A DNA stretch of 62,911 nt, filler included, from Octopus bimaculoides (lineage: Eukaryota), in NCBI RefSeq assembly GCF_001194135.2. It is 6 parts of 6 records of this genome, joined end to end, with 100 filler letters (N's around TTAATTAATTAA, not from the genome) between each part and the next. Parts side by side here need not be neighbours in the genome. Positions count along the whole stretch, not along the records: positions 59,144 to 62,911 come from NW_026366363.1; 5 more parts are not named here. One strand, 5' to 3'. The notes beneath the pieces were generated by a model. The model had not been told where the DNA came from. It did not search any database and saw only the letters and a list, made by a program, of their open reading frames with translations. The position numbers were made by a program, and so were the translations under genes. Below, in pieces: positions 1 through 62,911 of this stretch (positions within the stretch are counted from its first letter, which is position 1; the number at the start of each line of letters is the position of its first letter).

Positions 1-315
1 AGCCTAACAATAGACACTTGTTTGGCAGGGGCAGCATATCTGCTTGCGGAGGGGTGAAATGAGGAAAATTATGATATTTTTAATTGTTAATATATTGAAA
101 TTGTGTAAAAACTGTAATTTTAAAAGGAAAAAAAAAAGAACAATATTTTCGAGGGGTTATCAGTCGGCGGGCGCTGGTGCCTCTCTCATTATTTGTTTCA
201 TCCTTATCACCCTCATCTCATTAATGTCCATGTCCAGCCCGTAGCTACTTTATGTCTGTCTGTCTTTGTCTGTCCCCTCTATGTAACGCCGTTAATGGCG
301 AAATTTATTGAAATA

Positions 316-605
316 AAGTAGCTTGCTTACGAACCGCATAGTTCCGGGTTCAGTCCCACTGCGTGGTACCTTGGGCAAATGTCTTCTACTATAGCGTCGG
401 GTCGACTAAAGCCTTCTGAGTGGATTCGGTAGACGGAAACTGAAGGAAGCCTGTCATATATATGTATATATGTATGTATGTGTGTATGTGTGTGTGTTTG
501 TGCGTCTGTGTTTGTCTCCCTAGCATTGCTTGACAACTGACGTTTCTGTGTTTACGTCGCCGTAACTTAGCGGTTCAGTCAAATGACCGAAACAAGTAAA
601 AGAGT
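316..605 (+). mobile_element. tRNA-derived SINE family A (abundant octopus-type)
   Basis: ggttcagtcccactgcgtgg-ccttgggcaa body, internal (AT/GT)n and tail caaatgaccgaaacaagtaaaagag. At least 15 copies in the window. Confidence 0.8.
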
Positions 606-982
606 AAAAATATTTTTAATCACTTCAATAGAATTAGAAGAATTCCCCATAAATAACCCTAAAAGTCTTGCGGAAGATGATGTTATTAGGAATAGAGATA
701 CCTTGGGATAGTGCCACGCCAGGGAAAAGTCACACGATGAAATACACTGAGAGATAAATTCCAGAGTGATGAGTCAACTGTATCTTATTCCTAATTATAT
801 AAGCCAAAAGACGTTCATGTAATACTCTTTTATTCTTTTACTTGTTTCAGTCATTTGACTGTGGCCATGCTGGAGCACAGCTTTTAATGGCGAAAATTCT
901 TATGTTACTGCTACAAATACATATTAACGTTGACTATTTCATCGTCGATAACTTTTACCTCAAGACATTACCTATTTCACAA

Positions 983-1100
983 ATTTCTTTCTTTCTTTCT
1001 TTCATTCTTTGTTTTCTTTCTTTCTTTTTTTTCTTTCTTTCTTTTCTTTCTTTCTTTTTTTCTTTCTTTCTTTCTTTCTTTTCTTTCTTTCTTTTATATT
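983..1100. repeat. (TTTC)n-type microsatellite
   Basis: Direct reading. Confidence 0.95.
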
Positions 1101-2372
1101 TTTNNNNNNNNNNNNNNNNNNNNNNNNNNNNNNNNNNNNNNNNNNNNNNNNNNNNNNNNNNNNNNNNNNNNNNNNNNNNNNNNNNNNNNNNNNNNNNNNN
1201 NNNNNNNNNNNNNNNNNNNNNNNNNNNNNNNNNNNNNNNNNNNNNNNNNNNNNNNNNNNNNNNNNNNNNNNNNNNNNNNNNNNNNNNNNNNNNNNNNNNN
1301 NNNNNNNNNNNNNNNNNNNNNNNNNNNNNNNNNNNNNNNNNNNNNNNNNNNNNNNNNNNNNNNNNNNNNNNNNNNNNNNNNNNNNNNNNNNNNNNNNNNN
1401 NNNNNNNNNNNNNNNNNNNNNNNNNNNNNNNNNNNNNNNNNNNNNNNNNNNNNNNNNNNNNNNNNNNNNNNNNNNNNNNNNNNNNNNNNNNNNNNNNNNN
1501 NNNNNNNNNNNNNNNNNNNNNNNNNNNNNNNNNNNNNNNNNNNNNNNNNNNNNNNNNNNNNNNNNNNNNNNNNNNNNNNNNNNNNNNNNNNNNNNNNNNN
1601 NNNNNNNNNNNNNNNNNNNNNNNNNNNNNNNNNNNNNNNNNNNNNNNNNNNNNNNNNNNNNNNNNNNNNNNNNNNNNNNNNNNNNNNNNNNNNNNNNNNN
1701 NNNNNNNNNNNNNNNNNNNNNNNNNNNNNNNNNNNNNNNNNNNNNNNNNNNNNNNNNNNNNNNNNNNNNNNNNNNNNNNNNNNNNNNNNNNNNNNNNNNN
1801 NNNNNNNNNNNNNNNNNNNNNNNNNNNNNNNNNNNNNNNNNNNNNNNNNNNNNNNNNNNNNNNNNNNNNNNNNNNNNNNNNNNNNNNNNNNNNNNNNNNN
1901 NNNNNNNNNNNNNNNNNNNNNNNNNNNNNNNNNNNNNNNNNNNNNNNNNNNNNNNNNNNNNNNNNNNNNNNNNNATATATATATATATATATATATACGT
2001 ATGTACATATCTATGAAAATGGCTATATATTTATGTTTGTCGTCTAGCAACCCATGAAAACCAGTGGTGGTTCGTTTACGTCCCCTTAACTTAGTTGTTT
2101 GGCACAAAAGACCAGTAGACTAAGCAGCATTATTAAAATAGAAAAATAAGTACCGTGGATCAATTAGTTCGACTAAAACCCCTTCAAGGCATTGAAGGCC
2201 ACAGCATGGCCACAGTCAAATGACAAACAAGATAATAGATAACACGATTGAAAACTATTTCGCTTGAAGATCAACAGATAAAATATTCTTAAGCTGAGTT
2301 TTTGGTATTAACGCTTAGCTCTATCGAAAATTTCAACATGTCTTCCCCCACTTCCTTAATGTGCATCAAGGA

Positions 2373-2695
2373 CGAAGCTTGTTAATGGATGAGCATTGTC
2401 CAAATGATGTTGGCATCACCTTTAAGATACATCCAAGACTTGGGTCCCGTGCTATCCGTCCACGACAGAAATCACGCTCGCATCTCATAGCAAGAATACG
2501 GCACAATTATTTCGTTTAAATTGGCACCCTGCGCTCTCTCTCTAACATTACACTAAAACACATTACAGCAGAGACTGACTCCATAAATTTCAAGAAGTCT
2601 TTGGACTCATTCCTTAATGAAATCCCGGATAAACTTCCGGCACCCGGATATGCTTCCGTAAACAATAACTGTCAACTGGAATAGGCCATGTTAAG
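2373..2695 (+). mobile_element. CR1-clade LINE, decayed 3' end of ORF2
   Basis: Reads HCPNDVGITFKIHPRLGSRAIRPRQKSRSHLIARIRHNYF...FKKSLDSFLNEIPDKLPAPGYASVNNN, with frameshifts. Homologous to 6093-6540. Confidence 0.7.
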
Positions 2696-2792
2696 CGATT
2701 CATGATTTGAATGACTTCGTCAGGTGTTGCTATTAAGTTAGACATGGCCTGGGCCAATACTGGCCGAAAACTGCCAACGTATCACAGTATGC

Positions 2793-2795
<3 letters not shown>

Positions 2796-2877
<82 letters not shown>
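2796..2877. repeat. Perfect (AT)n
   Basis: Direct reading. Confidence 0.95.
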
Positions 2878-2881
<4 letters not shown>

Positions 2882-3460
2882 CATTCAATTTGCTTACACA
2901 CATGCAAAGAAAATCTGATTAATCAAACTAGGAACCCCACACCTAAATGACTCTCACTCCACCCTAATTACCCAACGAAACGAACCAGTCTGCTACAATC
3001 AGACGTCTACCCAGCGATTTTGTCAGCGCAAGAATAAAATTTAATGTAAGACTTACTACTTTTGTGTATATTACCATCACATATGTATCGATTATTTTCG
3101 CATCCTAACCGATGCATCTATCTATATTCGCATTCTGAAAAGATTTCCTTAAGCCAGTAAATCGAAATGATCGTAAATGCTACCTTCATCTCAGCTTCCT
3201 CCTTCTATGTTATCTAATTAAATTCAAGGCATACCAGCGGAAACAACGAGTTTCCCCTTGTTATTATATCCATTTCCTTCTCCTATATAACCATAACTAC
3301 GGTTTAGGATCCGAACCACCTGCTACCGTACATCCTTACGAAAGACTGTACCTACCCATATAATAACCAGGAACGACTTTGGATTTAATTATTCCTTAGA
3401 GGTATTAAACCCATCTAACTGATACTTATATACTATATATATATAGTATATATAGTATAC

Positions 3461-3629
3461 AGGCGTAGGAGTGGCTGTGTGGTAAGTAGTTGCTTACGAA
3501 CCACATGGTTCCAGGTTCAGTCCCACTGCGTGGCATCTTGGACAAGTGTCTTCTACTATAGCCTCGGGCCGACCAAAGCCTTGTGAGTGGATTTGGTAGA
3601 CGGAAACTGAAAGAAGCCTGTCGTATATA

Positions 3630-3669
<40 letters not shown>
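3461..3669 (+). mobile_element. SINE family A, 5' half
   Basis: gcgtaggagtggctgtgtggtaag...gaaactgaaagaagcc, then a microsatellite running into a gap. Confidence 0.85.
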
Positions 3670-4341
3670 NNNNNNNNNNNNNNNNNNNNNNNNNNNNNNN
3701 NNNNNNNNNNNNNNNNNNNNNNNNNNNNNNNNNNNNNNNNNNNNNNNNNNNNNNNNNNNNNNNNNNNNNNNNNNNNNNNNNNNNNNNNNNNNNNNNNNNN
3801 NNNNNNNNNNNNNNNNNNNNNNNNNNNNNNNNNNNNNNNNNNNNNNNNNNNNNNNNNNNNNNNNNNNNNNNNNNNNNNNNNNNNNNNNNNNNNNNNNNNN
3901 NNNNNNNNNNNNNNNNNNNNNNNNNNNNNNNNNNNNNNNNNNNNNNNNNNNNNNNNNNNNNNNNNNNNNNNNNNNNNNNNNNNNNNNNNNNNNNNNNNNN
4001 NNNNNNNNNNNNNNNNNNNNNNNNNNNNNNNNNNNNNNNNNNNNNNNNNNNNNNNNNNNNNNNNNNNNNNNNNNNNNNNNNNNNNNNNNNNNNNNNNNNN
4101 NNNNNNNNNNNNNNNNNNNNNNNNNNNNNNNNNNNNNNNNNNNNNNNNNNNNNNNNNNNNNNNNNNNNNNNNNNNNNNNNNNNNNNNNNNNNAAAGGGTG
4201 ATGGAGAAAAAAATATAGCCAACAATCCATATGTAGATACATTTTGCAATATGTATATATATATTTGCATATATATATATATATATATATATATAATGTA
4301 TGTGTGTAAATGTATATGCATGTATATGTGTATATATATGC

Positions 4342-4390
<49 letters not shown>

Positions 4391-4479
4391 TATGTATGTT
4401 TGTATATATATTGGTATGTATCATACGGTTTGTCGTGGGATCGGATCAAAATTTTACAAATGAAAACTAATCACGGTCG

Positions 4480-5151
4480 TTGGGTCAACATCGCCATGAT
4501 CACAGACGTATTTATCATCATCATCATCATCATCAACGTCGTTGTCGACGTCGTCATCGTCGACGTCGTATCATCATCGTCGTCGACGTCATTGTCATTG
4601 TTGTCGTCGTTGTCGTCATCGTCATAATCATCATCATCATCGTCACTACTAGTGACAATACCGCCAAAAAGTACCTTCAACGTCATCGCCAACGCTATCA
4701 TTATCATCATAATCGTCATCATCAACATCAGCAGCAGCAGCAGCATCGCCAACACCATCACAATAAGGATCACTACGTTGATGATGACGACAGCAAGAAT
4801 GGTGACTGTGGTTGTGGTGGTGGTGGTGGTGATGATCGTGGTGGTTGTGGTTGTGGTGGTGGTGGTTGTGGTGGTTGCGGTGGTGATGGTTGTGGTGGTG
4901 GTGGTTGTGATGGTTGTGGTTGTGGTGGTGGTGGTTGTGGTGGTTGCGGTGGTGATGGTTGTGGTGGTGGTGGTGGTGGTGGTGGTGGTGGTAATGACGA
5001 TAGCGCCAGTTGTGGTGGCCGCGGCGGTGGTGATATTTGTGCTGTTGCCGCTGTTTCTGTTGCTGGTGTTGTGATTGCTATCGTGAAATTTGTTGCCGTG
5101 ATGGTAGTGGAGGTGGTAGTGTTGCTGTTATTATTATTTGTAGTAGTAGAG

Positions 5152-5194
<43 letters not shown>

Positions 5195-5320
5195 CGGTTG
5201 CAGTAATAGCAATGATGCCGATCATTACAATAACGATGATGACGTCACCGTCGCCGCCGCCGCCGCCGCCGCCATCGTCGTCGTTACCGGCGGCGACGAC
5301 GACGACGAATGCGATCATAA
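4480..5320. repeat. Compound trinucleotide tract (CAT/CGT/GGT/GTA/GCC)
   Basis: Direct reading; it explains the low-complexity ORFs here. Confidence 0.9.
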
Positions 5321-5594
5321 ATGATAGATCATGTTCGAAGATTGTCTCTAACCGTTATCATACTTTATCGCAAACCACACCGCTGTTATCGATTCTATCA
5401 GTTTCGGTACGGTTTTTAGTTGTGGAATATGGAAAAGTTAATGCCATATTTAATCCAGAGAAATTGCAAGGAAATATCTTGGATTTACAGAGACGACAGC
5501 ATTCTTCAAACAGCCAGTCCATCAGTCGTACATTTCACATTCATGGTTTTTACAAGATTTAAAACTTTATAAGCATATATATTGCATATATATG

Positions 5595-5625
<31 letters not shown>

Positions 5626-5660
5626 CCTACATATATATACATATAGATAATTATAACTTA

Positions 5661-5967
5661 GAGTATCTAAGAGACACCACCATGCTGAAAATAGCAGTCA
5701 AATCTTGACTCTAAAACCACAATAAATGTTCATATAGCACCAGGGGAAAAGACAAAGAGACAAAATAAACTAGCAAAAATTACTGGATAATTCCAGATCC
5801 CAGATTTCTGGCCCTGCATAAGAAATGCTTTGCTTCATCAGTGGAATATACACAGAAAAGCACATTTTGTCTTTGTCTTTGCTCTTTGTGATATATGAAC
5901 ATTTATTGTGGTTTTAGAGTCAAGCTTTGACTGTTACTTCCAGCGTGGTGGTATCTCTTAGATACCC
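5661..5967. mobile_element. MITE with about 110-bp TIRs and TA flanks (Tc1/mariner-type)
   Basis: gagtatctaagagacaccaccatgctg...ctctaaaaccacaataaatgttcatat is mirrored by atatgaacatttattgtggttttagag...gtggtggtatctcttagataccc. Confidence 0.75.
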
Positions 5968-6092
5968 TAAATTATCATTTTAAATAATTATTACCTTTGA
6001 TGGTTTTTATTCCCATGCTGGCCACTTCATATAATCGATATTTTAAATATTGATCTTATCCCCATTTATATACATCTATATATATTAAAAAG

Positions 6093-6540
6093 CTTGAAGC
6101 ACTCCAGAGATCAATTACAAAAAATATTGATGGCATGTCTGGTCTTTATTATTGGGATCGACTCGCGAATCTCAAACTGTATTCTCTCCAGTTCCGCCGA
6201 GGTCGCTTTATTATTTGTATGATGTGGAAACTGTTCCGACTGTATTACCCAAATGATATCGGTATCACTTTTAAAATCCATCTAAGGCTTGGTCCCCGTG
6301 CCATGCACCCTCCACAGAGATCGTGCTCCGAGCACATCACATCACTAAGCCAGAATCACTTCTCCTCAACTGGACACTGCTCTTTTTAACATCATTCCAA
6401 AGCATATAAAGGAGGAAAATGATTTCATAATCTTCAAAAGGTTTCCAGAATGAATATATCCAACAAATTCCAGATGAACCACCTCCACCCGGATATACTG
6501 CTGCAAACAACAACTCTTTAATCGAATGGGCAATGCTGCC
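6093..6540 (+). mobile_element. CR1-clade LINE, decayed 3' end of ORF2
   Basis: Reads LEALQRSITKNIDGMSGLYYWDRLANLKLYSLQFRRGRFII...IPDEPPPPGYTAANNNSLIEW, a typical CR1-type post-RT C-terminus, frameshifted. Confidence 0.75.
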
Positions 6541-7558
6541 TTAAAATAACTATACAAAAATACGTTAGTAAATGTCTTTTCCAGGTGGCGCTATTAATGT
6601 GTCCGAAATCTATGTATCTAAGTATATATATGTGTGTGTGTGTGTGGCGGGCATGTATGTATNNNNNNNNNNNNNNNNNNNNNNNNNNNNNNNNNNNNNN
6701 NNNNNNNNNNNNNNNNNNNNNNNNNNNNNNNNNNNNNNNNNNNNNNNNNNNNNNNNNNNNNNNNNNNNNNNNNNNNNNNNNNNNNNNNNNNNNNNNNNNN
6801 NNNNNNNNNNNNNNNNNNNNNNNNNNNNNNNNNNNNNNNNNNNNNNNNNNNNNNNNNNNNNNNNNNNNNNNNNNNNNNNNNNNNNNNNNNNNNNNNNNNN
6901 NNNNNNNNNNNNNNNNNNNNNNNNNNNNNNNNNNNNNNNNNNNNNNNNNNNNNNNNNNNNNNNNNNNNNNNNNNNNNNNNNNNNNNNNNNNNNNNNNNNN
7001 NNNNNNNNNNNNNNNNNNNNNNNNNNNNNNNNNNNNNNNNNNNNNNNNNNNNNNNNNNNNNNNNNNNNNNNNNNNNNNNNNNNNNNNNNNNNNNNNNNNN
7101 NNNNNNNNNNNNNNNNNNNNNNNNNNNNNNNNNNNNNNNNNNNNNNNNNNNNNNNNNNNNNNNNNNNNNNNNNNNNNNNNNNNNNNNNNNNNNNNNNNNN
7201 NNNNNNNNNNNNNNNNNNNNNNNNNNNNNNNNNNNNNNNNNNNNNNNNNNNNNNNNNNNNNNNNNNNNNNNNNNNNNNNNNNNNNNNNNNNNNNNNNNNN
7301 NNNNNNNNNNNNNNNNNNNNNNNNNNNNNNNNNNNNNNNNNNNNNNNNNNNNNNNNNNNNNNNNNNNNNNNNNNNNNNNNNNNNNNNNNNNNNNNNNNNN
7401 NNNNNNNNNNNNNNNNNNNNNNNNNNNNNNNNNNNNNNNNNNNNNNNNNNNNNNNNNNNNNNNNNNNNNNNNNNNNNNNNNNNNNNNNNNNNNNNNNNNN
7501 NNNNNNNNNNNNNNNNNNNNNNNNNNNNNNNNNNNNNNNNNNNNNNNNNNNNNNNNNN

Positions 7559-7595
<37 letters not shown>

Positions 7596-9013
7596 GGCGT
7601 GGTTTCCCAAACCGCATGGTTATAGATAGATAGATAGATGTTAAATCGTTTCATCCTTTTGAGAATTGGATAGGGCAGCTGCTGTACTGAAGATGATTCT
7701 AAGTCAGAAACACGTTTCACTACTGTTGTTTTGTCTTCCGACAATCAAACTGTATTTCATATAAAGGCGTGTCAATTTTTGGGAATATTTGATTCATGAG
7801 ATTTATTAAACCTCCCTCCCCCCCCCCTAAGTTTGTCTCAAATGCAACCACGTTAATATTCTTCCTTCATTGGAAACAGGGATAATAATATCACTATATC
7901 CGCATTCGTTCCTTTTTTTGATCAAATCCACACATAAGGCTTTGCTCGGAACGGACCTATAGTTAGAAGACACGTTCACAGGGTGCCATGCAGTGGAACT
8001 GAAGCTGGAACCATGTGGTTGGAAAGTAAACCTCTGAAACACACAGCCATTCTCCTCATGCCACAATTTCTTTGCTTATCTCATAATGATATCCCTATTA
8101 CAGACTCATGTGTTTTGTTCATATTTTAATGCTTCGGTGAAAACGTTGCAACTGGCCATATATGGACATCGTGCAGCCTAACTCTCAGTCATCTCTTGAT
8201 ATCCCACCCGTTCCAGATCATGTTTCCTAGTCTCTCAAGCGTAATAGATGCTGGAGATAATCAAATGCTACAACACAGCCAAGAATCAAATTCTGTGACG
8301 CATTTTATGTTATTGATTTTAACGCACCATGCTTTTATCACCATGTGTTTAGTGAGTATTTTTCTCTTTGTCCAAGATCCTGGATAATAGGTCTAGGTAG
8401 CCAACATATCTACGAAGTAGGTAGGAGTTTATGAGCGCCAAATTTATATGAAAGGCTTCTGGTGTAAGATACAGCATTCAAATTTCTTTCAAATCACACC
8501 CAATTTCTTTATAGAGAAGAAGCTCATTAGGCATGTATTCCTTACGTATATATAGAAAGAAAGGCTGATGAACCAAGGTTGACATGTCGTTATAGAACAA
8601 CACACGAGTTTTGATAACGCACTCTTGCCGTTAAGAAAATAAAGTTGTTTTTTTTTTTCTTTGAAATTGCTTTTGACTCTTCATTGAAACCAGACGCCCG
8701 ATTTCACGCCATTGTAATCTTTGTATTTTTTTTATTCTCTGGACTGAAAGTAAAAGTCCAATGAAGTGGATTGATGAAACTGTTTGAGCGCTGGACAAAT
8801 TTCCTTCTAGTATTTATTCCCGCCCTTGGGGGAAGAGTAGTCTTCATTCAGCGCGCATTCTTACAGCACTACATAAGAGGGCTTTCAGCGGAGTTCTTTC
8901 TGTTCAAAGAACTTTCAGATCTTAGAACTGAGGATAAATTCGTCTCTCAAAATAGTCTTTGAGTGATGAAAAAATAACATTAATAAATGGTCCCGAACAT
9001 AGTCTTCCTTTCA

Positions 9014-9097
<84 letters not shown>

Positions 9098-9565
9098 GGC
9101 TCAACAACAAATAGAAATTTGCTTAAAGACCTGTCTTACTCAGAAACTGGCTTGTATGACACTGCACCAAGAACACAGCACATTGTTACAAACTATTTTC
9201 TCGAATTAGGCGCAAGAACTCAAGATACGGTGGGGTGCGAGAAAAATAACTAATTAGATACATTTATATATTTCTCCGCTGGATTCTCGCCCAAACTGAA
9301 GTAAATATGACTTCAATTAAAAATAAAAATTCGTATAGCAATTTCGATTGGTGGGAAGTTATCATTCGTTAGGTTACGCAAATTTTTCATCTTCTTTTTT
9401 TTCCTTATGATATTATACTGAGAGATAAAATTTAAAAGAACTTACAGGGAAAATAAAATCGAAGTGGTTGGTTACAAAATAAATGGTTAGAAACTTATTT
9501 GTATACTGTTTCCGTCCCATACTTTCTATATTTAGCTGTTCGTTTCTTTCTTTTTTTTTTTATTT

Positions 9566-10070
9566 TGTGGAGGCGCGTGGCTTAATGGTTAGGGGATTTT
9601 GGACTCATAATCATAAGATTGTGGTTTCGATTCCTGAACCGGGCGATGTGTTGTGTTCTTGAGCAAGACATTTCATTTCATGTTGCTGCAGTCCACTCAG
9701 CTGGCAAAAGTGAGTAATCTTGCGACGGATCGCAAGAAGGCGGTGAGCTGGCAGAAACGTTAGCACGCCGGGTGAAATGCTTAGCGGTATTTCGTCTGCC
9801 GTTACGTTCTGAGTTCAAATTCCGCCGAGGTCGACTTTGCTTTTCATCCGTTCAAGGTCGATAAATTAAGTACCAGTTACTCACTGGGGTCGATGTAATC
9901 GACTTAATCCCTTTGTTTGTCTTTGTTTGTCCCCTCTATGTTTTGTCCCTTGTGGGCAATAAGGAATTAAATCTTGCAACGGATTGGTGTTCCGTCCAGA
10001 TGAGAAATATATACGCTATGGAAACCGGGAAGCGGTCCGATGAGTTTATATGACTCGGGGAAAGCAATTT
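9566..10070 (+). mobile_element. tRNA-derived SINE family B, interrupted by a family C insertion
   Basis: Head ggaggcgcgtggcttaatggttagg...ggtttcgattcc; the body resumes after 9970. Confidence 0.7.
9731..9969 (+). mobile_element. tRNA-derived SINE family C nested in family B
   Basis: gcggtgagctggcagaaacgttagc...gagttcaaattccgccgaggtcgactttgc, flanked by aatcttgc(g/a)acggat at 9716-9730 and 9970-9984. Confidence 0.8.
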
Positions 10071-10366
10071 GTTCTTTTTATCTTTCTTTTGATTAAAAAA
10101 TAATGTAGGATCTATAACTGAGAAATGAAATATGGGAAGTCGTAAGTTACATGACTCATTCAAACGCATAAACTACCTAAGTGGAATGCACTAGTTTAAA
10201 CGGAAATTGAACACGCACCACATTTTTGGTTGACCGGAAACTTTACTCCTTGTACTGTAACAATTACAACATGATTCAGCTATAATCACCGTATGTTCAT
10301 TTTCACCCTCTCTTTTTCACACACACACACACACACACACATGCTCTCTGTCTCTGTCTCTCTCTT

Positions 10367-10442
<76 letters not shown>

Positions 10443-11663
10443 GACTTTGGGATAACGATAGATGTTAAACAGAAATTAAAAAAGAATTGACCACGTAGAA
10501 GCTAGAGTTGAAGCAACACGAAGACAAGGTGACCCGATTCACACCTCAGCACAGGTCAGTGCAAATTATAACTAAATAAAATAGTACGAAAAACAAGAAG
10601 AAAAGAAAAAAGTGTGACACCATCTGTCTTTAAGCAAAAGACTGTTCTCCCCTTTCCTTTCTCTTAATCTGTCTTGTGGAGATTAAAGTGTTTATATTAC
10701 TTTTCTTTTTCATTGTTATCTTCAATTTCGTTCTTTTCCTTCTTTTTTTGATATTATTTTTCTTTCCTTTTTTGGCACATTTTCGGACAAGTAAGTGGGT
10801 GTGATATATTTGACAGTTTGTATACAATTCAAAAACGATCGGTGTGTGTGTATTTTGGTAGTGACGTGTCTATTAGAGTCCTTTGCCTTCCCCCTTCCGT
10901 ACTCAGTATCAATTTCACTCATCCGCCGACTTACACACCGCACACAGTGACTTATTCACACACACACCCGCACACACACATATCACACACACACACACAC
11001 ACAATGTTCTAAATGTTCTATAACGAGCTTGTCGTTAGCAGTTTTAGTTTGTAAGTGTGCAATTGTATAAGTATATTACTGTGTATGTGTGTACACACAC
11101 ACACACACACACATACACAATACACACGCACACAGACCGTCACACAAACGCACGCGCAAACTTGCATGTATGTGCTTTGTGTGTGTTTATGTGTGTGTGT
11201 ATGTATGTGTGCGCGTCTACAACTGTTCGTATATGTGATATGTGTCTCTTTATTTGTTATAACACAAGACGTCTAGCTATGTAATTGATACGGCAAGCAA
11301 CACCTTTTCTTGTTTTTGTTTTTTTTTTTCTTCTTGTCCTTTTACTTCAGTATTTTTTGTTTTTGTTTGTGATTTTCATTTTTTCTTTGTTTTTGCTCTG
11401 TCTCAATATCTTCGAGCTGAAAAGCCAATAATTTGTGCATTGTTTACAATGTAACAACAACAAACAAATGTCAGATTATAAAGAACTGCAATTCTTTAAA
11501 CAACAAGTCCAACAACAACAAAATCAAAAACAGCAACAAGGACATTCAGACGAGTAAAAGAACAGTTAATACATCAATTAAGTAGCCAGATGCCTCATGT
11601 TTCACTCATCATCGTTTCCATCTCACTTTTTCAATTTCTCTCTCCTTTCGATATATATATATA

Positions 11664-11763
11664 NNNNNNNNNNNNNNNNNNNNNNNNNNNNNNNNNNNNN
11701 NNNNNNNTTAATTAATTAANNNNNNNNNNNNNNNNNNNNNNNNNNNNNNNNNNNNNNNNNNNN
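11664..11763. other. Artificial 100-bp scaffold spacer (44N-TTAATTAATTAA-44N)
   Basis: Identical spacers at 25232-25331, 41410-41509, 52239-52338 and 59044-59143. The 12-mer is a six-frame stop pad. Confidence 0.95.
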
Positions 11764-11935
11764 ATATACATATACGATGGGCTTCTTCCAGTTTCCTTCT
11801 ACCAAATCCACTCACAAGGCTTTGGTCGGCCTGAGGCTATATTAGAAGACACTTGCCCAAGGTGCTACGCAGTGAGACTGAACCCGGGACGATATGGTTG
11901 GTAAGCAAGCTACTTACCGTACAGCTGCTCCTATA
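11764..11935 (-). mobile_element. SINE family A, 5' half
   Basis: Reverse complement of the family A head and body. Confidence 0.8.
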
Positions 11936-11947
11936 TAACGTGAGAAT

Positions 11948-12135
11948 TTACAAAACAAAACAAAAGACGAAGACGAGTGTGTAAACAACAAACAAATGTA
12001 TTAGTTTAACACTCGTAAACTGAGAAAGTCTTTTACGTTTCGAGCCTACGCTCTTCGACAGAAAGGAACACAGAAATAAACCGGGAGAGAAAATAGAAAA
12101 AGGTGTAGTGGTTAGCGATCTATCATGGCGAAAGT
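11948..12135 (-). mobile_element. Short repeat carrying a hammerhead-like motif, probably PLE-derived
   Basis: Homologous to 43475-43640; the minus strand reads CTTT CTGTCGA AGAGC GTAG GCTC GAAAC GT A AAAG. Confidence 0.55.
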
Positions 12136-12254
12136 AAAGGAGGGAGAGAGAGAGAGAAACATAAGTATATATTTGTATATATATATGCAAATATATACTT
12201 ATGGGTATGGACAGATATATATTCATTTAACTGCTTAAGTCATTTGGCTGCAGC

Positions 12255-12420
12255 ACAGAGTGGCTGTGTGGTAAGTAGCTTGCTTACCAACCACATGGTT
12301 CCAGGTTCAGTCCCACGGCGTGGCACCTTGGGCAAGTGTCTTCTACTATAGCCTCGGACAGACCAATGCCTTGTGAGTGGATTTGGTAGACGGAAACTGA
12401 AAGAAACCCGTCGTATCATG
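12255..12420 (+). mobile_element. SINE family A, 5' half
   Basis: agtggctgtgtggtaagtagcttgc...gaaactgaaagaaacccgtcg. Confidence 0.85.
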
Positions 12421-12462
<42 letters not shown>

Positions 12463-13309
12463 TATACGTACATATACATACATACAAAAATATATATATA
12501 TATAATGTATATATATANNNNNNNNNNNNNNNNNNNNNNNNNNNNNNNNNNNNNNNNNNNNNNNNNNNNNNNNNNNNNNNNNNNNNNNNNNNNNNNNNNN
12601 NNNNNNNNNNNNNNNNNNNNNNNNNNNNNNNNNNNNNNNNNNNNNNNNNNNNNNNNNNNNNNNNNNNNNNNNNNNNNNNNNNNNNNNNNNNNNNNNNNNN
12701 NNNNNNNNNNNNNNNNNNNNNNNNNNNNNNNNNNNNNNNNNNNNNNNNNNNNNNNNNNNNNNNNNNNNNNNNNNNNNNNNNNNNNNNNNNNNNNNNNNNN
12801 NNNNNNNNNNNNNNNNNNNNNNNNNNNNNNNNNNNNNNNNNNNNNNNNNNNNNNNNNNNNNNNNNNNNNNNNNNNNNNNNNNNNNNNNNNNNNNNNNNNN
12901 NNNNNNNNNNNNNNNNNNNNNNNNNNNNNNNNNNNNNNNNNNNNNNNNNNNNNNNNNNNNNNNNNNNNNNNNNNNNNNNNNNNNNNNNNNNNNNNNNNNN
13001 NNNNNNNNNNNNNNNNNNNNNNNNNNNNNNNNNNNNNNNNNNNNNNNNNNNNNNNNNNNNNNNNNNNNNNNNNNNNNNNNNNNNNNNNNNNNNNNNNNNN
13101 NNNNNNNNNNNNNNNNNNNNNNNNNNNNNNNNNNNNNNNNNNNNNNNNNNNNNNNNNNNNNNNNNNNNNNNNNNNNNNNNNNNNNNNNNNNNNNNNNNNN
13201 NNNNNNNNNNNNNNNNNNNNNNNNNNNNNNNNNNNNNNNNNNNNNNNNNNNNNNNNNNNNNNNNNNNNNNNNNNNNNNNNNNNNNNNNNNNNNNNNNNNN
13301 NNNNNNNNN

Positions 13310-13344
<35 letters not shown>

Positions 13345-13732
13345 ATATATCAAAAGTATGTATATATTTTTGTATTCCACATATACAAAAACAGTCGTGT
13401 ACATAGATATAGATAGATGCATGTATGTATGTAGGTATGTACATATATATATATGTATGTATGTTTGTATATATGCATGCGTAGCTTGCAAGGTAACAAT
13501 GGAGGGACACAGAAAATTATGCTGAGAGGGAGAGAGATTGGAAGCGTCTATTCTGGTCGTTATCTGGCTGTGCATTTCAGACGACAATAATAGATTGCTA
13601 TCTTTATTCGTGATTATAATAAGCGGTTATCAATGCATGCATAGTTAAGTAATATGTTTATTCTCAGATACACATAGAAAGAACTATAGATACGCAAACA
13701 TATATACGTACATACATACACACATACATACA

Positions 13733-14020
13733 TAGGCGTAGCTGTGTGGTAAAGAACTTACTTCCCAACGACATGGTTCCGGGTTCAGTCCCACTGCATG
13801 GCATCTTGGATAAGTTTCGTCTGTTATAGCCGGGGGCCGACCAAAGCCTTGTGAGTGAATCTGGTAGATGGAAAATGTGTGTTCGTGTTTATACATCTCT
13901 GTAACATAACGGTTTAGCAAATAATGAGCGACGGAATAAGTATCGGGCTTTAAAAAATAAGTGCCATGGTCATTTTGTTCCTCTAAAACCCTTCGAAGAG
14001 GTCCCTCAGTATGGTTGCAG
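13733..14020 (+). mobile_element. SINE family A, diverged and internally deleted
   Basis: Head and tail are recognisable; the central microsatellite is missing. Confidence 0.7.
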
Positions 14021-15459
14021 TAGCTCATCAGTTCGATCGTTCTTTTCAATATAATTTGCTACGGACTATTGCGTAAGTAATTTTCATTAATAGCGAAACC
14101 GGTCTACGATTAATTCTTTATATTTTGTATTTTCAGTTGTCTTGCTCGCTTACGCTCTGGTGTTTGCTGAATTTTCTTGAGAACAATCTTTTCTTAGTGG
14201 TCAGATCGTAGGTGATCTACTTCTTGCATAATGGATGTCCACTTTATGATGATCCCCCTTATATGTATGTAATATAATTTTTCTGAATCTTCAGGTTTTT
14301 TCAATATGCTAGGCCACTGGTTTTAAATTGATATTAATCAAATTAAAAAAAAACAATATAAATTNNNNNNNNNNNNNNNNNNNNNNNNNNNNNNNNNNNN
14401 NNNNNNNNNNNNNNNNNNNNNNNNNNNNNNNNNNNNNNNNNNNNNNNNNNNNNNNNNNNNNNNNNNNNNNNNNNNNNNNNNNNNNNNNNNNNNNNNNNNN
14501 NNNNNNNNNNNNNNNNNNNNNNNNNNNNNNNNNNNNNNNNNNNNNNNNNNNNNNNNNNNNNNNNNNNNNNNNNNNNNNNNNNNNNNNNNNNNNNNNNNNN
14601 NNNNNNNNNNNNNNNNNNNNNNNNNNNNNNNNNNNNNNNNNNNNNNNNNNNNNNNNNNNNNNNNNNNNNNNNNNNNNNNNNNNNNNNNNNNNNNNNNNNN
14701 NNNNNNNNNNNNNNNNNNNNNNNNNNNNNNNNNNNNNNNNNNNNNNNNNNNNNNNNNNNNNNNNNNNNNNNNNNNNNNNNNNNNNNNNNNNNNNNNNNNN
14801 NNNNNNNNNNNNNNNNNNNNNNNNNNNNNNNNNNNNNNNNNNNNNNNNNNNNNNNNNNNNNNNNNNNNNNNNNNNNNNNNNNNNNNNNNNNNNNNNNNNN
14901 NNNNNNNNCTTTCTATCTCTCTCTCTTTCTTTCTCTCTCGCTTTCCTTCTATCTCTCTCTTTCTCTCTCTCTCTCCCCTCTCTCTCTCTTTCTCCTCTCT
15001 TTCACTCTCTCTCTCTCTTTCACTCCCCCCCCCGCTCTCTCTGTGTCTCGTCTTCTGTCTCATTTTCTCTCTCTGCATCTCCTTTCAACCATATTAGATA
15101 CTCTTAGAGCTAAATACCTATTCTCCCCCTCCTCTCTCTCTCTACCTACCTCTTCAGTCAGCAAACTATTTAACCGCATAACATAATAGCCACCTCTTTC
15201 TCCTCGCTCGCACCGCTAACACTCTTCTCTCCTTTTCTTTTCACCTTTCTCTTCAACTAACCACTTGACAACGTCAAACCTTTAGCCTCAGCGTTTTAAT
15301 ATATAAACATCAAATAAATAAATAAATGTTTAAGTCTAATGCTAGCCTCTTGATACAGTAAGGATATTAATCGATTGGTTATTGCTCGAACCGAAGTACC
15401 TTATCGATTTTCTTTGTGTTTTTGACTTGTTTTGTTTATTTTAAAAATAACTTGTGTGA

Positions 15460-15635
15460 TCGTAGGAGTGTTATTATGTGTATGTGTGCGTGTATGTAAA
15501 CGTTTATATGCGTACATGTGTGAATATTCAGACAAGTACGTGTGTATATGCATGCGTGCACATGTGTACATGCACACGTGTATGCTATTGAATTGGAATG
15601 TATTTGTGTTTGCCGATGTGTGTTCGTGTGTATGA

Positions 15636-15669
<34 letters not shown>

Positions 15670-15999
15670 TTACCTATATGTGTGTGTGTGTATGTATGTA
15701 TTTATATGCGTGTGTTTACGCCACCTGTGTTTCAGTATGTATGTGTGTATATTTGCGCATGCATGCGTGTGTGTTTGTATGTATGCGCATGCGTATCTAC
15801 TATCGAATGCGAGGCGCTATTTGCGTGTCTATGTACCTGTGTGTGTGTATGTGTGTGCGTGAGTGTGTGTGCGTGTGTTTTGAAAAACAGGAAGCTGCCA
15901 GTCTTTAGAAAAACACGCAGGTGTGTTCTCCGCGGAACGAACGCGTGGAAGTCATTAAAGGATCCGATTTCGAAACCTTACCCGAACCATTGGCTCACT

Positions 16000-16030
<31 letters not shown>

Positions 16031-16402
16031 NNNNNNNNNNNNNNNNNNNNNNNNNNNNNNNNNNNNNNNNNNNNNNNNNNNNNNNNNNNNNNNNNNNNNN
16101 NNNNNNNNNNNNNNNNNNNNNNNNNNNNNNNNNNNNNNNNNNNNNNNNNNNNNNNNNNNNNNNNNNNNNNNNNNNNNNNNNNNNNNNNNNNNNNNNNNNN
16201 NNNNNNNNNNNNNNNNNNNNNNNNNNNNNNNNNNNNNNNNNNNNNNNNNNNNNNNNNNNNNNNNNNNNNNNNNNNNNNNNNNNNNNNNNNNNNNNNNNNN
16301 NNNNNNNNNNNNNNNNNNNNNNNNNNNNNNNNNNNNNNNNNNNNNNNNNNNNNNNNGTATGTGTGCATAAGAGAGAGAGAGAGGGGCAGCGTGTGTGTAT
16401 GC

Positions 16403-16439
<37 letters not shown>

Positions 16440-16847
16440 CACGTGTTTGTACAAGTGTGTGTGTGAGAAGAGAGTGAGTGTTTGTGTGTACGTGTGTAAG
16501 CGAGTGTGTGTGAGTGTCTGTGCGTGCGTGCATGTGTGTTTACAAGTGTGTGTGTGAAAGAGAAAGGCAAGTGTGTGCATATGTGTGCGTGGGTCTGTGC
16601 GTGGGTGTGTGCGTGTGCGTGCGTGTGTATGTACGTGTGTATGCATGTGTCAGCCTATGTGTGCATGTATGTATTTGTGTAAACATGGTGTGTGCGCGCG
16701 TGTGTATATGTACATATATGCACGTGCATGGACATATATATATACGTATGTGTGTATATATGTGTACGTATAGACGTGCGTGTTACATATGTTAGTGTAT
16801 GCTTGTACACGTGTATGTGACCATATGCACACATTCATACGCATGTG

Positions 16848-16892
<45 letters not shown>

Positions 16893-17056
16893 CAGTGTGA
16901 ATGTATCTATATATGTGTATATGTAAAGGGTATGTATCCATGTGTATGTCTATGTGTGCATTTGTGTGTACGTATAACTGAATGTCTGTGCGTTTATGTG
17001 TTTATGTGTTTATGTATATGTATATCTATCTATCTATCTCTCTATCTATCTATCTA

Positions 17057-17094
<38 letters not shown>

Positions 17095-17143
17095 CGTCCA
17101 TCTGTTTGTCTGTACATACATACATACATACATACCTACATAC

Positions 17144-17180
<37 letters not shown>

Positions 17181-17200
17181 CAGTGTACATTTAAACACAT
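15460..17200. repeat. Degenerate (TG)/(TA)/(GA)/(TATC)/(TGTC) microsatellite field
   Basis: Direct reading. Confidence 0.9.
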
Positions 17201-17285
17201 AAGAGAGATGTCCATAATAAGACATCTAACCCGCTAGAAGGAGCAGTCAAACTCCAAACCACAATTAGGGATAATTTCGGAAGGG

Positions 17286-17329
<44 letters not shown>

Positions 17330-17769
17330 AATGAAAATGAGGGATTTGTTTGTTTCTCTTTCGAGCATTTTGAAGAATTGGGTAATATACGTGTAGGTGG
17401 AGGTGGTGGCCTTGAGCTGCGATCAGCTGGGATAAGATAGACGACGGGTGTTTGCGGAGACCTTAAGGGTGGGACGTCTGGTGACAACAATAGACACCCC
17501 TTCTCTTTTACAAACGCCACGATTCATTTCCACCTCCCCCTCCACTCCTTCCTCATCATCATCATCATCTTCGCTTCCACTTCCTCCTTTTTCTTTGCCA
17601 CTCCCACCACCACTAAGGCTACTTGATGATCATCATTCTCATCATCGTCATCATCATCACCATCATAATCACTTGCTCCACTTCTATTCTTCTTTTATTT
17701 CCTTCCTTCGTTGTTGCTCGTTTTTGTTTTTTGTTTTTGTTTATGGTACTTTCTGAACACTGCAAGCAA

Positions 17770-18008
17770 AAATAGGAAAGAGAATGCGAGAAAGAAGGAA
17801 AGAAAGAAAGAGAGGACAGAAAGAGAGGATGAAAGAAAGACAGAAAGAATGAATGAAAGAAAGAAAGAAAGAAAGAGAGGACAGAAAGAGAGGACAGAAA
17901 GAAAGGATGAAAGAAAGACAGAAAGAATGAATGAAAGAAAGAAAGAAAGAGAGGACAGAAAGAGAGGACAGAAAGAAAGGATGAAAGAAAGACAGAAAGA
18001 ATGAATGA

Positions 18009-18039
<31 letters not shown>

Positions 18040-18107
18040 GAAGGAAGGAGGAAGGAAAGGAAACGAATGAGTAAGAAATAAAGAAAGAAAGAAAGGAATG
18101 AGTAACA

Positions 18108-18143
<36 letters not shown>

Positions 18144-18370
18144 AGGAAAGTAAGAAGGAAAGAAAGAAAGAAGGTGAGGAGGAAGATAAGACGGAAAGAA
18201 TGAAAACGAAACAGTAAGAATCAAAGAATGAAAGAAAGAAAGAGAGAAAAAGAAAATAAGAAACGAATGAGTAAGAAAGAAAAAAGAAAGAAAGAAAAAG
18301 AAAGAGAGAATGAATGAATGAATGAAAGAAAGAAAGAAAAGAAAGAAATAAAGAGAGAAAGAAGGAAAGG
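17770..18370. repeat. Purine-rich (GAAA)n tract with a higher-order repeat of about 70 bp
   Basis: The unit gaggacagaaag...aggatgaaagaaagacagaaagaatgaatgaaagaaag occurs about three times in 17800-18010. Confidence 0.9.
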
Positions 18371-18829
18371 AGGCAAGCGCGTGCATGAGCGACTGCAGTA
18401 GATATCGAGCGAAACGCGAACGCAGGTCGAAGCGGGTGGCGTCAGGGACCCGACTCAACGTACGTTTCAATACTTCTGAATGCTTTGCCTGGTCGGCTGC
18501 AACACGTGTCGGGCGAAATCGCCGAGTAAATAAATCACGGAAGGAGGCACAATGGGAAGGTAAAATTGCGGACAAACTATTGACACGTGTGGTCGGGTCC
18601 CACCATGACCATCACTAGTTTTTATCATGCCACTATTAGGTACCAACAGTACTAATAACAATACTATCACCACCACCACCACCACAACCGCCATCATCCC
18701 TCTGTCACTCAAAACGCCAATGACAACAGCAACAACATGAACGTCATTGGCATCACGCCATACTTCAACCACTCAGCAGCTGTGAACTCCAATGTCGCTA
18801 CTATCAAGACACATCACGCTTTAAGACAA

Positions 18830-18838
18830 AAGCCGTAT

Positions 18839-18892
<54 letters not shown>

Positions 18893-19150
18893 CACTACTA
18901 CTACTACTAACATCACTACTACCACCACCACTCCTACTACTACTACTACTACTACTGCTACTACTACTACTTTGCCTTTCATACTTTCAGGGTCGATAAA
19001 TTAAGTACCAGTTGTGTACTGGGACCGATCTAATCCACTGGTCCCTTCCCCCAAAATTTCGGGCCTTGCGCCTAGAGTAGATAAGATTATTATTATTAGG
19101 AGTGGTTGTAGTAGTAGTAGTAGTAGAAGTAGTAGTAGTAGTAGTAATAG

Positions 19151-19216
<66 letters not shown>

Positions 19217-19270
19217 CACCACCACTACTACTACTACTAATTCTGCTACTACTACTACTACTACTACTAC

Positions 19271-19335
<65 letters not shown>

Positions 19336-19495
19336 TTACCATCACCACCACCGCTACTACTACTTACGACTACACAACTACTGCTAATAATAATATTAAT
19401 AATAAACCACCACCGCCACTACCACCACCACCATTACTACTACTACTATTACTACTACTACTACTACTACTACTATTACTACTACTACTACTATT
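18830..19495. repeat. Alternating (CTA)n and (TAG)n blocks
   Basis: Direct reading. Confidence 0.95.
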
Positions 19496-20189
19496 NNNNN
19501 NNNNNNNNNNNNNNNNNNNNNNNNNNNNNNNNNNNNNNNNNNNNNNNNNNNNNNNNNNNNNNNNNNNNNNNNNNNNNNNNNNNNNNNNNNNNNNNNNNNN
19601 NNNNNNNNNNNNNNNNNNNNNNNNNNNNNNNNNNNNNNNNNNNNNNNNNNNNNNNNNNNNNNNNNNNNNNNNNNNNNNNNNNNNNNNNNNNNNNNNNNNN
19701 NNNNNNNNNNNNNNNNNNNNNNNNNNNNNNNNNNNNNNNNNNNNNNNNNNNNNNNNNNNNNNNNNNNNNNNNNNNNNNNNNNNNNNNNNNNNNNNNNNNN
19801 NNNNNNNNNNNNNNNNNNNNNNNNNNNNNNNNNNNNNNNNNNNNNNNNNNNNNNNNNNNNNNNNNNNNNNNNNNNNNNNNNNNNNNNNNNNNNNNNNNNN
19901 NNNNNNNNNNNNNNNNNNNNNNNNNNNNNNNNNNNNNNNNNNNNNNNNNNNNNNNNNNNNNNNNNNNNNNNNNNNNNNNNNNNNNNNNNNNNNNNNNNNN
20001 NNNNNNNNNNNNNNNNNNNNNNNNNNGGTGATGGTGGTGGTGGTGGTGGTGGTGGTGGTGGTGGTGATAGTGGTGCTGGTGGCGGCCGTCGTCACCGTCG
20101 CAGTGAAGTATTGTATTGATACTTCAGTCTCGACCGACCAAAGCCTTGTCAGTAAATTTGGCAGACAGGAAACTGAAAGAAGCTTGTCG

Positions 20190-20535
20190 TTGGCTGTGAG
20201 GTAAGTAGTTTCCTCACCAACCACATGGTTCCGGGTTCAGTCCCAGTGCCTGGTACTTTGGGCAAGCGTCTTCTTCTGTAGCCTCGGGCCGACCAGAGCC
20301 TTGTGAGTGGATTCGATAGACGGGAACCGAAAGAATCCCATCGTATATATGCTTATATTTATGCATGAGTGTGTATATGTTTGTGTGTCTGTGTTCGCTC
20401 CCCACAACATCGCTTGACAATCGATGGTGGTATGTTTACGTCCCCGTAATATTAGAGGTTCGGCAAAAGAGATTGATAGAATAAGTACTAGGCTTACGAA
20501 GCATAAGTCCTGGGATCGATTTGCACGACTAAAGT
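20190..20535 (+). mobile_element. SINE family A, near full length
   Basis: Head, body and tail present; followed by an inverted tail fragment at about 20545-20610. Confidence 0.8.
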
Positions 20536-21715
20536 GTGTATTTTAGTCATTTGACTGTGGCCATGCTGGAGCACCGCCTTTAGTCGACCACATCGACCTC
20601 AGGTCTTATTCGTACGTCATCTATCGGCTACTTTGCCACCTGTGCATCCCTCTGCTTGTCCTATGAGTGTATGAGTGTGTGTGGGGGAGTGTTCAATAAC
20701 CAAAGCCAACTAACTGAATTATACCCACACAAGGTGACGATCAATCAATATTCCAGGTAATAATACAGGTAACTAACCCTGTTTGCACGAACCTGCTGTA
20801 ACAGTCAGTAGGGTGCGATCGGGGTAGGTAGAGGAGAAATGAGTCCTTTGAAGTAAGGAAAGCAATGAAGAGAAGGGGTGGGGTGAAAGAAGGGGGAAAG
20901 GGGTGGAATGGTTTGTATTGCTTTCCCCGCAGACTGACCGCAGCTCTGTGTACAAGGTAATCACCTGGACAAACTTACTTGAGAAGAATGGTCCAGCGAA
21001 AAGAAAAAAAATGAATATGGCGGGGATAGAGTTGGAAAAGAAGAGAGATAAATAAAGCAATAAAATTAACGTAAAATAATATTTAAAAATAAAAAAAAAG
21101 CTTTTTAAAATGCATGAAGGGAAATATGTGTGTGCGTGTTTGTGCGTGTGTGTGAGTGTATGTATGAGATTGGCACTTGGATGTGAAGTATCGTGGAAGA
21201 AGACACTGTAAGATCTTTGGAAACAGGTTTCTGTTCGCTCTTTAAAAACTAACCGGCGCAAATGAAATCGAGATTGCAGAAGTGAAATAGAAATATGATT
21301 GCAGCATATCCTGTGCATACATTTCATTAGTGGAGGCGCAATGGATGTTTTGCGTTCTTGTCTCATTATATGTATATATNNNNNNNNNNNNNNNNNNNNN
21401 NNNNNNNNNNNNNNNNNNNNNNNNNNNNNNNNNNNNNNNNNNNNNNNNNNNNNNNNNNNNNNNNNNNNNNNNNNNNNNNNNNNNNNNNNNNNNNNNNNNN
21501 NNNNNNNNNNNNNNNNNNNNNNNNNNNNNNNNNNNNNNNNNNNNNNNNNNNNNNNNNNNNNNNNNNNNNNNNNNNNNNNNNNNNNNNNNNNNNNNNNNNN
21601 NNNNNNNNNNNNNNNNNNNNNNNNNNNNNNNNNNNNNNNNNNNNNNNNNNNNNNNNNNNNNNNNNNNNNNNNNNNNNNNNNNNNNNNNNNNNNNNNNNNN
21701 NNNNNNNNNNNNNNN

Positions 21716-21716
21716 N

Positions 21717-21758
<42 letters not shown>

Positions 21759-21912
21759 GACGGGCTTCTTTCAGTTTCCATCTACCAAGTCCACTCACAA
21801 GGCTTTGGTCGGCCTGATGGTATAGTAGAAGACACTCGTCCTAGGTGCCAAGCAGTGGGACTGAAGCTGGAACCATGTGGCTGGAAAGCAAACTTGTTAC
21901 CACACAGCCACA
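21716..21912 (-). mobile_element. SINE family A, 5' half
   Basis: Reverse complement of the head and body, next to (AT)n and a gap. Confidence 0.8.
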
Positions 21913-22269
21913 TATATGTTTCATACTTTTCACTTTTCCTATTTTTAGCTTTTGAGACATCGTATACCTTGGACTACAGGTCAACATTATGAAATATATT
22001 CTGTCTTTTTTCGGCATGTGTTTGTGTAGTTGTGTGCGCCTGTATTGACTTATGCGTGTCTGTGTGTGCGCGCATGATTGTGTAATTGTGTTGGTGTGTG
22101 TGTGTGTGTGCGTGTGTGTATGTTGTGGCGATGATGTGGTTGAAGGATGAAAAACCTGTGTGATGCTAAGGCCGAGGCCGACCGGTGAAGCGTGACGCGG
22201 CCAACAAGAAAGAGCTGGCTGAAAAGGCAAAGATGGTTGGCAGGTTTAGAAGTCAGGCAACGTTGGTTA

Positions 22270-22999
22270 AAGATGGCGGCGGTATTAACAACTGTAACGG
22301 TGGTGGTGGTGGTGGTGGTTATGGTGGTGGCGGTGGTGGTGGTGGTGGTGATTGCGTTGATAGTGCTATAGGTGATAGTGATAATGCTGGTAGTGATGGT
22401 CGTATTGTTTTTAAAGATGGCGAAGGTGTTGGCGACGACCGCGGTCGTAACGGTTTTACTGCAATGGTCAAAGCTGTGGTGGCGAGGGTGGTGGCAATTA
22501 TGCTATTCATAGCCATGAGGGTGATGATAGTGATGATAGTGGTGGTGGTTGTCATCATCGTCGTCATCGTGGCAGTTAATGGTAATTACGATACTGGCGT
22601 TGATGGTGGTGGTGGTGGTGGTGGTGGTGGTGGGGAGTGATGGTGGAGAGGGTGGGGTTGCTGGTACTACTGCTAATGTCTGTGGTGCCCGTTAGTTTTC
22701 TGCTCGCCAGCCAGCCGGCCGGTCAGCCAGCCGATCCAACCCTCCTGCCCGGCCCCTGTTTCTTTGTTTGTCTGTCTGCCTGTCTGCATGGCTGTCTTGC
22801 TTGTTTGTGTGACTGGTACCTGCTAAGTGATGAGGAGGTATATTGGCAGGAGTAGGAAGAGGAGACGAGAGAATCAGAGGGAGAGAGAGAAAGAAGGGGA
22901 GGGACAGAAGAGTCGTATAAGGTAATGATGGCGGTGGTGATGGTGTGGTGTGGCGGTGGTAGGAGGGATATGAGGATAATTATGTTGGTGATAGAGACA

Positions 23000-23030
<31 letters not shown>

Positions 23031-23273
23031 CGATGATGATGATGATGACGATGATGATGATGATGATGACGATGACGATGACGATGATGATGACAATGAT
23101 GACGATGATGATGACGATGATGATGATAATGATGATGATAATTACGACGACGACGACGGCTACGTCGATGATGTTTATGATGAAGATGATGATGATGATG
23201 ATGAAGATGATGATGATGATGATGATGGTGGTGGTGATGATGGTGATGATGATGATGTTGATGATGTTGATGT

Positions 23274-23305
<32 letters not shown>

Positions 23306-23306
23306 T

Positions 23307-23355
<49 letters not shown>

Positions 23356-23357
23356 GT

Positions 23358-23407
<50 letters not shown>

Positions 23408-23410
23408 GCG
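22270..23410. repeat. (GGT)n-rich tract followed by a long (GAT)n tract
   Basis: The (GAT/GAC)n block spans about 23000-23405. Confidence 0.9.
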
Positions 23411-23669
23411 CTGTTGATATGGAGGAGAAAACGACAAGGAAGGAAATGTGAAGGAAGAGGAAGCAGCAAAAAAGAAAGAAAGAAAGAAAGAAAGAAAGAG
23501 AGAAAGAGAGAAAGGGGAGGGAAATGACTAAAAGAAGAGAGAGGGGTGGAGGCTGATGAAGAGTGAGCGGCGGACGAGAGAAGGATGAAAAGTTACTCAG
23601 AGTTGATGGTAAAGAAAATTGGGATGTGAAGGTTCTACTTCCATGCGTTTAGAAGACGAGGGCGAAGGA

Positions 23670-24600
23670 GAGAGAGGGGGAGGGCGAGAGAGAGAGAGAG
23701 AAAGGAGAGAAAGAAGAGGAATAGAGAGAGTGGCGGAGGGAGGTAGAGAAGTGTGTCAGATTGGCAGGGTTTCCGACAAGGGTTTTTTGATGGAAGTCAA
23801 CTGCAAGGTTTAATAGGTTTGGGTTTTGGTTTTCATGGCGGTTAGTTAGAGAGGGAGAGAGAGAGAGAGAGACAAATAGGAGAGAGTGAGAGAGAGGCAG
23901 AGAGTGGTTGAAAGAGAGGGAGAGAGAAAAGGAGATTGGGAGAGAGAAAAGGAGAGAGGGAGAGACAGACAGACAGAGAAAGAGAGAGAGAGAGACAAAC
24001 AGAGAGAGAATGAGAGAGAGGTATAGAGTGATAGTGAGAGGCAGAGAGGAAAGGAGAGAGGGAGAGACAGACAGACAGAAAGCAATAAAAAGAGAGAGAC
24101 AAAAAGGGAGAGAATGAGAGAGAGGTATAGAGTGGTAGAGAGAGGCAGAGAGGAAAAGAGAGAGAGGGGGGCAGAGAGTGGTAAAGAGAGGGAGAGACAA
24201 ACAGACAGAGAAAGAGAGAAAGAGAGAGAGACAAACAGGGAGAGAATGAGAGAGAGAGAGTTAATGCGTGTGTATGTGTGTCAGAGACGGAAGGGGAGAG
24301 TGAGTGAAAGAGGGAAAGAGTAGGAGGAGGAGGAGAGGAGCAGTCTGACAGAGTGATTGAGTGAGTGATGGAGCCAGTGATTGCTTGAGTGAGAGTGAGA
24401 GTGTAAAATGCGTAAGACTGAGGATGAGGGATGGAGGTAAGGATGAAGGAAATAAGGGAATGAGTGAAAGAATGAAAGAGGAAGTGATTGAATGAGCGTG
24501 AGAGCGAGTGAGTTAGTGAAAAAAGTTGGTGGATGAGTGAGACAGTGAGTGAATGCCTGATTGAGTGATTGAGAAAGTGAGTGCGCGAGTGGAAAGTAGT
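23670..24600. repeat. GA-rich degenerate satellite
   Basis: Recurrent gagagagaggtatagagtg and gggagagacagacagacagaga units. Confidence 0.85.
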
Positions 24601-26922
24601 AGAAATCCACCAATAATAATACATTTAAAATGTACAAAGCCTTACTGTGGGTAAAATAACAACGTAAATAAACCCTTTTTATGCTATTGATGCGGGGGGA
24701 AAATGGAGAGAGGAAAAATCTCAGTTTCGTGGTTTGCTGACCGTGTTTCAGAGAAAAACTGCTCAGTTTCCTCTCCCAATCAATAACACAGATCAGCTAC
24801 AATACAAAGCAGTCTAAAATTAGGCTAGCGCCAAAGTAGACAGCCCTAGACTGTTCCACATTAGTTAAACAATAGCTGCTTTATGCACGACACAGCGTAA
24901 ATCAGATGAAACAAGAAAAAATTAAACTTTACAGAGAGAGAGATAGAGAGACAGACAGAGGGAGAGAGAGAGAAAGATGAAGAGAAAAGGAGGCACAAAG
25001 AGACAGAGACAGAGAACGAAAGAAAGTTGTTGCTCAATGGGAAATAATCGCCCCTAAGTATATCCTGTTTTACTCTTCAGTGGAGAATCTCTCTCTCTCT
25101 CCCTCTCTCTCTATATATATGTATATATATATATTACAAATTAAAAGGGTAAAGGATTATCAATTTATTTGTTGGAGTCTCAGCTTTTTTAGCTGCTATT
25201 TCTGAACTTCGGTATGTGGTGAAGCAAATATNNNNNNNNNNNNNNNNNNNNNNNNNNNNNNNNNNNNNNNNNNNNTTAATTAATTAANNNNNNNNNNNNN
25301 NNNNNNNNNNNNNNNNNNNNNNNNNNNNNNNTATATATATATATATAGTTTTTTACGTTTCTTCTAAATAAATAATATTGCTTTCTAAATATATTACAGT
25401 GAAACCCCACCAGCTTACTTGAAAGAGAAATGTTTCCCCAACCACATAGTTCGGTATATGTATGTATGTATGTATGTATGTATATATGTTATGTATACAT
25501 TTGTGTGTGTCTGTGTCTGTGTTTGTCCCTCCACCATTGCTTGACAACCGATGTTGGTGTGTTTACGTCTCCGTAAATTAGCGCTTCGGGAAAGAGACTG
25601 ATAGAATATGTACCAGGCTTACAAAGAATAAGTCCAGGGGTTGATTTGTTCGACTAAATGTCCGCAGGCAAATGACTGAAACAAGTAAAAGAATGAAAGA
25701 ATAGATATGTGATACTATATCATCCAATTTATCATACTTTTTAAAAGCTATAGTTAGTGATTTAAAAGGAATTTGGCTGCAATTTCTAGTTCGAATATTC
25801 TCTTTTTGCGGTTTTCCCCTCTGTTTGTGAAAAACAGTCACTAGAGAGAAAACAAAATACGAAGATAAAACATGAAGCCATATGAAACTGTAATGCACTT
25901 ACGAGTGCACATACACAAATCGCATTGAATCACGTGTGTAAATGAGTTTATGTACGTACATGTGCTGAGAAGCCGGAAAAATGCGGGCTGCACCGAAGAG
26001 TACGAGGAACACGAGAAGTAGCTGTGGTGAGGAAGCTACAAAAATTGTGATAGCGATAGAGAAATAGTTATGACTTGAAGACATACAGATAGGAAAGAAA
26101 CAGAGAGGCAGGAAGAGGGAGGGAGAGACAGACAGACAGAGACAGAAAGTGGGAGCGAGAAACAAGCGTTGTAGTTGGTAGAAGGAAACAGAAAAAAGTC
26201 AGTGTGAAAGGAAGTGATATACTCTACTACCGAGAGATTACACGCTATGTCACATGAAAAATCGAAAGTGCAAGTGACATATCAGCTGATCAAATAATAA
26301 TACAAACACAACAGATTATTTATGTGGATATCAGTGAGAATATTTGGTCTTATTTAGTAAAAAAATATTATGTAAATTATTGAGGAATCAAAAGGAAATA
26401 GTATCGCTTTGTTGTTGACGTGTGTGTTTAAACGCTGCCAATAAACCTCTGTATTGCCACCATTATTTATACGAAACTTAGGTATTTAGCTCGTTAATAA
26501 ATGAAGCTAATTATTTTTCCGATTATTCTCTGTCGAGGTCTACTTCCCAGGACAGTTTCATTCATCAGGATGTGTAGTAAATGCAAACAGAAGTTAACAA
26601 CCACAATCTTCTGGAAGAAACCATCGCAAGAACCAAACAATCGATAAGGATAATGTAATGGAACTAAACGCGACAGTAAGACGTATATTATTTATGTCTT
26701 ATAATCAAACATACAGAGCTGATGTTATTTCATACGACCAGCGATCATCAAAAGAAAAGACAATATCATTTTACTTATGTTAATATTTTTAATGTTATAC
26801 GTATTTTAATGACAAGCCATAACATATATACAAAAACATCCACACACATATGTGTGTGCGCGCGCGCGTGTGCGTGTGAATATATATGTATATCGACACA
26901 GCGACACACACATATATATATA

Positions 26923-27776
26923 CGCGGTCTGATCAATATGTATCCGGACTGTTGCCATAGTAACGAAGTTAAAGCACGCAGAGTAGAGCTGATTGGTAAA
27001 GATTGACCTTGAACTCTGCCGTGCATGCGCACTAAGTTATAACGTTCGAGCTTACTTCCGTTGTTTACAGATGTGCTTCGAAGTAACGTGTGTAGCGTGT
27101 GTTCGTCGCATTGAATATGACAGATAACTTTGAGTAGAGAATCTGCACCAACTCTTGCCAAAAGCTTGGCGACAGCTGCTCAGACGCCTATGCAAAGTTT
27201 TCGAAAAGTTTTCATCGTTCTCGACACAATCAAGGAGAATTTGCGCAACTGAAACTCGAGTGTCTTTTCGGTAAGCTGAAAGCAGTTTTGACACAAACTT
27301 GTCAGACATGCGTCTCATACACAAATCTTCAGTGATAACGAACTGAACTGAACCGTAACTAATCTGCACATCTTCTGATAACTCACGGATGGCGAATCGA
27401 CGATTTCTCCTCACAATTGCACGTAAATCTGCGATGTTCTACTGATTGCAGGTCTCCCAGAACGTTCGTCACCATCGACATTTTTCGACCATACTGGAAA
27501 CATCTCAACCACTCGTACACTTGTGCGCGGCTCATACATTCCACTCCATGCACTTTCTACGACTTAATGTAAACCTCTAAGGAGGTATCGCCATGACAGC
27601 TTTCTCTGTCATAATCAATGCGACGATCACACGTCACACTCGTCATTTCTAAGCACTGTTGTAAACATCGGTGGTGAGCTAGAACGTTAAGATCAATCTG
27701 TGCCAAGCAGCTTCACTCTGCGTGCTGAAGCTTCGTTACTATGGCAACAGCCCAGATATTTATTGATCAGACTTCA
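26923..27776. mobile_element. Non-autonomous mariner made of two inverted 5' portions
   Basis: TA flanks and long imperfect TIRs (gtctgatcaata...ctgttgccatagtaacgaag). The minus strand encodes MSRAQVYEWL...ERSGRP...RRNRRFAIRELSEDVQISYGSV...KFVSKLL; the plus strand encodes a transposase N-terminus from ATG 27117. Confidence 0.85.
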
Positions 27777-27780
27777 TATG

Positions 27781-27825
<45 letters not shown>

Positions 27826-30603
27826 GCATAATTTTGATATTAGTTATATAATGCGTATATTGAGATACAATGTAGAGGAAAGTAAAAGAAATAATATTAA
27901 TTCATTTTAACAGATGCACTTAGAGACCAAAAAATCTAGTTTCTTAAAAAAAACTTTAACGAATACCGCATTTGGTACTCGGCACTAAATTGGCAGTAGA
28001 GTCGAATATTTTCTCCGTGTAATCTGACAGTGGATTTGATGATTTCTTTAATATTATCATCTTAATAGAAATAGAAGTTTATGCAAAAGTTAAACCATAA
28101 AAATCAATGACGTCAATAAAGAAAAAAGTAATAAGAGAAGTAGCGAAGAAAATACTAAATATTTCTCTTTAGATATTTTCGTGGGGAATGTACTGAAAGG
28201 AACGTAGTTAAATAACAGCTTGTTAAAACAAGCGGTACGATATGTACTAAGCTTCTTATGTGTAACCAGATACATGTATGTGCGTGCGTGCGTGCGTGTA
28301 AGTTTGTGAATATGTGCATGAGTATGTGCGTGTGTATATGTATGAAATGGTTGTGTGTATATATATGTGTATGTAAATATGGCAAATCTGTGTATCTATT
28401 AGTCTGTAACACTATGTATGTGTGTGTCTGTGTGAGTGTGTCTGTATTTGTGTCTATCTGTCTGTCTATCTGTTTGTTTGTGTCTATCTGTGTGTGTGCG
28501 TTTCTGTGAGTGTGTCTGTGTGTGTGTCTATCTGTCTGTCTGTCTGTTTGCTTGAGTCTATCTGTGTGTGTGGGTATGTGTCTACTCTCTTCTGTTAAAT
28601 CTGAGGATATACAAGCATTTAATGGAGAAATACTACAAGATTATCAAAAATAAGCAAGAGACTAGTCCTTGAAAAAAACTAGCTCAGGGAACTAGAAGCA
28701 AGGAGAGGAAGAGAGGCAATGATGAGGAATGATGAATATGTAGATAACAAGATAGACAGATATAGGCATATCTGCGAATGTGTGTGTGTGTGAGTGTGTA
28801 TGAGTGTGTAGTATGTGTGTATATGTATATATNNNNNNNNNNNNNNNNNNNNNNNNNNNNNNNNNNNNNNNNNNNNNNNNNNNNNNNNNNNNNNNNNNNN
28901 NNNNNNNNNNNNNNNNNNNNNNNNNNNNNNNNNNNNNNNNNNNNNNNNNNNNNNNNNNNNNNNNNNNNNNNNNNNNNNNNNNNNNNNNNNNNNNNNNNNN
29001 NNNNNNNNNNNNNNNNNNNNNNNNNNNNNNNNNNNNNNNNNNNNNNNNNNNNATATATATATATATATATATATATAGTGTAGTTCGTCCGTGTAAACTT
29101 CTCTATCATCTGATCGCCAGTAAGCTACATAAGCGTCTCAAGGGCCGTGAGCTTCGTGCAGTGCACCTATCAAATTGGCTATAAATGTTCACAGTAGGTT
29201 TCCTATATAGATTGAATTACAATTCTTTCTCCAACATTTAATACAAAGTATATTAGAGAATCTCGTGAGAATACAAGTACGTATATTTATATAAACACAT
29301 AAAGACACGCACCGTCGCGACTAAAACATTCAAAGTGGTAACTGAAACAAAGGTTATATGAATATACACATACATATATACATATATAATCCTTTCTACT
29401 ACAGACCCAATGTCTAATATATTTTAGGGGAAGGGTCTAGTAAACTACATCGATCCCAGATTTCAATTAGTTCTGATTTCATCGACCCTGAAAGGATTAA
29501 CAGCAAAATCGACTTCGGTGGAATTTATACATGTATAATATACATATATATACTAATACACGTATACACACGTTAACGTACACGTTAGCATACACACGAG
29601 CGGGCTCACACACATACGTACGCACATGCATTTTGCTAAACAAAAAACGTTACTTCTTTCAAAGGTTTTTTATGCAAAACAAACCTGTTCACTACTATCA
29701 CAGAGAGCCCATTCCTTTCAATGTAATTCTAATAAACTTGATATTTCAATTCTCAAAGCTTTGTTTTCTCATTTTTTAGTATATTTCACTAAAGTCCGTT
29801 TTGTAGATGACAATGAAAGAAGGCTTCTAAGGTTGAATGAANNNNNNNNNNNNNNNNNNNNNNNNNNNNNNNNNNNNNNNNNNNNNNNNNNNNNNNNNNN
29901 NNNNNNNNNNNNNNNNNNNNNNNNNNNNNNNNNNNNNNNNNNNNNNNNNNNNNNNNNNNNNNNNNNNNNNNNNNNNNNNNNNNNNNNNNNNNNNNNNNNN
30001 NNNNNNNNNNNNNNNNNNNNNNNNNNNNNNNNNNNNNNNNNNNNNNNNNNNNNNNNNNNNNNNNNNNNNNNNNNNNNNNNNNNNNNNNNNNNNNNNNNNN
30101 NNNNNNNNNNNNNNNNNNNNNNNNNNNNNNNNNNNNNNNNNNNNNNNNNNNNNNNNNNNNNNNNNNNNNNNNNNNNNNNNNNNNNNNNNNNNNNNNNNNN
30201 NNNNNNNNNNNNNNNNNNNNNNNNNNNNNNNNNNNNNNNNNNNNNNNNNNNNNNNNNNNNNNNNNNNNNNNNNNNNNNNNNNNNNNNNNNNNNNNNNNNN
30301 NNNNNNNNNNNNNNNNNNNNNNNNNNNNNNNNNNNNNNNNNNNNNNNNNNNNNNNNNNNNNNNNNNNNNNNNNNNNNNNNNNNNNNNNNNNNNNNNNNNN
30401 NNNNNNNNNNNNNNNNNNNNNNNNNNNNNNNNNNNNNNNNNNNNNNNNNNNNNNNNNNNNNNNNNNNNNNNNNNNNNNNNNNNNNNNNNNNNNNNNNNNN
30501 NNNNNNNNNNNNNNNNNNNNNNNNNNNNNNNNNNNNNNNNNNNNNNNNNNNNNNNNNNNNNNNNNNNNNNNNNNNNNNNNNNNNNNNNATATACAATATA
30601 TAT

Positions 30604-31512
30604 ATTAGAGAGTAAAAGTATGAAAAGTTATATCTTAAAAATCACACCAGAGATAAGTCCATAATACAAGCAATATTGTTTTAATAAATAAATAGATAAA
30701 TTACAGCTATGATCAGTAAAAAATATTTTTGAAAGTACTTACGATCGTTTCACGAATTATACTACCTCTCAAAATGAAATCTAAAGTTAATAACCATTAT
30801 AGGGAAGTATATCCACTCGTCAGAGAAAAGGTTGAATTTCAGTGTAGTAAACGGAATGATGGAAATGCTATTTAAAATCGGATGAGAAAGGTGTTGTTTA
30901 AAAAGTATAAATCTGTGTTGATATAAATCTGAGCTAAAAAATTTTGGGACTATAAAAGAAATGTATGGTAAAATCTGTGGAAAGATTCCGGAGGAAATGA
31001 ATTATGGGAATTCTATTTACACACAGCTATTACAGACTCTTACCACGGATTTTATCATGGATTTATTTTATTTTTCAACATTTTTAGCTCAAGTGGAGAT
31101 GAATTATAGGAATTATAACTACACACAGCCATAACGGATTCTTAACACGGATTGTGCCGTGGATTTATTTTATTTTTTCAAAATTTACAGCTCAAATTTA
31201 CATCAACACAGATTTATACTTTTTAAACGACACCTTTCTCATCCGATTTTAAATAGCATTTCCATCATTCCGTTTACTACACTGAAATTCATCCTTTTCT
31301 CTGACGAGTGGATATACTTCCCAATAATGATTATTAACTTTAGATTTCATTTCGAGAGGTAGTATAAGCATGAAACGATCGTAAGTACTTTCCCAAAAAT
31401 TTTTAACGATCAAAGGTGTACTTCATCTATTTATTAATACAATATTTCTTATATTATGGACTTATATCTACTGTGATTTTTAAGATATAACTTTTCTTAC
31501 GTTCACTCTAAT
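30604..31512. mobile_element. Foldback-type element with about 340-bp inverted arms
   Basis: Arm 30604-30946 is the reverse complement of 31179-31512 at high identity. The spacer holds a two-copy direct repeat of about 95 bp. Confidence 0.8.
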
Positions 31513-31789
31513 CGAATCTCTAAATACCTCTTAAGGTTTTAGACATTTCTCTTACCAAGAGCACTTATATGAAATCCAGTAGACTTTGTTTTCAAACGAC
31601 ACATTTGATTAACTATATATATATATATAACTGTATATAAAAGAATTCATTTAACATATGCGTTTTACTCCAGTTACTAAATTTATATAACTGAATATAT
31701 ATATANNNNNNNNNNNNNNNNNNNNNNNNNNNNNNNNNNNNNNNNNNNNNNNNNNNNNNNNNNNNNNNNNNNNNNNNNNNNNNNNNNNN

Positions 31790-31831
<42 letters not shown>

Positions 31832-32461
31832 GTGTGTGTGTGTGCCTGTGTGTGTGTGTGTGTATGTGTGTTTCTACGTGTGTGTCTGTGTGGCTATCTA
31901 TGTTTCAGTTCGTACTCCACCACCGCTGGACAATCGGTGTCGGTGTGCTTACGTTCCCGTAACCTAATGGATCGGCAAAAGAAAGCGATAGAATAAGTAC
32001 CAGACTTCTAGAAAATGTCCTGGTGTCGTGTTATTCGACTAAAAACTCTTCAAAATAGTGCCCCAGCATGGCCACAGTCAAATGACTTAAGCAAGTGAAT
32101 TTTAAAAGATATAGAAAATTTGAATGAAATGCATTATATATTTTAATACAGGATATAAATATTTCTATTATAAATCCAAGTTTAAAAAGTTACGTTTTCA
32201 AAGAAAAAATATAAATATAAAAATGTTACTGCAAAAATATTAGTACTTTTTATCGCTAAGTGAATTTTACAGAAAAAATAAAAAACAAAAACAAAATAGA
32301 GAATAAAATTTTAGTGAAAAGTTTCGTATAAAAGTAGATTTAATGAAAAACTTTAGTGCGTCTATTTAACAATTAAGTTTCATAGAAAATGGATAAACAC
32401 ATTTTACTGACCGGTTTACGCTGTCATTAGCCTGCAATGTTTATATATGTTCTGCAATGTA

Positions 32462-32492
<31 letters not shown>

Positions 32493-35400
32493 NNNNNNNN
32501 NNNNNNNNNNNNNNNNNNNNNNNNNNNNNNNNNNNNNNNNNNNNNNNNNNNNNNNNNNNNNNNNNNNNNNNNNNNNNNNNNNNNNNNNNNNNNNNNNNNN
32601 NNNNNNNNNNNNNNNNNNNNNNNNNNNNNNNNNNNNNNNNNNNNNNNNNNNNNNNNNNNNNNNNNNNNNNNNNNNNNNNNNNNNNNNNNNNNNNNNNNNN
32701 NNNNNNNNNNNNNNNNNNNNNNNNNNNNNNNNNNNNNNNNNNNNNNNNNNNNNNNNNNNNNNNNNNNNNNNNNNNNNNNNNNNNNNNNNNNNNNNNNNNN
32801 NNNNNNNNNNNNNNNNNNNNNNNNNNNNNNNNNNNNNNNNNNNNNNNNNNNNNNNNNNNNNNNNNNNNNNNNNNNNNNNNNNNNNNNNNNNNNNNNNNNN
32901 NNNNNNNNNNNNNNNNNNNNNNNNNNNNNNNNNNNNNNNNNNNNNNNNNNNNNNNNNNNNNNNNNNNNNNNNNNNNNNNNNNNNNNNNNNNNNNNNNNNN
33001 NNNNNNNNNNNNNNNNNNNNNNNNNNNNNNNNNNNNNNNNNNNNNNNNNNNNNNNNNNNNNNNNNNNNNNNNNNNNNNNNNNNNNNNNNNNNNNNNNNNN
33101 NNNNNNNNNNNNNNNNNNNNNNNNNNNNNNNNNNNNNNNNNNNNNNNNNNNNNNNNNNNNNNNNNNNNNNNNNNNNNNGGTGTAGTTGATAATTAATTTG
33201 TAAGAATTTGTCACACAAAGTATCTGCTACTTTCGCCGATGCTAGTTTCTGGTGGTCAAATTAAATTAATCCATTGTTTTTTCGTTATTCAGCACGCTTT
33301 TCGTTGGGCCTCAAGCCCAGTTTCACCCTCAAGATATTCCCACTACGCATCGCCTCTCTAACTGCTGCTTTCTGCTGCTGTAATTAAAAGGGAGCTGGAC
33401 TGTGCATATCTCCAGCTTTTCCCCGAGCCCACCTAATCTTTCTCCCACTGGAAACCATTTCACTTATTGCCTATCCTTCATTCTTAATATCATCCTCGCC
33501 ACCAACATTTTACATTGATCACTAAACTGTGAGCCACTAACTTTTCGCTCATACGCGAACGTACATGTCTCCCTCCACCACAGCTCCCCCACCGCCACAA
33601 AAATACTCTCACAACCTACGCAGCCGCACATCATCTCTATCCTTCTCTCGCATCTCTTTCATCCTTCCTTTTACTACTGTACTATTCTTGGTATGAGAAA
33701 GGGTTTCCAGACGTAGAAAAATCATGCCAAAGCAAGACATTGGAGCACGATACAGTCATTCAACCCGTTAGATCCTACAAAACAGTCCGACCCATACCAA
33801 CTTAGATACGTACATGCAATTGTGGGAATACTCTTTTATATAAACGCATATAGAAACATTCTTACATACACACAGACACACAAAACCATATATATATANN
33901 NNNNNNNNNNNNNNNNNNNNNNNNNNNNNNNNNNNNNNNNNNNNNNNNNNNNNNNNNNNNNNNNNNNNNNNNNNNNNNNNNNNNNNNNNNNNNNNNNNNN
34001 NNNNNNNNNNNNNNNNNNNNNNNNNNNNNNNNNNNNNNNNNNNNNNNNNNNNNNNNNNNNNNNNNNNNNNNNNNNNNNNNNNNNNNNNNNNNNNNNNNNN
34101 NNNNNNNNNNNNNNNNNNNNNNNNNNNNNNNNNNNNNNNNNNNNNNNNNNNNNNNNNNNNNNNNNNNNNNNNNNNNNNNNNNNNNNNNNNNNNNNNNNNN
34201 NNNNNNNNNNNNNNNNNNNNNNNNNNNNNNNNNNNNNNNNNNNNNNNNNNNNNNNNNNNNNNNNNNNNNNNNNNNNNNNNNNNNNNNNNNNNNNNNNNNN
34301 NNNNNNNNNNNNNNNNNNNNNNNNNNNNNNNNNNNNNNNNNNNTATTAATATAAGCATAAAATTAATAAATATTTAAAGATTCAGAGCTGTGTTTGTTCT
34401 ACTGTTAAGGGCAAGACCAAATGTTTGATTCCGTTTACCCTACGTTTTTATTGGCGAAAAGTTGTTTTTATTGGAAACCTGAAGCTTGACATGACTCATG
34501 CACGCACCCACACTCAAACGCACACACACGCACGCACACAGGCACACACACATACGCACATACATACCCGCATGCCAGAACATATGTAAACACGCACGCA
34601 CACACGCACACACACATACGCACATACATACCCGCATGCCAGAACATATGTAAACACGCACATATATAAATCCCTGTTCTTGAGTCAATGAGAACTGCTA
34701 AGAATAGAAGCTAAATCCCATTTGCATGGTAACATGCACTCTAACAAAAAGAAGTTCATATTTGACAATGATGTAAAACGAGTTAGTTGTAATTAGAAAA
34801 CCTTTAGGCATAGATCTAATCAGCATAGCTTGATTAAATTTTAATAACAACAATAACCAACTCCATTTTTAGGCAGGTGTATTGCAGAGGGGCAGTTCAA
34901 TGTTGTATTCTATTGTTAGTATGATTGGTGTTTATCTCCAGGTCAGTTCTAATCAGGTAGACCTGCAATCAAATTATCTCAGCATGACTAACGCATCTTA
35001 ATTTAGAACAATATATTCACAACTACATCGTCCAGTGTGAATTTGCTTTATTAAGATTGTGTTAAGCGGGTTTAGGGGAATTTGGTTTCTATTTCTAGCA
35101 CTCCCAGCAACCACATAGAGGCTCCCTCGGTGGTAAGCAACACCTTCAGAATATATGCTTCGAAGAAATATTCATCTACGTCGTCATTTGTTGTCCTGAC
35201 TTAGTCAAAATGGAAAGCAAACTTCACGACAGAGTTTTTTTTACACTGTTGATTTATACCTGCATTAAGAAATGCCGAGAGATCAAAATATAATATAAAC
35301 ATCAAATACATTGCAGAAAATGAAACGAGAACAAAATGAATGAACATGTGTGTAAAGTTAATATATTATGTTGCGTAAGAAGGGAAAACATATAGGTGTT

Positions 35401-36528
35401 TCGGACAATTGTCCTTTGTCAAAATTGCTGATCAAGAAGAAAAAGAAATGTTTGGAATTGTGAAAGACAAAGCATGCTCGAATGGATGGTAAGAGACAAG
35501 TACATTTAGTGCTTTCTGGACGGAAGTGCAAATGGACATTAAGTAAAATACACGTTGGAGCAGTATAATGAAGCATGCATGAGAGTGCGAGAGTAGCGAA
35601 TCAAATATATGAGAGATATTGTGTGGGAATATGTGAGTATAATGTACGGAGAAGTGTTGTGATGAAGTGCGCATGTGTGTGCAAAAGTATGCAGTCAAAT
35701 ATATGGAAGAAGTTTTGTGTGAATGTTTGTGAAGAGGCATGTGTGAGTGTGATTATGAGAAATGGAGCGTATGAGATTTTGTGGATGTGAATAAAATATA
35801 TTTAAGTGGTATGAATAAGCCATAATAATGGATGGGTGGCATGAACAAAATCTTATAATCTGTGGGTGTGGAGTAGATTGGAAGAAAAATGTGGTATTAA
35901 AAGTGTGTGTGTTCTGGACGTCCATCAGTGTGCGAAGGAAGGAAGGTAGGAAAAATAAAGGTTCCTTATTGTTAGTACCAGATAGAGCTACCTATGTTTA
36001 AACGGAATAACTATTGTCGACAAACAGGAGATTCGGGTATTTTAGAAACCTGCAAACAGGGAGCTGTCGGAATGTGTAATTAGAAAATTGAAATCGTTAC
36101 ACCTGTGTCAATCGGCTGCCTCGAGTAAAATTCAATTATTATTTGGATTTATAACCTTTTGGGTTATAATTTAGGCATTTGAAGTCAGTTTAGCTGATGA
36201 CTGCAAAACCAAGTATTATCTTAAGAAGAGTGAGTGAGAAATTAGTCATTGAAATTTGAAATCAAAAAAGCACGTGTGTCATGTTCTCATACATTAGTTA
36301 TCACAAGCAGCCAAGAAGCTGAACAATATACCAAGAATCAAGATGATTGAAAGCTCTATTTGTTATTTCATAGGGGAACTTGCAAGCACCATCGCTCACT
36401 TAGCAAAATATTTGGTAATCACCAAACCGACTCTTCTGTTTGAAGTACTGACATGTACCTACATTGTCATAGGTATTTGCAGCAAACATACTCTGCCAGT
36501 TGTATTAAATTCTTTTAACACAGATCAA

Positions 36529-36885
36529 CGCAGGGGTGGCTGTATGGTAAGAAACTTGCTTACCAACCACATGGTTCCAGATTCAGTCCTACTGCCTGAC
36601 ACCTTGGGCAATTGTCTTCTATATCCTCGGGCCGACCAAAGCCTTGTGAATGGATTTGGTAGGCGAAGACTAAAAGACGCCCATCGTGTATATATTTGTG
36701 TGTGTCTGTGTTTGTTCCCCACCATCGCTTGACAGCCGATGTTGGTGTGTTTACGTCCCCGGTTCGGCAAAAAAGACCAGTAAAATAAGTACTAGGCTTA
36801 AAAAGAATAAGTTTTGAGGTCGATTTGTTCGACTAAAGGTGGTGCTCCTGCATGGCCGCAGTCAAATGACTGAAACAAGTGCAAA
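36529..36885 (+). mobile_element. SINE family A, full length
   Basis: Head caggggtggctgtatggtaag through tail gtcaaatgactgaaacaag. Confidence 0.85.
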
Positions 36886-39800
36886 AATGCCAGTCATATA
36901 AAATTAACCTTTCACTTGAAAGTAAGGATTTCTATAATTCCAGACAAATACATTCATCAATTTTTTTTTTTTTTTTTTTTTGGTGAGAAAACAAGCTATG
37001 TGCGTTAGCCAGACTTTCATTCGTAGTCTAGCCATAGAAAACTGAAAAATATTTGCAGGGTTAATTTGACTAAACCAAGGTCATGATTCTAAATACAACA
37101 AATTTGAAACCGTTAACATTGATTTAAAATATTTAATATCGATTATGAATATTTCATAACATAAATGGAAGCTACTTTGAAATACGTTAATAATTCTTCG
37201 GTCTATTGATCTCATCTTCAGAGATGAAAAACATTTGCTACATTCAAATATATAATTCGTTTTGATCTTCAATTGTCATCAGTTATCTTATCACATCTAG
37301 TCGACTAGATTCGAACGACGGTCATTCCTCTAATTGAGAATGTAATATACGGTTGTTATGTCAGTAAGTGACCGGAGATATACTGTATTGAATAATTTAT
37401 TATGAATCTGCAAGAGAATCCCCTGCTTGGCAGAGAAGCAGGTGTTGGAAATTTTAAATATTAAAAACATATATAAGGAAACTAAATTTAGAGCAACCCC
37501 TTATACAGCAATAATAATATATAACTTAATTAAAAACTATCAGAAAAAGATTAAAAACAAGGCATAACAAGTTGATTGCGACTGAAGTGAAAGATCAAAA
37601 TATCAACTGGGAAATCTCTCGCAGTAAAATACTAAAGCTCCTCACCAGTGACACCAGATTTCATCGATACTTTGACCATTTAAGTACTTCGTCTGACTGT
37701 CCGGTACAGCAGCAAGATACCATATTCTTTCCTACCTCGATGTTGTTTACTAATTTTTATGCTATCCAACACGAAACAATCACAACTGCGACTCAAACAC
37801 ACGTCTGCCTTACATCCAACAACACTGAACACTGAATTCAACTATCCGTCCAATTTCCTTTCACTCAACCAACCTTCTCAGCCAATCTTCTCAAACAAAG
37901 AGAAGGAAAGTAAAAGAATCTATGCCGACAAGGATCGGGAGGTAGGTTTAATTTTAGAGACATTGAGAGCAATCACAAAAATAGGTTATTGATATAGGCT
38001 AGTTTCTAGTCTGTAAATTGATTATGGGCGCAAGCAAGCCTTCTGTAACTAAACCGTAATAAAAATTAAAAGCTAATAATAATTTATGATATGAACACAG
38101 GAGAACTTATTTGAGAGAACAGAGTAGCCGATATCAACCGTATCTCAAGAGTACAACATACTTTATTATCCCAGAAACATGAAAATGAACGTTGCCCGCA
38201 TGCTTGGTCAAGTAAGCGAAAAATCTGTTTCGCATTCATGATGTTCTAGGTTCTTCCCATTGTATATCATGTAAGTCAGGACAACAAATGACGACAAATG
38301 TCGGTAATTGTAGCCTCATATCAATAACAACCCTATGGTTGATTCACAGTATACAGGAGCAATGTAGAAACTCATTGCAATGGTCGTCCCTGGCATTTAA
38401 AAGTTTAAATTTGTCACATACCGTCACTCTCATTTAGCCTGAGAATGAATTACTTAAATGGTATATATGTCTGTGGAATACTCAATCGCATACACGTTAA
38501 TTAAACGGGTGGGTGGTTCGAGGGATCGAATAGAACAACTGAATACTCGTCGCCCAATCTAGCAGAGCATCCATCGTCATCCTCAAAAACGATGGGAAGG
38601 GCTGGCCTCGGCTGCAATTCAATTCAAAATGTAAAGAGACATAACTAAATGCTGAAACTGATTTTAGTTCGACAAAACGTGTAATCCTACTGTTCACCGC
38701 CTTTAATGAGGATAAGAAGTATTAACAAAATACATTTGCAAAAACAACTTATATTCTTATTATTTCGTTAAATTTGTTTGTGATAAAATCACAATGGTAA
38801 ATTTCAATTATAGCTGCGAATGAAAAATGTTTTGCAAAATAATTACAAATGTCAAATGTAGTTATGGTTTCATCCTATGGTTGTTGTTTTTTTCTCCCAT
38901 TCATACGAATATACATTCATATGCGTGTGTAAATATATATTTGAATGTATTTATGTATTTATTGGTGAAATGTCTATGCGTGTATGAGCGTATTAGACAA
39001 GAAGGAAATAAGAGAGTATTCGATACTGAAATTGGAGTGTCAAAATATAATATATTTATTAAGTTGTACATTCAAATTTCTTAACTCTGAGTTTCACGTT
39101 TCCTATCGTCAACGGAAATTTGAATAACAACACAGGATACTACTAAAACGAATATTCTAAAAACGAGGACAAAAAGGAAGTATTAGATTGGATGCGTACG
39201 TGAAGATAAAATCGAATATAAAAGAAATAAGATTGATTTGATGTCTATAAGGGAAAAGAAATATTTAGTTGCTTGTACATAATTTCCCCCTCCCCTACCA
39301 AAACGGTATATATATTGTGTAGTTCGAATAGGGTAATCAAAAAGAAAGACAGCTCTTCAAACTTATTTTAGTTTCTCCAGTCTACCACCTTCCTTAGACG
39401 TTGTCTCCACAGCAATTTTATTGCAGATGTTCACCTATCTCATGCACTTCAACCTTCCAGTTATACCCCCACCAATGTTTCCTATCTACTCATGCAGGTC
39501 TTCATACAGTCGACTCATTGCTAATTCCACGTATTGAACATCGGACATTCTGAAAACTTGTCTCCTTCTTTCCTTTACAAATAATCAATAATCAAATCTT
39601 AATGCATTGAATATTCCTCTTCATCCACAAATTTAATAGCTTTTAGTCTTCCTCTACTCCGCTCATCCCCGTTCTCTAAGCCTTTCATCAAACTTAATCA
39701 TCTTTATTTAACTTCCCCTCACACCAAATCCAATATGCTCCACCTTCTTTGTAACAACCAGATTTTACGGCCACCAATCAACCTCACCCTATTCTGATTT

Positions 39801-41509
39801 TTTCCCCCTAGCAAATCTCATATTCCAGAATCAGGAATACTCTCTTATCTTTGTCAACTCTAATTACCCAGCACTAAAATTCATTTTTTCTATCTCTACT
39901 ATTAGGTTATCCGACAAGTTCTGATAATTTTGCCGAATTTTTAGACGCCTATCTTTACTGCGGCTAATCCAGTATTACTGCCCCCACAACAAACTTATAT
40001 AAGGTCAACAATTCCCGCTGCTACCGCGTTTTCACCACACATCACCACACTATATTCACCCCATCGATATTTAATCTGCATCCTCTACTTGCAATTACTT
40101 CACCTCCACAGACTCTGTTGCCGCTACTCTGATTGTGAGACTTGGTCTTAACGTATGATCCCTCACTTCGCATCAAGGTCACGCCTGCAGAACTCTACAT
40201 CAAGCTGATCGCACACATACCTGCAATATAAACTGCATCTCTGCCCTCACACATCGTACTCACCTCACTATAAAGTGCATTTATTTCTCACCGTCTTACC
40301 TCTCCGCCGCACCATCACCGTCTAGAAGTTTCGATCACGCGCCGTTACAACCAGTTATTCTCCGTTCTAGCATGTTCTACGTTATACTCACTTGCACACT
40401 GCGTGAGTTCCTGATTGCAGTTCCACCCTACGCTCCTCACACCTCGGATCATTTACTTGCGCTCATTCACGTTTATGTGCTTGTCTCTTCACCTTCCGCG
40501 TAATTACTCATACAAAACCGTAACAAGTACTTCTACGCGAAGAACCGGAAAGCCGAAACATCTCATCAATTGCGACCGGAAAGCAGCTGTTAAGTTTCGC
40601 GAGTAACTTCAGGAAGTCCAAGTAAATCACATGCGATCACCTGTCACGTGTTTGTTCTCTCTTGACTCACCATGCTTTTCGATACGCCACTGCTTACGAA
40701 AACCCGGATTACATCGTAAACAATGAATTTTTCTCTTTGGTGAAAGACAACCAGAGATGATGAAAAAAATATGGTTTGTTTTCCTCTTGCTACATATGTA
40801 CACACCAGCACAAGCACATATACATACACACGCACACACACATACACACACACACACGCACACACATGCATGCACACACGCGCGCGCACACACACACGCA
40901 CACATGCACACACACACACCATCGACCTACTACATACATTATACACAATCACGCTGCACTACACACGTACGCATGATTGCATGTGCACTTACGCCATACA
41001 TACACAAAATACAAACATATATACATTAAAGCTAATACTACTTCGTGTTAATATACATGTAGTCACACACGTAGTCACACATTGATAAATACATACACAC
41101 ATATGCATATAAACACTCGCACACACATAGGCGTATATTAAAATAACGTGCATCAATCTACATAACAAATCACACATACTAACACACGCGCACACGCACG
41201 CACACAAGTCTTTGCTACAAATAATCTCCCTTTGTAATAGTTCTCCTGGGTGTAAAACTCTTTTTATTCTTCTGCTCTCTTACGTCGCACATTCATTAAA
41301 CATAGTCACACAAACTCGTGGAATTTCTTTCTTCTTCTGGCCCTTGTTTGTTCGTGATGAAGGTGATCATCGACTTCAAGAGGGAAAACATTTCTTTTTT
41401 ACATTGACTNNNNNNNNNNNNNNNNNNNNNNNNNNNNNNNNNNNNNNNNNNNNTTAATTAATTAANNNNNNNNNNNNNNNNNNNNNNNNNNNNNNNNNNN
41501 NNNNNNNNN

Positions 41510-41803
41510 GATTGGACAAGGTGGGAGGGGTATCCTCGATGCATGAACAGACGAGCAAGATACTGGGACTGGGTCTCGAAATCCTGGTCCAGGCTGCACA
41601 AACGTCGGAGGCGGAGGAACTGGGAGTAGGGGATGGCTCGTTTGGTGTGGAATGGATGGGAGGAGGAGAAGTTGAGGTAGAGGTGGGAGTCAGTGGGTTT
41701 GAAGAAGGCGGAGGTAGTGAGAGTTGGAGGGGGGGTTGATGGAAAGAGAGATGTCGAGGAAGTTGACAGAGGTGTCAGAGATGGTGGAAGTAAAGTCAAG
41801 AGC
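41510..41803 (-). mobile_element. Penelope-like element, reverse transcriptase C-terminal fragment
   Basis: ALDFTSTISDTSVNFLDISLSINP / PTLTTSAFFKPTDSHLYLNFSSSHPFHTKRAIPYSQFLRLRRLCS, diagnostic PLE RT-thumb motifs. One frameshift in a C7 run; truncated by a scaffold spacer. Confidence 0.85.
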
Positions 41804-42189
41804 GACATACATACATGTGCATCGCGATGTAATGACCGTGGATTTACGTGCAGTGTACATGTATATAAGTGTGTGCAAAACTAGACATTTGATAAACACA
41901 AGAGACCTGATAACTGGAGACCTGTTGCTTAGTTGTCAAATAAGCCAATACAACCTGTTGCGAGATCGTGTTTGTCGATGACTAATCTTGCAATGCCACC
42001 TAGACTTCAGGCAAAGATCATGAAATTAGGACAATCTGATTTTATTCAACATATTCCCCGCTCAGATTCAGTTTTTCTAAGCTCTGTAAAAGAACTCGGA
42101 AGATTGGGTCTCAAGCCAGGCCTTTCGCATTACTCTTAAAGCCAGGAACTTTTCAGTGCCCACTCGTATATGTGTGTGTATTATATGCA

Positions 42190-42259
<70 letters not shown>

Positions 42260-42302
42260 ATTATATATTATTTATATATATATATATATATATGTATGTG
42301 TA

Positions 42303-43097
42303 GGGTGGTTCAAAAATTAGTACGCATTAAAATTTGGTAATAAATTCCATGTTCCTTTTGCAAATTTATTGAAACAAATTATACATGTTCTTCATTACAT
42401 GGGAAAAGGAATGTAAATCTCCATATTTCAACGTAAGCACCGGTGGCGTCAAACGGCCAGGGATAGACGGAACAACTTTCTCTAGGACGTCGACTGGGAT
42501 ATCATTGAGAACCTCCTGAATCCGTGTCTCCATTGTGCGAAGTTTTGTCATGTACACCTCTCTGCTTTTGTGTAACCCCGACCTAGCATTAACTTTTTTG
42601 AGTAATGCCAACCTAGCATTAATTCTCCATGTTCCATTTTGGGGTCACTGTCTGCACGTAATGGGGTTTCCACGGAAGAAAATTCAAATCTTTATGCAAC
42701 ACCTTACGTATTGTGTGTCTTGTTAGTCCACTTTCACGAGCAGTTTGACGTGTTGACTTTTGCAGGCTGCGATTAAATATTTCCTGCCCTGTTGGTACGT
42801 CCTCCACTGATCGGGATATGGCTGGACGGCCACTTCTTCTTGCATCGCTCACAGAGCCCGTGGTCATCAGCTTTGCAGGACAATTTTTTATTGTTTCCGG
42901 ACAATGCTTATCCACACTTCATAGTGTGCTACTATCTTAGCTCGCTCTTGAATAGACAAGCGACCGGTCATCTGAAAAAATAAGAAATAAGAAATGAGAC
43001 AATAAGAAAATATGAAATCCCCTTTTGTGTTGTCGGTTTAAAAAAAATGTTTTCGGCATGACTTCAGTGATACTAAAAATTTTATAAGCGATTTCTA
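42303..43097 (-). mobile_element. Tc1/mariner-superfamily transposon, internally deleted
   Basis: Minus-strand remnants TGSVSDARRSGRP...KSTRQTARESGLTRHTIRKVLHKDLNFLPWKPHYVQ and EVYMTKLRTMETRIQEVLNDIPVDVLEKVVPSIPGRL. TA-gggtggttcaaaaa terminus at 42301; the other end probably lies in the gap. Confidence 0.8.
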
Positions 43098-43377
43098 NNN
43101 NNNNNNNNNNNNNNNNNNNNNNNNNNNNNNNNNNNNNNNNNNNNNNNNNNNNNNNNNNNNNNNNNNNNNNNNNNNNNNNNNNNNNNNNNNNNNNNNNNNN
43201 NNNNNNNNNNNNNNNNNNNNNNNNNNNNNNNNNNNNNNNNNNNNNNNNNNNNNNNNNTTACAGGTAAAAACTCAATTAAAATCAATTTATAAAAAATTAA
43301 AATTAAAATTAAATTGAGCTTTATAGATAGGGATTTTCATCGATGAGTTCTTGAAACTTGGTTATTTTCCCTAAAAC

Positions 43378-43462
<85 letters not shown>

Positions 43463-43474
43463 TTCAAATTTATA

Positions 43475-43640
43475 GAAAACAAAAGACGAAGGCAGGTGTA
43501 GGAACAACAAGCAGGTTTAATAGTTTAACGCCCGGGAAGAATGGAAAAGTCTTTTACTTTTCGAGTCTACGCCCTTCGACAGAATGGATTAAGAGGAATA
43601 GAGCGAAAAAAACGTGCAGAGTTCAACGGTCCTACATGAC
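43475..43640 (-). mobile_element. Second, more diverged copy of the hammerhead-like repeat
   Basis: aaaagacgaag...tagtttaac...aaagtcttttac...cttcgacagaa shared with 11948-12135. Confidence 0.55.
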
Positions 43641-43825
43641 AATATATATATATGTCTCTGTGTATTTGTGTGTGTGTGCAATATTTTGGACTAATGGGTA
43701 TACGTCAATTAGTATGTTGATGTGCTGAGTAAAGCACTGGCATGGTTTGTGATAGCTGATGTTATTTGAAGTTGGGCTATATTTCCGTTCGATCTCCTTC
43801 AGAAATTCCGCAGTGTTAACTGACA

Positions 43826-43930
43826 TAATAATTGATTAAGGGAAAAGAAGATGGATTTGGTATTGGTCTTTATTTTGAACGAGGAAAAACCAATATCAAA
43901 TCCATCTTCTTTTTCCTTAATCAATTATTA
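43826..43930. repeat. 105-bp palindromic element with 42-bp arms and a 21-nt loop
   Basis: 43826-43867 versus the reverse complement of 43889-43930 shows 40/42 identity. Confidence 0.85.
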
Positions 43931-45664
43931 TATATATAAACATACGTGTGTATGTGTGTATAAGTAGGTATGTGTATGTAAGCATATAGATGTATATACA
44001 TACATATATATACGTATATACATAGAAATGTTAAACTAATATGTCCATTTGTTGTTTACACCACCTGTCTTCGTCTGTTGTTTTTTTCGTAAATTCTCCC
44101 ATATATATATNNNNNNNNNNNNNNNNNNNNNNNNNNNNNNNNNNNNNNNNNNNNNNNNNNNNNNNNNNNNNNNNNNNNNNNNNNNNNNNNNNNNNNNNNN
44201 NNNNNNNNNNNNNNNNNNNNNNNNNNNNNNNNNNNNNNNNNNNNNNNNNNNNNNNNNNNNNNNNNNNNNNNNNNNNNNNNNNNNNNNNNNNNNNNNNNNN
44301 NNNNNNNNNNNNNNNNNNNNNNNNNNNNNNNNNNNNNNNNNNNNNNNNNNNNNNNNNNNNNNNNNNNNNNNNNNNNNNNNNNNNNNNNNNNNNNNNNNNN
44401 NNNNNNNNNNNNNNNNNNNNNNNNNNNNNNNNNNNNNNNNNNNNNNNNNNNNNNNNNNNNNNNNNNNNNNNNNNNNNNNNNNNNNNNNNNNNNNNNNNNN
44501 NNNNNNNNNNNNNNNNNNNNNNNNNNNNNNNNNNNNNNNNNNNNNNNNNNNNNNNNNNNNNNNNNNNNNNNNNNNNNNNNNNNNNNNNNNNNNNNNNNNN
44601 NNNNNNNNNNNNNNNNNNNNNNNNNNGGCATTATGCCGGTAATAAACACACGCACTGGTTCAGTCCTTTATTAATTTAATTTATATAGTTTTTTGTTAAA
44701 TTATTTCATTGCACTCTTGCAATCTCTTCAGTAACTTGTCTCTCCACTTCCATTTATTTTGAATATATGATCTGGCGTTGTTTTGGCGTTGTTTCGAAAC
44801 TGTTTGGTATGAGCATGTGAGTGTGTGCAAGTTCGTATGTGTGCACGCTCATATGTGTGCACGCACTTATGTGTTCGTGCTTATATGTAAGTATGTGCGT
44901 CCATATGTGTGTTTGTAACAATTTCGTTTATATCAGATCAGATAGAGACTTTTTGAAAAACTATCAACGATTGAATCATTTTATGTTCATCATTTTATGT
45001 TCATCATGACATGAAGAAGCTGTAATGAATACTCTAGAAACAAATGAAAGATATGGATTAGTATTCCTGAAAGAAAATTGTCTAGTTATACTAAACTCAT
45101 GAAAGGTAAGCGTTCTCTGTAACATGTGTCTCTCAACTACTTAATACTTGAAGACTGTAACATACTGAAACACACCTAGTTTATTGCGAAGGAATATTAC
45201 GCCTCACTCATGTGGGTGATGTACACAAGAATCTGCTGTAAAGATATCGTTAAAAACTACATTCAGTCAACCGTTTTCACTACGCCGCCTACTGCACAAT
45301 TCTACAATTACATTCTCACGTTTGCTCCTAGATTTAGAAACCAACGTAGGAACTTTTCGTAGTCGTTCAACGTGCTAGTCATAATAACACAATTTTCCTC
45401 AACCCACACCTTATCCTCACCCTTTAGAAAGAAAATGCTATCTTAGACCACATTAGCAAACGTAATATTCAATATATGATGCCTATATATAAAATGGGAT
45501 AGTCATGCCTGGAACGCTTCTAGTTTATACGTCATAGAGTTGATCCTTCGGAATAAATAGTCAAAATGGCCGACAAATATTTCAGCTGGTGTTTCATCAT
45601 ATCTTATTCATGTCTTTAATTAGATATTACTATCAATTGTAAGAATTTCCTTTCAGTTTCCGGA

Positions 45665-46048
45665 TTCTTTTATTCTTTTGTTTGTTTCAGTCATTTGACT
45701 TCGGCCATGCTGGAGCACCACCTTTTTGTCGAAGAAATTGTCCCCAGGACTTATTCTTTGTAAGTCTGGTACTTATTCTACAGGTAAGTTTTGCCGAACT
45801 GCTAGGTTGTCATCAGTTGTCAAGCGGTGGAGGGGAGACAAATACAGACACAAAGACACACGCACATCAAAACACACACACACACATATTAGGGCTTCTT
45901 TCAGTTTCCGTCTACCAAATCCATTCAAGCCTTTAGTCGGCTCGAGGCTATAGTAGAAGACACTTGCCCAACGTGCCAAGCAGTGGGACTGAACCCGGAA
46001 CCATGTGGTCAGAAAGCAAGCTTCTTACCACAGAGCCACGCCTGCGCG
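45665..46048 (-). mobile_element. SINE family A, full length
   Basis: Reverse complement of the complete element. Confidence 0.85.
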
Positions 46049-46199
46049 TATATAAAAAAAAAATATGGAGTTCTTCACGAATTTGCATGTCATCCTTGCG
46101 CAGGATGTTGACAGAATCTCCCACAATTGCCATCTTTCAATTTCTGAATTTTAAATAAAAATATTTCACTGATGAAACGTGTGTCTGTTCTTCATCCAG

Positions 46200-46256
<57 letters not shown>

Positions 46257-47485
46257 TACACACACATGTAAGCGTATGTATGCGTGCAAGTATGAGTGTT
46301 TGAGCTTGTGCGTATGATGGCTCAATTCGCATTCGAGTAAGACTGTTTCCTAGTTATGATGTATAAGGTTAACAGTGCAGATTTAAGTGGTTGCTTGCCT
46401 TCAGGTGACATTTGAATTACAGAACAGCTTTTAAAAACTTATATATTGAGCAAGATAGCGAGAACAGAGCAGTTCTTATGTTTAGTTTATATATTTTTAT
46501 CCAACTTTTTAGGCTCCAGCTGCCAACAGGTTCCAGCAAGGAAGGATTTTGTACACAAAGTAAATCCCTTTTACACCAAACAGAAAAATTCTTCAGGACG
46601 GTGGACTCCAAGTATAGAACGTAATCTCCACAAGAATCGTCTTTGATGGTGTGTTCACTTTGCTAGAGTATATAATCAATCTGTCTCGAAATAACTATTT
46701 TACTGCGAAAATTTTCCTGAATATTGGCTCCTATGCAAACCAAACGCTCGTTACGATGACAGGCTAAAAAGTTCTCCAAAGGAAACATGCCAGTCAATGA
46801 CTAGGAAGAACTGGAGCATGACAGACCCCTTGGAGGAACATTTAATCTAAAACTGCCAAACAAAACGAAATAGAATATAAGACCAAAAACTTAAACGTAT
46901 GCCTTGTGTAAATGAAAATATTGATATCCCGTAAAAAGCAGATTTTCATGTGTAAGGTCTGTGAGAGATTCTGCCTTTCTAAATTAAGACTAGCTTGTCA
47001 TCTAAGATCGCACAAATCTACCTAAGCTACAGGTTACGATATGGGAAATGCTGTCCTATCCAAAAAACTGTGCTCTTGTTGCCCATACTCTTGAAAATAT
47101 TTGAAGAGTTAGAGACAGCTTCTTTGCTGCTATGAAGAACTTTGGTCCCATAATCATCATAAAGAAAATTGAAATCATGCATCAAAGTATACCTAGAGCT
47201 AGATGCTTCCTGAGTAATTTTGTGACCACTCTGGATGCAAATGACCAGTGTAGATTCCAGAAAACTGGCTACAGGTTTCGATATCTTGTACAGAATTGGC
47301 AAAGCAATTTTTGCTTTTGAGGGTCAGGGAAATTGGCTTTGGAATGATTTAGATATTTCACTACATACGATGATTCAAAATATAAAACAGTTGTACTAAG
47401 TACACTATTCTGTGGGATAGAATTATAGACTCTATCTATTGTATAGATAGATGAAATAATTTAACCGTTCCTATCTTCATTGTTT

Positions 47486-47740
47486 TCACAAAATCTGAAA
47501 GCCAAATGGCCGGACATAATACCCGATACAAAAGTCATATCACGTCACAAAATCAGTGGTATTCAACTTTTACAATTGAAACGTAAACTTCGTAGATATG
47601 GCGTTCGGGCTTCGATACAAAACGATTGCATTCCCAAACCAAACTTTTACAGTCAGCTTAACAGAGATAAGTATTGTGCTGAAGAACAAATGAAGGGATT
47701 TAAAGATTACTTGAGGCAAAATTTGATGATGTGTCATATA
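47486..47740 (+). mobile_element. RTE-clade LINE, decayed C-terminal ORF fragment
   Basis: IPDTKVISRHKISGIQLLQLKRKLRRYG...DCIPKPNFYSQLNRDK...MKGFKDYLRQNL resembles the RTE/BovB LRWxGH...RIPKQxFYxxL...RFKDxLK tail. Confidence 0.7.
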
Positions 47741-47854
47741 AGTGAAGCCTGCGACTTCTGTTTCAGTTTCAGCGTTTAATTGTGGTGACTGATAAACTCT
47801 CTTCACAAATGCCGTTGAAGCCCTTGTAGCGAAAAGAATCTGAAAGGATGCCCA

Positions 47855-48017
47855 AAGGCAGGAGTGGCTGTGTGGTAAGTAACTTGCTTACCAACCTCAT
47901 GGTTTCGGGTTCAGTCCCACTGCGTGGCACCTTGAGCAAGTGTCTTCTACTATAGCCTCGGGCCGACCAAAGCCTTGTGAGTGGATTTGGTAGACGGAAA
48001 CTGAAAGAAGCCCGTCG

Positions 48018-48109
<92 letters not shown>

Positions 48110-48310
48110 TGTGTCTGTGTTTGTCCCCCACCATCGCTTGACAACTGATGTTGGTGTGTTTACGTTCCCGTAACTTAGCGGTTCGGCAAAAAGAGACTGA
48201 TAGAATAAGTACTAGGCTTACAAAGAATAAGTCCTGGGGTCGATTTTCTCGACTAAAGGCGATGCTCCAGCATGGCCGCAGTCAAATGACTGAAACAATT
48301 AAAAGAGTAA
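47855..48310 (+). mobile_element. SINE family A, full length with long (AT)(GT) core
   Basis: gcaggagtggctgtgtggtaag...cagtcaaatgactgaaacaattaaaagag. Confidence 0.9.
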
Positions 48311-49559
48311 AGGAACCAAAATTGATTTCGATGTCTTGTAGCTTTTTCTTCTTGGTCACTCAAAACTATGACTTCCTAATTCTTAGGTAGGCTTTTATAT
48401 GTGTATTTATGTATGTATGTATGTATGTATGCATGTTAACATCCTCGTTCTGGCCTATATTAGCCATATAGACTCAATTGTTGAGCGTCAAGAGGAAGGT
48501 TGCATCACAAATATTTTTCCAGTGACCAATTTACAACAGTGTAAATGGTGAATTACACACAATCACTAATATAAATAACAGTGGGAATTTTTTCTTTTTC
48601 TAATGGATAAAATAGAGTTCTGAAAACTTATCGCTGCTATTATGTTAAACTGTCGTATGTCAAAATTTGGCCAAATGCGTTTTTTCTTTTTGTTAATTTT
48701 TATTTTTGCTTGCAATAGCCGGTACTTTCGGTCAAACTATCATATCTCCAGCTGCTTCAGATACCAAGATATGAAAAATTGTCAAAGTGTACTACAACGG
48801 TTTTGCTATGGAATGATGAGACAATTTTTTCGTTTTCTGAAAAAGCAACGTTTTAGACTTACAACACATTTGTATTATAAGAACGATATATTTTCTCCGT
48901 TGCCTTAGTTACAAATTAATAGTTTCCTAATATTTTCCTCTGTTATTAATGCTAAATAAATATTATGCAATTAGTTGTATTTAATTTAGTTGTGAGGTTT
49001 GATCTGAGAGACTGCCTGAAAAATAAACATTTTTTTCTCCTATTATTTCGCATTCAGTTCTTTTGTCTAAATGAAGAGGCGCTAGTGGAATCATGTTTAG
49101 TTTGTGTTCAGAGTATTAATTAGCTTTAATCACACCCTATCTTTAGGGTAATAAGTGTTATGTACTAAGTGTCCTAAACAAGAATACACTTCCCACGTTA
49201 GCATCAGCAAAAACATCGAATTTTGGATCCTAACTCATTTGCGGTTCATTGTTGTCCCTGTAGTCGATGTTGTTGACGGCAAGAAAGTTTATAATGATAA
49301 TACGTACGATAAATTGTTTTACGTGTGTAGTATTTACAGCGAAAATAGATGTGGCAAATTTTTCAATGGTATCGATATTAAAAGTAAAAATACCCGCTAC
49401 GAATCCATCAATTCTCTTTCATCATCTGACTAACTTCTTCTGTAATTTTATTTTATTTCAAGTGTATAACGTACATGTATTTGTGCTTGTCAGTTCATTT
49501 GACAAGCCTCTGCAGCTTGGCGCTTTCTATGAATGTACACACTTGCATGATAGCAGTGC

Positions 49560-50090
49560 CAAGACCATATCAAAAGCGCGTCGGATGAATAGCCAGCTTG
49601 CTAGCAGCTGTGCTCAACAGGTTAGGCAAGCATAGGGTTAACCTGCAGGCAGCACTTCCAAATGGTTACGTGATTGCTTGCTTGTTGAACATTTTTAAAG
49701 AGTCATTCTCAACATGCTAGCACCTGGGTGGAGACCCCAATTTTCTCTCTTGTAACAGAGGAGATAGCAATGCATTTCCTTGACTAGTGTTGTTATTAAC
49801 ACCATACATGCAATGAGTAAACGAGTCGATTTTCTGGAACATTTCATCTTTCACATTCCACAACTGTCTTAGTTAACTAAAAGTCTCTTGGCAGGAAGTA
49901 TCCTTTCTTGCCGTGTTCAGAGATTCGGATTCTCTCGATCGGCCAATGTACTGACACCGTTGCAGCTTGTGAAGTCTCGCAAGGTCAGTTATGCTGTCAC
50001 AGATACTGTCTCCAAGGAAACTTGCAAGCTCGCTGCTTTCAACATACCGGGTGCGATTTCGTGTCCCATATTTTAACCGATAGAACACGT
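49560..50090 (-). mobile_element. Decayed DNA transposon fragment with XPG/FEN1-like region (Academ-like)
   Basis: Minus-strand remnants LH..GC.TVS..GR, TFS*LRQLWNVKDEMFQKIDSFTHCMYG and NVQQASNHVTIWKCCLQVNPMLA*PVEH resemble the GCDTVS / FTC-MY / H..RAN.Q..IW...P.P..HGW series. Many stops; superfamily assignment is tentative. Confidence 0.5.
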
Positions 50091-51163
50091 GATGTCATTC
50101 TGGAAGTCAAGTCAAAACTTTAGGACATTAAAGATTTTGGCTTTGAAGACAACTGCGTTGAGCACAATGCCGTTAAAATTATATATTTTAACAGCATTGG
50201 AATATATGTAGTAGTAGTAGTGGTTCACCTCTAGGCATATTTTGGAAAAACAATACATCCAAGGAAATAAAAATTTTTAGAGAAAAAAATTTGACTGAAA
50301 TTTCTAGCAATTTTCATCTCAAATGTAACTCAGTCAAATCTGAAGATAAAAAATCAAACAGAATCCAGTGATACAATCATAAAGACTAAGGTATAGCTTC
50401 ACTTGCATCAGCACCACCGCCGTCACAGCCACACCACCACAAACACCACCGCTGCTATCGCCGCTACCATCGCCGCCACCGCCAAGGCTACCACCACCAC
50501 TAACACCGCCGCTGGTGGCGCTGCCACCACCAGCAACATAAAAAATAACATAAAACACCAGCAGTTTGGAATACCACTATCACGAACCACAACAATGATC
50601 AATGTGACAATGATGGGGTCTCTACGTGGTAGCATGACTTGCTAGAAAAAGTAAACAATATCCCTTAAATCACACCGTCTTTTAAAAAGTGTACATTAGA
50701 CAGTATAATCCTCGTTGCATTGTGTCCGTAAAACAGAACTATGAAAAACGTGATGGTTACAGCTTGAAATATTTTTGATCATAGGTCTGTTTAAACAGAC
50801 GAAGTAGGTTTTAGCAATAACAGCAGCAACGACGACGACGACGACAACAACAACAACAAAACACTCACTGACCTATAGAAGTACCCTTCTTCGTGGCCGC
50901 TTGGCTGTTAAGTATAGCAACTGAATGTCTCTCAAATAACACCGTCTTAACAATGTTCACTTTGGTCAATGTAATCCTAGTTAGGCTATGTCTGAAAAAA
51001 AAGTAAAATACTGAAGAAATAAATCGGCGTGATGGTTACGGCTGGAATATTTAGTTATAGGTCTCCTTGCTCAAAAGTAACTTGGGTTTAAAGAAAACAA
51101 AGAAATAGAAGAAGGAGGAGGAGGAGGAGGAGGAGAAGAAGAAGAAGAAGAAGAACAACAACA

Positions 51164-51198
<35 letters not shown>

Positions 51199-51489
51199 AA
51201 CAGCAACAACGACACAACCACTAGAGTGCCTTCAAATCATACCTTACTCTTTAAAAAATGCAGGCTACCTTAGATAATTTAGACAAATATCGTCTAATTG
51301 CACCTTGCCACTGGATACAATAAATATATTATTATTATCATTATCTTTTTGCATGTCATCAAAATGACACTGGGGTAAAAGATAGGAAGCCTAGTATAGC
51401 CATCATGACTACACGTCAGATAAGGATACACCAGGCATATGCATCACAACCATGACCTTGCAAGTCAGTTAGAATTTTCTTCAGGTAGA

Positions 51490-51762
51490 GTAGCCTATCC
51501 CACTCAAAAGGTCCCTGAATAAGATTAGTTTAAGGATGTTGAACGAAACACCCATGTTTCCAGTAGTGAATCATCCAAACCCCAAAGAATTCCTCTCAAC
51601 ACATGGCAATGATGCTCTCCCACTACTTATCCTTATGATCAGAGATACACATATCGTGAGCCCCCAAAGGACGGACATGCTCCACTGGTTAAAGTCAAAC
51701 AACTGACAAGCGAATCTGTGGTATTGAGCAGAATATTTGCTGTAGCCCATTTTTTATACCAA
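51490..51762. repeat. Interspersed repeat family D, class unknown
   Basis: Reverse-complement similarity to 57850-58105 (aaaaggtccctga..., ctctcaacacatggc..., tcaaacaactgacaagc). Confidence 0.6.
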
Positions 51763-51765
51763 TAA

Positions 51766-52238
51766 TTACGATACTATGAAAATGAGAATAACCAAAGAAC
51801 GGAAAACCACAGATCTTAGAATGGACCACAGATTATATCTCCCAAAAATCAAAATAGACAATAAAACAACATCAATAATAAATAGCATCAACCTGACCGT
51901 CACGGAACTAACAACCACAGAAAAAACTGGCAATATTACTGAGCTAAATGACATAATATATGCGGCAGCCACTGCAGCCACAAAAGAAGCAGGATACTCA
52001 CTCAAATCCATCCGAACAGGAGTTCTACCACCCAAACATACCTTGTGGATAAATAATATCCAGAACAAAATTAAAAAAAAGAGAAAAGATTTATCGATTC
52101 TCAACGAAATTAGTAGACAATCAACACAACTAAGTAACAAGAAGAAAACAAAAATACTGTACAAATACAGCATTACAGAAAAAGACTTACCTGAAGCAAA
52201 AGAAAAACTAAAGCAAGACATCCTTGCCAAAGCACAAA
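51766..52238 (+). mobile_element. R4/Dong-clade non-LTR retrotransposon, ORF region upstream of RT
   Basis: Stop-free ORF of about 150 aa: RLYLPKIKIDNKT...ELNDIIYAAATAAT...WINNIQNKIKKKRKDLSIL...KEKLKQDILAKAQ. Cut by a scaffold spacer. Confidence 0.75.
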
Positions 52239-52349
52239 NNNNNNNNNNNNNNNNNNNNNNNNNNNNNNNNNNNNNNNNNNNNTTAATTAATTAANNNNNN
52301 NNNNNNNNNNNNNNNNNNNNNNNNNNNNNNNNNNNNNNATATATATATT

Positions 52350-52406
<57 letters not shown>

Positions 52407-52433
52407 ATGTATTTATATATATATATATGTATG

Positions 52434-52464
<31 letters not shown>

Positions 52465-52716
52465 GTATGTATATATATGTATATATGTATATAGTTATGT
52501 GTGTGTTTGTGCTTGTCCCTCCACAGTCGCTTCACAACCGATATTGGTGTGTTTACGTCTCCGTAACTTAGCAGTTCGGCAAAAGAGACCGAGAGAATAT
52601 GTATTAGGCTTACAAAGAATAAGTACTGAGATCGATTCGTTCGACTAAAATTTTCCAAGGCGGTGCTCCAACATGGCCGAAGTCTAATGACTGATATAAA
52701 TAGAAGATAAAAGATA

Positions 52717-52765
<49 letters not shown>

Positions 52766-52828
52766 AGCACACACATACACACACAATACACAAATCTCGC
52801 GATTTTTAAGTAAGCTGAAGTTATCAGC

Positions 52829-52917
52829 GAGCAGTTTAGCTTAGTGGTAAAGCACTTAGCCGGAATCTTGGAGAATGTGGGTTCGAGTCCCATGGCTATT
52901 TGTTGTCAACTTTTTTT
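52829..52917 (+). other. tRNA-like sequence (pseudogene or SINE head) with Pol III boxes
   Basis: A box TAGCTTAGTGG, B box GGTTCGAGTCC and a T7 run at 52911-52917. The anticodon arm is degenerate; related to 59153-59225. Confidence 0.55.
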
Positions 52918-53439
52918 CCGCCTTATAAGGGTAATTTACCTGTTATTTCTGCTGTTTTAACAGCAATACTGCGTTAGAAAAATATATTATTGTTTGTATC
53001 GTACAATACACATTTCGACGCTTCTAATAAAAACACAAATAAGTTTGTTTATATATAAATTATATGGCTGTTTATATATATATATATACACACACCCATT
53101 TAACTAGAATCAGAAGACAAATCCGCCAAAAATACGTTGGGCTTTCCATGCTGACGAAGACATTACGAATGATGTGTGGAAGTTTGAAGTAATAATTCCT
53201 TGTTTGTTCCCATCAACCATTTATGCACTCACAATATTCACGTGAGAAACGGTTCACTAATTAACTTTCGAAGTTCTGTCACTGTCGTTTCTTGGAAACG
53301 CCTATTCCTTAGTGTTGTGTTTCAAATGGGGTTTGCCCACCCGCGCTCCCTTTTTTTTTCTTCTTTTTTCTTTTTTTTTGAGGAAAAGAGACTCGCAGCG
53401 GTATGTATGGCTGCTGCAGAATGGCAAGGTGATGCGAAA

Positions 53440-53508
53440 ATAACAACAATAACGACGGCGATGACAACGACGACGATGAGGATGATAGTACTGACGATGG
53501 CAATGATG

Positions 53509-53540
<32 letters not shown>

Positions 53541-53910
53541 GATGACGACAACGATGATGATGATGATGATGATGGTGGTGATGATGATGGTGATGGTGAT
53601 AATGACGATGACGATGATGACGATGACGATGACGATGATGACGATGACGATGACGATGATGATGATGACGATGATGACGATGATGATGATGACAAGGATG
53701 ATAATGGTGATGGTGATAATGACGATGACGATGATGATGGTGATAGTGATGATGACAGTAAATGATGATGAAGCTGACACGGGTGATGATGTTGGTGATG
53801 ATGATGATAATGATGCTGACAACGATAGTGAATGATGATGACGATGATGACAAGGATCATGACGATGATGTTGACAGTGGTGATAATAATGATGATGGTG
53901 ATGATGATGA
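53440..53910. repeat. (GAT/GAC)n tract
   Basis: Direct reading. Confidence 0.9.
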
Positions 53911-54227
53911 CCTGATATGAGGTCACAAGAACGTAGCTGCAAGTCAAAATATCTTTTATCGATGAAGGAACTAAAACGAAGAATGGTAAGAAGCGTGTCA
54001 ACCATTATCACAAGACAGCAACCCCACCCACCACCTCTCCCCGTCCCTCTCAACCCCCTCCTCGCCTCACCTTCCCCTTAATCAAATGTGGAGCAGCAGA
54101 AAGAGAAAAATCAGCAGGATACACATACACACACACACACAAATATACATATGTATATATAGCTATATATATATATGTGTATGTATGTGTGTGTGTATGC
54201 ATGTATACATATATATGCATATATATT

Positions 54228-54277
<50 letters not shown>

Positions 54278-54342
54278 ATATATAATGCGTGTGTGTTTGC
54301 ATCTACATGCATCTATAGATATATATATTTGTGTGTGTATAT

Positions 54343-54380
<38 letters not shown>

Positions 54381-54755
54381 NNNNNNNNNNNNNNNNNNNN
54401 NNNNNNNNNNNNNNNNNNNNNNNNNNNNNNNNNNNNNNNNNNNNNNNNNNNNNNNNNNNNNNNNNNNNNNNNNNNNNNNNNNNNNNNNNNNNNNNNNNNN
54501 NNNNNNNNNNNNNNNNNNNNNNNNNNNNNNNNNNNNNNNNNNNNNNNNNNNNNNNNNNNNNNNNNNNNNNNNNNNNNNNNNNNNNNNNNNNNNNNNNNNN
54601 NNNNNNNNNNNNNNNNNNNNNNNNNNNNNNNNNNNNNNNNNNNNNNNNNNNNNNNNNNNNNNNNNNNNNNNNNNNNNNNNNNNNNNNNNNNNNNNNNNNN
54701 NNNNNNNNNNNNNNNNNNNNNNNNNNNNNNNNNNNNNNNNNNNNNNNNNNNNNNN

Positions 54756-54822
<67 letters not shown>

Positions 54823-55509
54823 TAAATAGATAGATAGATATATATGCATACACGCACACAAACACACACATATATATACATATATACATACACACACAAA
54901 CACAAACTCACTCACATATACACATAAGCACATATATACAAATGCCAGAAAACTCCCCACCATTCAGTTAGGTTTTCTTAGGTCGAGTGTCTGACGGAAA
55001 AGCTGTATCGACAAGATGTGACTGCGAAGTGTCATCAAAGACAGTCTATATTAACGCAAGAAACAGACGGACCGACATTCAGACAAACGGGCAAATAAGA
55101 ACAAATAAAAACAAACAAATAAATAAATAAACAACCAGCCCCCCCCCAACAAATAATAAATAAATAAGCAAGTAAATAAACGAAATAAGAAACAAAAATT
55201 AAAATAAGTAGATAATATAAATGTGACAAGAAGCAACGATTGAGGGGGAACAAAAGGTTTGATCCAGGTGACACGCGATCTCCAGTGTTGGGTCGTAGAG
55301 AGGAACTCCAGAAAATGGAATTCTTGCCTGCAATGACAGAATCTCAGTTGCTAACTGTGTCATGCTGTTACTAAGGGCTAAGAACCGCCGTTTCTTCCCC
55401 ACTAGCAGCGTGAATCCACAATGTTTAAATCTTTTGCAACTCTCTCACTCTCACTTCTCCTCCGGTGCCTTGTGGTGTTTGGTAAAAAGGTTTTAGTTAT
55501 ATACAGCTC

Positions 55510-55514
55510 TCTAG

Positions 55515-55546
<32 letters not shown>

Positions 55547-55678
55547 GTTTACTTTGTCGTTTCCTCACTTTCTCTTACTTTTTCTCTGTCACTCTGTCAC
55601 TCTCTCTCACACACTCTCTCTCTCACACTGTCTCACACACTCTCTCTCTCTCACTCTCACTTTCTCCTTATCTTACTT

Positions 55679-55725
<47 letters not shown>

Positions 55726-55985
55726 TTCCCTTCTCCCTCGCTCTCTTCCAATCTCTGTCTTACTTTCTTTCTCTGTGTTTTCTTCTCTCCTCTCTCCCCT
55801 ACCCCTGCCCGTTTGTGTGTGTGTGTGTATGTGTGTATGTGTGAGGGAGAGAGAGAGAGAGAGAAAGAAAGAGAGGGCGAAGGAGAGAGAGGGGGGAAGA
55901 AGGAGAGAAAACAAGAGAGAAGGAGAGTGGAGAGAGAGGGACGGTAGAGAGGGAGAGGAAGAGTAGAGAGGAAGAGGGAGAGTAA
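55510..55985. repeat. (CT)n block, (GT)n, then (GA)n block
   Basis: Direct reading. Confidence 0.85.
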
Positions 55986-56417
55986 GGGTGATAGACGAGG
56001 GGGGGAGGATGAACGGAAGCTGTTTTAACGAATAAGAGACGAGAAAAGGAGCAGACATTATAAATAATACGGAGTTGTATGTATATATATATATATATAG
56101 GGGGCGGTTATTAGGTGGGGGCACAGGCTGGATTGTCTTTATTTCGAGTTTTACCAAACTATTACTGAGAAAAAATAAAGGGAGAGTTATATATTTAGTC
56201 CTAGGTTTGTCCAGATCCAGCAAGTATCTCATCGAATACCTACCAGCTGTGGCCACCGCATTTATATATATATATATATTTTGTTCAGGAAATATTTAAT
56301 TTGATTACAGGATCTAATGGACTTCCTTTTGTGAGACGGCAGTGTGTGATTTGAGCGATATTTGACTTGTGTCTAGCTAATTGAAAGACCAGCATACGAG
56401 CTGTTTTATATGTATTG

Positions 56418-56459
<42 letters not shown>

Positions 56460-56503
56460 CGTGCACACGGATGTATATTATAATTATGGTATGCATGTGT
56501 GTG

Positions 56504-56534
<31 letters not shown>

Positions 56535-56598
56535 GCGTGTGTGTTTGTGTGTCTACGGAGCTAGTAAAGTTAATGTAATAAAGCAGTTCACACACACG

Positions 56599-56641
<43 letters not shown>

Positions 56642-56663
<22 letters not shown>

Positions 56664-56821
56664 CGAGCTTCTTTCAGTTTCCGTCGACCAAATCCACTCA
56701 CAAGGCTTTGGTCGGCCTGAGGCTATAGTAGAAGACACTTGCCCAAAGTGCCACGCAGTGGGACTGAACCCGGAACCATGTGGTTGGTAAGCAAGCTAGT
56801 TACCACACACCCACTCCTGCA
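56642..56821 (-). mobile_element. SINE family A, 5' half
   Basis: Reverse complement of the head and body. Further 3'-half copies lie at about 1975-2235, 25495-25700, 31790-32105 and 52480-52705. Confidence 0.85.
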
Positions 56822-57528
56822 TCCCCCCTCGCGCACACACACACACACATACATACATATAAATATGTTAGTATATACAAATGTATATCTATACATTTAT
56901 ATATAACGATAGATAGATAGATAGACAGACAGACAGAATGCGTTTGGAGGAGCAGTCGGAGGTGAGGTTGCAATAAAGGTGTCAGCAGGAGTGGGAGTAG
57001 TGGTAGAAGGGTGAGTTGACCAGTTGTAAAGAGTATAGAGACCATGAAATATAAAAAAGCCAAAAAAAAAACAGGAATAATAAAGAACTGCAGTGGGAGG
57101 TAGAATGGGAGGCGTGGTAGGAGGAGTCGATATATTTAATGTGTTTTACACGTGAGGAAGAGAGAGAGGAGGAGGAGGGGGAAAATATAAACAGATGTAG
57201 GAACAGCGGTTGGAAGGGGGAGGGTGTTTTGAAGAAGGGGAGAAGTAGTGGATGGAGGTGGGTGGTTTGCAACGGACGGTGGGAACGTGGGAGGGGGTTG
57301 AGAGGTGGGGAATTGATTGATATAAGAAGGGATTGGTCGGAGGGATTGGAAGGACGTAGTTGGCGGAGGGATTGGTGAAAAGGTTTGCAACAAGGACAAC
57401 AACGAAGACTCTGCTACAATATTACGATTAAAAATATAAAATCTAAAAATATAGTAATGTAACAGATAATATTGATATGACAACAATATAACAATGATTC
57501 AACAATATGGACATAGAAATATGAGAAT

Positions 57529-57574
<46 letters not shown>

Positions 57575-57579
<5 letters not shown>

Positions 57580-57798
57580 GTTTCAAATTTGGCCACAAGG
57601 GCGGCAATTTGTTTTGGTGGGGGATGAGTCGTTTATATCGAACACAGTGGTTCACTGGTACTTAATCTGTCGACCCCCGAAAGGATGAAAAACAAAAATC
57701 GATCTCGGCGGAATTTGAACTCAGAACGTGGCGATGGGCGAAATACCGCTAAGCATTTCGTTCGGCGCGCGCTAACGATTCTACCAGCTCGCCGCCTT
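57575..57798 (-). mobile_element. SINE family C
   Basis: Reverse complement matches 9731-9969. Partial or decayed copies lie at about 18970-19100 (+), 29400-29530 (-) and 62150-62370 (+). Confidence 0.8.
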
Positions 57799-57814
57799 AA
57801 CAAGAACAACAATA

Positions 57815-58105
57815 TAGTTGGCTTCTGATCTTAGCTGATTGGAAGTGTTATCATGTACATTGTTTTTGTCTTGGTATAAAAGATGGGCTACAGTAAATAT
57901 TCTGCTTGTCAGTTGTTTGACCTTAAGCAGTTGAGCATGTCCCTTGGTGGCTGACGATATGTGCATCTCTGATCACGAGCAGAAGTAGTGGAGGAGCATC
58001 ATAGCCATGTGTTGAGAGGAGTTCTTTGGAGTTTGGATAATTCACATCTGGAAACATCAGTGTTTCATTCAACACCCTTAAACAACTCAGGGACCTTTTG
58101 AGCGT
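57815..58105. repeat. Interspersed repeat family D, opposite orientation
   Basis: Inverse match to 51490-51762. Confidence 0.6.
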
Positions 58106-58479
58106 AATAATATTATGCACTTTACAACAATTCAGACAATAATGCAACAATATAGACACAAATAATATAGACATAACAACACTATCACAATATTATAGAT
58201 GTAACAATAATTCCAACGAAACAGATATAACAAACCAACAACATCACATAGATATAACAACAATATACCAGCAATATAGGCAACAACAATGCAATATAAC
58301 AATATATATAACAATATAGACAAAACAGAAAACCGTAACAGAATAGACACAACAACGATACAACATATACATAACAATGTTATAAGACTATAGGCATAAC
58401 AACAATGTAGACCAAAAAGAATACGTTATCAGGCATATAAATAAAAAAAAATACAGCATTAATATAGATTCAAAAGCAA

Positions 58480-58940
58480 GAATATGGTGATGATGATGGT
58501 GATGATGATGATGATGATGATGATAACGATGATAATGATGATGGTGGTGGTGGTGGTGATGATGATGAGGTTGATGATGATGAGGAGAAGGAGGAACAGA
58601 GGAAGAGGTAGAAGAGGAGGAGGTAGAAGAGGAGGGGTAGAAGAGGAGGAGGTAGAAGAGGAGGAGGTAGAAGAGGAGGAAGTAGAAGAGGAGGGGTAGA
58701 AGAGGAGGAGGTAGAAGAGGAGGGGTAGAAGAGGAGGGGTAGAAGAGGAGGGGTAGAAGAAGAGGAGGTAGAAGAGGATGAGGTAGAAGAGGAGGACTGT
58801 GATGATGATGATGAGGAGGAGGAGGAGGAGGAGGTAGAGGAGGTAGAGGAGGATTGTGATGATGATAATGATGATGATGCCGATGGTGATGCGGCACTGG
58901 TGATGATATTAAGATGATGATGATGATGATGACGATGACA
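58480..58940. repeat. (GAT)n flanking a 14/15-bp minisatellite GTAGAAGAGGAGG(A)G
   Basis: About 14 units at 58600-58800. Confidence 0.9.
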
Positions 58941-59152
58941 ATGGCAGTGACTTCTACGACGATAAAAGCTGTTTTGTGGTTGCTGCCATAATTGTTGTTT
59001 TTGGTTTGTGTGGTGGCGGTGATGGCGGCGATTGTGATGGTAGNNNNNNNNNNNNNNNNNNNNNNNNNNNNNNNNNNNNNNNNNNNNTTAATTAATTAAN
59101 NNNNNNNNNNNNNNNNNNNNNNNNNNNNNNNNNNNNNNNNNNNTACGTTACC

Positions 59153-59225
59153 GGCCAGCCATGAGACTCGAACTCACATCCCTGTGATTATGCATCAGGT
59201 GCTTTACCATTAAGCTAAACTGCCC
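59153..59225 (-). other. tRNA-like sequence with CAT-centred loop (pseudo-tRNA or SINE head)
   Basis: GGGCAGTTTAGCTTAATGGTAAAGCACCTGATGCATAATCACAGGGATGTGAGTTCGAGTCTCATGGCTGGCC. D and T arms fold; the anticodon stem has a 2-nt insertion and the acceptor stem a mismatch. Confidence 0.5.
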
Positions 59226-59586
59226 AGTATCATCATCATTAACAAGCAACTGGATTTGTACTCTTCCAGTAGACCAGGCTTGCTATTGCTGTCACTTTCT
59301 TTCGTAGATGGTCACAATGTGGTTGTGGCGTTGGTTGCAGATTAGTGGAGGTGACCAAGTCAAGTTTGCCCATATGAACTTGGTGTCTGGGCAAGGATCT
59401 ATTTAACTTACACCCAAACNNNNNNNNNNNNNNNNNNNNNNNNNNNNNNNNNNNNNNNNNNNNNNNNNNNNGAATGAATACTACAAGGTAACTTAAGTAG
59501 AGTTGACCATGTGCATATTTGAACAAGGTCTCTGGTTTGAAAATAATCTCTTCCCTCTCCGCCCTACATACGCACAAATATCTTAA

Positions 59587-59816
59587 CCCTTTTGATACCA
59601 ACCCAGCTGAAACCGCCTCTGGCTCTNNNNNNNNNNNNNNNNNNNNNNNNNNNNNNNNNNNNNNNNNNNNNNNNNNNNNNNNNNNNNNNNNNNNNNNNNN
59701 NNNNNNNNNNNNNNNNNNNNNNNNNNNNNNNNNNNNNNNNNNNNNNNNNNNNNNNNNNNNNNAAAGTAATTGAAAGAAACACAGAGCATTTCAAAATAAA
59801 TACAGTAATGAAGGGG
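59587..59816. mobile_element. piggyBac-like MITE, middle in a gap
   Basis: TTAA|CCCTTT...AAGGGG|TTAA termini, with TTAA at 59583-59586 and 59817-59820. Confidence 0.55.
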
Positions 59817-59961
59817 TTAAAGACCCTGAAAATAGATAACGGGTGCAGGCCATCAACCAATTAAATCATTAAAGTTAACAACAAAAAGAAAAAAATAGTT
59901 CCACAATTCTCAGAATTTATATTCCACTAATTTTTCTGCATTGTTCTGACAATCTCCTCAG

Positions 59962-60052
59962 AATTTGGTCTTAGCAGATTCCGGCATCTATCGTTGTAAT
60001 GCTAGCAACAAGTATGGAATGGTTTCAGCAACAAGGACACTTATAGTTCGAT
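59962..60052 (+). CDS. Nrg: Exon: C-terminal half of an Ig domain (L1-family Ig5-like)
   Basis: ctcctcag|AAT...CGA T|gtgagt, 91 nt, phase 0 to 1. Translates NLVLADSGIYRCNASNKYGMVSATRTLIVR (D-x-G-x-Y-x-C motif). An in-frame TGA just upstream supports the acceptor. Confidence 0.85.
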
Positions 60053-62698
60053 GTGAGTATATTTATTTGTCACTTATTTCCTTCCCACCCATCTGTCTAG
60101 GATGTTACTAGCTAACACGGGCACTCCAATGTCTGCAAGAGCCATATTTCACTTTGTATGTCTACTCCAGGATGCTGATGGAGAACTGCTCCTTATTTAT
60201 ACATAAACCATGCATCTTTGCAGACAAGACAAAATTTAAACACTTTCCAGTAGATTTGTTGGTGTGTAAAGGGGAAGATGCAAAACTCACATGTGTTGTN
60301 NNNNNNNNNTAGATTTGTTGGTGTGTAAAGGGGAAGATGCAAAACTCACATGTGTTGTCATGACTGACCCTATGCAGATTGACAATCTGCATGTTGTTTG
60401 GTTCAAGGATGATGATATCATAGCCATTGATGAGAAGAGAATCATCCAGAAGCCCAAAGNNNNNNNNNNGATGATATCATAGCCATTGATGAGAAGAGAA
60501 TCATCCAGAAGCCCAAAGACAATTCATTGATCATCAGGAGTGTAAAACAAAGGGATGCTGGCCTCTATTCATGTGTGGCCACAAATGGATTGGATTTTAT
60601 CAAAGCGTTTGCCCGTCTCCAAGTAAGAGGTAGGTTCATTTTACATGTATGTGTGCCATTCTCCCACTCTCCAGTTGTCACCTATGTCTGTGTTCCCCAG
60701 GATTCAATTCTAACTATGAGACTGGTCCTTCAATAAAGTAACAGATACGGATGGTGATTAGCTAGGAGTGTAATTTGCAGTCACAAGTTTCTGAGTTCAA
60801 TCTCTCTGTAAGGTATCTTGGACAAGAAACATATATATATANNNNNNNNNNTATATATATATGTTTCTTGTCCAAGATACCTTACAGAGAGATTGAACTC
60901 ATATATATGCATATGTATGTATAAATATATATATGCATATAAATGTATGTATATATGTAAAAAAAAAATTAGTGAAAAGAGTTGAGAAAAATTTTTTCCA
61001 AAATTCCATGTGAAATATATGGAAAAGAAGGAAAATGCACAAAAATGTTATGTTGGGAAAAATATATTTATGAAATAAAAAATATTTACATAGTCAACCA
61101 GTTTCGCTTCTACTCTTCATAATGAAGTAGTTAATGTTAATGTTATAATTTCATGCTATCATAAGTTGTCATTCTACATCAGTAGATCAGATATTTTGTA
61201 AGACACAGACACACGCACACACACACGGATGTATATACATACACACAAACATAATTCATATTTCATTGCAGTCAAGATAAGAATTGAAGTCTCTCCATCG
61301 AATCTGGAGGTGAACAAAGAGGCAGATGCAAAGTTCATGTGTGCTGCCACAACTGACTCCATGGAGGTCAACAACCTGCAGATCACATGGCTGAAGGATG
61401 ATAAGGTCATAGACATTGATGAGGAAAGAGTCATCCAGAATTACAAAACTGGTTCATTGACCATCAGGAATGTAACCAGAAATGATGTTGGCCGCTATAC
61501 ATGTGTGGCCACAAATGGATTGAATGTTGTCAATGCCTCAGCCCTTCTCACAATCAAAGGTAAGCTCATTTTGTTCACCCACACACATATATAAGCATCA
61601 GCTTAAAAGTTCATGGGCTGACCAAGATAAATGANNNNNNNNNNNNNNNNNNNNNNNNNNNNNNNNNNNNNNNNNNNNNNNNNNNNNNNNNNNNNNNNNN
61701 NNNNNNNNNNNNNNNNNNNNNNNNNNNNNNNNNNNNNNNTCCTGTTGCTTAAAAATGTCAGCAAAAGCAAATATGAAGTTGATCAAGAGCAGATTTGGTG
61801 TCATCACTGCAATACTAGTTTCCAGCAAAGAGTTTCTTCATTTTGGGGAATGGATGATTGTCAAATGGGGCTTATATTCAGAATAGGGATGGTGATCAAC
61901 TATTCCAAAACCACAGTGATGCACAGCAGCCATTGAAAGTAAGGACTTGTGTGCAGGGGAATTGTCTTAATAAAACAAGAGCACTTTTGTTAGTTTTCCT
62001 AGGAGTTTGGTCTTCATAGCCCTTCATAACTGCCTCATGTATGCATATGTATGAAAGTTTGAGTGTGTGTATGTTTGTGTCTCATTCTCTTGTTATCATG
62101 TGATTGTTGCAAATGAAAGTTGATCATTTCTTCCATTTTACAAAAACATAAGGTGACAAGCTGGCTGAACTGTGAGAACACTGAACAAAATACTTAGCAG
62201 TATTTCGTCCTTTACATTCTAAGTCCAAATTCTACCAAGGTTGACTTGGCCTATCATCAACGAGTCCAGAGTCAATAAAAAAAAAATGACCAGTTAAGTA
62301 ATGGGGCCGATATAACTGATTAGTTCCCTCTCCTCAAAAAGTAATGGCCCTGTGCTGAAATTTGAAAATATATTTGGCAAAACCATGTCTTGCTACCTAT
62401 AGAGAAATATTACTTTATTTGGAAATAGGTGAGTGCTGGCAACAGGAAGAGCATCCAGCTATGGAAATTCTGCCTTAATAAACTATGTTTGACTCATGCA
62501 AGCATGAGGCATGGGTCTTATGATGCTGCTGCTGATTAGATATGATGATTATGTGTGTGTATGATAGTGATGCTCTTCTCTTTCAGTTACAGGTACCCAG
62601 CCACCTGTGATGTTAATCAACCTACCTGCCCAGGTACTGTTTAAAGAGTCAGAGATTGTGGCACTTCCATGCAAGGCCAGTGGTGAACCACAACCTAC
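59962..62698 (+). CDS. Nrg: Partial L1/neuroglian-family Ig cell adhesion gene, join(59962..60052,60224..60629,61272..61559,62587..62698); 5' and 3' exons not seen
   Basis: Four segments with canonical AG/GT boundaries and compatible phases translate without stops into I-set Ig domains. Motifs match L1-family Ig5, Ig6, Ig6 and Ig1. The symbol is family-level; orthology is not established. Confidence 0.8.
60224..60629 (+). CDS. Nrg: Exon: complete Ig domain, Ig6-like copy A (true length 288 nt)
   Basis: ttgcag|AC...AGA G|gtaggt. Removing two 10-N gaps and their 49-bp duplicated overlaps gives (Y)KTKFKHFPVDLLVCKGEDAKLTCVVMTDPMQIDNLHVVWFKDDDIIAIDEKRIIQKPKDNSLIIRSVKQRDAGLYSCVATNGLDFIKAFARLQVR, with the canonical C...W...Y-x-C. 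Confidence 0.85.
61272..61559 (+). CDS. Nrg: Exon: complete Ig domain, Ig6-like copy B
   Basis: ttgcag|TC...AAA G|gtaagc, 288 nt, phase 1-1. Translates (V)KIRIEVSPSNLEVNKEADAKFMCAATTDSMEVNNLQITWLKDDKVIDIDEERVIQNYKTGSLTIRNVTRNDVGRYTCVATNGLNVVNASALLTIK. Confidence 0.9.
62587..62698 (+). CDS. Nrg: Exon: N-terminal half of an Ig domain (L1-family Ig1-like)
   Basis: ctctttcag|TT...CCT AC|gtaagt, phase 1 to 2. Translates (V)TGTQPPVMLINLPAQVLFKESEIVALPCKASGEPQPT. A second in-frame acceptor at 62592 gives a 106-nt exon. Confidence 0.8.
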
Positions 62699-62911
62699 GT
62701 AAGTATTGTTGTTTGAGTGTAGTGGGGGTGGTGTAGTCGTGTGATTGTGGTGGTGGCAGTGTGGACATGATAATTTTGTGGTGTGCAGATATGTGGTGGT
62801 GTAGTGGAAGGAGATGCTGTAGGGAGAAGGGTTTTATGAAAAGTATTACACCTTCTTTCTCTCCTTCTTTCCCTTTCTTTCTCAGCACATATATATATAT
62901 ATATATATATA

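What the first reader, a model, noticed from the sequence alone, without database searches (positions are those of the whole stretch)
59962..62698. L1/neuroglian-like gene in which Ig6 is followed by a new Ig1 instead of fibronectin-III: possible concatenated or cassette Ig array
Seen: four spliceable exons with compatible phases in the order Ig C-half, full Ig, full Ig, Ig N-half. The last (QPPVM...LPCKASGEPQP) joins in frame to exon B as ...ALLTIK-V/G-TQPP. I found no signal-peptide exon, stop exon or FnIII exon in the sequenced part of the 1-kb interval, although 105 N remain. Established: L1-family proteins are 6 Ig + 5 FnIII + TM. The CVATNGL(D/N) ending matches Ig6 (compare L1 CVASTELD, fly Nrg CVARTRLD) and PP-V...C-x-A-S-G-x-P matches Ig1. 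Inference: either one giant protein with repeated Ig1-6 blocks, or alternative whole-ectodomain cassettes spliced to shared leader and constant exons. The latter would be a protocadherin/Dscam-like diversity system built from L1 parts.
Basis: partly seen in the sequence, partly recalled or inferred. Interest (0 to 1): 0.85.

Follow-up and report, generated by a model that had tools for sequence, protein, structure and literature searches.

The report
Octopus neuroglian-derived tandem Ig-block array
This small Octopus bimaculoides scaffold is the joint between two repeat units of a tandem array copied from the Ig1-Ig6 part of the nerve-cell adhesion gene neuroglian, and it most likely encodes a fast-evolving, Ig-only, probably secreted chain rather than a Dscam-like set of alternative cassettes.

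Summary
The piece is a whole 3,768-bp Octopus bimaculoides scaffold with four phase-compatible exons. These are the second half of Ig5, an Ig6, a second Ig6 copy (Ig6') and the first half of Ig1, each assigned by its best match to canonical octopus neuroglian.

The two 10-N gaps in exon B are uncollapsed 49-bp overlaps. Once collapsed, exon B is 288 nt, open, and aligns without gaps to its O. vulgaris orthologue. The 105-N gap lies in an intron. The whole piece is collinear with O. vulgaris, so there is no misjoin.

In O. vulgaris and O. sinensis the same Ig6-to-Ig1a junction recurs in head-to-tail arrays of Ig1-Ig6 exon blocks. These blocks use neuroglian's exon partition. They carry no leader, FN3 or TM exons, and they end in a conserved Gly-Pro-stop exon.

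In O. sinensis the one array fetched (L005, the type orthologous to O. vulgaris L007) is convergent with canonical neuroglian. Gene models in three species splice across the junction in series.

Exons diverge faster than introns (dN/dS about 0.8) but avoid indels and stops.

Verdict: a concatenated Ig-block paralogue is supported; a protocadherin/Dscam-like cassette system is not. No full-length transcript was seen.

The parts
59962..60052 (+). Exon A: second half of an Ig5-type domain (Ig5b), 91 nt, ends in phase 1
   Evidence: 83% identical to residues 62-91 of canonical neuroglian Ig5. Orthologous to O. vulgaris L006 5317-5409. Splice sites.
60224..60629 (+). Exon B: complete Ig6-type domain. 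True length is 288 nt (phase 1-1) once two assembly artefacts are removed (60300-60358 and 60460-60518).
   Evidence: 49-bp exact direct duplicates flank both 10-N gaps. The collapsed ORF is open. Ungapped 95-aa alignment, 80% identical, to O. vulgaris L006 9914-10198. Best domain is Ig6 at 99 bits, and the best PDB single domain is neurofascin Ig6.
60792..60901 (.). Assembly artefact in the B-C intron: a 10-N gap (60842-60851) flanked by a 50-bp inverted duplicate
   Evidence: The flanks map about 0.8 kb apart in O. vulgaris. No coding consequence.
61272..61559 (+). Exon C: second complete Ig6-type domain (Ig6'), 288 nt, phase 1-1. It is a paralogue of exon B and the fastest-evolving exon.
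   Evidence: 46% identical to B without gaps. Best domain is Ig6 at 111 bits. Its orthologue is O. vulgaris L006 12777-13067, 63% identical at the amino-acid level, dN/dS 1.06.
61560..62592 (+). Intron between Ig6' and the next unit's Ig1a, which is the unit junction. It contains the 105-N gap at 61635-61739.
   Evidence: Collinear with L006 13068-17348. No leader, FN3 or TM homology here or in the O. vulgaris and O. sinensis equivalents. An in-frame stop lies upstream of exon D at 62568, read directly from the sequence.
62593..62698 (+). Exon D: first half of Ig1 (Ig1a) of the next repeat unit. It starts in phase 1 and ends in phase 2. An alternative acceptor at 62587 is the one used in the NCBI model.
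   Evidence: 60% identical to residues 2-36 of canonical Ig1. Orthologous to L006 17349-17453, which is followed there by Ig1b/Ig2a, Ig2b, Ig3, Ig4, Ig5 and Ig6 in order.

Best explanation
The piece is the junction between two units of a tandem array. The array arose by repeated segmental duplication of the Ig1-Ig6 exon block of the octopus L1-family gene neuroglian: Ig1a, Ig1b+Ig2a, Ig2b, Ig3a, Ig3b, Ig4a, Ig4b, Ig5a, Ig5b, Ig6.

The window's unit type carries an extra Ig6 copy (Ig6'). Ig6-type exons are phase 1-1 and Ig1a opens in phase 1. The last Ig6 or Ig6' exon of one unit can therefore splice to Ig1a of the next and keep the frame.

The predicted product is a chain of L1-type Ig modules with no fibronectin-III domains, no membrane span and no cytoplasmic tail. 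It ends two codons after the last Ig6. If a leader is used, as in the O. sinensis model, it would be a soluble, secreted protein, analogous in logic to insect hemolin.

Shown here: the array structure, its neuroglian origin, the conserved splice sites and terminal exon, the strand arrangement, and the fast but frame-preserving evolution.

Inferred: that the serial splicing in the gene models reflects real mRNAs, that the protein is secreted, and any recognition or immune-type role.
For: - Species and scaffold: (P0001 is an O. bimaculoides protein whose only contig is 3,768 bp long).
- Domain identity of each exon.
- Collinear orthology with O. vulgaris L006.
- Array maps: L006 reads Ig5, Ig6, Ig6', [Ig1..Ig5, Ig6, Ig6'], [Ig1..Ig5, Ig6end] with a period of about 36.2 kb. 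L007 reads Ig6, [Ig1-4, Ig6], [Ig1-5, Ig6end]. L005 (O. sinensis) is analogous.
- Canonical neuroglian has the same exon partition, followed by FN3/TM exons.
- Splice sites are conserved in all units and all three species.
- A conserved terminal exon ...tttcag|GT CCT TAG follows the last Ig6 in L005, L006 and L007.
- Serial splicing across unit junctions appears in the models P0001, P0031, P0155/P0168 and P0166.
- The O. vulgaris isoforms were added by PASA from Iso-Seq/RNA-seq, which implies transcription: PMC10700109.
- Coding constraint between O. bimaculoides and O. vulgaris: one in-frame indel in 720 exon bp against 22 indels in 2,162 non-exon bp (7.3 expected, Poisson P=0.005), and no stops (P about 0.05 by simulation).
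- A bivalve L1-type gene shows the same Ig6-to-Ig1a junction across a 555-bp intron with no leader ORF, and then continues to FN3 and TM.
Against: - No full-length, evidence-backed transcript was seen.
- All O. vulgaris models start at internal Met codons and skip Ig3.
- The only model with a leader (P0031) spans 493 kb and engulfs unrelated genes.
- dN/dS is about 0.8 overall and 1.06 for exon C, which is compatible with relaxed constraint.
- The O. sinensis array has frameshifts in an Ig6 exon and in Ig5a, either real or assembly errors.
- No newer O. bimaculoides protein model containing these exons turned up.
- Units within an array are 98.6-98.7% identical. That is close to O. vulgaris heterozygosity of 1.22%, so one unit per array could be a falsely duplicated haplotype.
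Confidence: 0.6

Rival explanations
1. Decaying or non-functional partial duplicates. The arrays are recent segmental duplications of the 5' half of neuroglian, possibly inflated by haplotype duplication in the assemblies. They would be transcribed at most as noise, and the gene models would be artefacts of homology-based annotation.
For: - dN/dS is 0.8, and 1.06 for exon C.
- O. sinensis has frameshifts in Ig6 (L005 about 9962) and Ig5a (L005 about 30580-30591).
- The models are fragmentary, inconsistently named and start at internal Met codons.
- P0031 spans 493 kb.
- Unit identity is close to the heterozygosity level.
- No O. bimaculoides v2 model was found.
Against: - Exons show a sevenfold deficit of indels relative to flanking non-coding DNA. 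The single exon indel is in frame, and there are no stops despite 12% divergence.
- All splice sites and the terminal exon are conserved in three species.
- Distinct old unit types (Ig6, Ig6', Ig6end, L007-type) each have intact orthologues across species.
- Alternative isoforms in O. vulgaris come only from transcript-based PASA updates.
Confidence: 0.22
2. Exons B and C (Ig6 and Ig6') are mutually exclusive alternative exons, like Dscam exon 9 variants, so each mRNA carries only one of them. This could hold inside the concatenated-array reading.
For: - B and C have the same length (288 nt) and the same phase (1-1). They are paralogous at 46% identity without gaps.
- The NCBI model P0001 joins A directly to C.
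- Some O. vulgaris models join non-adjacent Ig6 exons (P0153/P0167).
Against: - O. vulgaris models P0155/P0168 contain both exons in series.
- The skipping of B in P0001 is explained by the two gap artefacts that break B's frame in that assembly.
- Phase 1-1 is generic for Ig-domain exons, so phase compatibility does not discriminate.
Confidence: 0.1
3. One reading: alternative whole-ectodomain cassettes. Each Ig1-Ig6 block would be a variable unit joined by cis- or trans-splicing to a shared leader and to neuroglian's FN3-TM-cytoplasmic constant exons, giving protocadherin/sDscam-like receptor diversity.
For: - The arrays lie within about 0.02-0.6 Mb of canonical neuroglian on the same chromosome.
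- The last Ig6 exon keeps a phase-1 gtaag donor, like canonical Ig6.
- Precedent exists for tandem 5' Ig cassettes and for trans-splicing in chelicerate sDscam (titles and abstracts of PMC4835542 and PMC9258826 as listed; neither paper was read).
Against: - No leader exon or leader-like ORF with a correct phase lies in any unit junction in three species.
- There are no FN3/TM exons in or within 10-12 kb after the arrays.
- That donor is used by a conserved Gly-Pro-stop terminal exon.
- In O. sinensis the fetched array (L005, orthologous to O. vulgaris L007, not to the window's L006-type array) and canonical neuroglian are on opposite strands, 3' ends facing and 17 kb apart, which rules out cis-splicing there.
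- All models splice the blocks in series.
Confidence: 0.04

Closest known systems
Neuroglian / L1 family (L1CAM, neurofascin, NrCAM, CHL1)
   Same: Every exon's best match is the corresponding Ig domain of octopus neuroglian at 50-83% identity. The exon partition and phases are identical. The locus is next to the canonical gene. The Ig6 signature C-x-x-T-D-P/S-M-E/Q...L-x-I/V-x-W-x-K-D...CVATNGL is shared.
   Different: There are no FN3 domains, no transmembrane segment and no cytoplasmic ankyrin-binding tail. The Ig1-Ig6 block is repeated head to tail, with an extra Ig6 in the window's unit type and Ig5 absent from the L007-type inner units. It evolves much faster than the canonical gene. Canonical Ig6 is 76% identical between Octopus and Sepia, whereas array orthologues are only 63-81% identical within Octopus.
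Hemolin (lepidopteran secreted four-Ig immune protein related to neuroglian Ig1-Ig4)
   Same: Both are built only from L1/neuroglian-type Ig domains, without FN3 or TM, so the product is soluble. Both are lineage-specific offshoots of the adhesion gene. Hemolin appears among the PDB hits for exon B (1bih). The relation of hemolin to neuroglian is from my own knowledge; one search shows only, from its listed abstract, that PMC9163686 describes hemolin as an IgSF immune protein.
   Different: Hemolin has a single four-domain horseshoe. The octopus arrays chain two or more six- or seven-domain blocks. They arose independently in molluscs. No expression or immune data exist for them.
Dscam1 exon clusters, chelicerate sDscam and clustered protocadherin 5' cassettes
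   Same: All involve tandem duplication of Ig-encoding exons or exon blocks at a neuronal adhesion-receptor locus. Exons B and C have the equal length and phase typical of mutually exclusive exons.
   Different: There is no per-cassette leader or promoter exon and no shared downstream constant exons. The available models use the blocks in series, not as alternatives.
Solemya velum L1-type gene (KAL5014246.1, P0148) with repeated Ig1-Ig6 blocks
   Same: It has the same Ig6-to-Ig1a exon junction and the same exon partition. The junction intron is 555 bp and has no leader ORF.
   Different: In the bivalve the last block continues into FN3 domains, a mucin-like repeat and a TM segment, giving a membrane protein with twelve or more Ig domains. 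It is a hypothetical model only, and it probably arose by an independent duplication.

Membership tests
L1 family of IgCAMs (neuroglian/L1CAM/neurofascin) | Six N-terminal Ig domains homologous to L1 Ig1-Ig6, in order | tested here: met
   Per-domain best hits for A-D. Ordered Ig1..Ig6 exon series in L005, L006 and L007 with the canonical exon partition.
L1 family of IgCAMs (neuroglian/L1CAM/neurofascin) | Three to five fibronectin type III domains after Ig6 | tested here: not met
   No FN3 tblastn hit in the arrays or in the 10-12 kb downstream. The canonical locus L008 and Solemya L009 do give FN3 hits with the same query.
L1 family of IgCAMs (neuroglian/L1CAM/neurofascin) | Single transmembrane segment and a conserved cytoplasmic tail (ankyrin-binding) | tested here: not met
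   The arrays end in a conserved Gly-Pro-stop exon directly after the last Ig6. There is no hit to the TM/cytoplasmic part of neuroglian.
Dscam-type mutually exclusive exon cluster | Tandem paralogous exons of the same length and phase | tested here: met
   B and C are both 288 nt, phase 1-1, and 46% identical without gaps.
Dscam-type mutually exclusive exon cluster | Exactly one variant included per mRNA | not testable with these tools
   No transcript reads were available. O. vulgaris models include both exons. The O. bimaculoides model skips B, but B is broken by assembly artefacts.
Clustered protocadherin / sDscam-type variable 5' cassettes | Each variable cassette has its own first (leader) exon | tested here: not met
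   No leader homologue lies in any unit junction. The best leader-like ORF (L007:1114) has phase-2 donors and no DNA similarity to the canonical leader. An in-frame stop lies upstream of exon D.
Clustered protocadherin / sDscam-type variable 5' cassettes | Shared constant exons downstream on the same strand | tested here: not met
   In O. sinensis, neuroglian is on the + strand at 5,813,657-5,909,543 and the fetched array (L005, orthologous to O. vulgaris L007, not to the window's L006-type array) is on the - strand at 5,926,629-5,959,279, so they are convergent. No FN3/TM exons follow the arrays.
Peroxidasin / hemicentin (names given by the public annotations) | Peroxidase plus LRR domains (peroxidasin); VWA, EGF and fibulin-type modules with more than 40 Ig domains (hemicentin) | tested here: not met
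   Only Ig-type Pfam families hit the window's spliced protein. The nearest relative by far is neuroglian.

The most novel reading that the evidence does not exclude
The arrays may encode a rapidly diversifying family of secreted proteins, each a chain of several neuroglian-type Ig1-Ig4 'horseshoe' modules, used for recognition (immune or self/non-self, or as soluble modulators of neuroglian adhesion). Diversity would come from concerted tandem duplication, from exon-focused sequence turnover (exons diverge 1.8 times faster than their introns, at synonymous sites too, which hints at gene conversion between units), and from variable inclusion of whole units or domains (models that skip Ig3, or that join Ig6 of one unit to Ig6 of the next). 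Trans-splicing of the last Ig6 to neuroglian's FN3 exon is not formally excluded, but it has no support.
Probability: 0.2. Interest if true: 0.7.

Novelty: new variant of a known kind. Interest (0 to 1): 0.5.

Why it matters
Cephalopod nervous-system genomics has centred on the protocadherin and zinc-finger expansions. An L1/neuroglian-derived, FN3-less, tandemly repeated Ig-block gene has not been described in the papers I could search. Its pieces sit in public annotations under misleading names: peroxidasin homolog, neurofascin-like, neuroglian-like and hemicentin-1-like.

If it is expressed as predicted, it would be a mollusc counterpart of hemolin. That would make it a second, independent case of an adhesion-receptor ectodomain turned into a soluble, fast-evolving protein. 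It also shows that L1-type Ig1-Ig6 blocks can be concatenated in frame, which is seen in a bivalve too.

There is a practical point as well. The window's scaffold shows how such repeats break short-read assemblies, through uncollapsed overlaps and a stray 3.8-kb scaffold. It also shows how automated annotation then mislabels and fragments the genes.

Tried and rejected
P0001 was used instead.
- The top of that hit list was swamped by giant multi-Ig proteins with summed scores. Only P0031, P0093 and P0148 were informative.
- Look-ups of P0156, P0155 and P0153 found no record, because only the longest isoform is indexed. P0031's locus was too long to return DNA.
- The leader search by short-query tblastn and regex gave only noise. 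The best hit, MKLSPIIIILAGACTL at L007:1114, was rejected because both nearby donors are phase 2 and there is no DNA similarity to the canonical leader exon.
- The O. sinensis terminal exon ATPAAITTIV... (L005 42535-42648) was judged spurious. It has a weak acceptor and lies outside the O. vulgaris models. The conserved GP-stop exon lies upstream of it.
- The terminal exon has no counterpart in the canonical neuroglian locus. The many hits there come from a roughly 300-bp dispersed repeat just upstream of it.
- The skin-mucus proteome supplements held none of the five UniProt accessions and no 'hemicentin-1-like' entry. The ink and mucus papers mention only 'neuroglian isoform'.
- ARAGORN found no tRNA in the tRNA-like stretch at the 5' end of the piece.
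- The absence of transcript-derived (Logan) proteins is uninformative, because canonical neuroglian has none in the database either.
Full report
**What the piece is.** The range 59144-62911 is a complete 3,768-bp scaffold of Octopus bimaculoides. The only near-identical database protein is XP_014790332.1 (P0001, 'peroxidasin homolog, partial'), and its sole contig is 3,768 bp long. D has an alternative acceptor at 62587, which the NCBI model uses.

**Gaps, tested first.**
- The 10-N gaps at 60300-60309 and 60460-60469 are each flanked by an exact 49-bp direct duplicate. They are contig overlaps that the assembler failed to merge.
- Removing gap plus duplicate gives an exon B of exactly 288 nt, phase 1-1, without stops. 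It aligns over all 95 codons without a gap to one uninterrupted exon of O. vulgaris. Taken literally, each gap would add 59 nt and destroy the frame. That probably explains why the NCBI model P0001 skips B.
- The gap at 60842-60851 is flanked by a 50-bp inverted duplicate and lies in an intron.
- The 105-N gap lies in the C-D intron. Its flanks map collinearly to O. vulgaris L006 13108 and 13632, and nothing neuroglian-like lies between them.
The scaffold does lack several kb of intron that O. vulgaris has (3.8 kb against 13.4 kb).

**Domain identity.** Pfam sees only Ig families (I-set E=2.7e-38). Against solved structures, contactin-2 aligns A-B-C as the end of Ig4, then Ig5 and Ig6. The best single-domain match of B is neurofascin Ig6. 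Against the six Ig domains of canonical octopus neuroglian the assignment is unambiguous:

| Exon | Best domain | Identity | Bits (next best) |
|---|---|---|---|
| A | Ig5, second half | 83% | 53.9 (22.7) |
| B | Ig6 | 50.5% | 99 (35) |
| C | Ig6 | 57.9% | 111 (37) |
| D | Ig1, first half | 60% | 46.6 (25) |

B and C are paralogues of each other, 46% identical with no gaps. The series is therefore Ig5b, Ig6, Ig6', Ig1a.

**Relatives.** A search of 1.84 billion representatives was mostly swamped by giant Ig proteins, but it yielded three informative sequences.
- XP_036370269.1, O. sinensis 'neurofascin-like' (P0031): a leader, then Ig1-4 and Ig6, followed directly by GTQPPVILINP...LPCKASGEPQPT, which is a second Ig1, and then the block again.
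- A canonical Sepia NRCAM (P0093).
- A Solemya velum protein (P0148) with two Ig1-6 blocks followed by FN3 and TM.

A second search added O. sinensis 'neuroglian-like' (P0154), O. vulgaris 'hemicentin-1-like' isoforms (P0153, P0155 and cluster mates) and canonical neuroglian of three Octopus species. P0155 and P0168 contain the orthologues of B, C and D in series, continuing through Ig1, Ig2, Ig4, Ig5 and Ig6.

**Genomic structure.** I fetched four loci: O. sinensis CM016885.1:5916629-5969279 (L005), O. vulgaris OX597842.1:7901323-7996414 (L006), OX597842.1:7304284-7379543 (L007), and the canonical O. sinensis neuroglian locus (L008). I mapped neuroglian's domains onto them with tblastn.
- The canonical gene reads leader, Ig1a, Ig1b+Ig2a, Ig2b, Ig3a, Ig3b, Ig4a, Ig4b, Ig5a, Ig5b, Ig6, then FN3 onwards.
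- The arrays use the same partition but repeat it head to tail.
- L006 reads Ig5, Ig6, Ig6', [Ig1...Ig5, Ig6, Ig6'], [Ig1...Ig5, Ig6end], with a period of about 36.2 kb.
- L007 reads Ig6, [Ig1-4, Ig6], [Ig1-5, Ig6end].
- L005 is the O. sinensis counterpart of L007's 3' part.
- The window is orthologous to the Ig5b-Ig6-Ig6'-Ig1a junction of L006.
- No leader, FN3, TM or cytoplasmic exon was found in any array or in its 10-12 kb flanks.
- Splice sites are conserved in every unit and species.
- After the last Ig6 of all three arrays lies a conserved small exon...tttcag|GT CCT TAG, which encodes Gly-Pro-stop. It has no counterpart in the canonical locus.

**Relation to canonical neuroglian.** In O. 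sinensis, neuroglian lies on the + strand at 5,813,657-5,909,543. The fetched array (L005, the L007-type counterpart) lies on the - strand at 5,926,629-5,959,279. The two are convergent, with 3' ends 17 kb apart, so this array cannot be cis-spliced to neuroglian's constant exons. For the window's own L006-type array, the strand relative to neuroglian was not measured. It is only inferred from the O. vulgaris accession order and the shared + strand of L006 and L007. The P0031 model spans 493 kb, engulfs unrelated genes, and ends 30 bp before P0154 at a frameshift inside an Ig6 exon. These models are fragments of one array, not separate genes.

**Evolution.**
- Units within an array are 98.6-98.7% identical over as much as 30 kb. 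This is less divergent than O. vulgaris against O. sinensis (about 94-98%), and close to O. vulgaris heterozygosity of 1.22% (PMC10700109).
- The cause is therefore either very recent duplication or concerted evolution, or else one unit per array is a duplicated haplotype. The Ig6-to-Ig1a junction does not depend on that question.
- Older unit types (Ig6, Ig6', L007-type Ig6, Ig6end) form a clade apart from canonical cephalopod Ig6. Each window exon pairs with its O. vulgaris orthologue. That tree is a neighbour-joining tree on about 95 residues without support values, so it is only indicative.
- Between O. bimaculoides and O. vulgaris, exon sites differ at 88 of 720 positions (12.2%) against 150 of 2,162 (6.9%) outside exons (Fisher P=2e-5).
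- Exons carry one indel, which is in frame, against 22 outside exons (7.3 expected; Poisson P=0.005). They carry no stops (simulated P about 0.05).
- dN/dS by the Nei-Gojobori method is 0.40 for A, 0.68 for B, 1.06 for C and 0.60 for D, and 0.80 overall. dS (0.18) also exceeds intron divergence.
- The frame is thus protected while residues turn over quickly. The cysteines, the tryptophan and the D-x-G-x-Y-x-C core are kept.

**Interpretation.** The best reading is a neuroglian-derived, Ig-only paralogue whose repeated blocks are spliced in series into one reading frame that stops right after the last Ig6. The product would be a soluble chain of L1-type modules.

Serial splicing is what every model shows: Gnomon in two species and EVM/PASA in the third. 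PASA-added isoforms imply transcript support in O. vulgaris. However, I saw no reads, no full-length model exists, and secretion rests on a single dubious leader assignment.

The pseudogene reading keeps appreciable weight because of the near-neutral dN/dS, the O. sinensis frameshifts and the fragmentary models. The alternative-cassette reading fails each testable criterion. Mutually exclusive use of B and C remains possible but has no support.

**Literature.** Searches found no description of this locus. Proteome papers mention only 'neuroglian isoform', and their supplements lack the array accessions.

Noticed in passing
L009 (Solemya velum JBHNWI010000513.1:29368415-29418467, reversed) 13857-31347: A bivalve L1-type gene also has an Ig6 exon (13857-14144) followed, after a 555-bp intron with no leader ORF, by Ig1a (14699) and a full second Ig1-Ig6 block. 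That block runs into FN3 exons (30973 onward) and a TM segment. An upstream 773-aa Ig model on the same strand suggests a third block.
   Followed up: partly
window 59962-62698 against L006 4215-17666: Exons diverge 1.8 times faster than the surrounding introns between O. bimaculoides and O. vulgaris (12.2% against 6.9%). Synonymous divergence (0.18) also exceeds intron divergence. This is unusual and hints at gene conversion between paralogous units or at exon-focused mutation.
   Followed up: partly
L005 about 9962 and about 30580-30591: The O. sinensis array has apparent frameshifts inside an Ig6 exon and inside Ig5a. The first one caused NCBI to split the array into two gene models (XP_036370269.1 and XP_029652301.2) that lie 30 bp apart. 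Whether these are real mutations or long-read indel errors is unknown. The O. vulgaris orthologues are intact.
   Followed up: partly
L006 and L007 (O. vulgaris gene models P0153, P0155, P0166-P0169): All six annotated O. vulgaris isoforms skip both Ig3 exons, although tblastn finds them. All six also start at internal Met codons. P0153 and P0167 join the Ig6 exon of one unit directly to the Ig6 exon of the next.
   Followed up: no
O. sinensis CM016885.1, about 6.01-6.12 Mb (locus, 344179-451389, opposite strand): A 1,872-aa multi-Ig gene model lies on the opposite strand inside the 493-kb span of the P0031 model, together with unrelated genes (a metallo-beta-lactamase-fold gene and a ubiquitin-activating E1 gene). 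Its relation to the arrays was not examined.
   Followed up: no
L001-L004 (TARA and other marine metagenome contigs, P0002): A 339-aa uninterrupted ORF spans about four L1-type Ig domains, running through Ig5 and Ig6 and then into DRPNPPSKV, the start of FN3. It occurs identically on short contigs from four marine metagenome samples. No introns interrupt the Ig domains, so it comes from an intron-poor eukaryote or from cDNA-like material. It shows the canonical Ig6-to-FN3 order.
   Followed up: no
L006 84701-84980 and dozens of sites in L008; window about 62140-62330 and 59144-59230: A dispersed repeat of about 300 bp (SINE-like) lies immediately upstream of the arrays' terminal exon and has dozens of copies in the neuroglian locus. 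The window's introns also carry sequences that look like repeats. The tRNA-like 5' end of the piece is not called as a tRNA.
   Followed up: partly
window 60145/60196, 62037/62315, 62558/62560: At several points that are not marked by N, the O. bimaculoides scaffold lacks 1-4 kb that O. vulgaris has in the same introns. For example, the A-B intron is 171 bp here against 4.5 kb in O. vulgaris. This reflects either repeat insertions in O. vulgaris or silent collapses in the short-read assembly.
   Followed up: no

What the first reader, a model, noticed from the sequence alone, without database searches (positions are those of the whole stretch)
60224..61559. Tandemly duplicated symmetric 288-nt Ig6 exons: candidates for mutually exclusive splicing
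Seen: both exons are 288 nt, phase 1-1, align without gaps at 44/96 aa identity (hand count) and keep their frames and splice sites. Copy A has an extra Cys (LLVCKG) and no N-glycosylation sequon; copy B has two sequons (NVT, NAS). Because phases match, A, B, A+B or neither can be spliced in frame. Inference: old, selectively maintained duplicates that tune ectodomain length or specificity.
Basis: partly seen in the sequence, partly recalled or inferred. Interest (0 to 1): 0.7.

Follow-up and report, generated by a model that had tools for sequence, protein, structure and literature searches.

The report
Duplicated Ig6 exon in octopus neuroglian
An orphan Octopus bimaculoides scaffold carries two intact, fast-diverging copies of the exon for the sixth immunoglobulin domain of a neuroglian/L1-type adhesion gene, but nothing in the sequence forces them to be spliced mutually exclusively.

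Summary
The two 10-N gaps inside exon A are each flanked by exact 49-nt duplicates, which are unmerged contig overlaps. Collapsing them gives a 288-nt, phase 1-1 exon. It aligns without gaps to exon B at 45/97 residues and 206/288 nt. Both exons are full I-set domains.

The gene is a molluscan neuroglian/L1-type adhesion gene, not the annotated 'peroxidasin'. Both exons correspond to its single Ig6 exon. Six gastropod, bivalve and unidentified relatives have one Ig6 followed by FN3.

The copies do not look old. 38 of 42 conserved degenerate codons are identical. dS is about 0.2-0.3 and omega is 1.1-2.0. Homology stops sharply 25 nt upstream and 13 nt downstream, so the copied unit was about 326 nt. 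Pure neutral decay is unlikely (joint p about 0.002).

No known mechanism for mutual exclusion is visible. The intron is 642 nt, all sites are GT-AG, 288 is divisible by 3, and no intron pairing exceeds shuffled controls. Phase 1-1 is the ancestral state of this exon.

The "downstream constitutive exon" at 62587 is really the homologue of exon 2 (first half of Ig1), joined across a 105-N gap. That join is suspect.

Mutually exclusive splicing remains possible (about 0.2) but unsupported.

The parts
59962..60052 (+). Exon for the C-terminal half of Ig5 (NLVLADSGIYRCNAS...TLIVR). It starts in phase 0 and ends in phase 1.
   Evidence: 63% identical to the Ig5 C-half exon of L005 (7900-7956, E 9e-6) and 53% to Patella. 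Same start (cag|AAT) and same phase-1 end as the L005 exon.
60224..60629 (+). Exon A, the first Ig6 copy. It is 406 nt as assembled and 288 nt once 60300-60358 and 60460-60518 are removed. Phase 1-1, complete I-set domain, three Cys, no N-glycosylation sequon.
   Evidence: (I-set E 8.1e-14, profile 2-90/90).
60300..60358 (.). Assembly artefact: 10 N plus a second copy of the preceding 49 nt.
   Evidence: Exact 49-nt direct duplicate across the gap (family D4).
60460..60518 (.). Assembly artefact: 10 N plus a second copy of the preceding 49 nt.
   Evidence: Exact 49-nt direct duplicate across the gap.
60199..60223 (+). Upstream edge of the duplicated unit at copy A. It is homologous to 61247-61271 at copy B.
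   Evidence: 18/25 identical at positions -1 to -25 (p 1.8e-5), falling to 15/75 at -26 to -100.
60630..60642 (+). Downstream edge of the duplicated unit at copy A. It is homologous to 61560-61572 at copy B.
   Evidence: 11/13 identical (p 7e-5), falling to 12/62 over the next 62 nt. Seen also in family D1.
60630..61271 (+). Intron between A and B, GT-AG, 642 nt as assembled. It holds a 10-N gap between 50-nt perfect inverted arms (60792-60841 and 60852-60901), AT-rich microsatellites, and a (CA)n tract at about 61196-61250.
   Evidence: (pair I1).
61272..61559 (+). Exon B, the second Ig6 copy: 288 nt, phase 1-1, complete I-set domain, two sequons (NVT, NAS). It is closer to the ancestral sequence than A.
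   Evidence: I-set E 1.4e-16; 11 derived changes against 20 in A.
62587..62698 (+). Exon homologous to exon 2 of molluscan neuroglian genes (N-terminal half of Ig1, directly after the signal peptide), phase 1 to 2. It is joined to exon B only by scaffolding across the 105-N gap at 61635-61739.
   Evidence: It matches only the N-termini of the Patella, Biomphalaria and Haliotis neuroglian-like proteins (E 6e-6 to 2e-5). It has the same phases and the same end, inside the codon after GEPQP, as Patella exon 2.

Best explanation
**What it is.** The piece is the whole of an unplaced 3,768-nt Octopus bimaculoides scaffold (LGKD02071493.1). It carries part of a neuroglian/L1-type immunoglobulin cell-adhesion gene. 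Exons A and B are two copies of the gene's single Ig6 exon. They were made in the octopus lineage by copying a segment of about 326 nt: the 288-nt exon, 25 nt of acceptor flank and 13 nt of donor flank.

**State of the copies.** Both have been kept as intact, spliceable, complete I-set domains. Outside the fold core, their amino acids have been replaced unusually fast. A has changed more than B.

**How it is probably spliced (inferred).** Each exon encodes a self-contained domain. The intron between them is long and of the ordinary U2 type. Double inclusion stays in frame. The default outcome is therefore inclusion of both, giving a stalk one Ig domain longer. Independent cassette skipping of either exon is possible. 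Obligatory mutual exclusion is not the expected outcome.

**Shown versus inferred.**
- Shown: the duplication, the identity as Ig6, the sharp edges of the copied unit, omega of about 1 or more, and the absence of any visible exclusivity mechanism.
- Inferred: the splicing outcome and the functional role.

My confidence in the duplication and in the gene family is about 0.9. My confidence that the pair is not obligatorily exclusive is about 0.6. The overall figure given for this explanation reflects the weaker, inferred part.
For: **Scaffold and annotation**
- The scaffold and its gene model (XP_014790332.1) are identified.
- That model joins the upstream exon straight to B and omits A. A is unreadable as assembled.

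**Gene family and Ig6 identity**
- A and B each hit only the one Ig6 exon in L005 (E 2e-24 and 9e-26) and in Patella vulgata (E 1e-24 and 3e-25).
- The exon boundaries and phases of the Ig5 C-half and Ig6 exons are conserved.
- The named relatives are 'neuroglian' or 'neuroglian-like'.

**Single copy elsewhere**
- L001, L005, Patella, Batillaria, Candidula and Tegillarca each have one Ig6, followed by FN3.

**Sister copies and timing**
- A and B share seven derived residues absent from all outgroups.
- Third-position identity is 73/95 between A and B, against 22-41/95 for comparisons with outgroups.
- 38 of 42 conserved degenerate codons are identical.

**Selection**
- Omega is 1.7-2.0 by maximum likelihood. 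The likelihood-ratio test gives p 0.04-0.10 against omega = 1 and about 1e-11 against omega = 0.2. The Nei-Gojobori estimate is 1.08.
- Unconstrained mutation would rarely keep both frames open and all six hallmark residues (p about 0.002).

**Copied unit**
- Its edges are sharp on both sides, and there is no flank homology beyond them.

**No exclusivity mechanism**
- The intron is 642 nt, the sites are GT-AG and both exons are 288 nt.
- No intron-intron complementarity exceeds shuffled controls (z from -0.9 to +1.4), apart from the palindrome at the gap.
Against: - There are no transcript data, so the splicing outcome is entirely inferred.
- The L1 family's layout of six Ig domains followed by FN3 holds in every mollusc examined. 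A seven-Ig version would be unusual, which argues for using one Ig6 at a time.
- Omega of about 1 or more, with low dS, is also the pattern reported for alternatively spliced exons. This last point rests on my own knowledge and was not tested here.
- Parts of both relevant introns are unread (gaps at 60842-60851 and 61635-61739), so pairing elements could be hidden there.
- The scaffold is an orphan built from seven small contigs, and its last exon is out of place. Copy number and order at the real locus are therefore uncertain.
Confidence: 0.55

Rival explanations
1. A and B are mutually exclusive alternatives. Each transcript carries exactly one Ig6, which keeps the canonical six-Ig ectodomain while offering two surfaces: A with a free Cys and no glycans, B with two glycans.
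For: - The formal candidate criteria are met: adjacent exons, equal length, equal phases and homology. These are the criteria set out in PMC3228551.
- All other molluscs examined have exactly one Ig6 before FN3.
- Amino acids diverge rapidly on a conserved fold core, as expected for alternative binding surfaces.
- If the 326-nt unit was first inserted head to tail, the original spacer of about 38 nt would have been too short to splice. That would have enforced exclusivity at birth. This is my inference.
Against: - None of the known enforcing mechanisms is visible. The intron is 642 nt, so there is no steric block. All sites are U2-type GT-AG. 288 is divisible by 3, so double inclusion is not removed by nonsense-mediated decay. 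No docking/selector pairing exceeds shuffled controls.
- Each exon encodes a whole autonomous domain, not a piece embedded in a fold.
- Phase 1-1 is inherited from the single-copy exon and says nothing about splicing.
Confidence: 0.2
2. One copy, most likely A, is not used. Alternatively, the whole scaffold is a non-functional or mis-assembled fragment, so the pair has no splicing biology.
For: - Omega is statistically indistinguishable from 1 under two of three codon-frequency models.
- A carries about twice as many derived changes as B, and an unpaired Cys.
- A has a competing GTAAGA donor 7 nt upstream of its proper donor, at 60623.
- The scaffold is unplaced and is made of 150-1,172-nt contigs.
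- An Ig1 exon follows Ig6.
- The only gene model omits A.
Against: - Both copies keep exactly 288 nt with no indel, open frames, AG/GT sites and all six hallmark residues. The joint probability under unconstrained mutation is about 0.002, before indels are counted.
- A keeps 34 and B keeps 37 of the 55 columns that are invariant among outgroups, so A is not markedly more degraded.
- The gene model's omission of A is explained by the gap artefacts.
Confidence: 0.12
3. The two copies are the visible part of a larger array of Ig6 exons that the short-read assembly collapsed or broke. That would be a Dscam-like cluster.
For: - Exon A is split over three contigs that end at shared 49-mers. Contigs break this way where several near-identical paths exist.
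- The scaffold never joined the main assembly.
- The pattern of divergence suggests diversifying selection.
Against: - Only two copies are seen on the scaffold.
- No other octopus protein sharing words with A or B is in the searched collection.
- Heterozygosity or low coverage would explain the contig breaks equally well.
Confidence: 0.08

Closest known systems
Neuroglian / L1-type IgCAM genes of gastropods and bivalves (for example Patella vulgata neuroglian-like, Batillaria, Candidula, Tegillarca)
   Same: - Ig5 and Ig6 are homologous in sequence, at 40-52% identity for Ig6.
- The exon boundaries and phases match for the Ig5 C-half exon, the 288-nt Ig6 exon and exon 2.
   Different: - Those genes have one Ig6, followed directly by FN3-1. 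The octopus scaffold has two Ig6 exons and no FN3 exon.
- Ig6 is 56-82% identical among those genera, but both octopus copies are far more diverged.
Arthropod Dscam1 exon 9 cluster (whole Ig7 domain encoded by mutually exclusive exons)
   Same: - Tandem copies of an exon that encodes a complete Ig domain of a neuronal adhesion receptor.
- The copies diverge in surface residues on a conserved core.
   Different: - Dscam has dozens of copies. Their exclusivity relies on conserved docking/selector RNA pairing plus repressors (PMC8042237 and PMC6071210, listed).
- Here there are two copies and no pairing above chance.
- The gene family is also different.
Domain-repeat expansion by exon duplication in Ig/FN3 proteins, where both copies are constitutive
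   Same: - A symmetric phase 1-1 exon that encodes one whole domain is duplicated next to itself.
- Both copies remain in frame when included together.
   Different: Such expansions are typical of long repeat proteins. Here the expansion hits a family whose six-Ig layout is otherwise fixed.
Generic mutually-exclusive-exon candidates as defined by WebScipio (PMC3228551)
   Same: [quoted passage not shown]
   Different: - That paper stresses that true mutually exclusive exons usually encode a region embedded in the surrounding structure.
- It also lists exons with all these characteristics that turn out to be constitutive or differentially included as false positives.

Membership tests
Mutually exclusive exon pair | Adjacent homologous exons of equal or similar length, with identical phases and intact splice sites | tested here: met
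   288 nt each, phase 1-1, AG/GT, 45/97 residues and 206/288 nt identical.
Mutually exclusive exon pair | The two exons never occur together, and never both fail to occur, in mature transcripts | not testable with these tools
   No octopus transcript data are reachable. Exact look-ups found no independent contig.
Mutually exclusive exon pair | Steric block: the intron between the exons is too short to splice | tested here: not met
   The intron 60630-61271 is 642 nt as assembled, and its 10-N gap can only add length.
Mutually exclusive exon pair | Incompatible U2/U12 splice sites | tested here: not met
   All four sites are GT-AG with U2-type donors (GTAGGT, GTAAGC).
Mutually exclusive exon pair | Double inclusion or double skipping shifts the frame, so nonsense-mediated decay polices it | tested here: not met
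   288 = 3 x 96. All combinations of A and B stay open.
Mutually exclusive exon pair | Competing docking/selector RNA structures in the flanking introns | tested here: inconclusive
   No intron pair exceeds dinucleotide shuffles (z from -0.9 to +1.4). Only simple (CA)n/(TG)n tracts flank B. Introns are partly unread and no second species is available for a conservation check.
Neuroglian / L1-type IgCAM | Ig domains orthologous to L1-family Ig5 and Ig6, with conserved gene structure | tested here: met
Neuroglian / L1-type IgCAM | Six Ig domains followed by FN3 repeats | tested here: inconclusive
   No FN3 exon is on the scaffold. The exon after B is an Ig1 N-half homologue, reached across a 105-N gap.
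Neuroglian / L1-type IgCAM | Transmembrane segment and ankyrin-binding cytoplasmic tail | not testable with these tools
   These parts are not on the 3,768-nt scaffold, and no other octopus fragment of the gene was found.
I-set immunoglobulin domain (PF07679) | Full-length profile match with the Cys...Trp...DxGxYxC core | tested here: met
   A: E 8.1e-14. B: E 1.4e-16. Both cover profile positions 2-90 of 90. Core residues are kept in both.
Peroxidasin (the name on the NCBI record) | Closest relatives are peroxidasins; leucine-rich repeats and a haem peroxidase domain are present | tested here: not met
   The closest named relatives are neuroglian-like proteins. The best solved structures are Robo, titin, DCC and contactin. 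Nothing but Ig sequence is on the scaffold.
Dscam-type hypervariable exon array | Many tandem copies of one Ig exon | tested here: not met
   Only two copies were detected on the scaffold in all six frames. Collapsed copies cannot be excluded.

The most novel reading that the evidence does not exclude
Octopus neuroglian offers two alternative Ig6 domains, or more if copies were collapsed in assembly. They are chosen one per transcript and kept different by diversifying selection. This would be the first mutually exclusive whole-Ig-domain choice in an L1-family gene and in a mollusc. It would be an independent, young parallel to arthropod Dscam exon 9, arising by a route (a roughly 326-nt copy with minimal flanks) that could have enforced exclusivity from the start.
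Probability: 0.17. Interest if true: 0.65.

Novelty: new member of a known kind. Interest (0 to 1): 0.35.

Why it matters
- The six-Ig ectodomain of L1/neuroglian molecules is among the most stable layouts in animal adhesion receptors. A lineage-specific extra Ig6 exon in an octopus, diverging with dN/dS of about 1 or more, is a small but concrete case of that layout being altered in a large-brained mollusc.
- If the copies prove to be alternatives, it would show how an exon choice of the Dscam kind can begin.
- There is also a practical lesson. Two 10-N gaps with duplicated flanks made exon A unreadable. The public gene model therefore skips it, splices Ig6 onto an Ig1 exon and carries the name 'peroxidasin'. 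Similar unmerged overlaps elsewhere in this assembly may hide other exons in the same way.

Tried and rejected
**Searches that gave nothing**
I then dropped it, because any Ig query would be swamped by giant multi-Ig proteins.
- Three word-indexed protein searches returned no cephalopod homologue other than the scaffold's own model. The copy number in other cephalopods therefore could not be checked.
- Literature searches found no paper on cephalopod neuroglian splicing or on mutually exclusive exons in L1-family genes.

**Readings I considered and rejected**
- *The gaps and flanking repeats are real sequence.* Rejected, because exon A would then have stops in every frame.
- *Gene conversion explains the low dS.* Rejected. 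The 82 differences are evenly spread and the longest identical run is 23 nt. Any conversion tract that homogenised synonymous sites would also have erased the interleaved replacement sites.
- *Shared codon bias explains the identical codons.* Rejected. Different codons for the same amino acid are matched position by position, and comparisons with outgroups give only 25-50% identical codons.
- *The duplication is old and intron homology has simply decayed.* Rejected in favour of a small copied unit. Identity drops abruptly from 72-85% to about 20% at -25 and +13. A neutral flank at the exon's level of divergence would still score 44-75.
- *The exon at 62587 is a seventh Ig or an Ig5-like half.* Rejected once it matched only the Ig1 N-termini, with identical exon phases.

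Structure prediction was not run. The collapsed exon A cannot be submitted, and a model would not bear on splicing.
Full report
**What the piece is.** Positions 59144-62911 are the whole of a 3,768-nt unplaced scaffold of Octopus bimaculoides (GCA_001194135.2, LGKD02071493.1). It carries one predicted protein of 145 residues, XP_014790332.1, named 'peroxidasin homolog, partial'. The scaffold is built from seven contigs of 150-1,172 nt separated by runs of N.

**The gaps, tested first.** Gaps 60300-60309 and 60460-60469 are each flanked by an exact 49-nt direct duplicate. This is what unmerged contig ends overlapping by k-1 look like.
- Read literally, 60224-60629 is 406 nt with stops in all frames.
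- With 60300-60358 and 60460-60518 removed, it is 288 nt, open, phase 1-1, with an AG acceptor and a GT donor.
- The collapsed peptide matches Pfam I-set across positions 2-90 of 90 (E 8.1e-14). It aligns without gaps to exon B and to the Ig6 of other molluscs. The collapsed reading is therefore correct.
- The public gene model goes from the upstream exon straight to exon B (…TLIVR-F-KIRIEV…). It evidently does so because exon A is unreadable as assembled. That omission is not evidence of skipping.
- The third gap (60842-60851) lies in the A-B intron between perfect 50-nt inverted arms.

**The observation.**
- Exon B (61272-61559) is 288 nt, phase 1-1.
- A and B share 45/97 residues and 206/288 nt with no indel. 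This is far beyond chance: local score 59, against a shuffle maximum of 12.
- A has a third Cys (LLVCKG) and no sequon. B has NVT and NAS.
- All junction combinations stay in frame.

**Which gene.** The nearest relatives in the protein collection are 'neuroglian' or 'neuroglian-like' proteins. They come from Patella, Haliotis, Biomphalaria, Batillaria, Candidula, Crassostrea, Tegillarca and others, plus unnamed animals in marine metagenomes. Comparison with genomic loci settles the orthology exon by exon.
- The upstream octopus exon (59962-60052) is the Ig5 C-terminal half. It has the same start and the same phase-1 end as in L005.
- A and B each match only the single Ig6 exon, in L005 (E 2e-24 and 9e-26) and in Patella vulgata (E 1e-24 and 3e-25).
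- In L005 that exon is also 288 nt and phase 1-1.
- So 'Ig6' is right. The symmetric phases are simply inherited and carry no information about alternative splicing.
- The NCBI name 'peroxidasin' is not supported.

**Single copy elsewhere.** L001, L005, Patella, Batillaria, Candidula and Tegillarca all have one Ig6 followed by the first FN3 domain. The duplication is therefore absent from every gastropod, bivalve and unidentified relative that could be examined. No other cephalopod sequence was reachable.

**The exon at 62587 is out of place.**
It is not FN3.
- It matches only the extreme N-termini of the gastropod proteins, the N-terminal half of Ig1 directly after the signal peptide (E 6e-6 to 2e-5).
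- It has exactly the phases of Patella exon 2: it starts in phase 1 and ends in phase 2, inside the codon after GEPQP.
- It is linked to exon B only across a 105-N gap.
- Either that contig is mis-scaffolded, or a second, paralogous gene starts there. Tandem paralogues do occur in molluscs. The Bulinus model P0024 runs from Ig4 straight into another Ig1, and Patella has several neuroglian genes on one chromosome.
- Junction tests that use 62587 as the constitutive acceptor would therefore mislead.

**Age and mode of divergence.**
- Third-codon-position identity between A and B is 73/95. Against the outgroup exons it is 22-41/95.
- At residues conserved between A and B, 38 of 42 degenerate codons are the very same codon. 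Comparisons with outgroups give 11-23 of 43-49.
- Seven residues are shared by A and B and absent from all outgroups. The copies are therefore sisters.
- Synonymous divergence is modest (dS 0.21-0.34), while dN is 0.36-0.46.
- Pairwise codon likelihood gives omega 1.7-2.0. That is better than omega = 1 at p 0.04-0.10, and better than omega = 0.2 at p about 1e-11.
- Polarising with outgroups assigns 20 changes to A, 11 to B and leaves 21 unresolved.
- Elsewhere in molluscs Ig6 is well conserved, at 56-82% between genera including bivalve against gastropod. The octopus copies are only 40-52% identical to any of them.
- Neither copy is decaying freely. In simulations of unconstrained mutation, both frames stay open in 10-15% of trials, the six hallmark residues survive in both copies in about 1%, and both conditions hold in about 0.2%. 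Neither exon has a single indel or a lost splice site.

**The copied unit.**
- Beyond the exon, similarity continues for 25 nt upstream (18/25) and 13 nt downstream (11/13). It then drops at once to about 20%.
- Sensitive local alignment of the remaining flanks is at shuffle level. A neutral flank at 25-35% divergence would score 44-75.
- The simplest reading is that a segment of about 326 nt was copied, carrying little more than the exon and its splice signals.
- It either went into the Ig5-Ig6 intron, or went in head to tail with later insertions. If it went into the intron, A (the faster-evolving copy) would be the new one. This part is inference.
- Gene conversion and codon bias were considered as explanations for the low dS and rejected; see the field on what was tried and rejected.

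**Does anything enforce mutual exclusion?** The known mechanisms were checked one by one.
- Steric block: no. The intron is 642 nt as assembled.
- U2/U12 incompatibility: no. All sites are GT-AG.
- Frame policing by nonsense-mediated decay: no. 288 is divisible by three.
- Competing RNA structures: none found. Repeat search and RNAduplex between all intron segments give nothing above dinucleotide shuffles (z from -0.9 to +1.4). The one exception is the palindrome around the intron gap. Simple (CA)n and (TG)n tracts flank exon B and could pair, but such tracts are common.
- The criteria paper for predicting such exons notes that true cases usually encode a segment embedded in a fold. It also notes that look-alikes can be constitutive or differentially included (PMC3228551). 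Here each exon is a whole autonomous domain.

**Verdict.**
- The duplication is real, specific to the octopus lineage among the molluscs examined, young by synonymous sites, and evolving quickly in both copies.
- The most likely splicing is inclusion of both, with optional cassette use. I put the probability that the pair is not obligatorily exclusive at about 0.6.
- Strict mutual exclusion remains a live possibility at about 0.2, because the six-Ig layout is otherwise invariant.
- A dead copy or garbled scaffold gets about 0.12, and a collapsed larger array about 0.08.
- Only transcripts and a contiguous assembly can decide.

Noticed in passing
window 62587-62698: The exon taken as the downstream constitutive exon is the homologue of neuroglian exon 2 (the N-terminal half of Ig1, after the signal peptide). 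It has the same phases as in Patella. It follows Ig6 only across a 105-N gap. This suggests either mis-scaffolding or the start of a tandem paralogue.
   Followed up: yes
window 60792-60901: A perfect 50-nt inverted repeat surrounds the 10-N gap in the A-B intron, centred on a (TA)n run. It gives weak, sub-threshold hits to miRNA hairpin models (49 bits against a gathering score of 119). It could be a real hairpin or MITE-like element, or a fold-back assembly artefact.
   Followed up: partly
window 59153-59224 (- strand): A tRNA-like sequence scores 34.6 bits against Rfam tRNA, above the gathering score of 29, but ARAGORN calls no tRNA. It is probably a tRNA-derived SINE head or a tRNA pseudogene.
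   Followed up: partly
window 61196-61250 against 62046-62084 and 62553-62569: A (CA)n tract just upstream of exon B's acceptor is complementary to (TG)n tracts in the intron downstream of B (80-85% over 20 nt). Pairing would loop out exon B. These are simple repeats and the complementarity is not above shuffled controls.
   Followed up: partly
window 60623-60628: Exon A contains a good-looking competing donor (CAA|GTAAGA) 7 nt upstream of the donor that homology requires (GAG|GTAGGT at 60630). Using it would shift the frame.
   Followed up: no
window 60572-60592 and 61502-61522: The CVATNGL codons are identical over 21 nt in A and B and contain the 10-nt palindrome TGTGGCCACA. The two exons can therefore pair with each other (27 nt, 81% complementary). 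The outgroups encode the same motif with different, non-palindromic codons.
   Followed up: partly
P0024 (Bulinus truncatus); P0015, P0022, P0023 (Patella vulgata): Molluscan neuroglian genes occur as paralogues on one chromosome. One Bulinus model runs from Ig4 directly into a second Ig1-Ig3 series, which looks like a read-through of tandem genes. Many annotated 'neuroglian-like' proteins of about 420 residues stop after Ig4, although Ig5, Ig6 and FN3 exons follow within 2 kb (Patella L006 18460-20279).
   Followed up: partly
window 60300-60358, 60460-60518: 10-N gaps whose flanks overlap by exactly 49 nt may be a systematic feature of this assembly. Wherever they fall in exons, they will break frames and make gene models drop exons, as happened here.
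   Followed up: no
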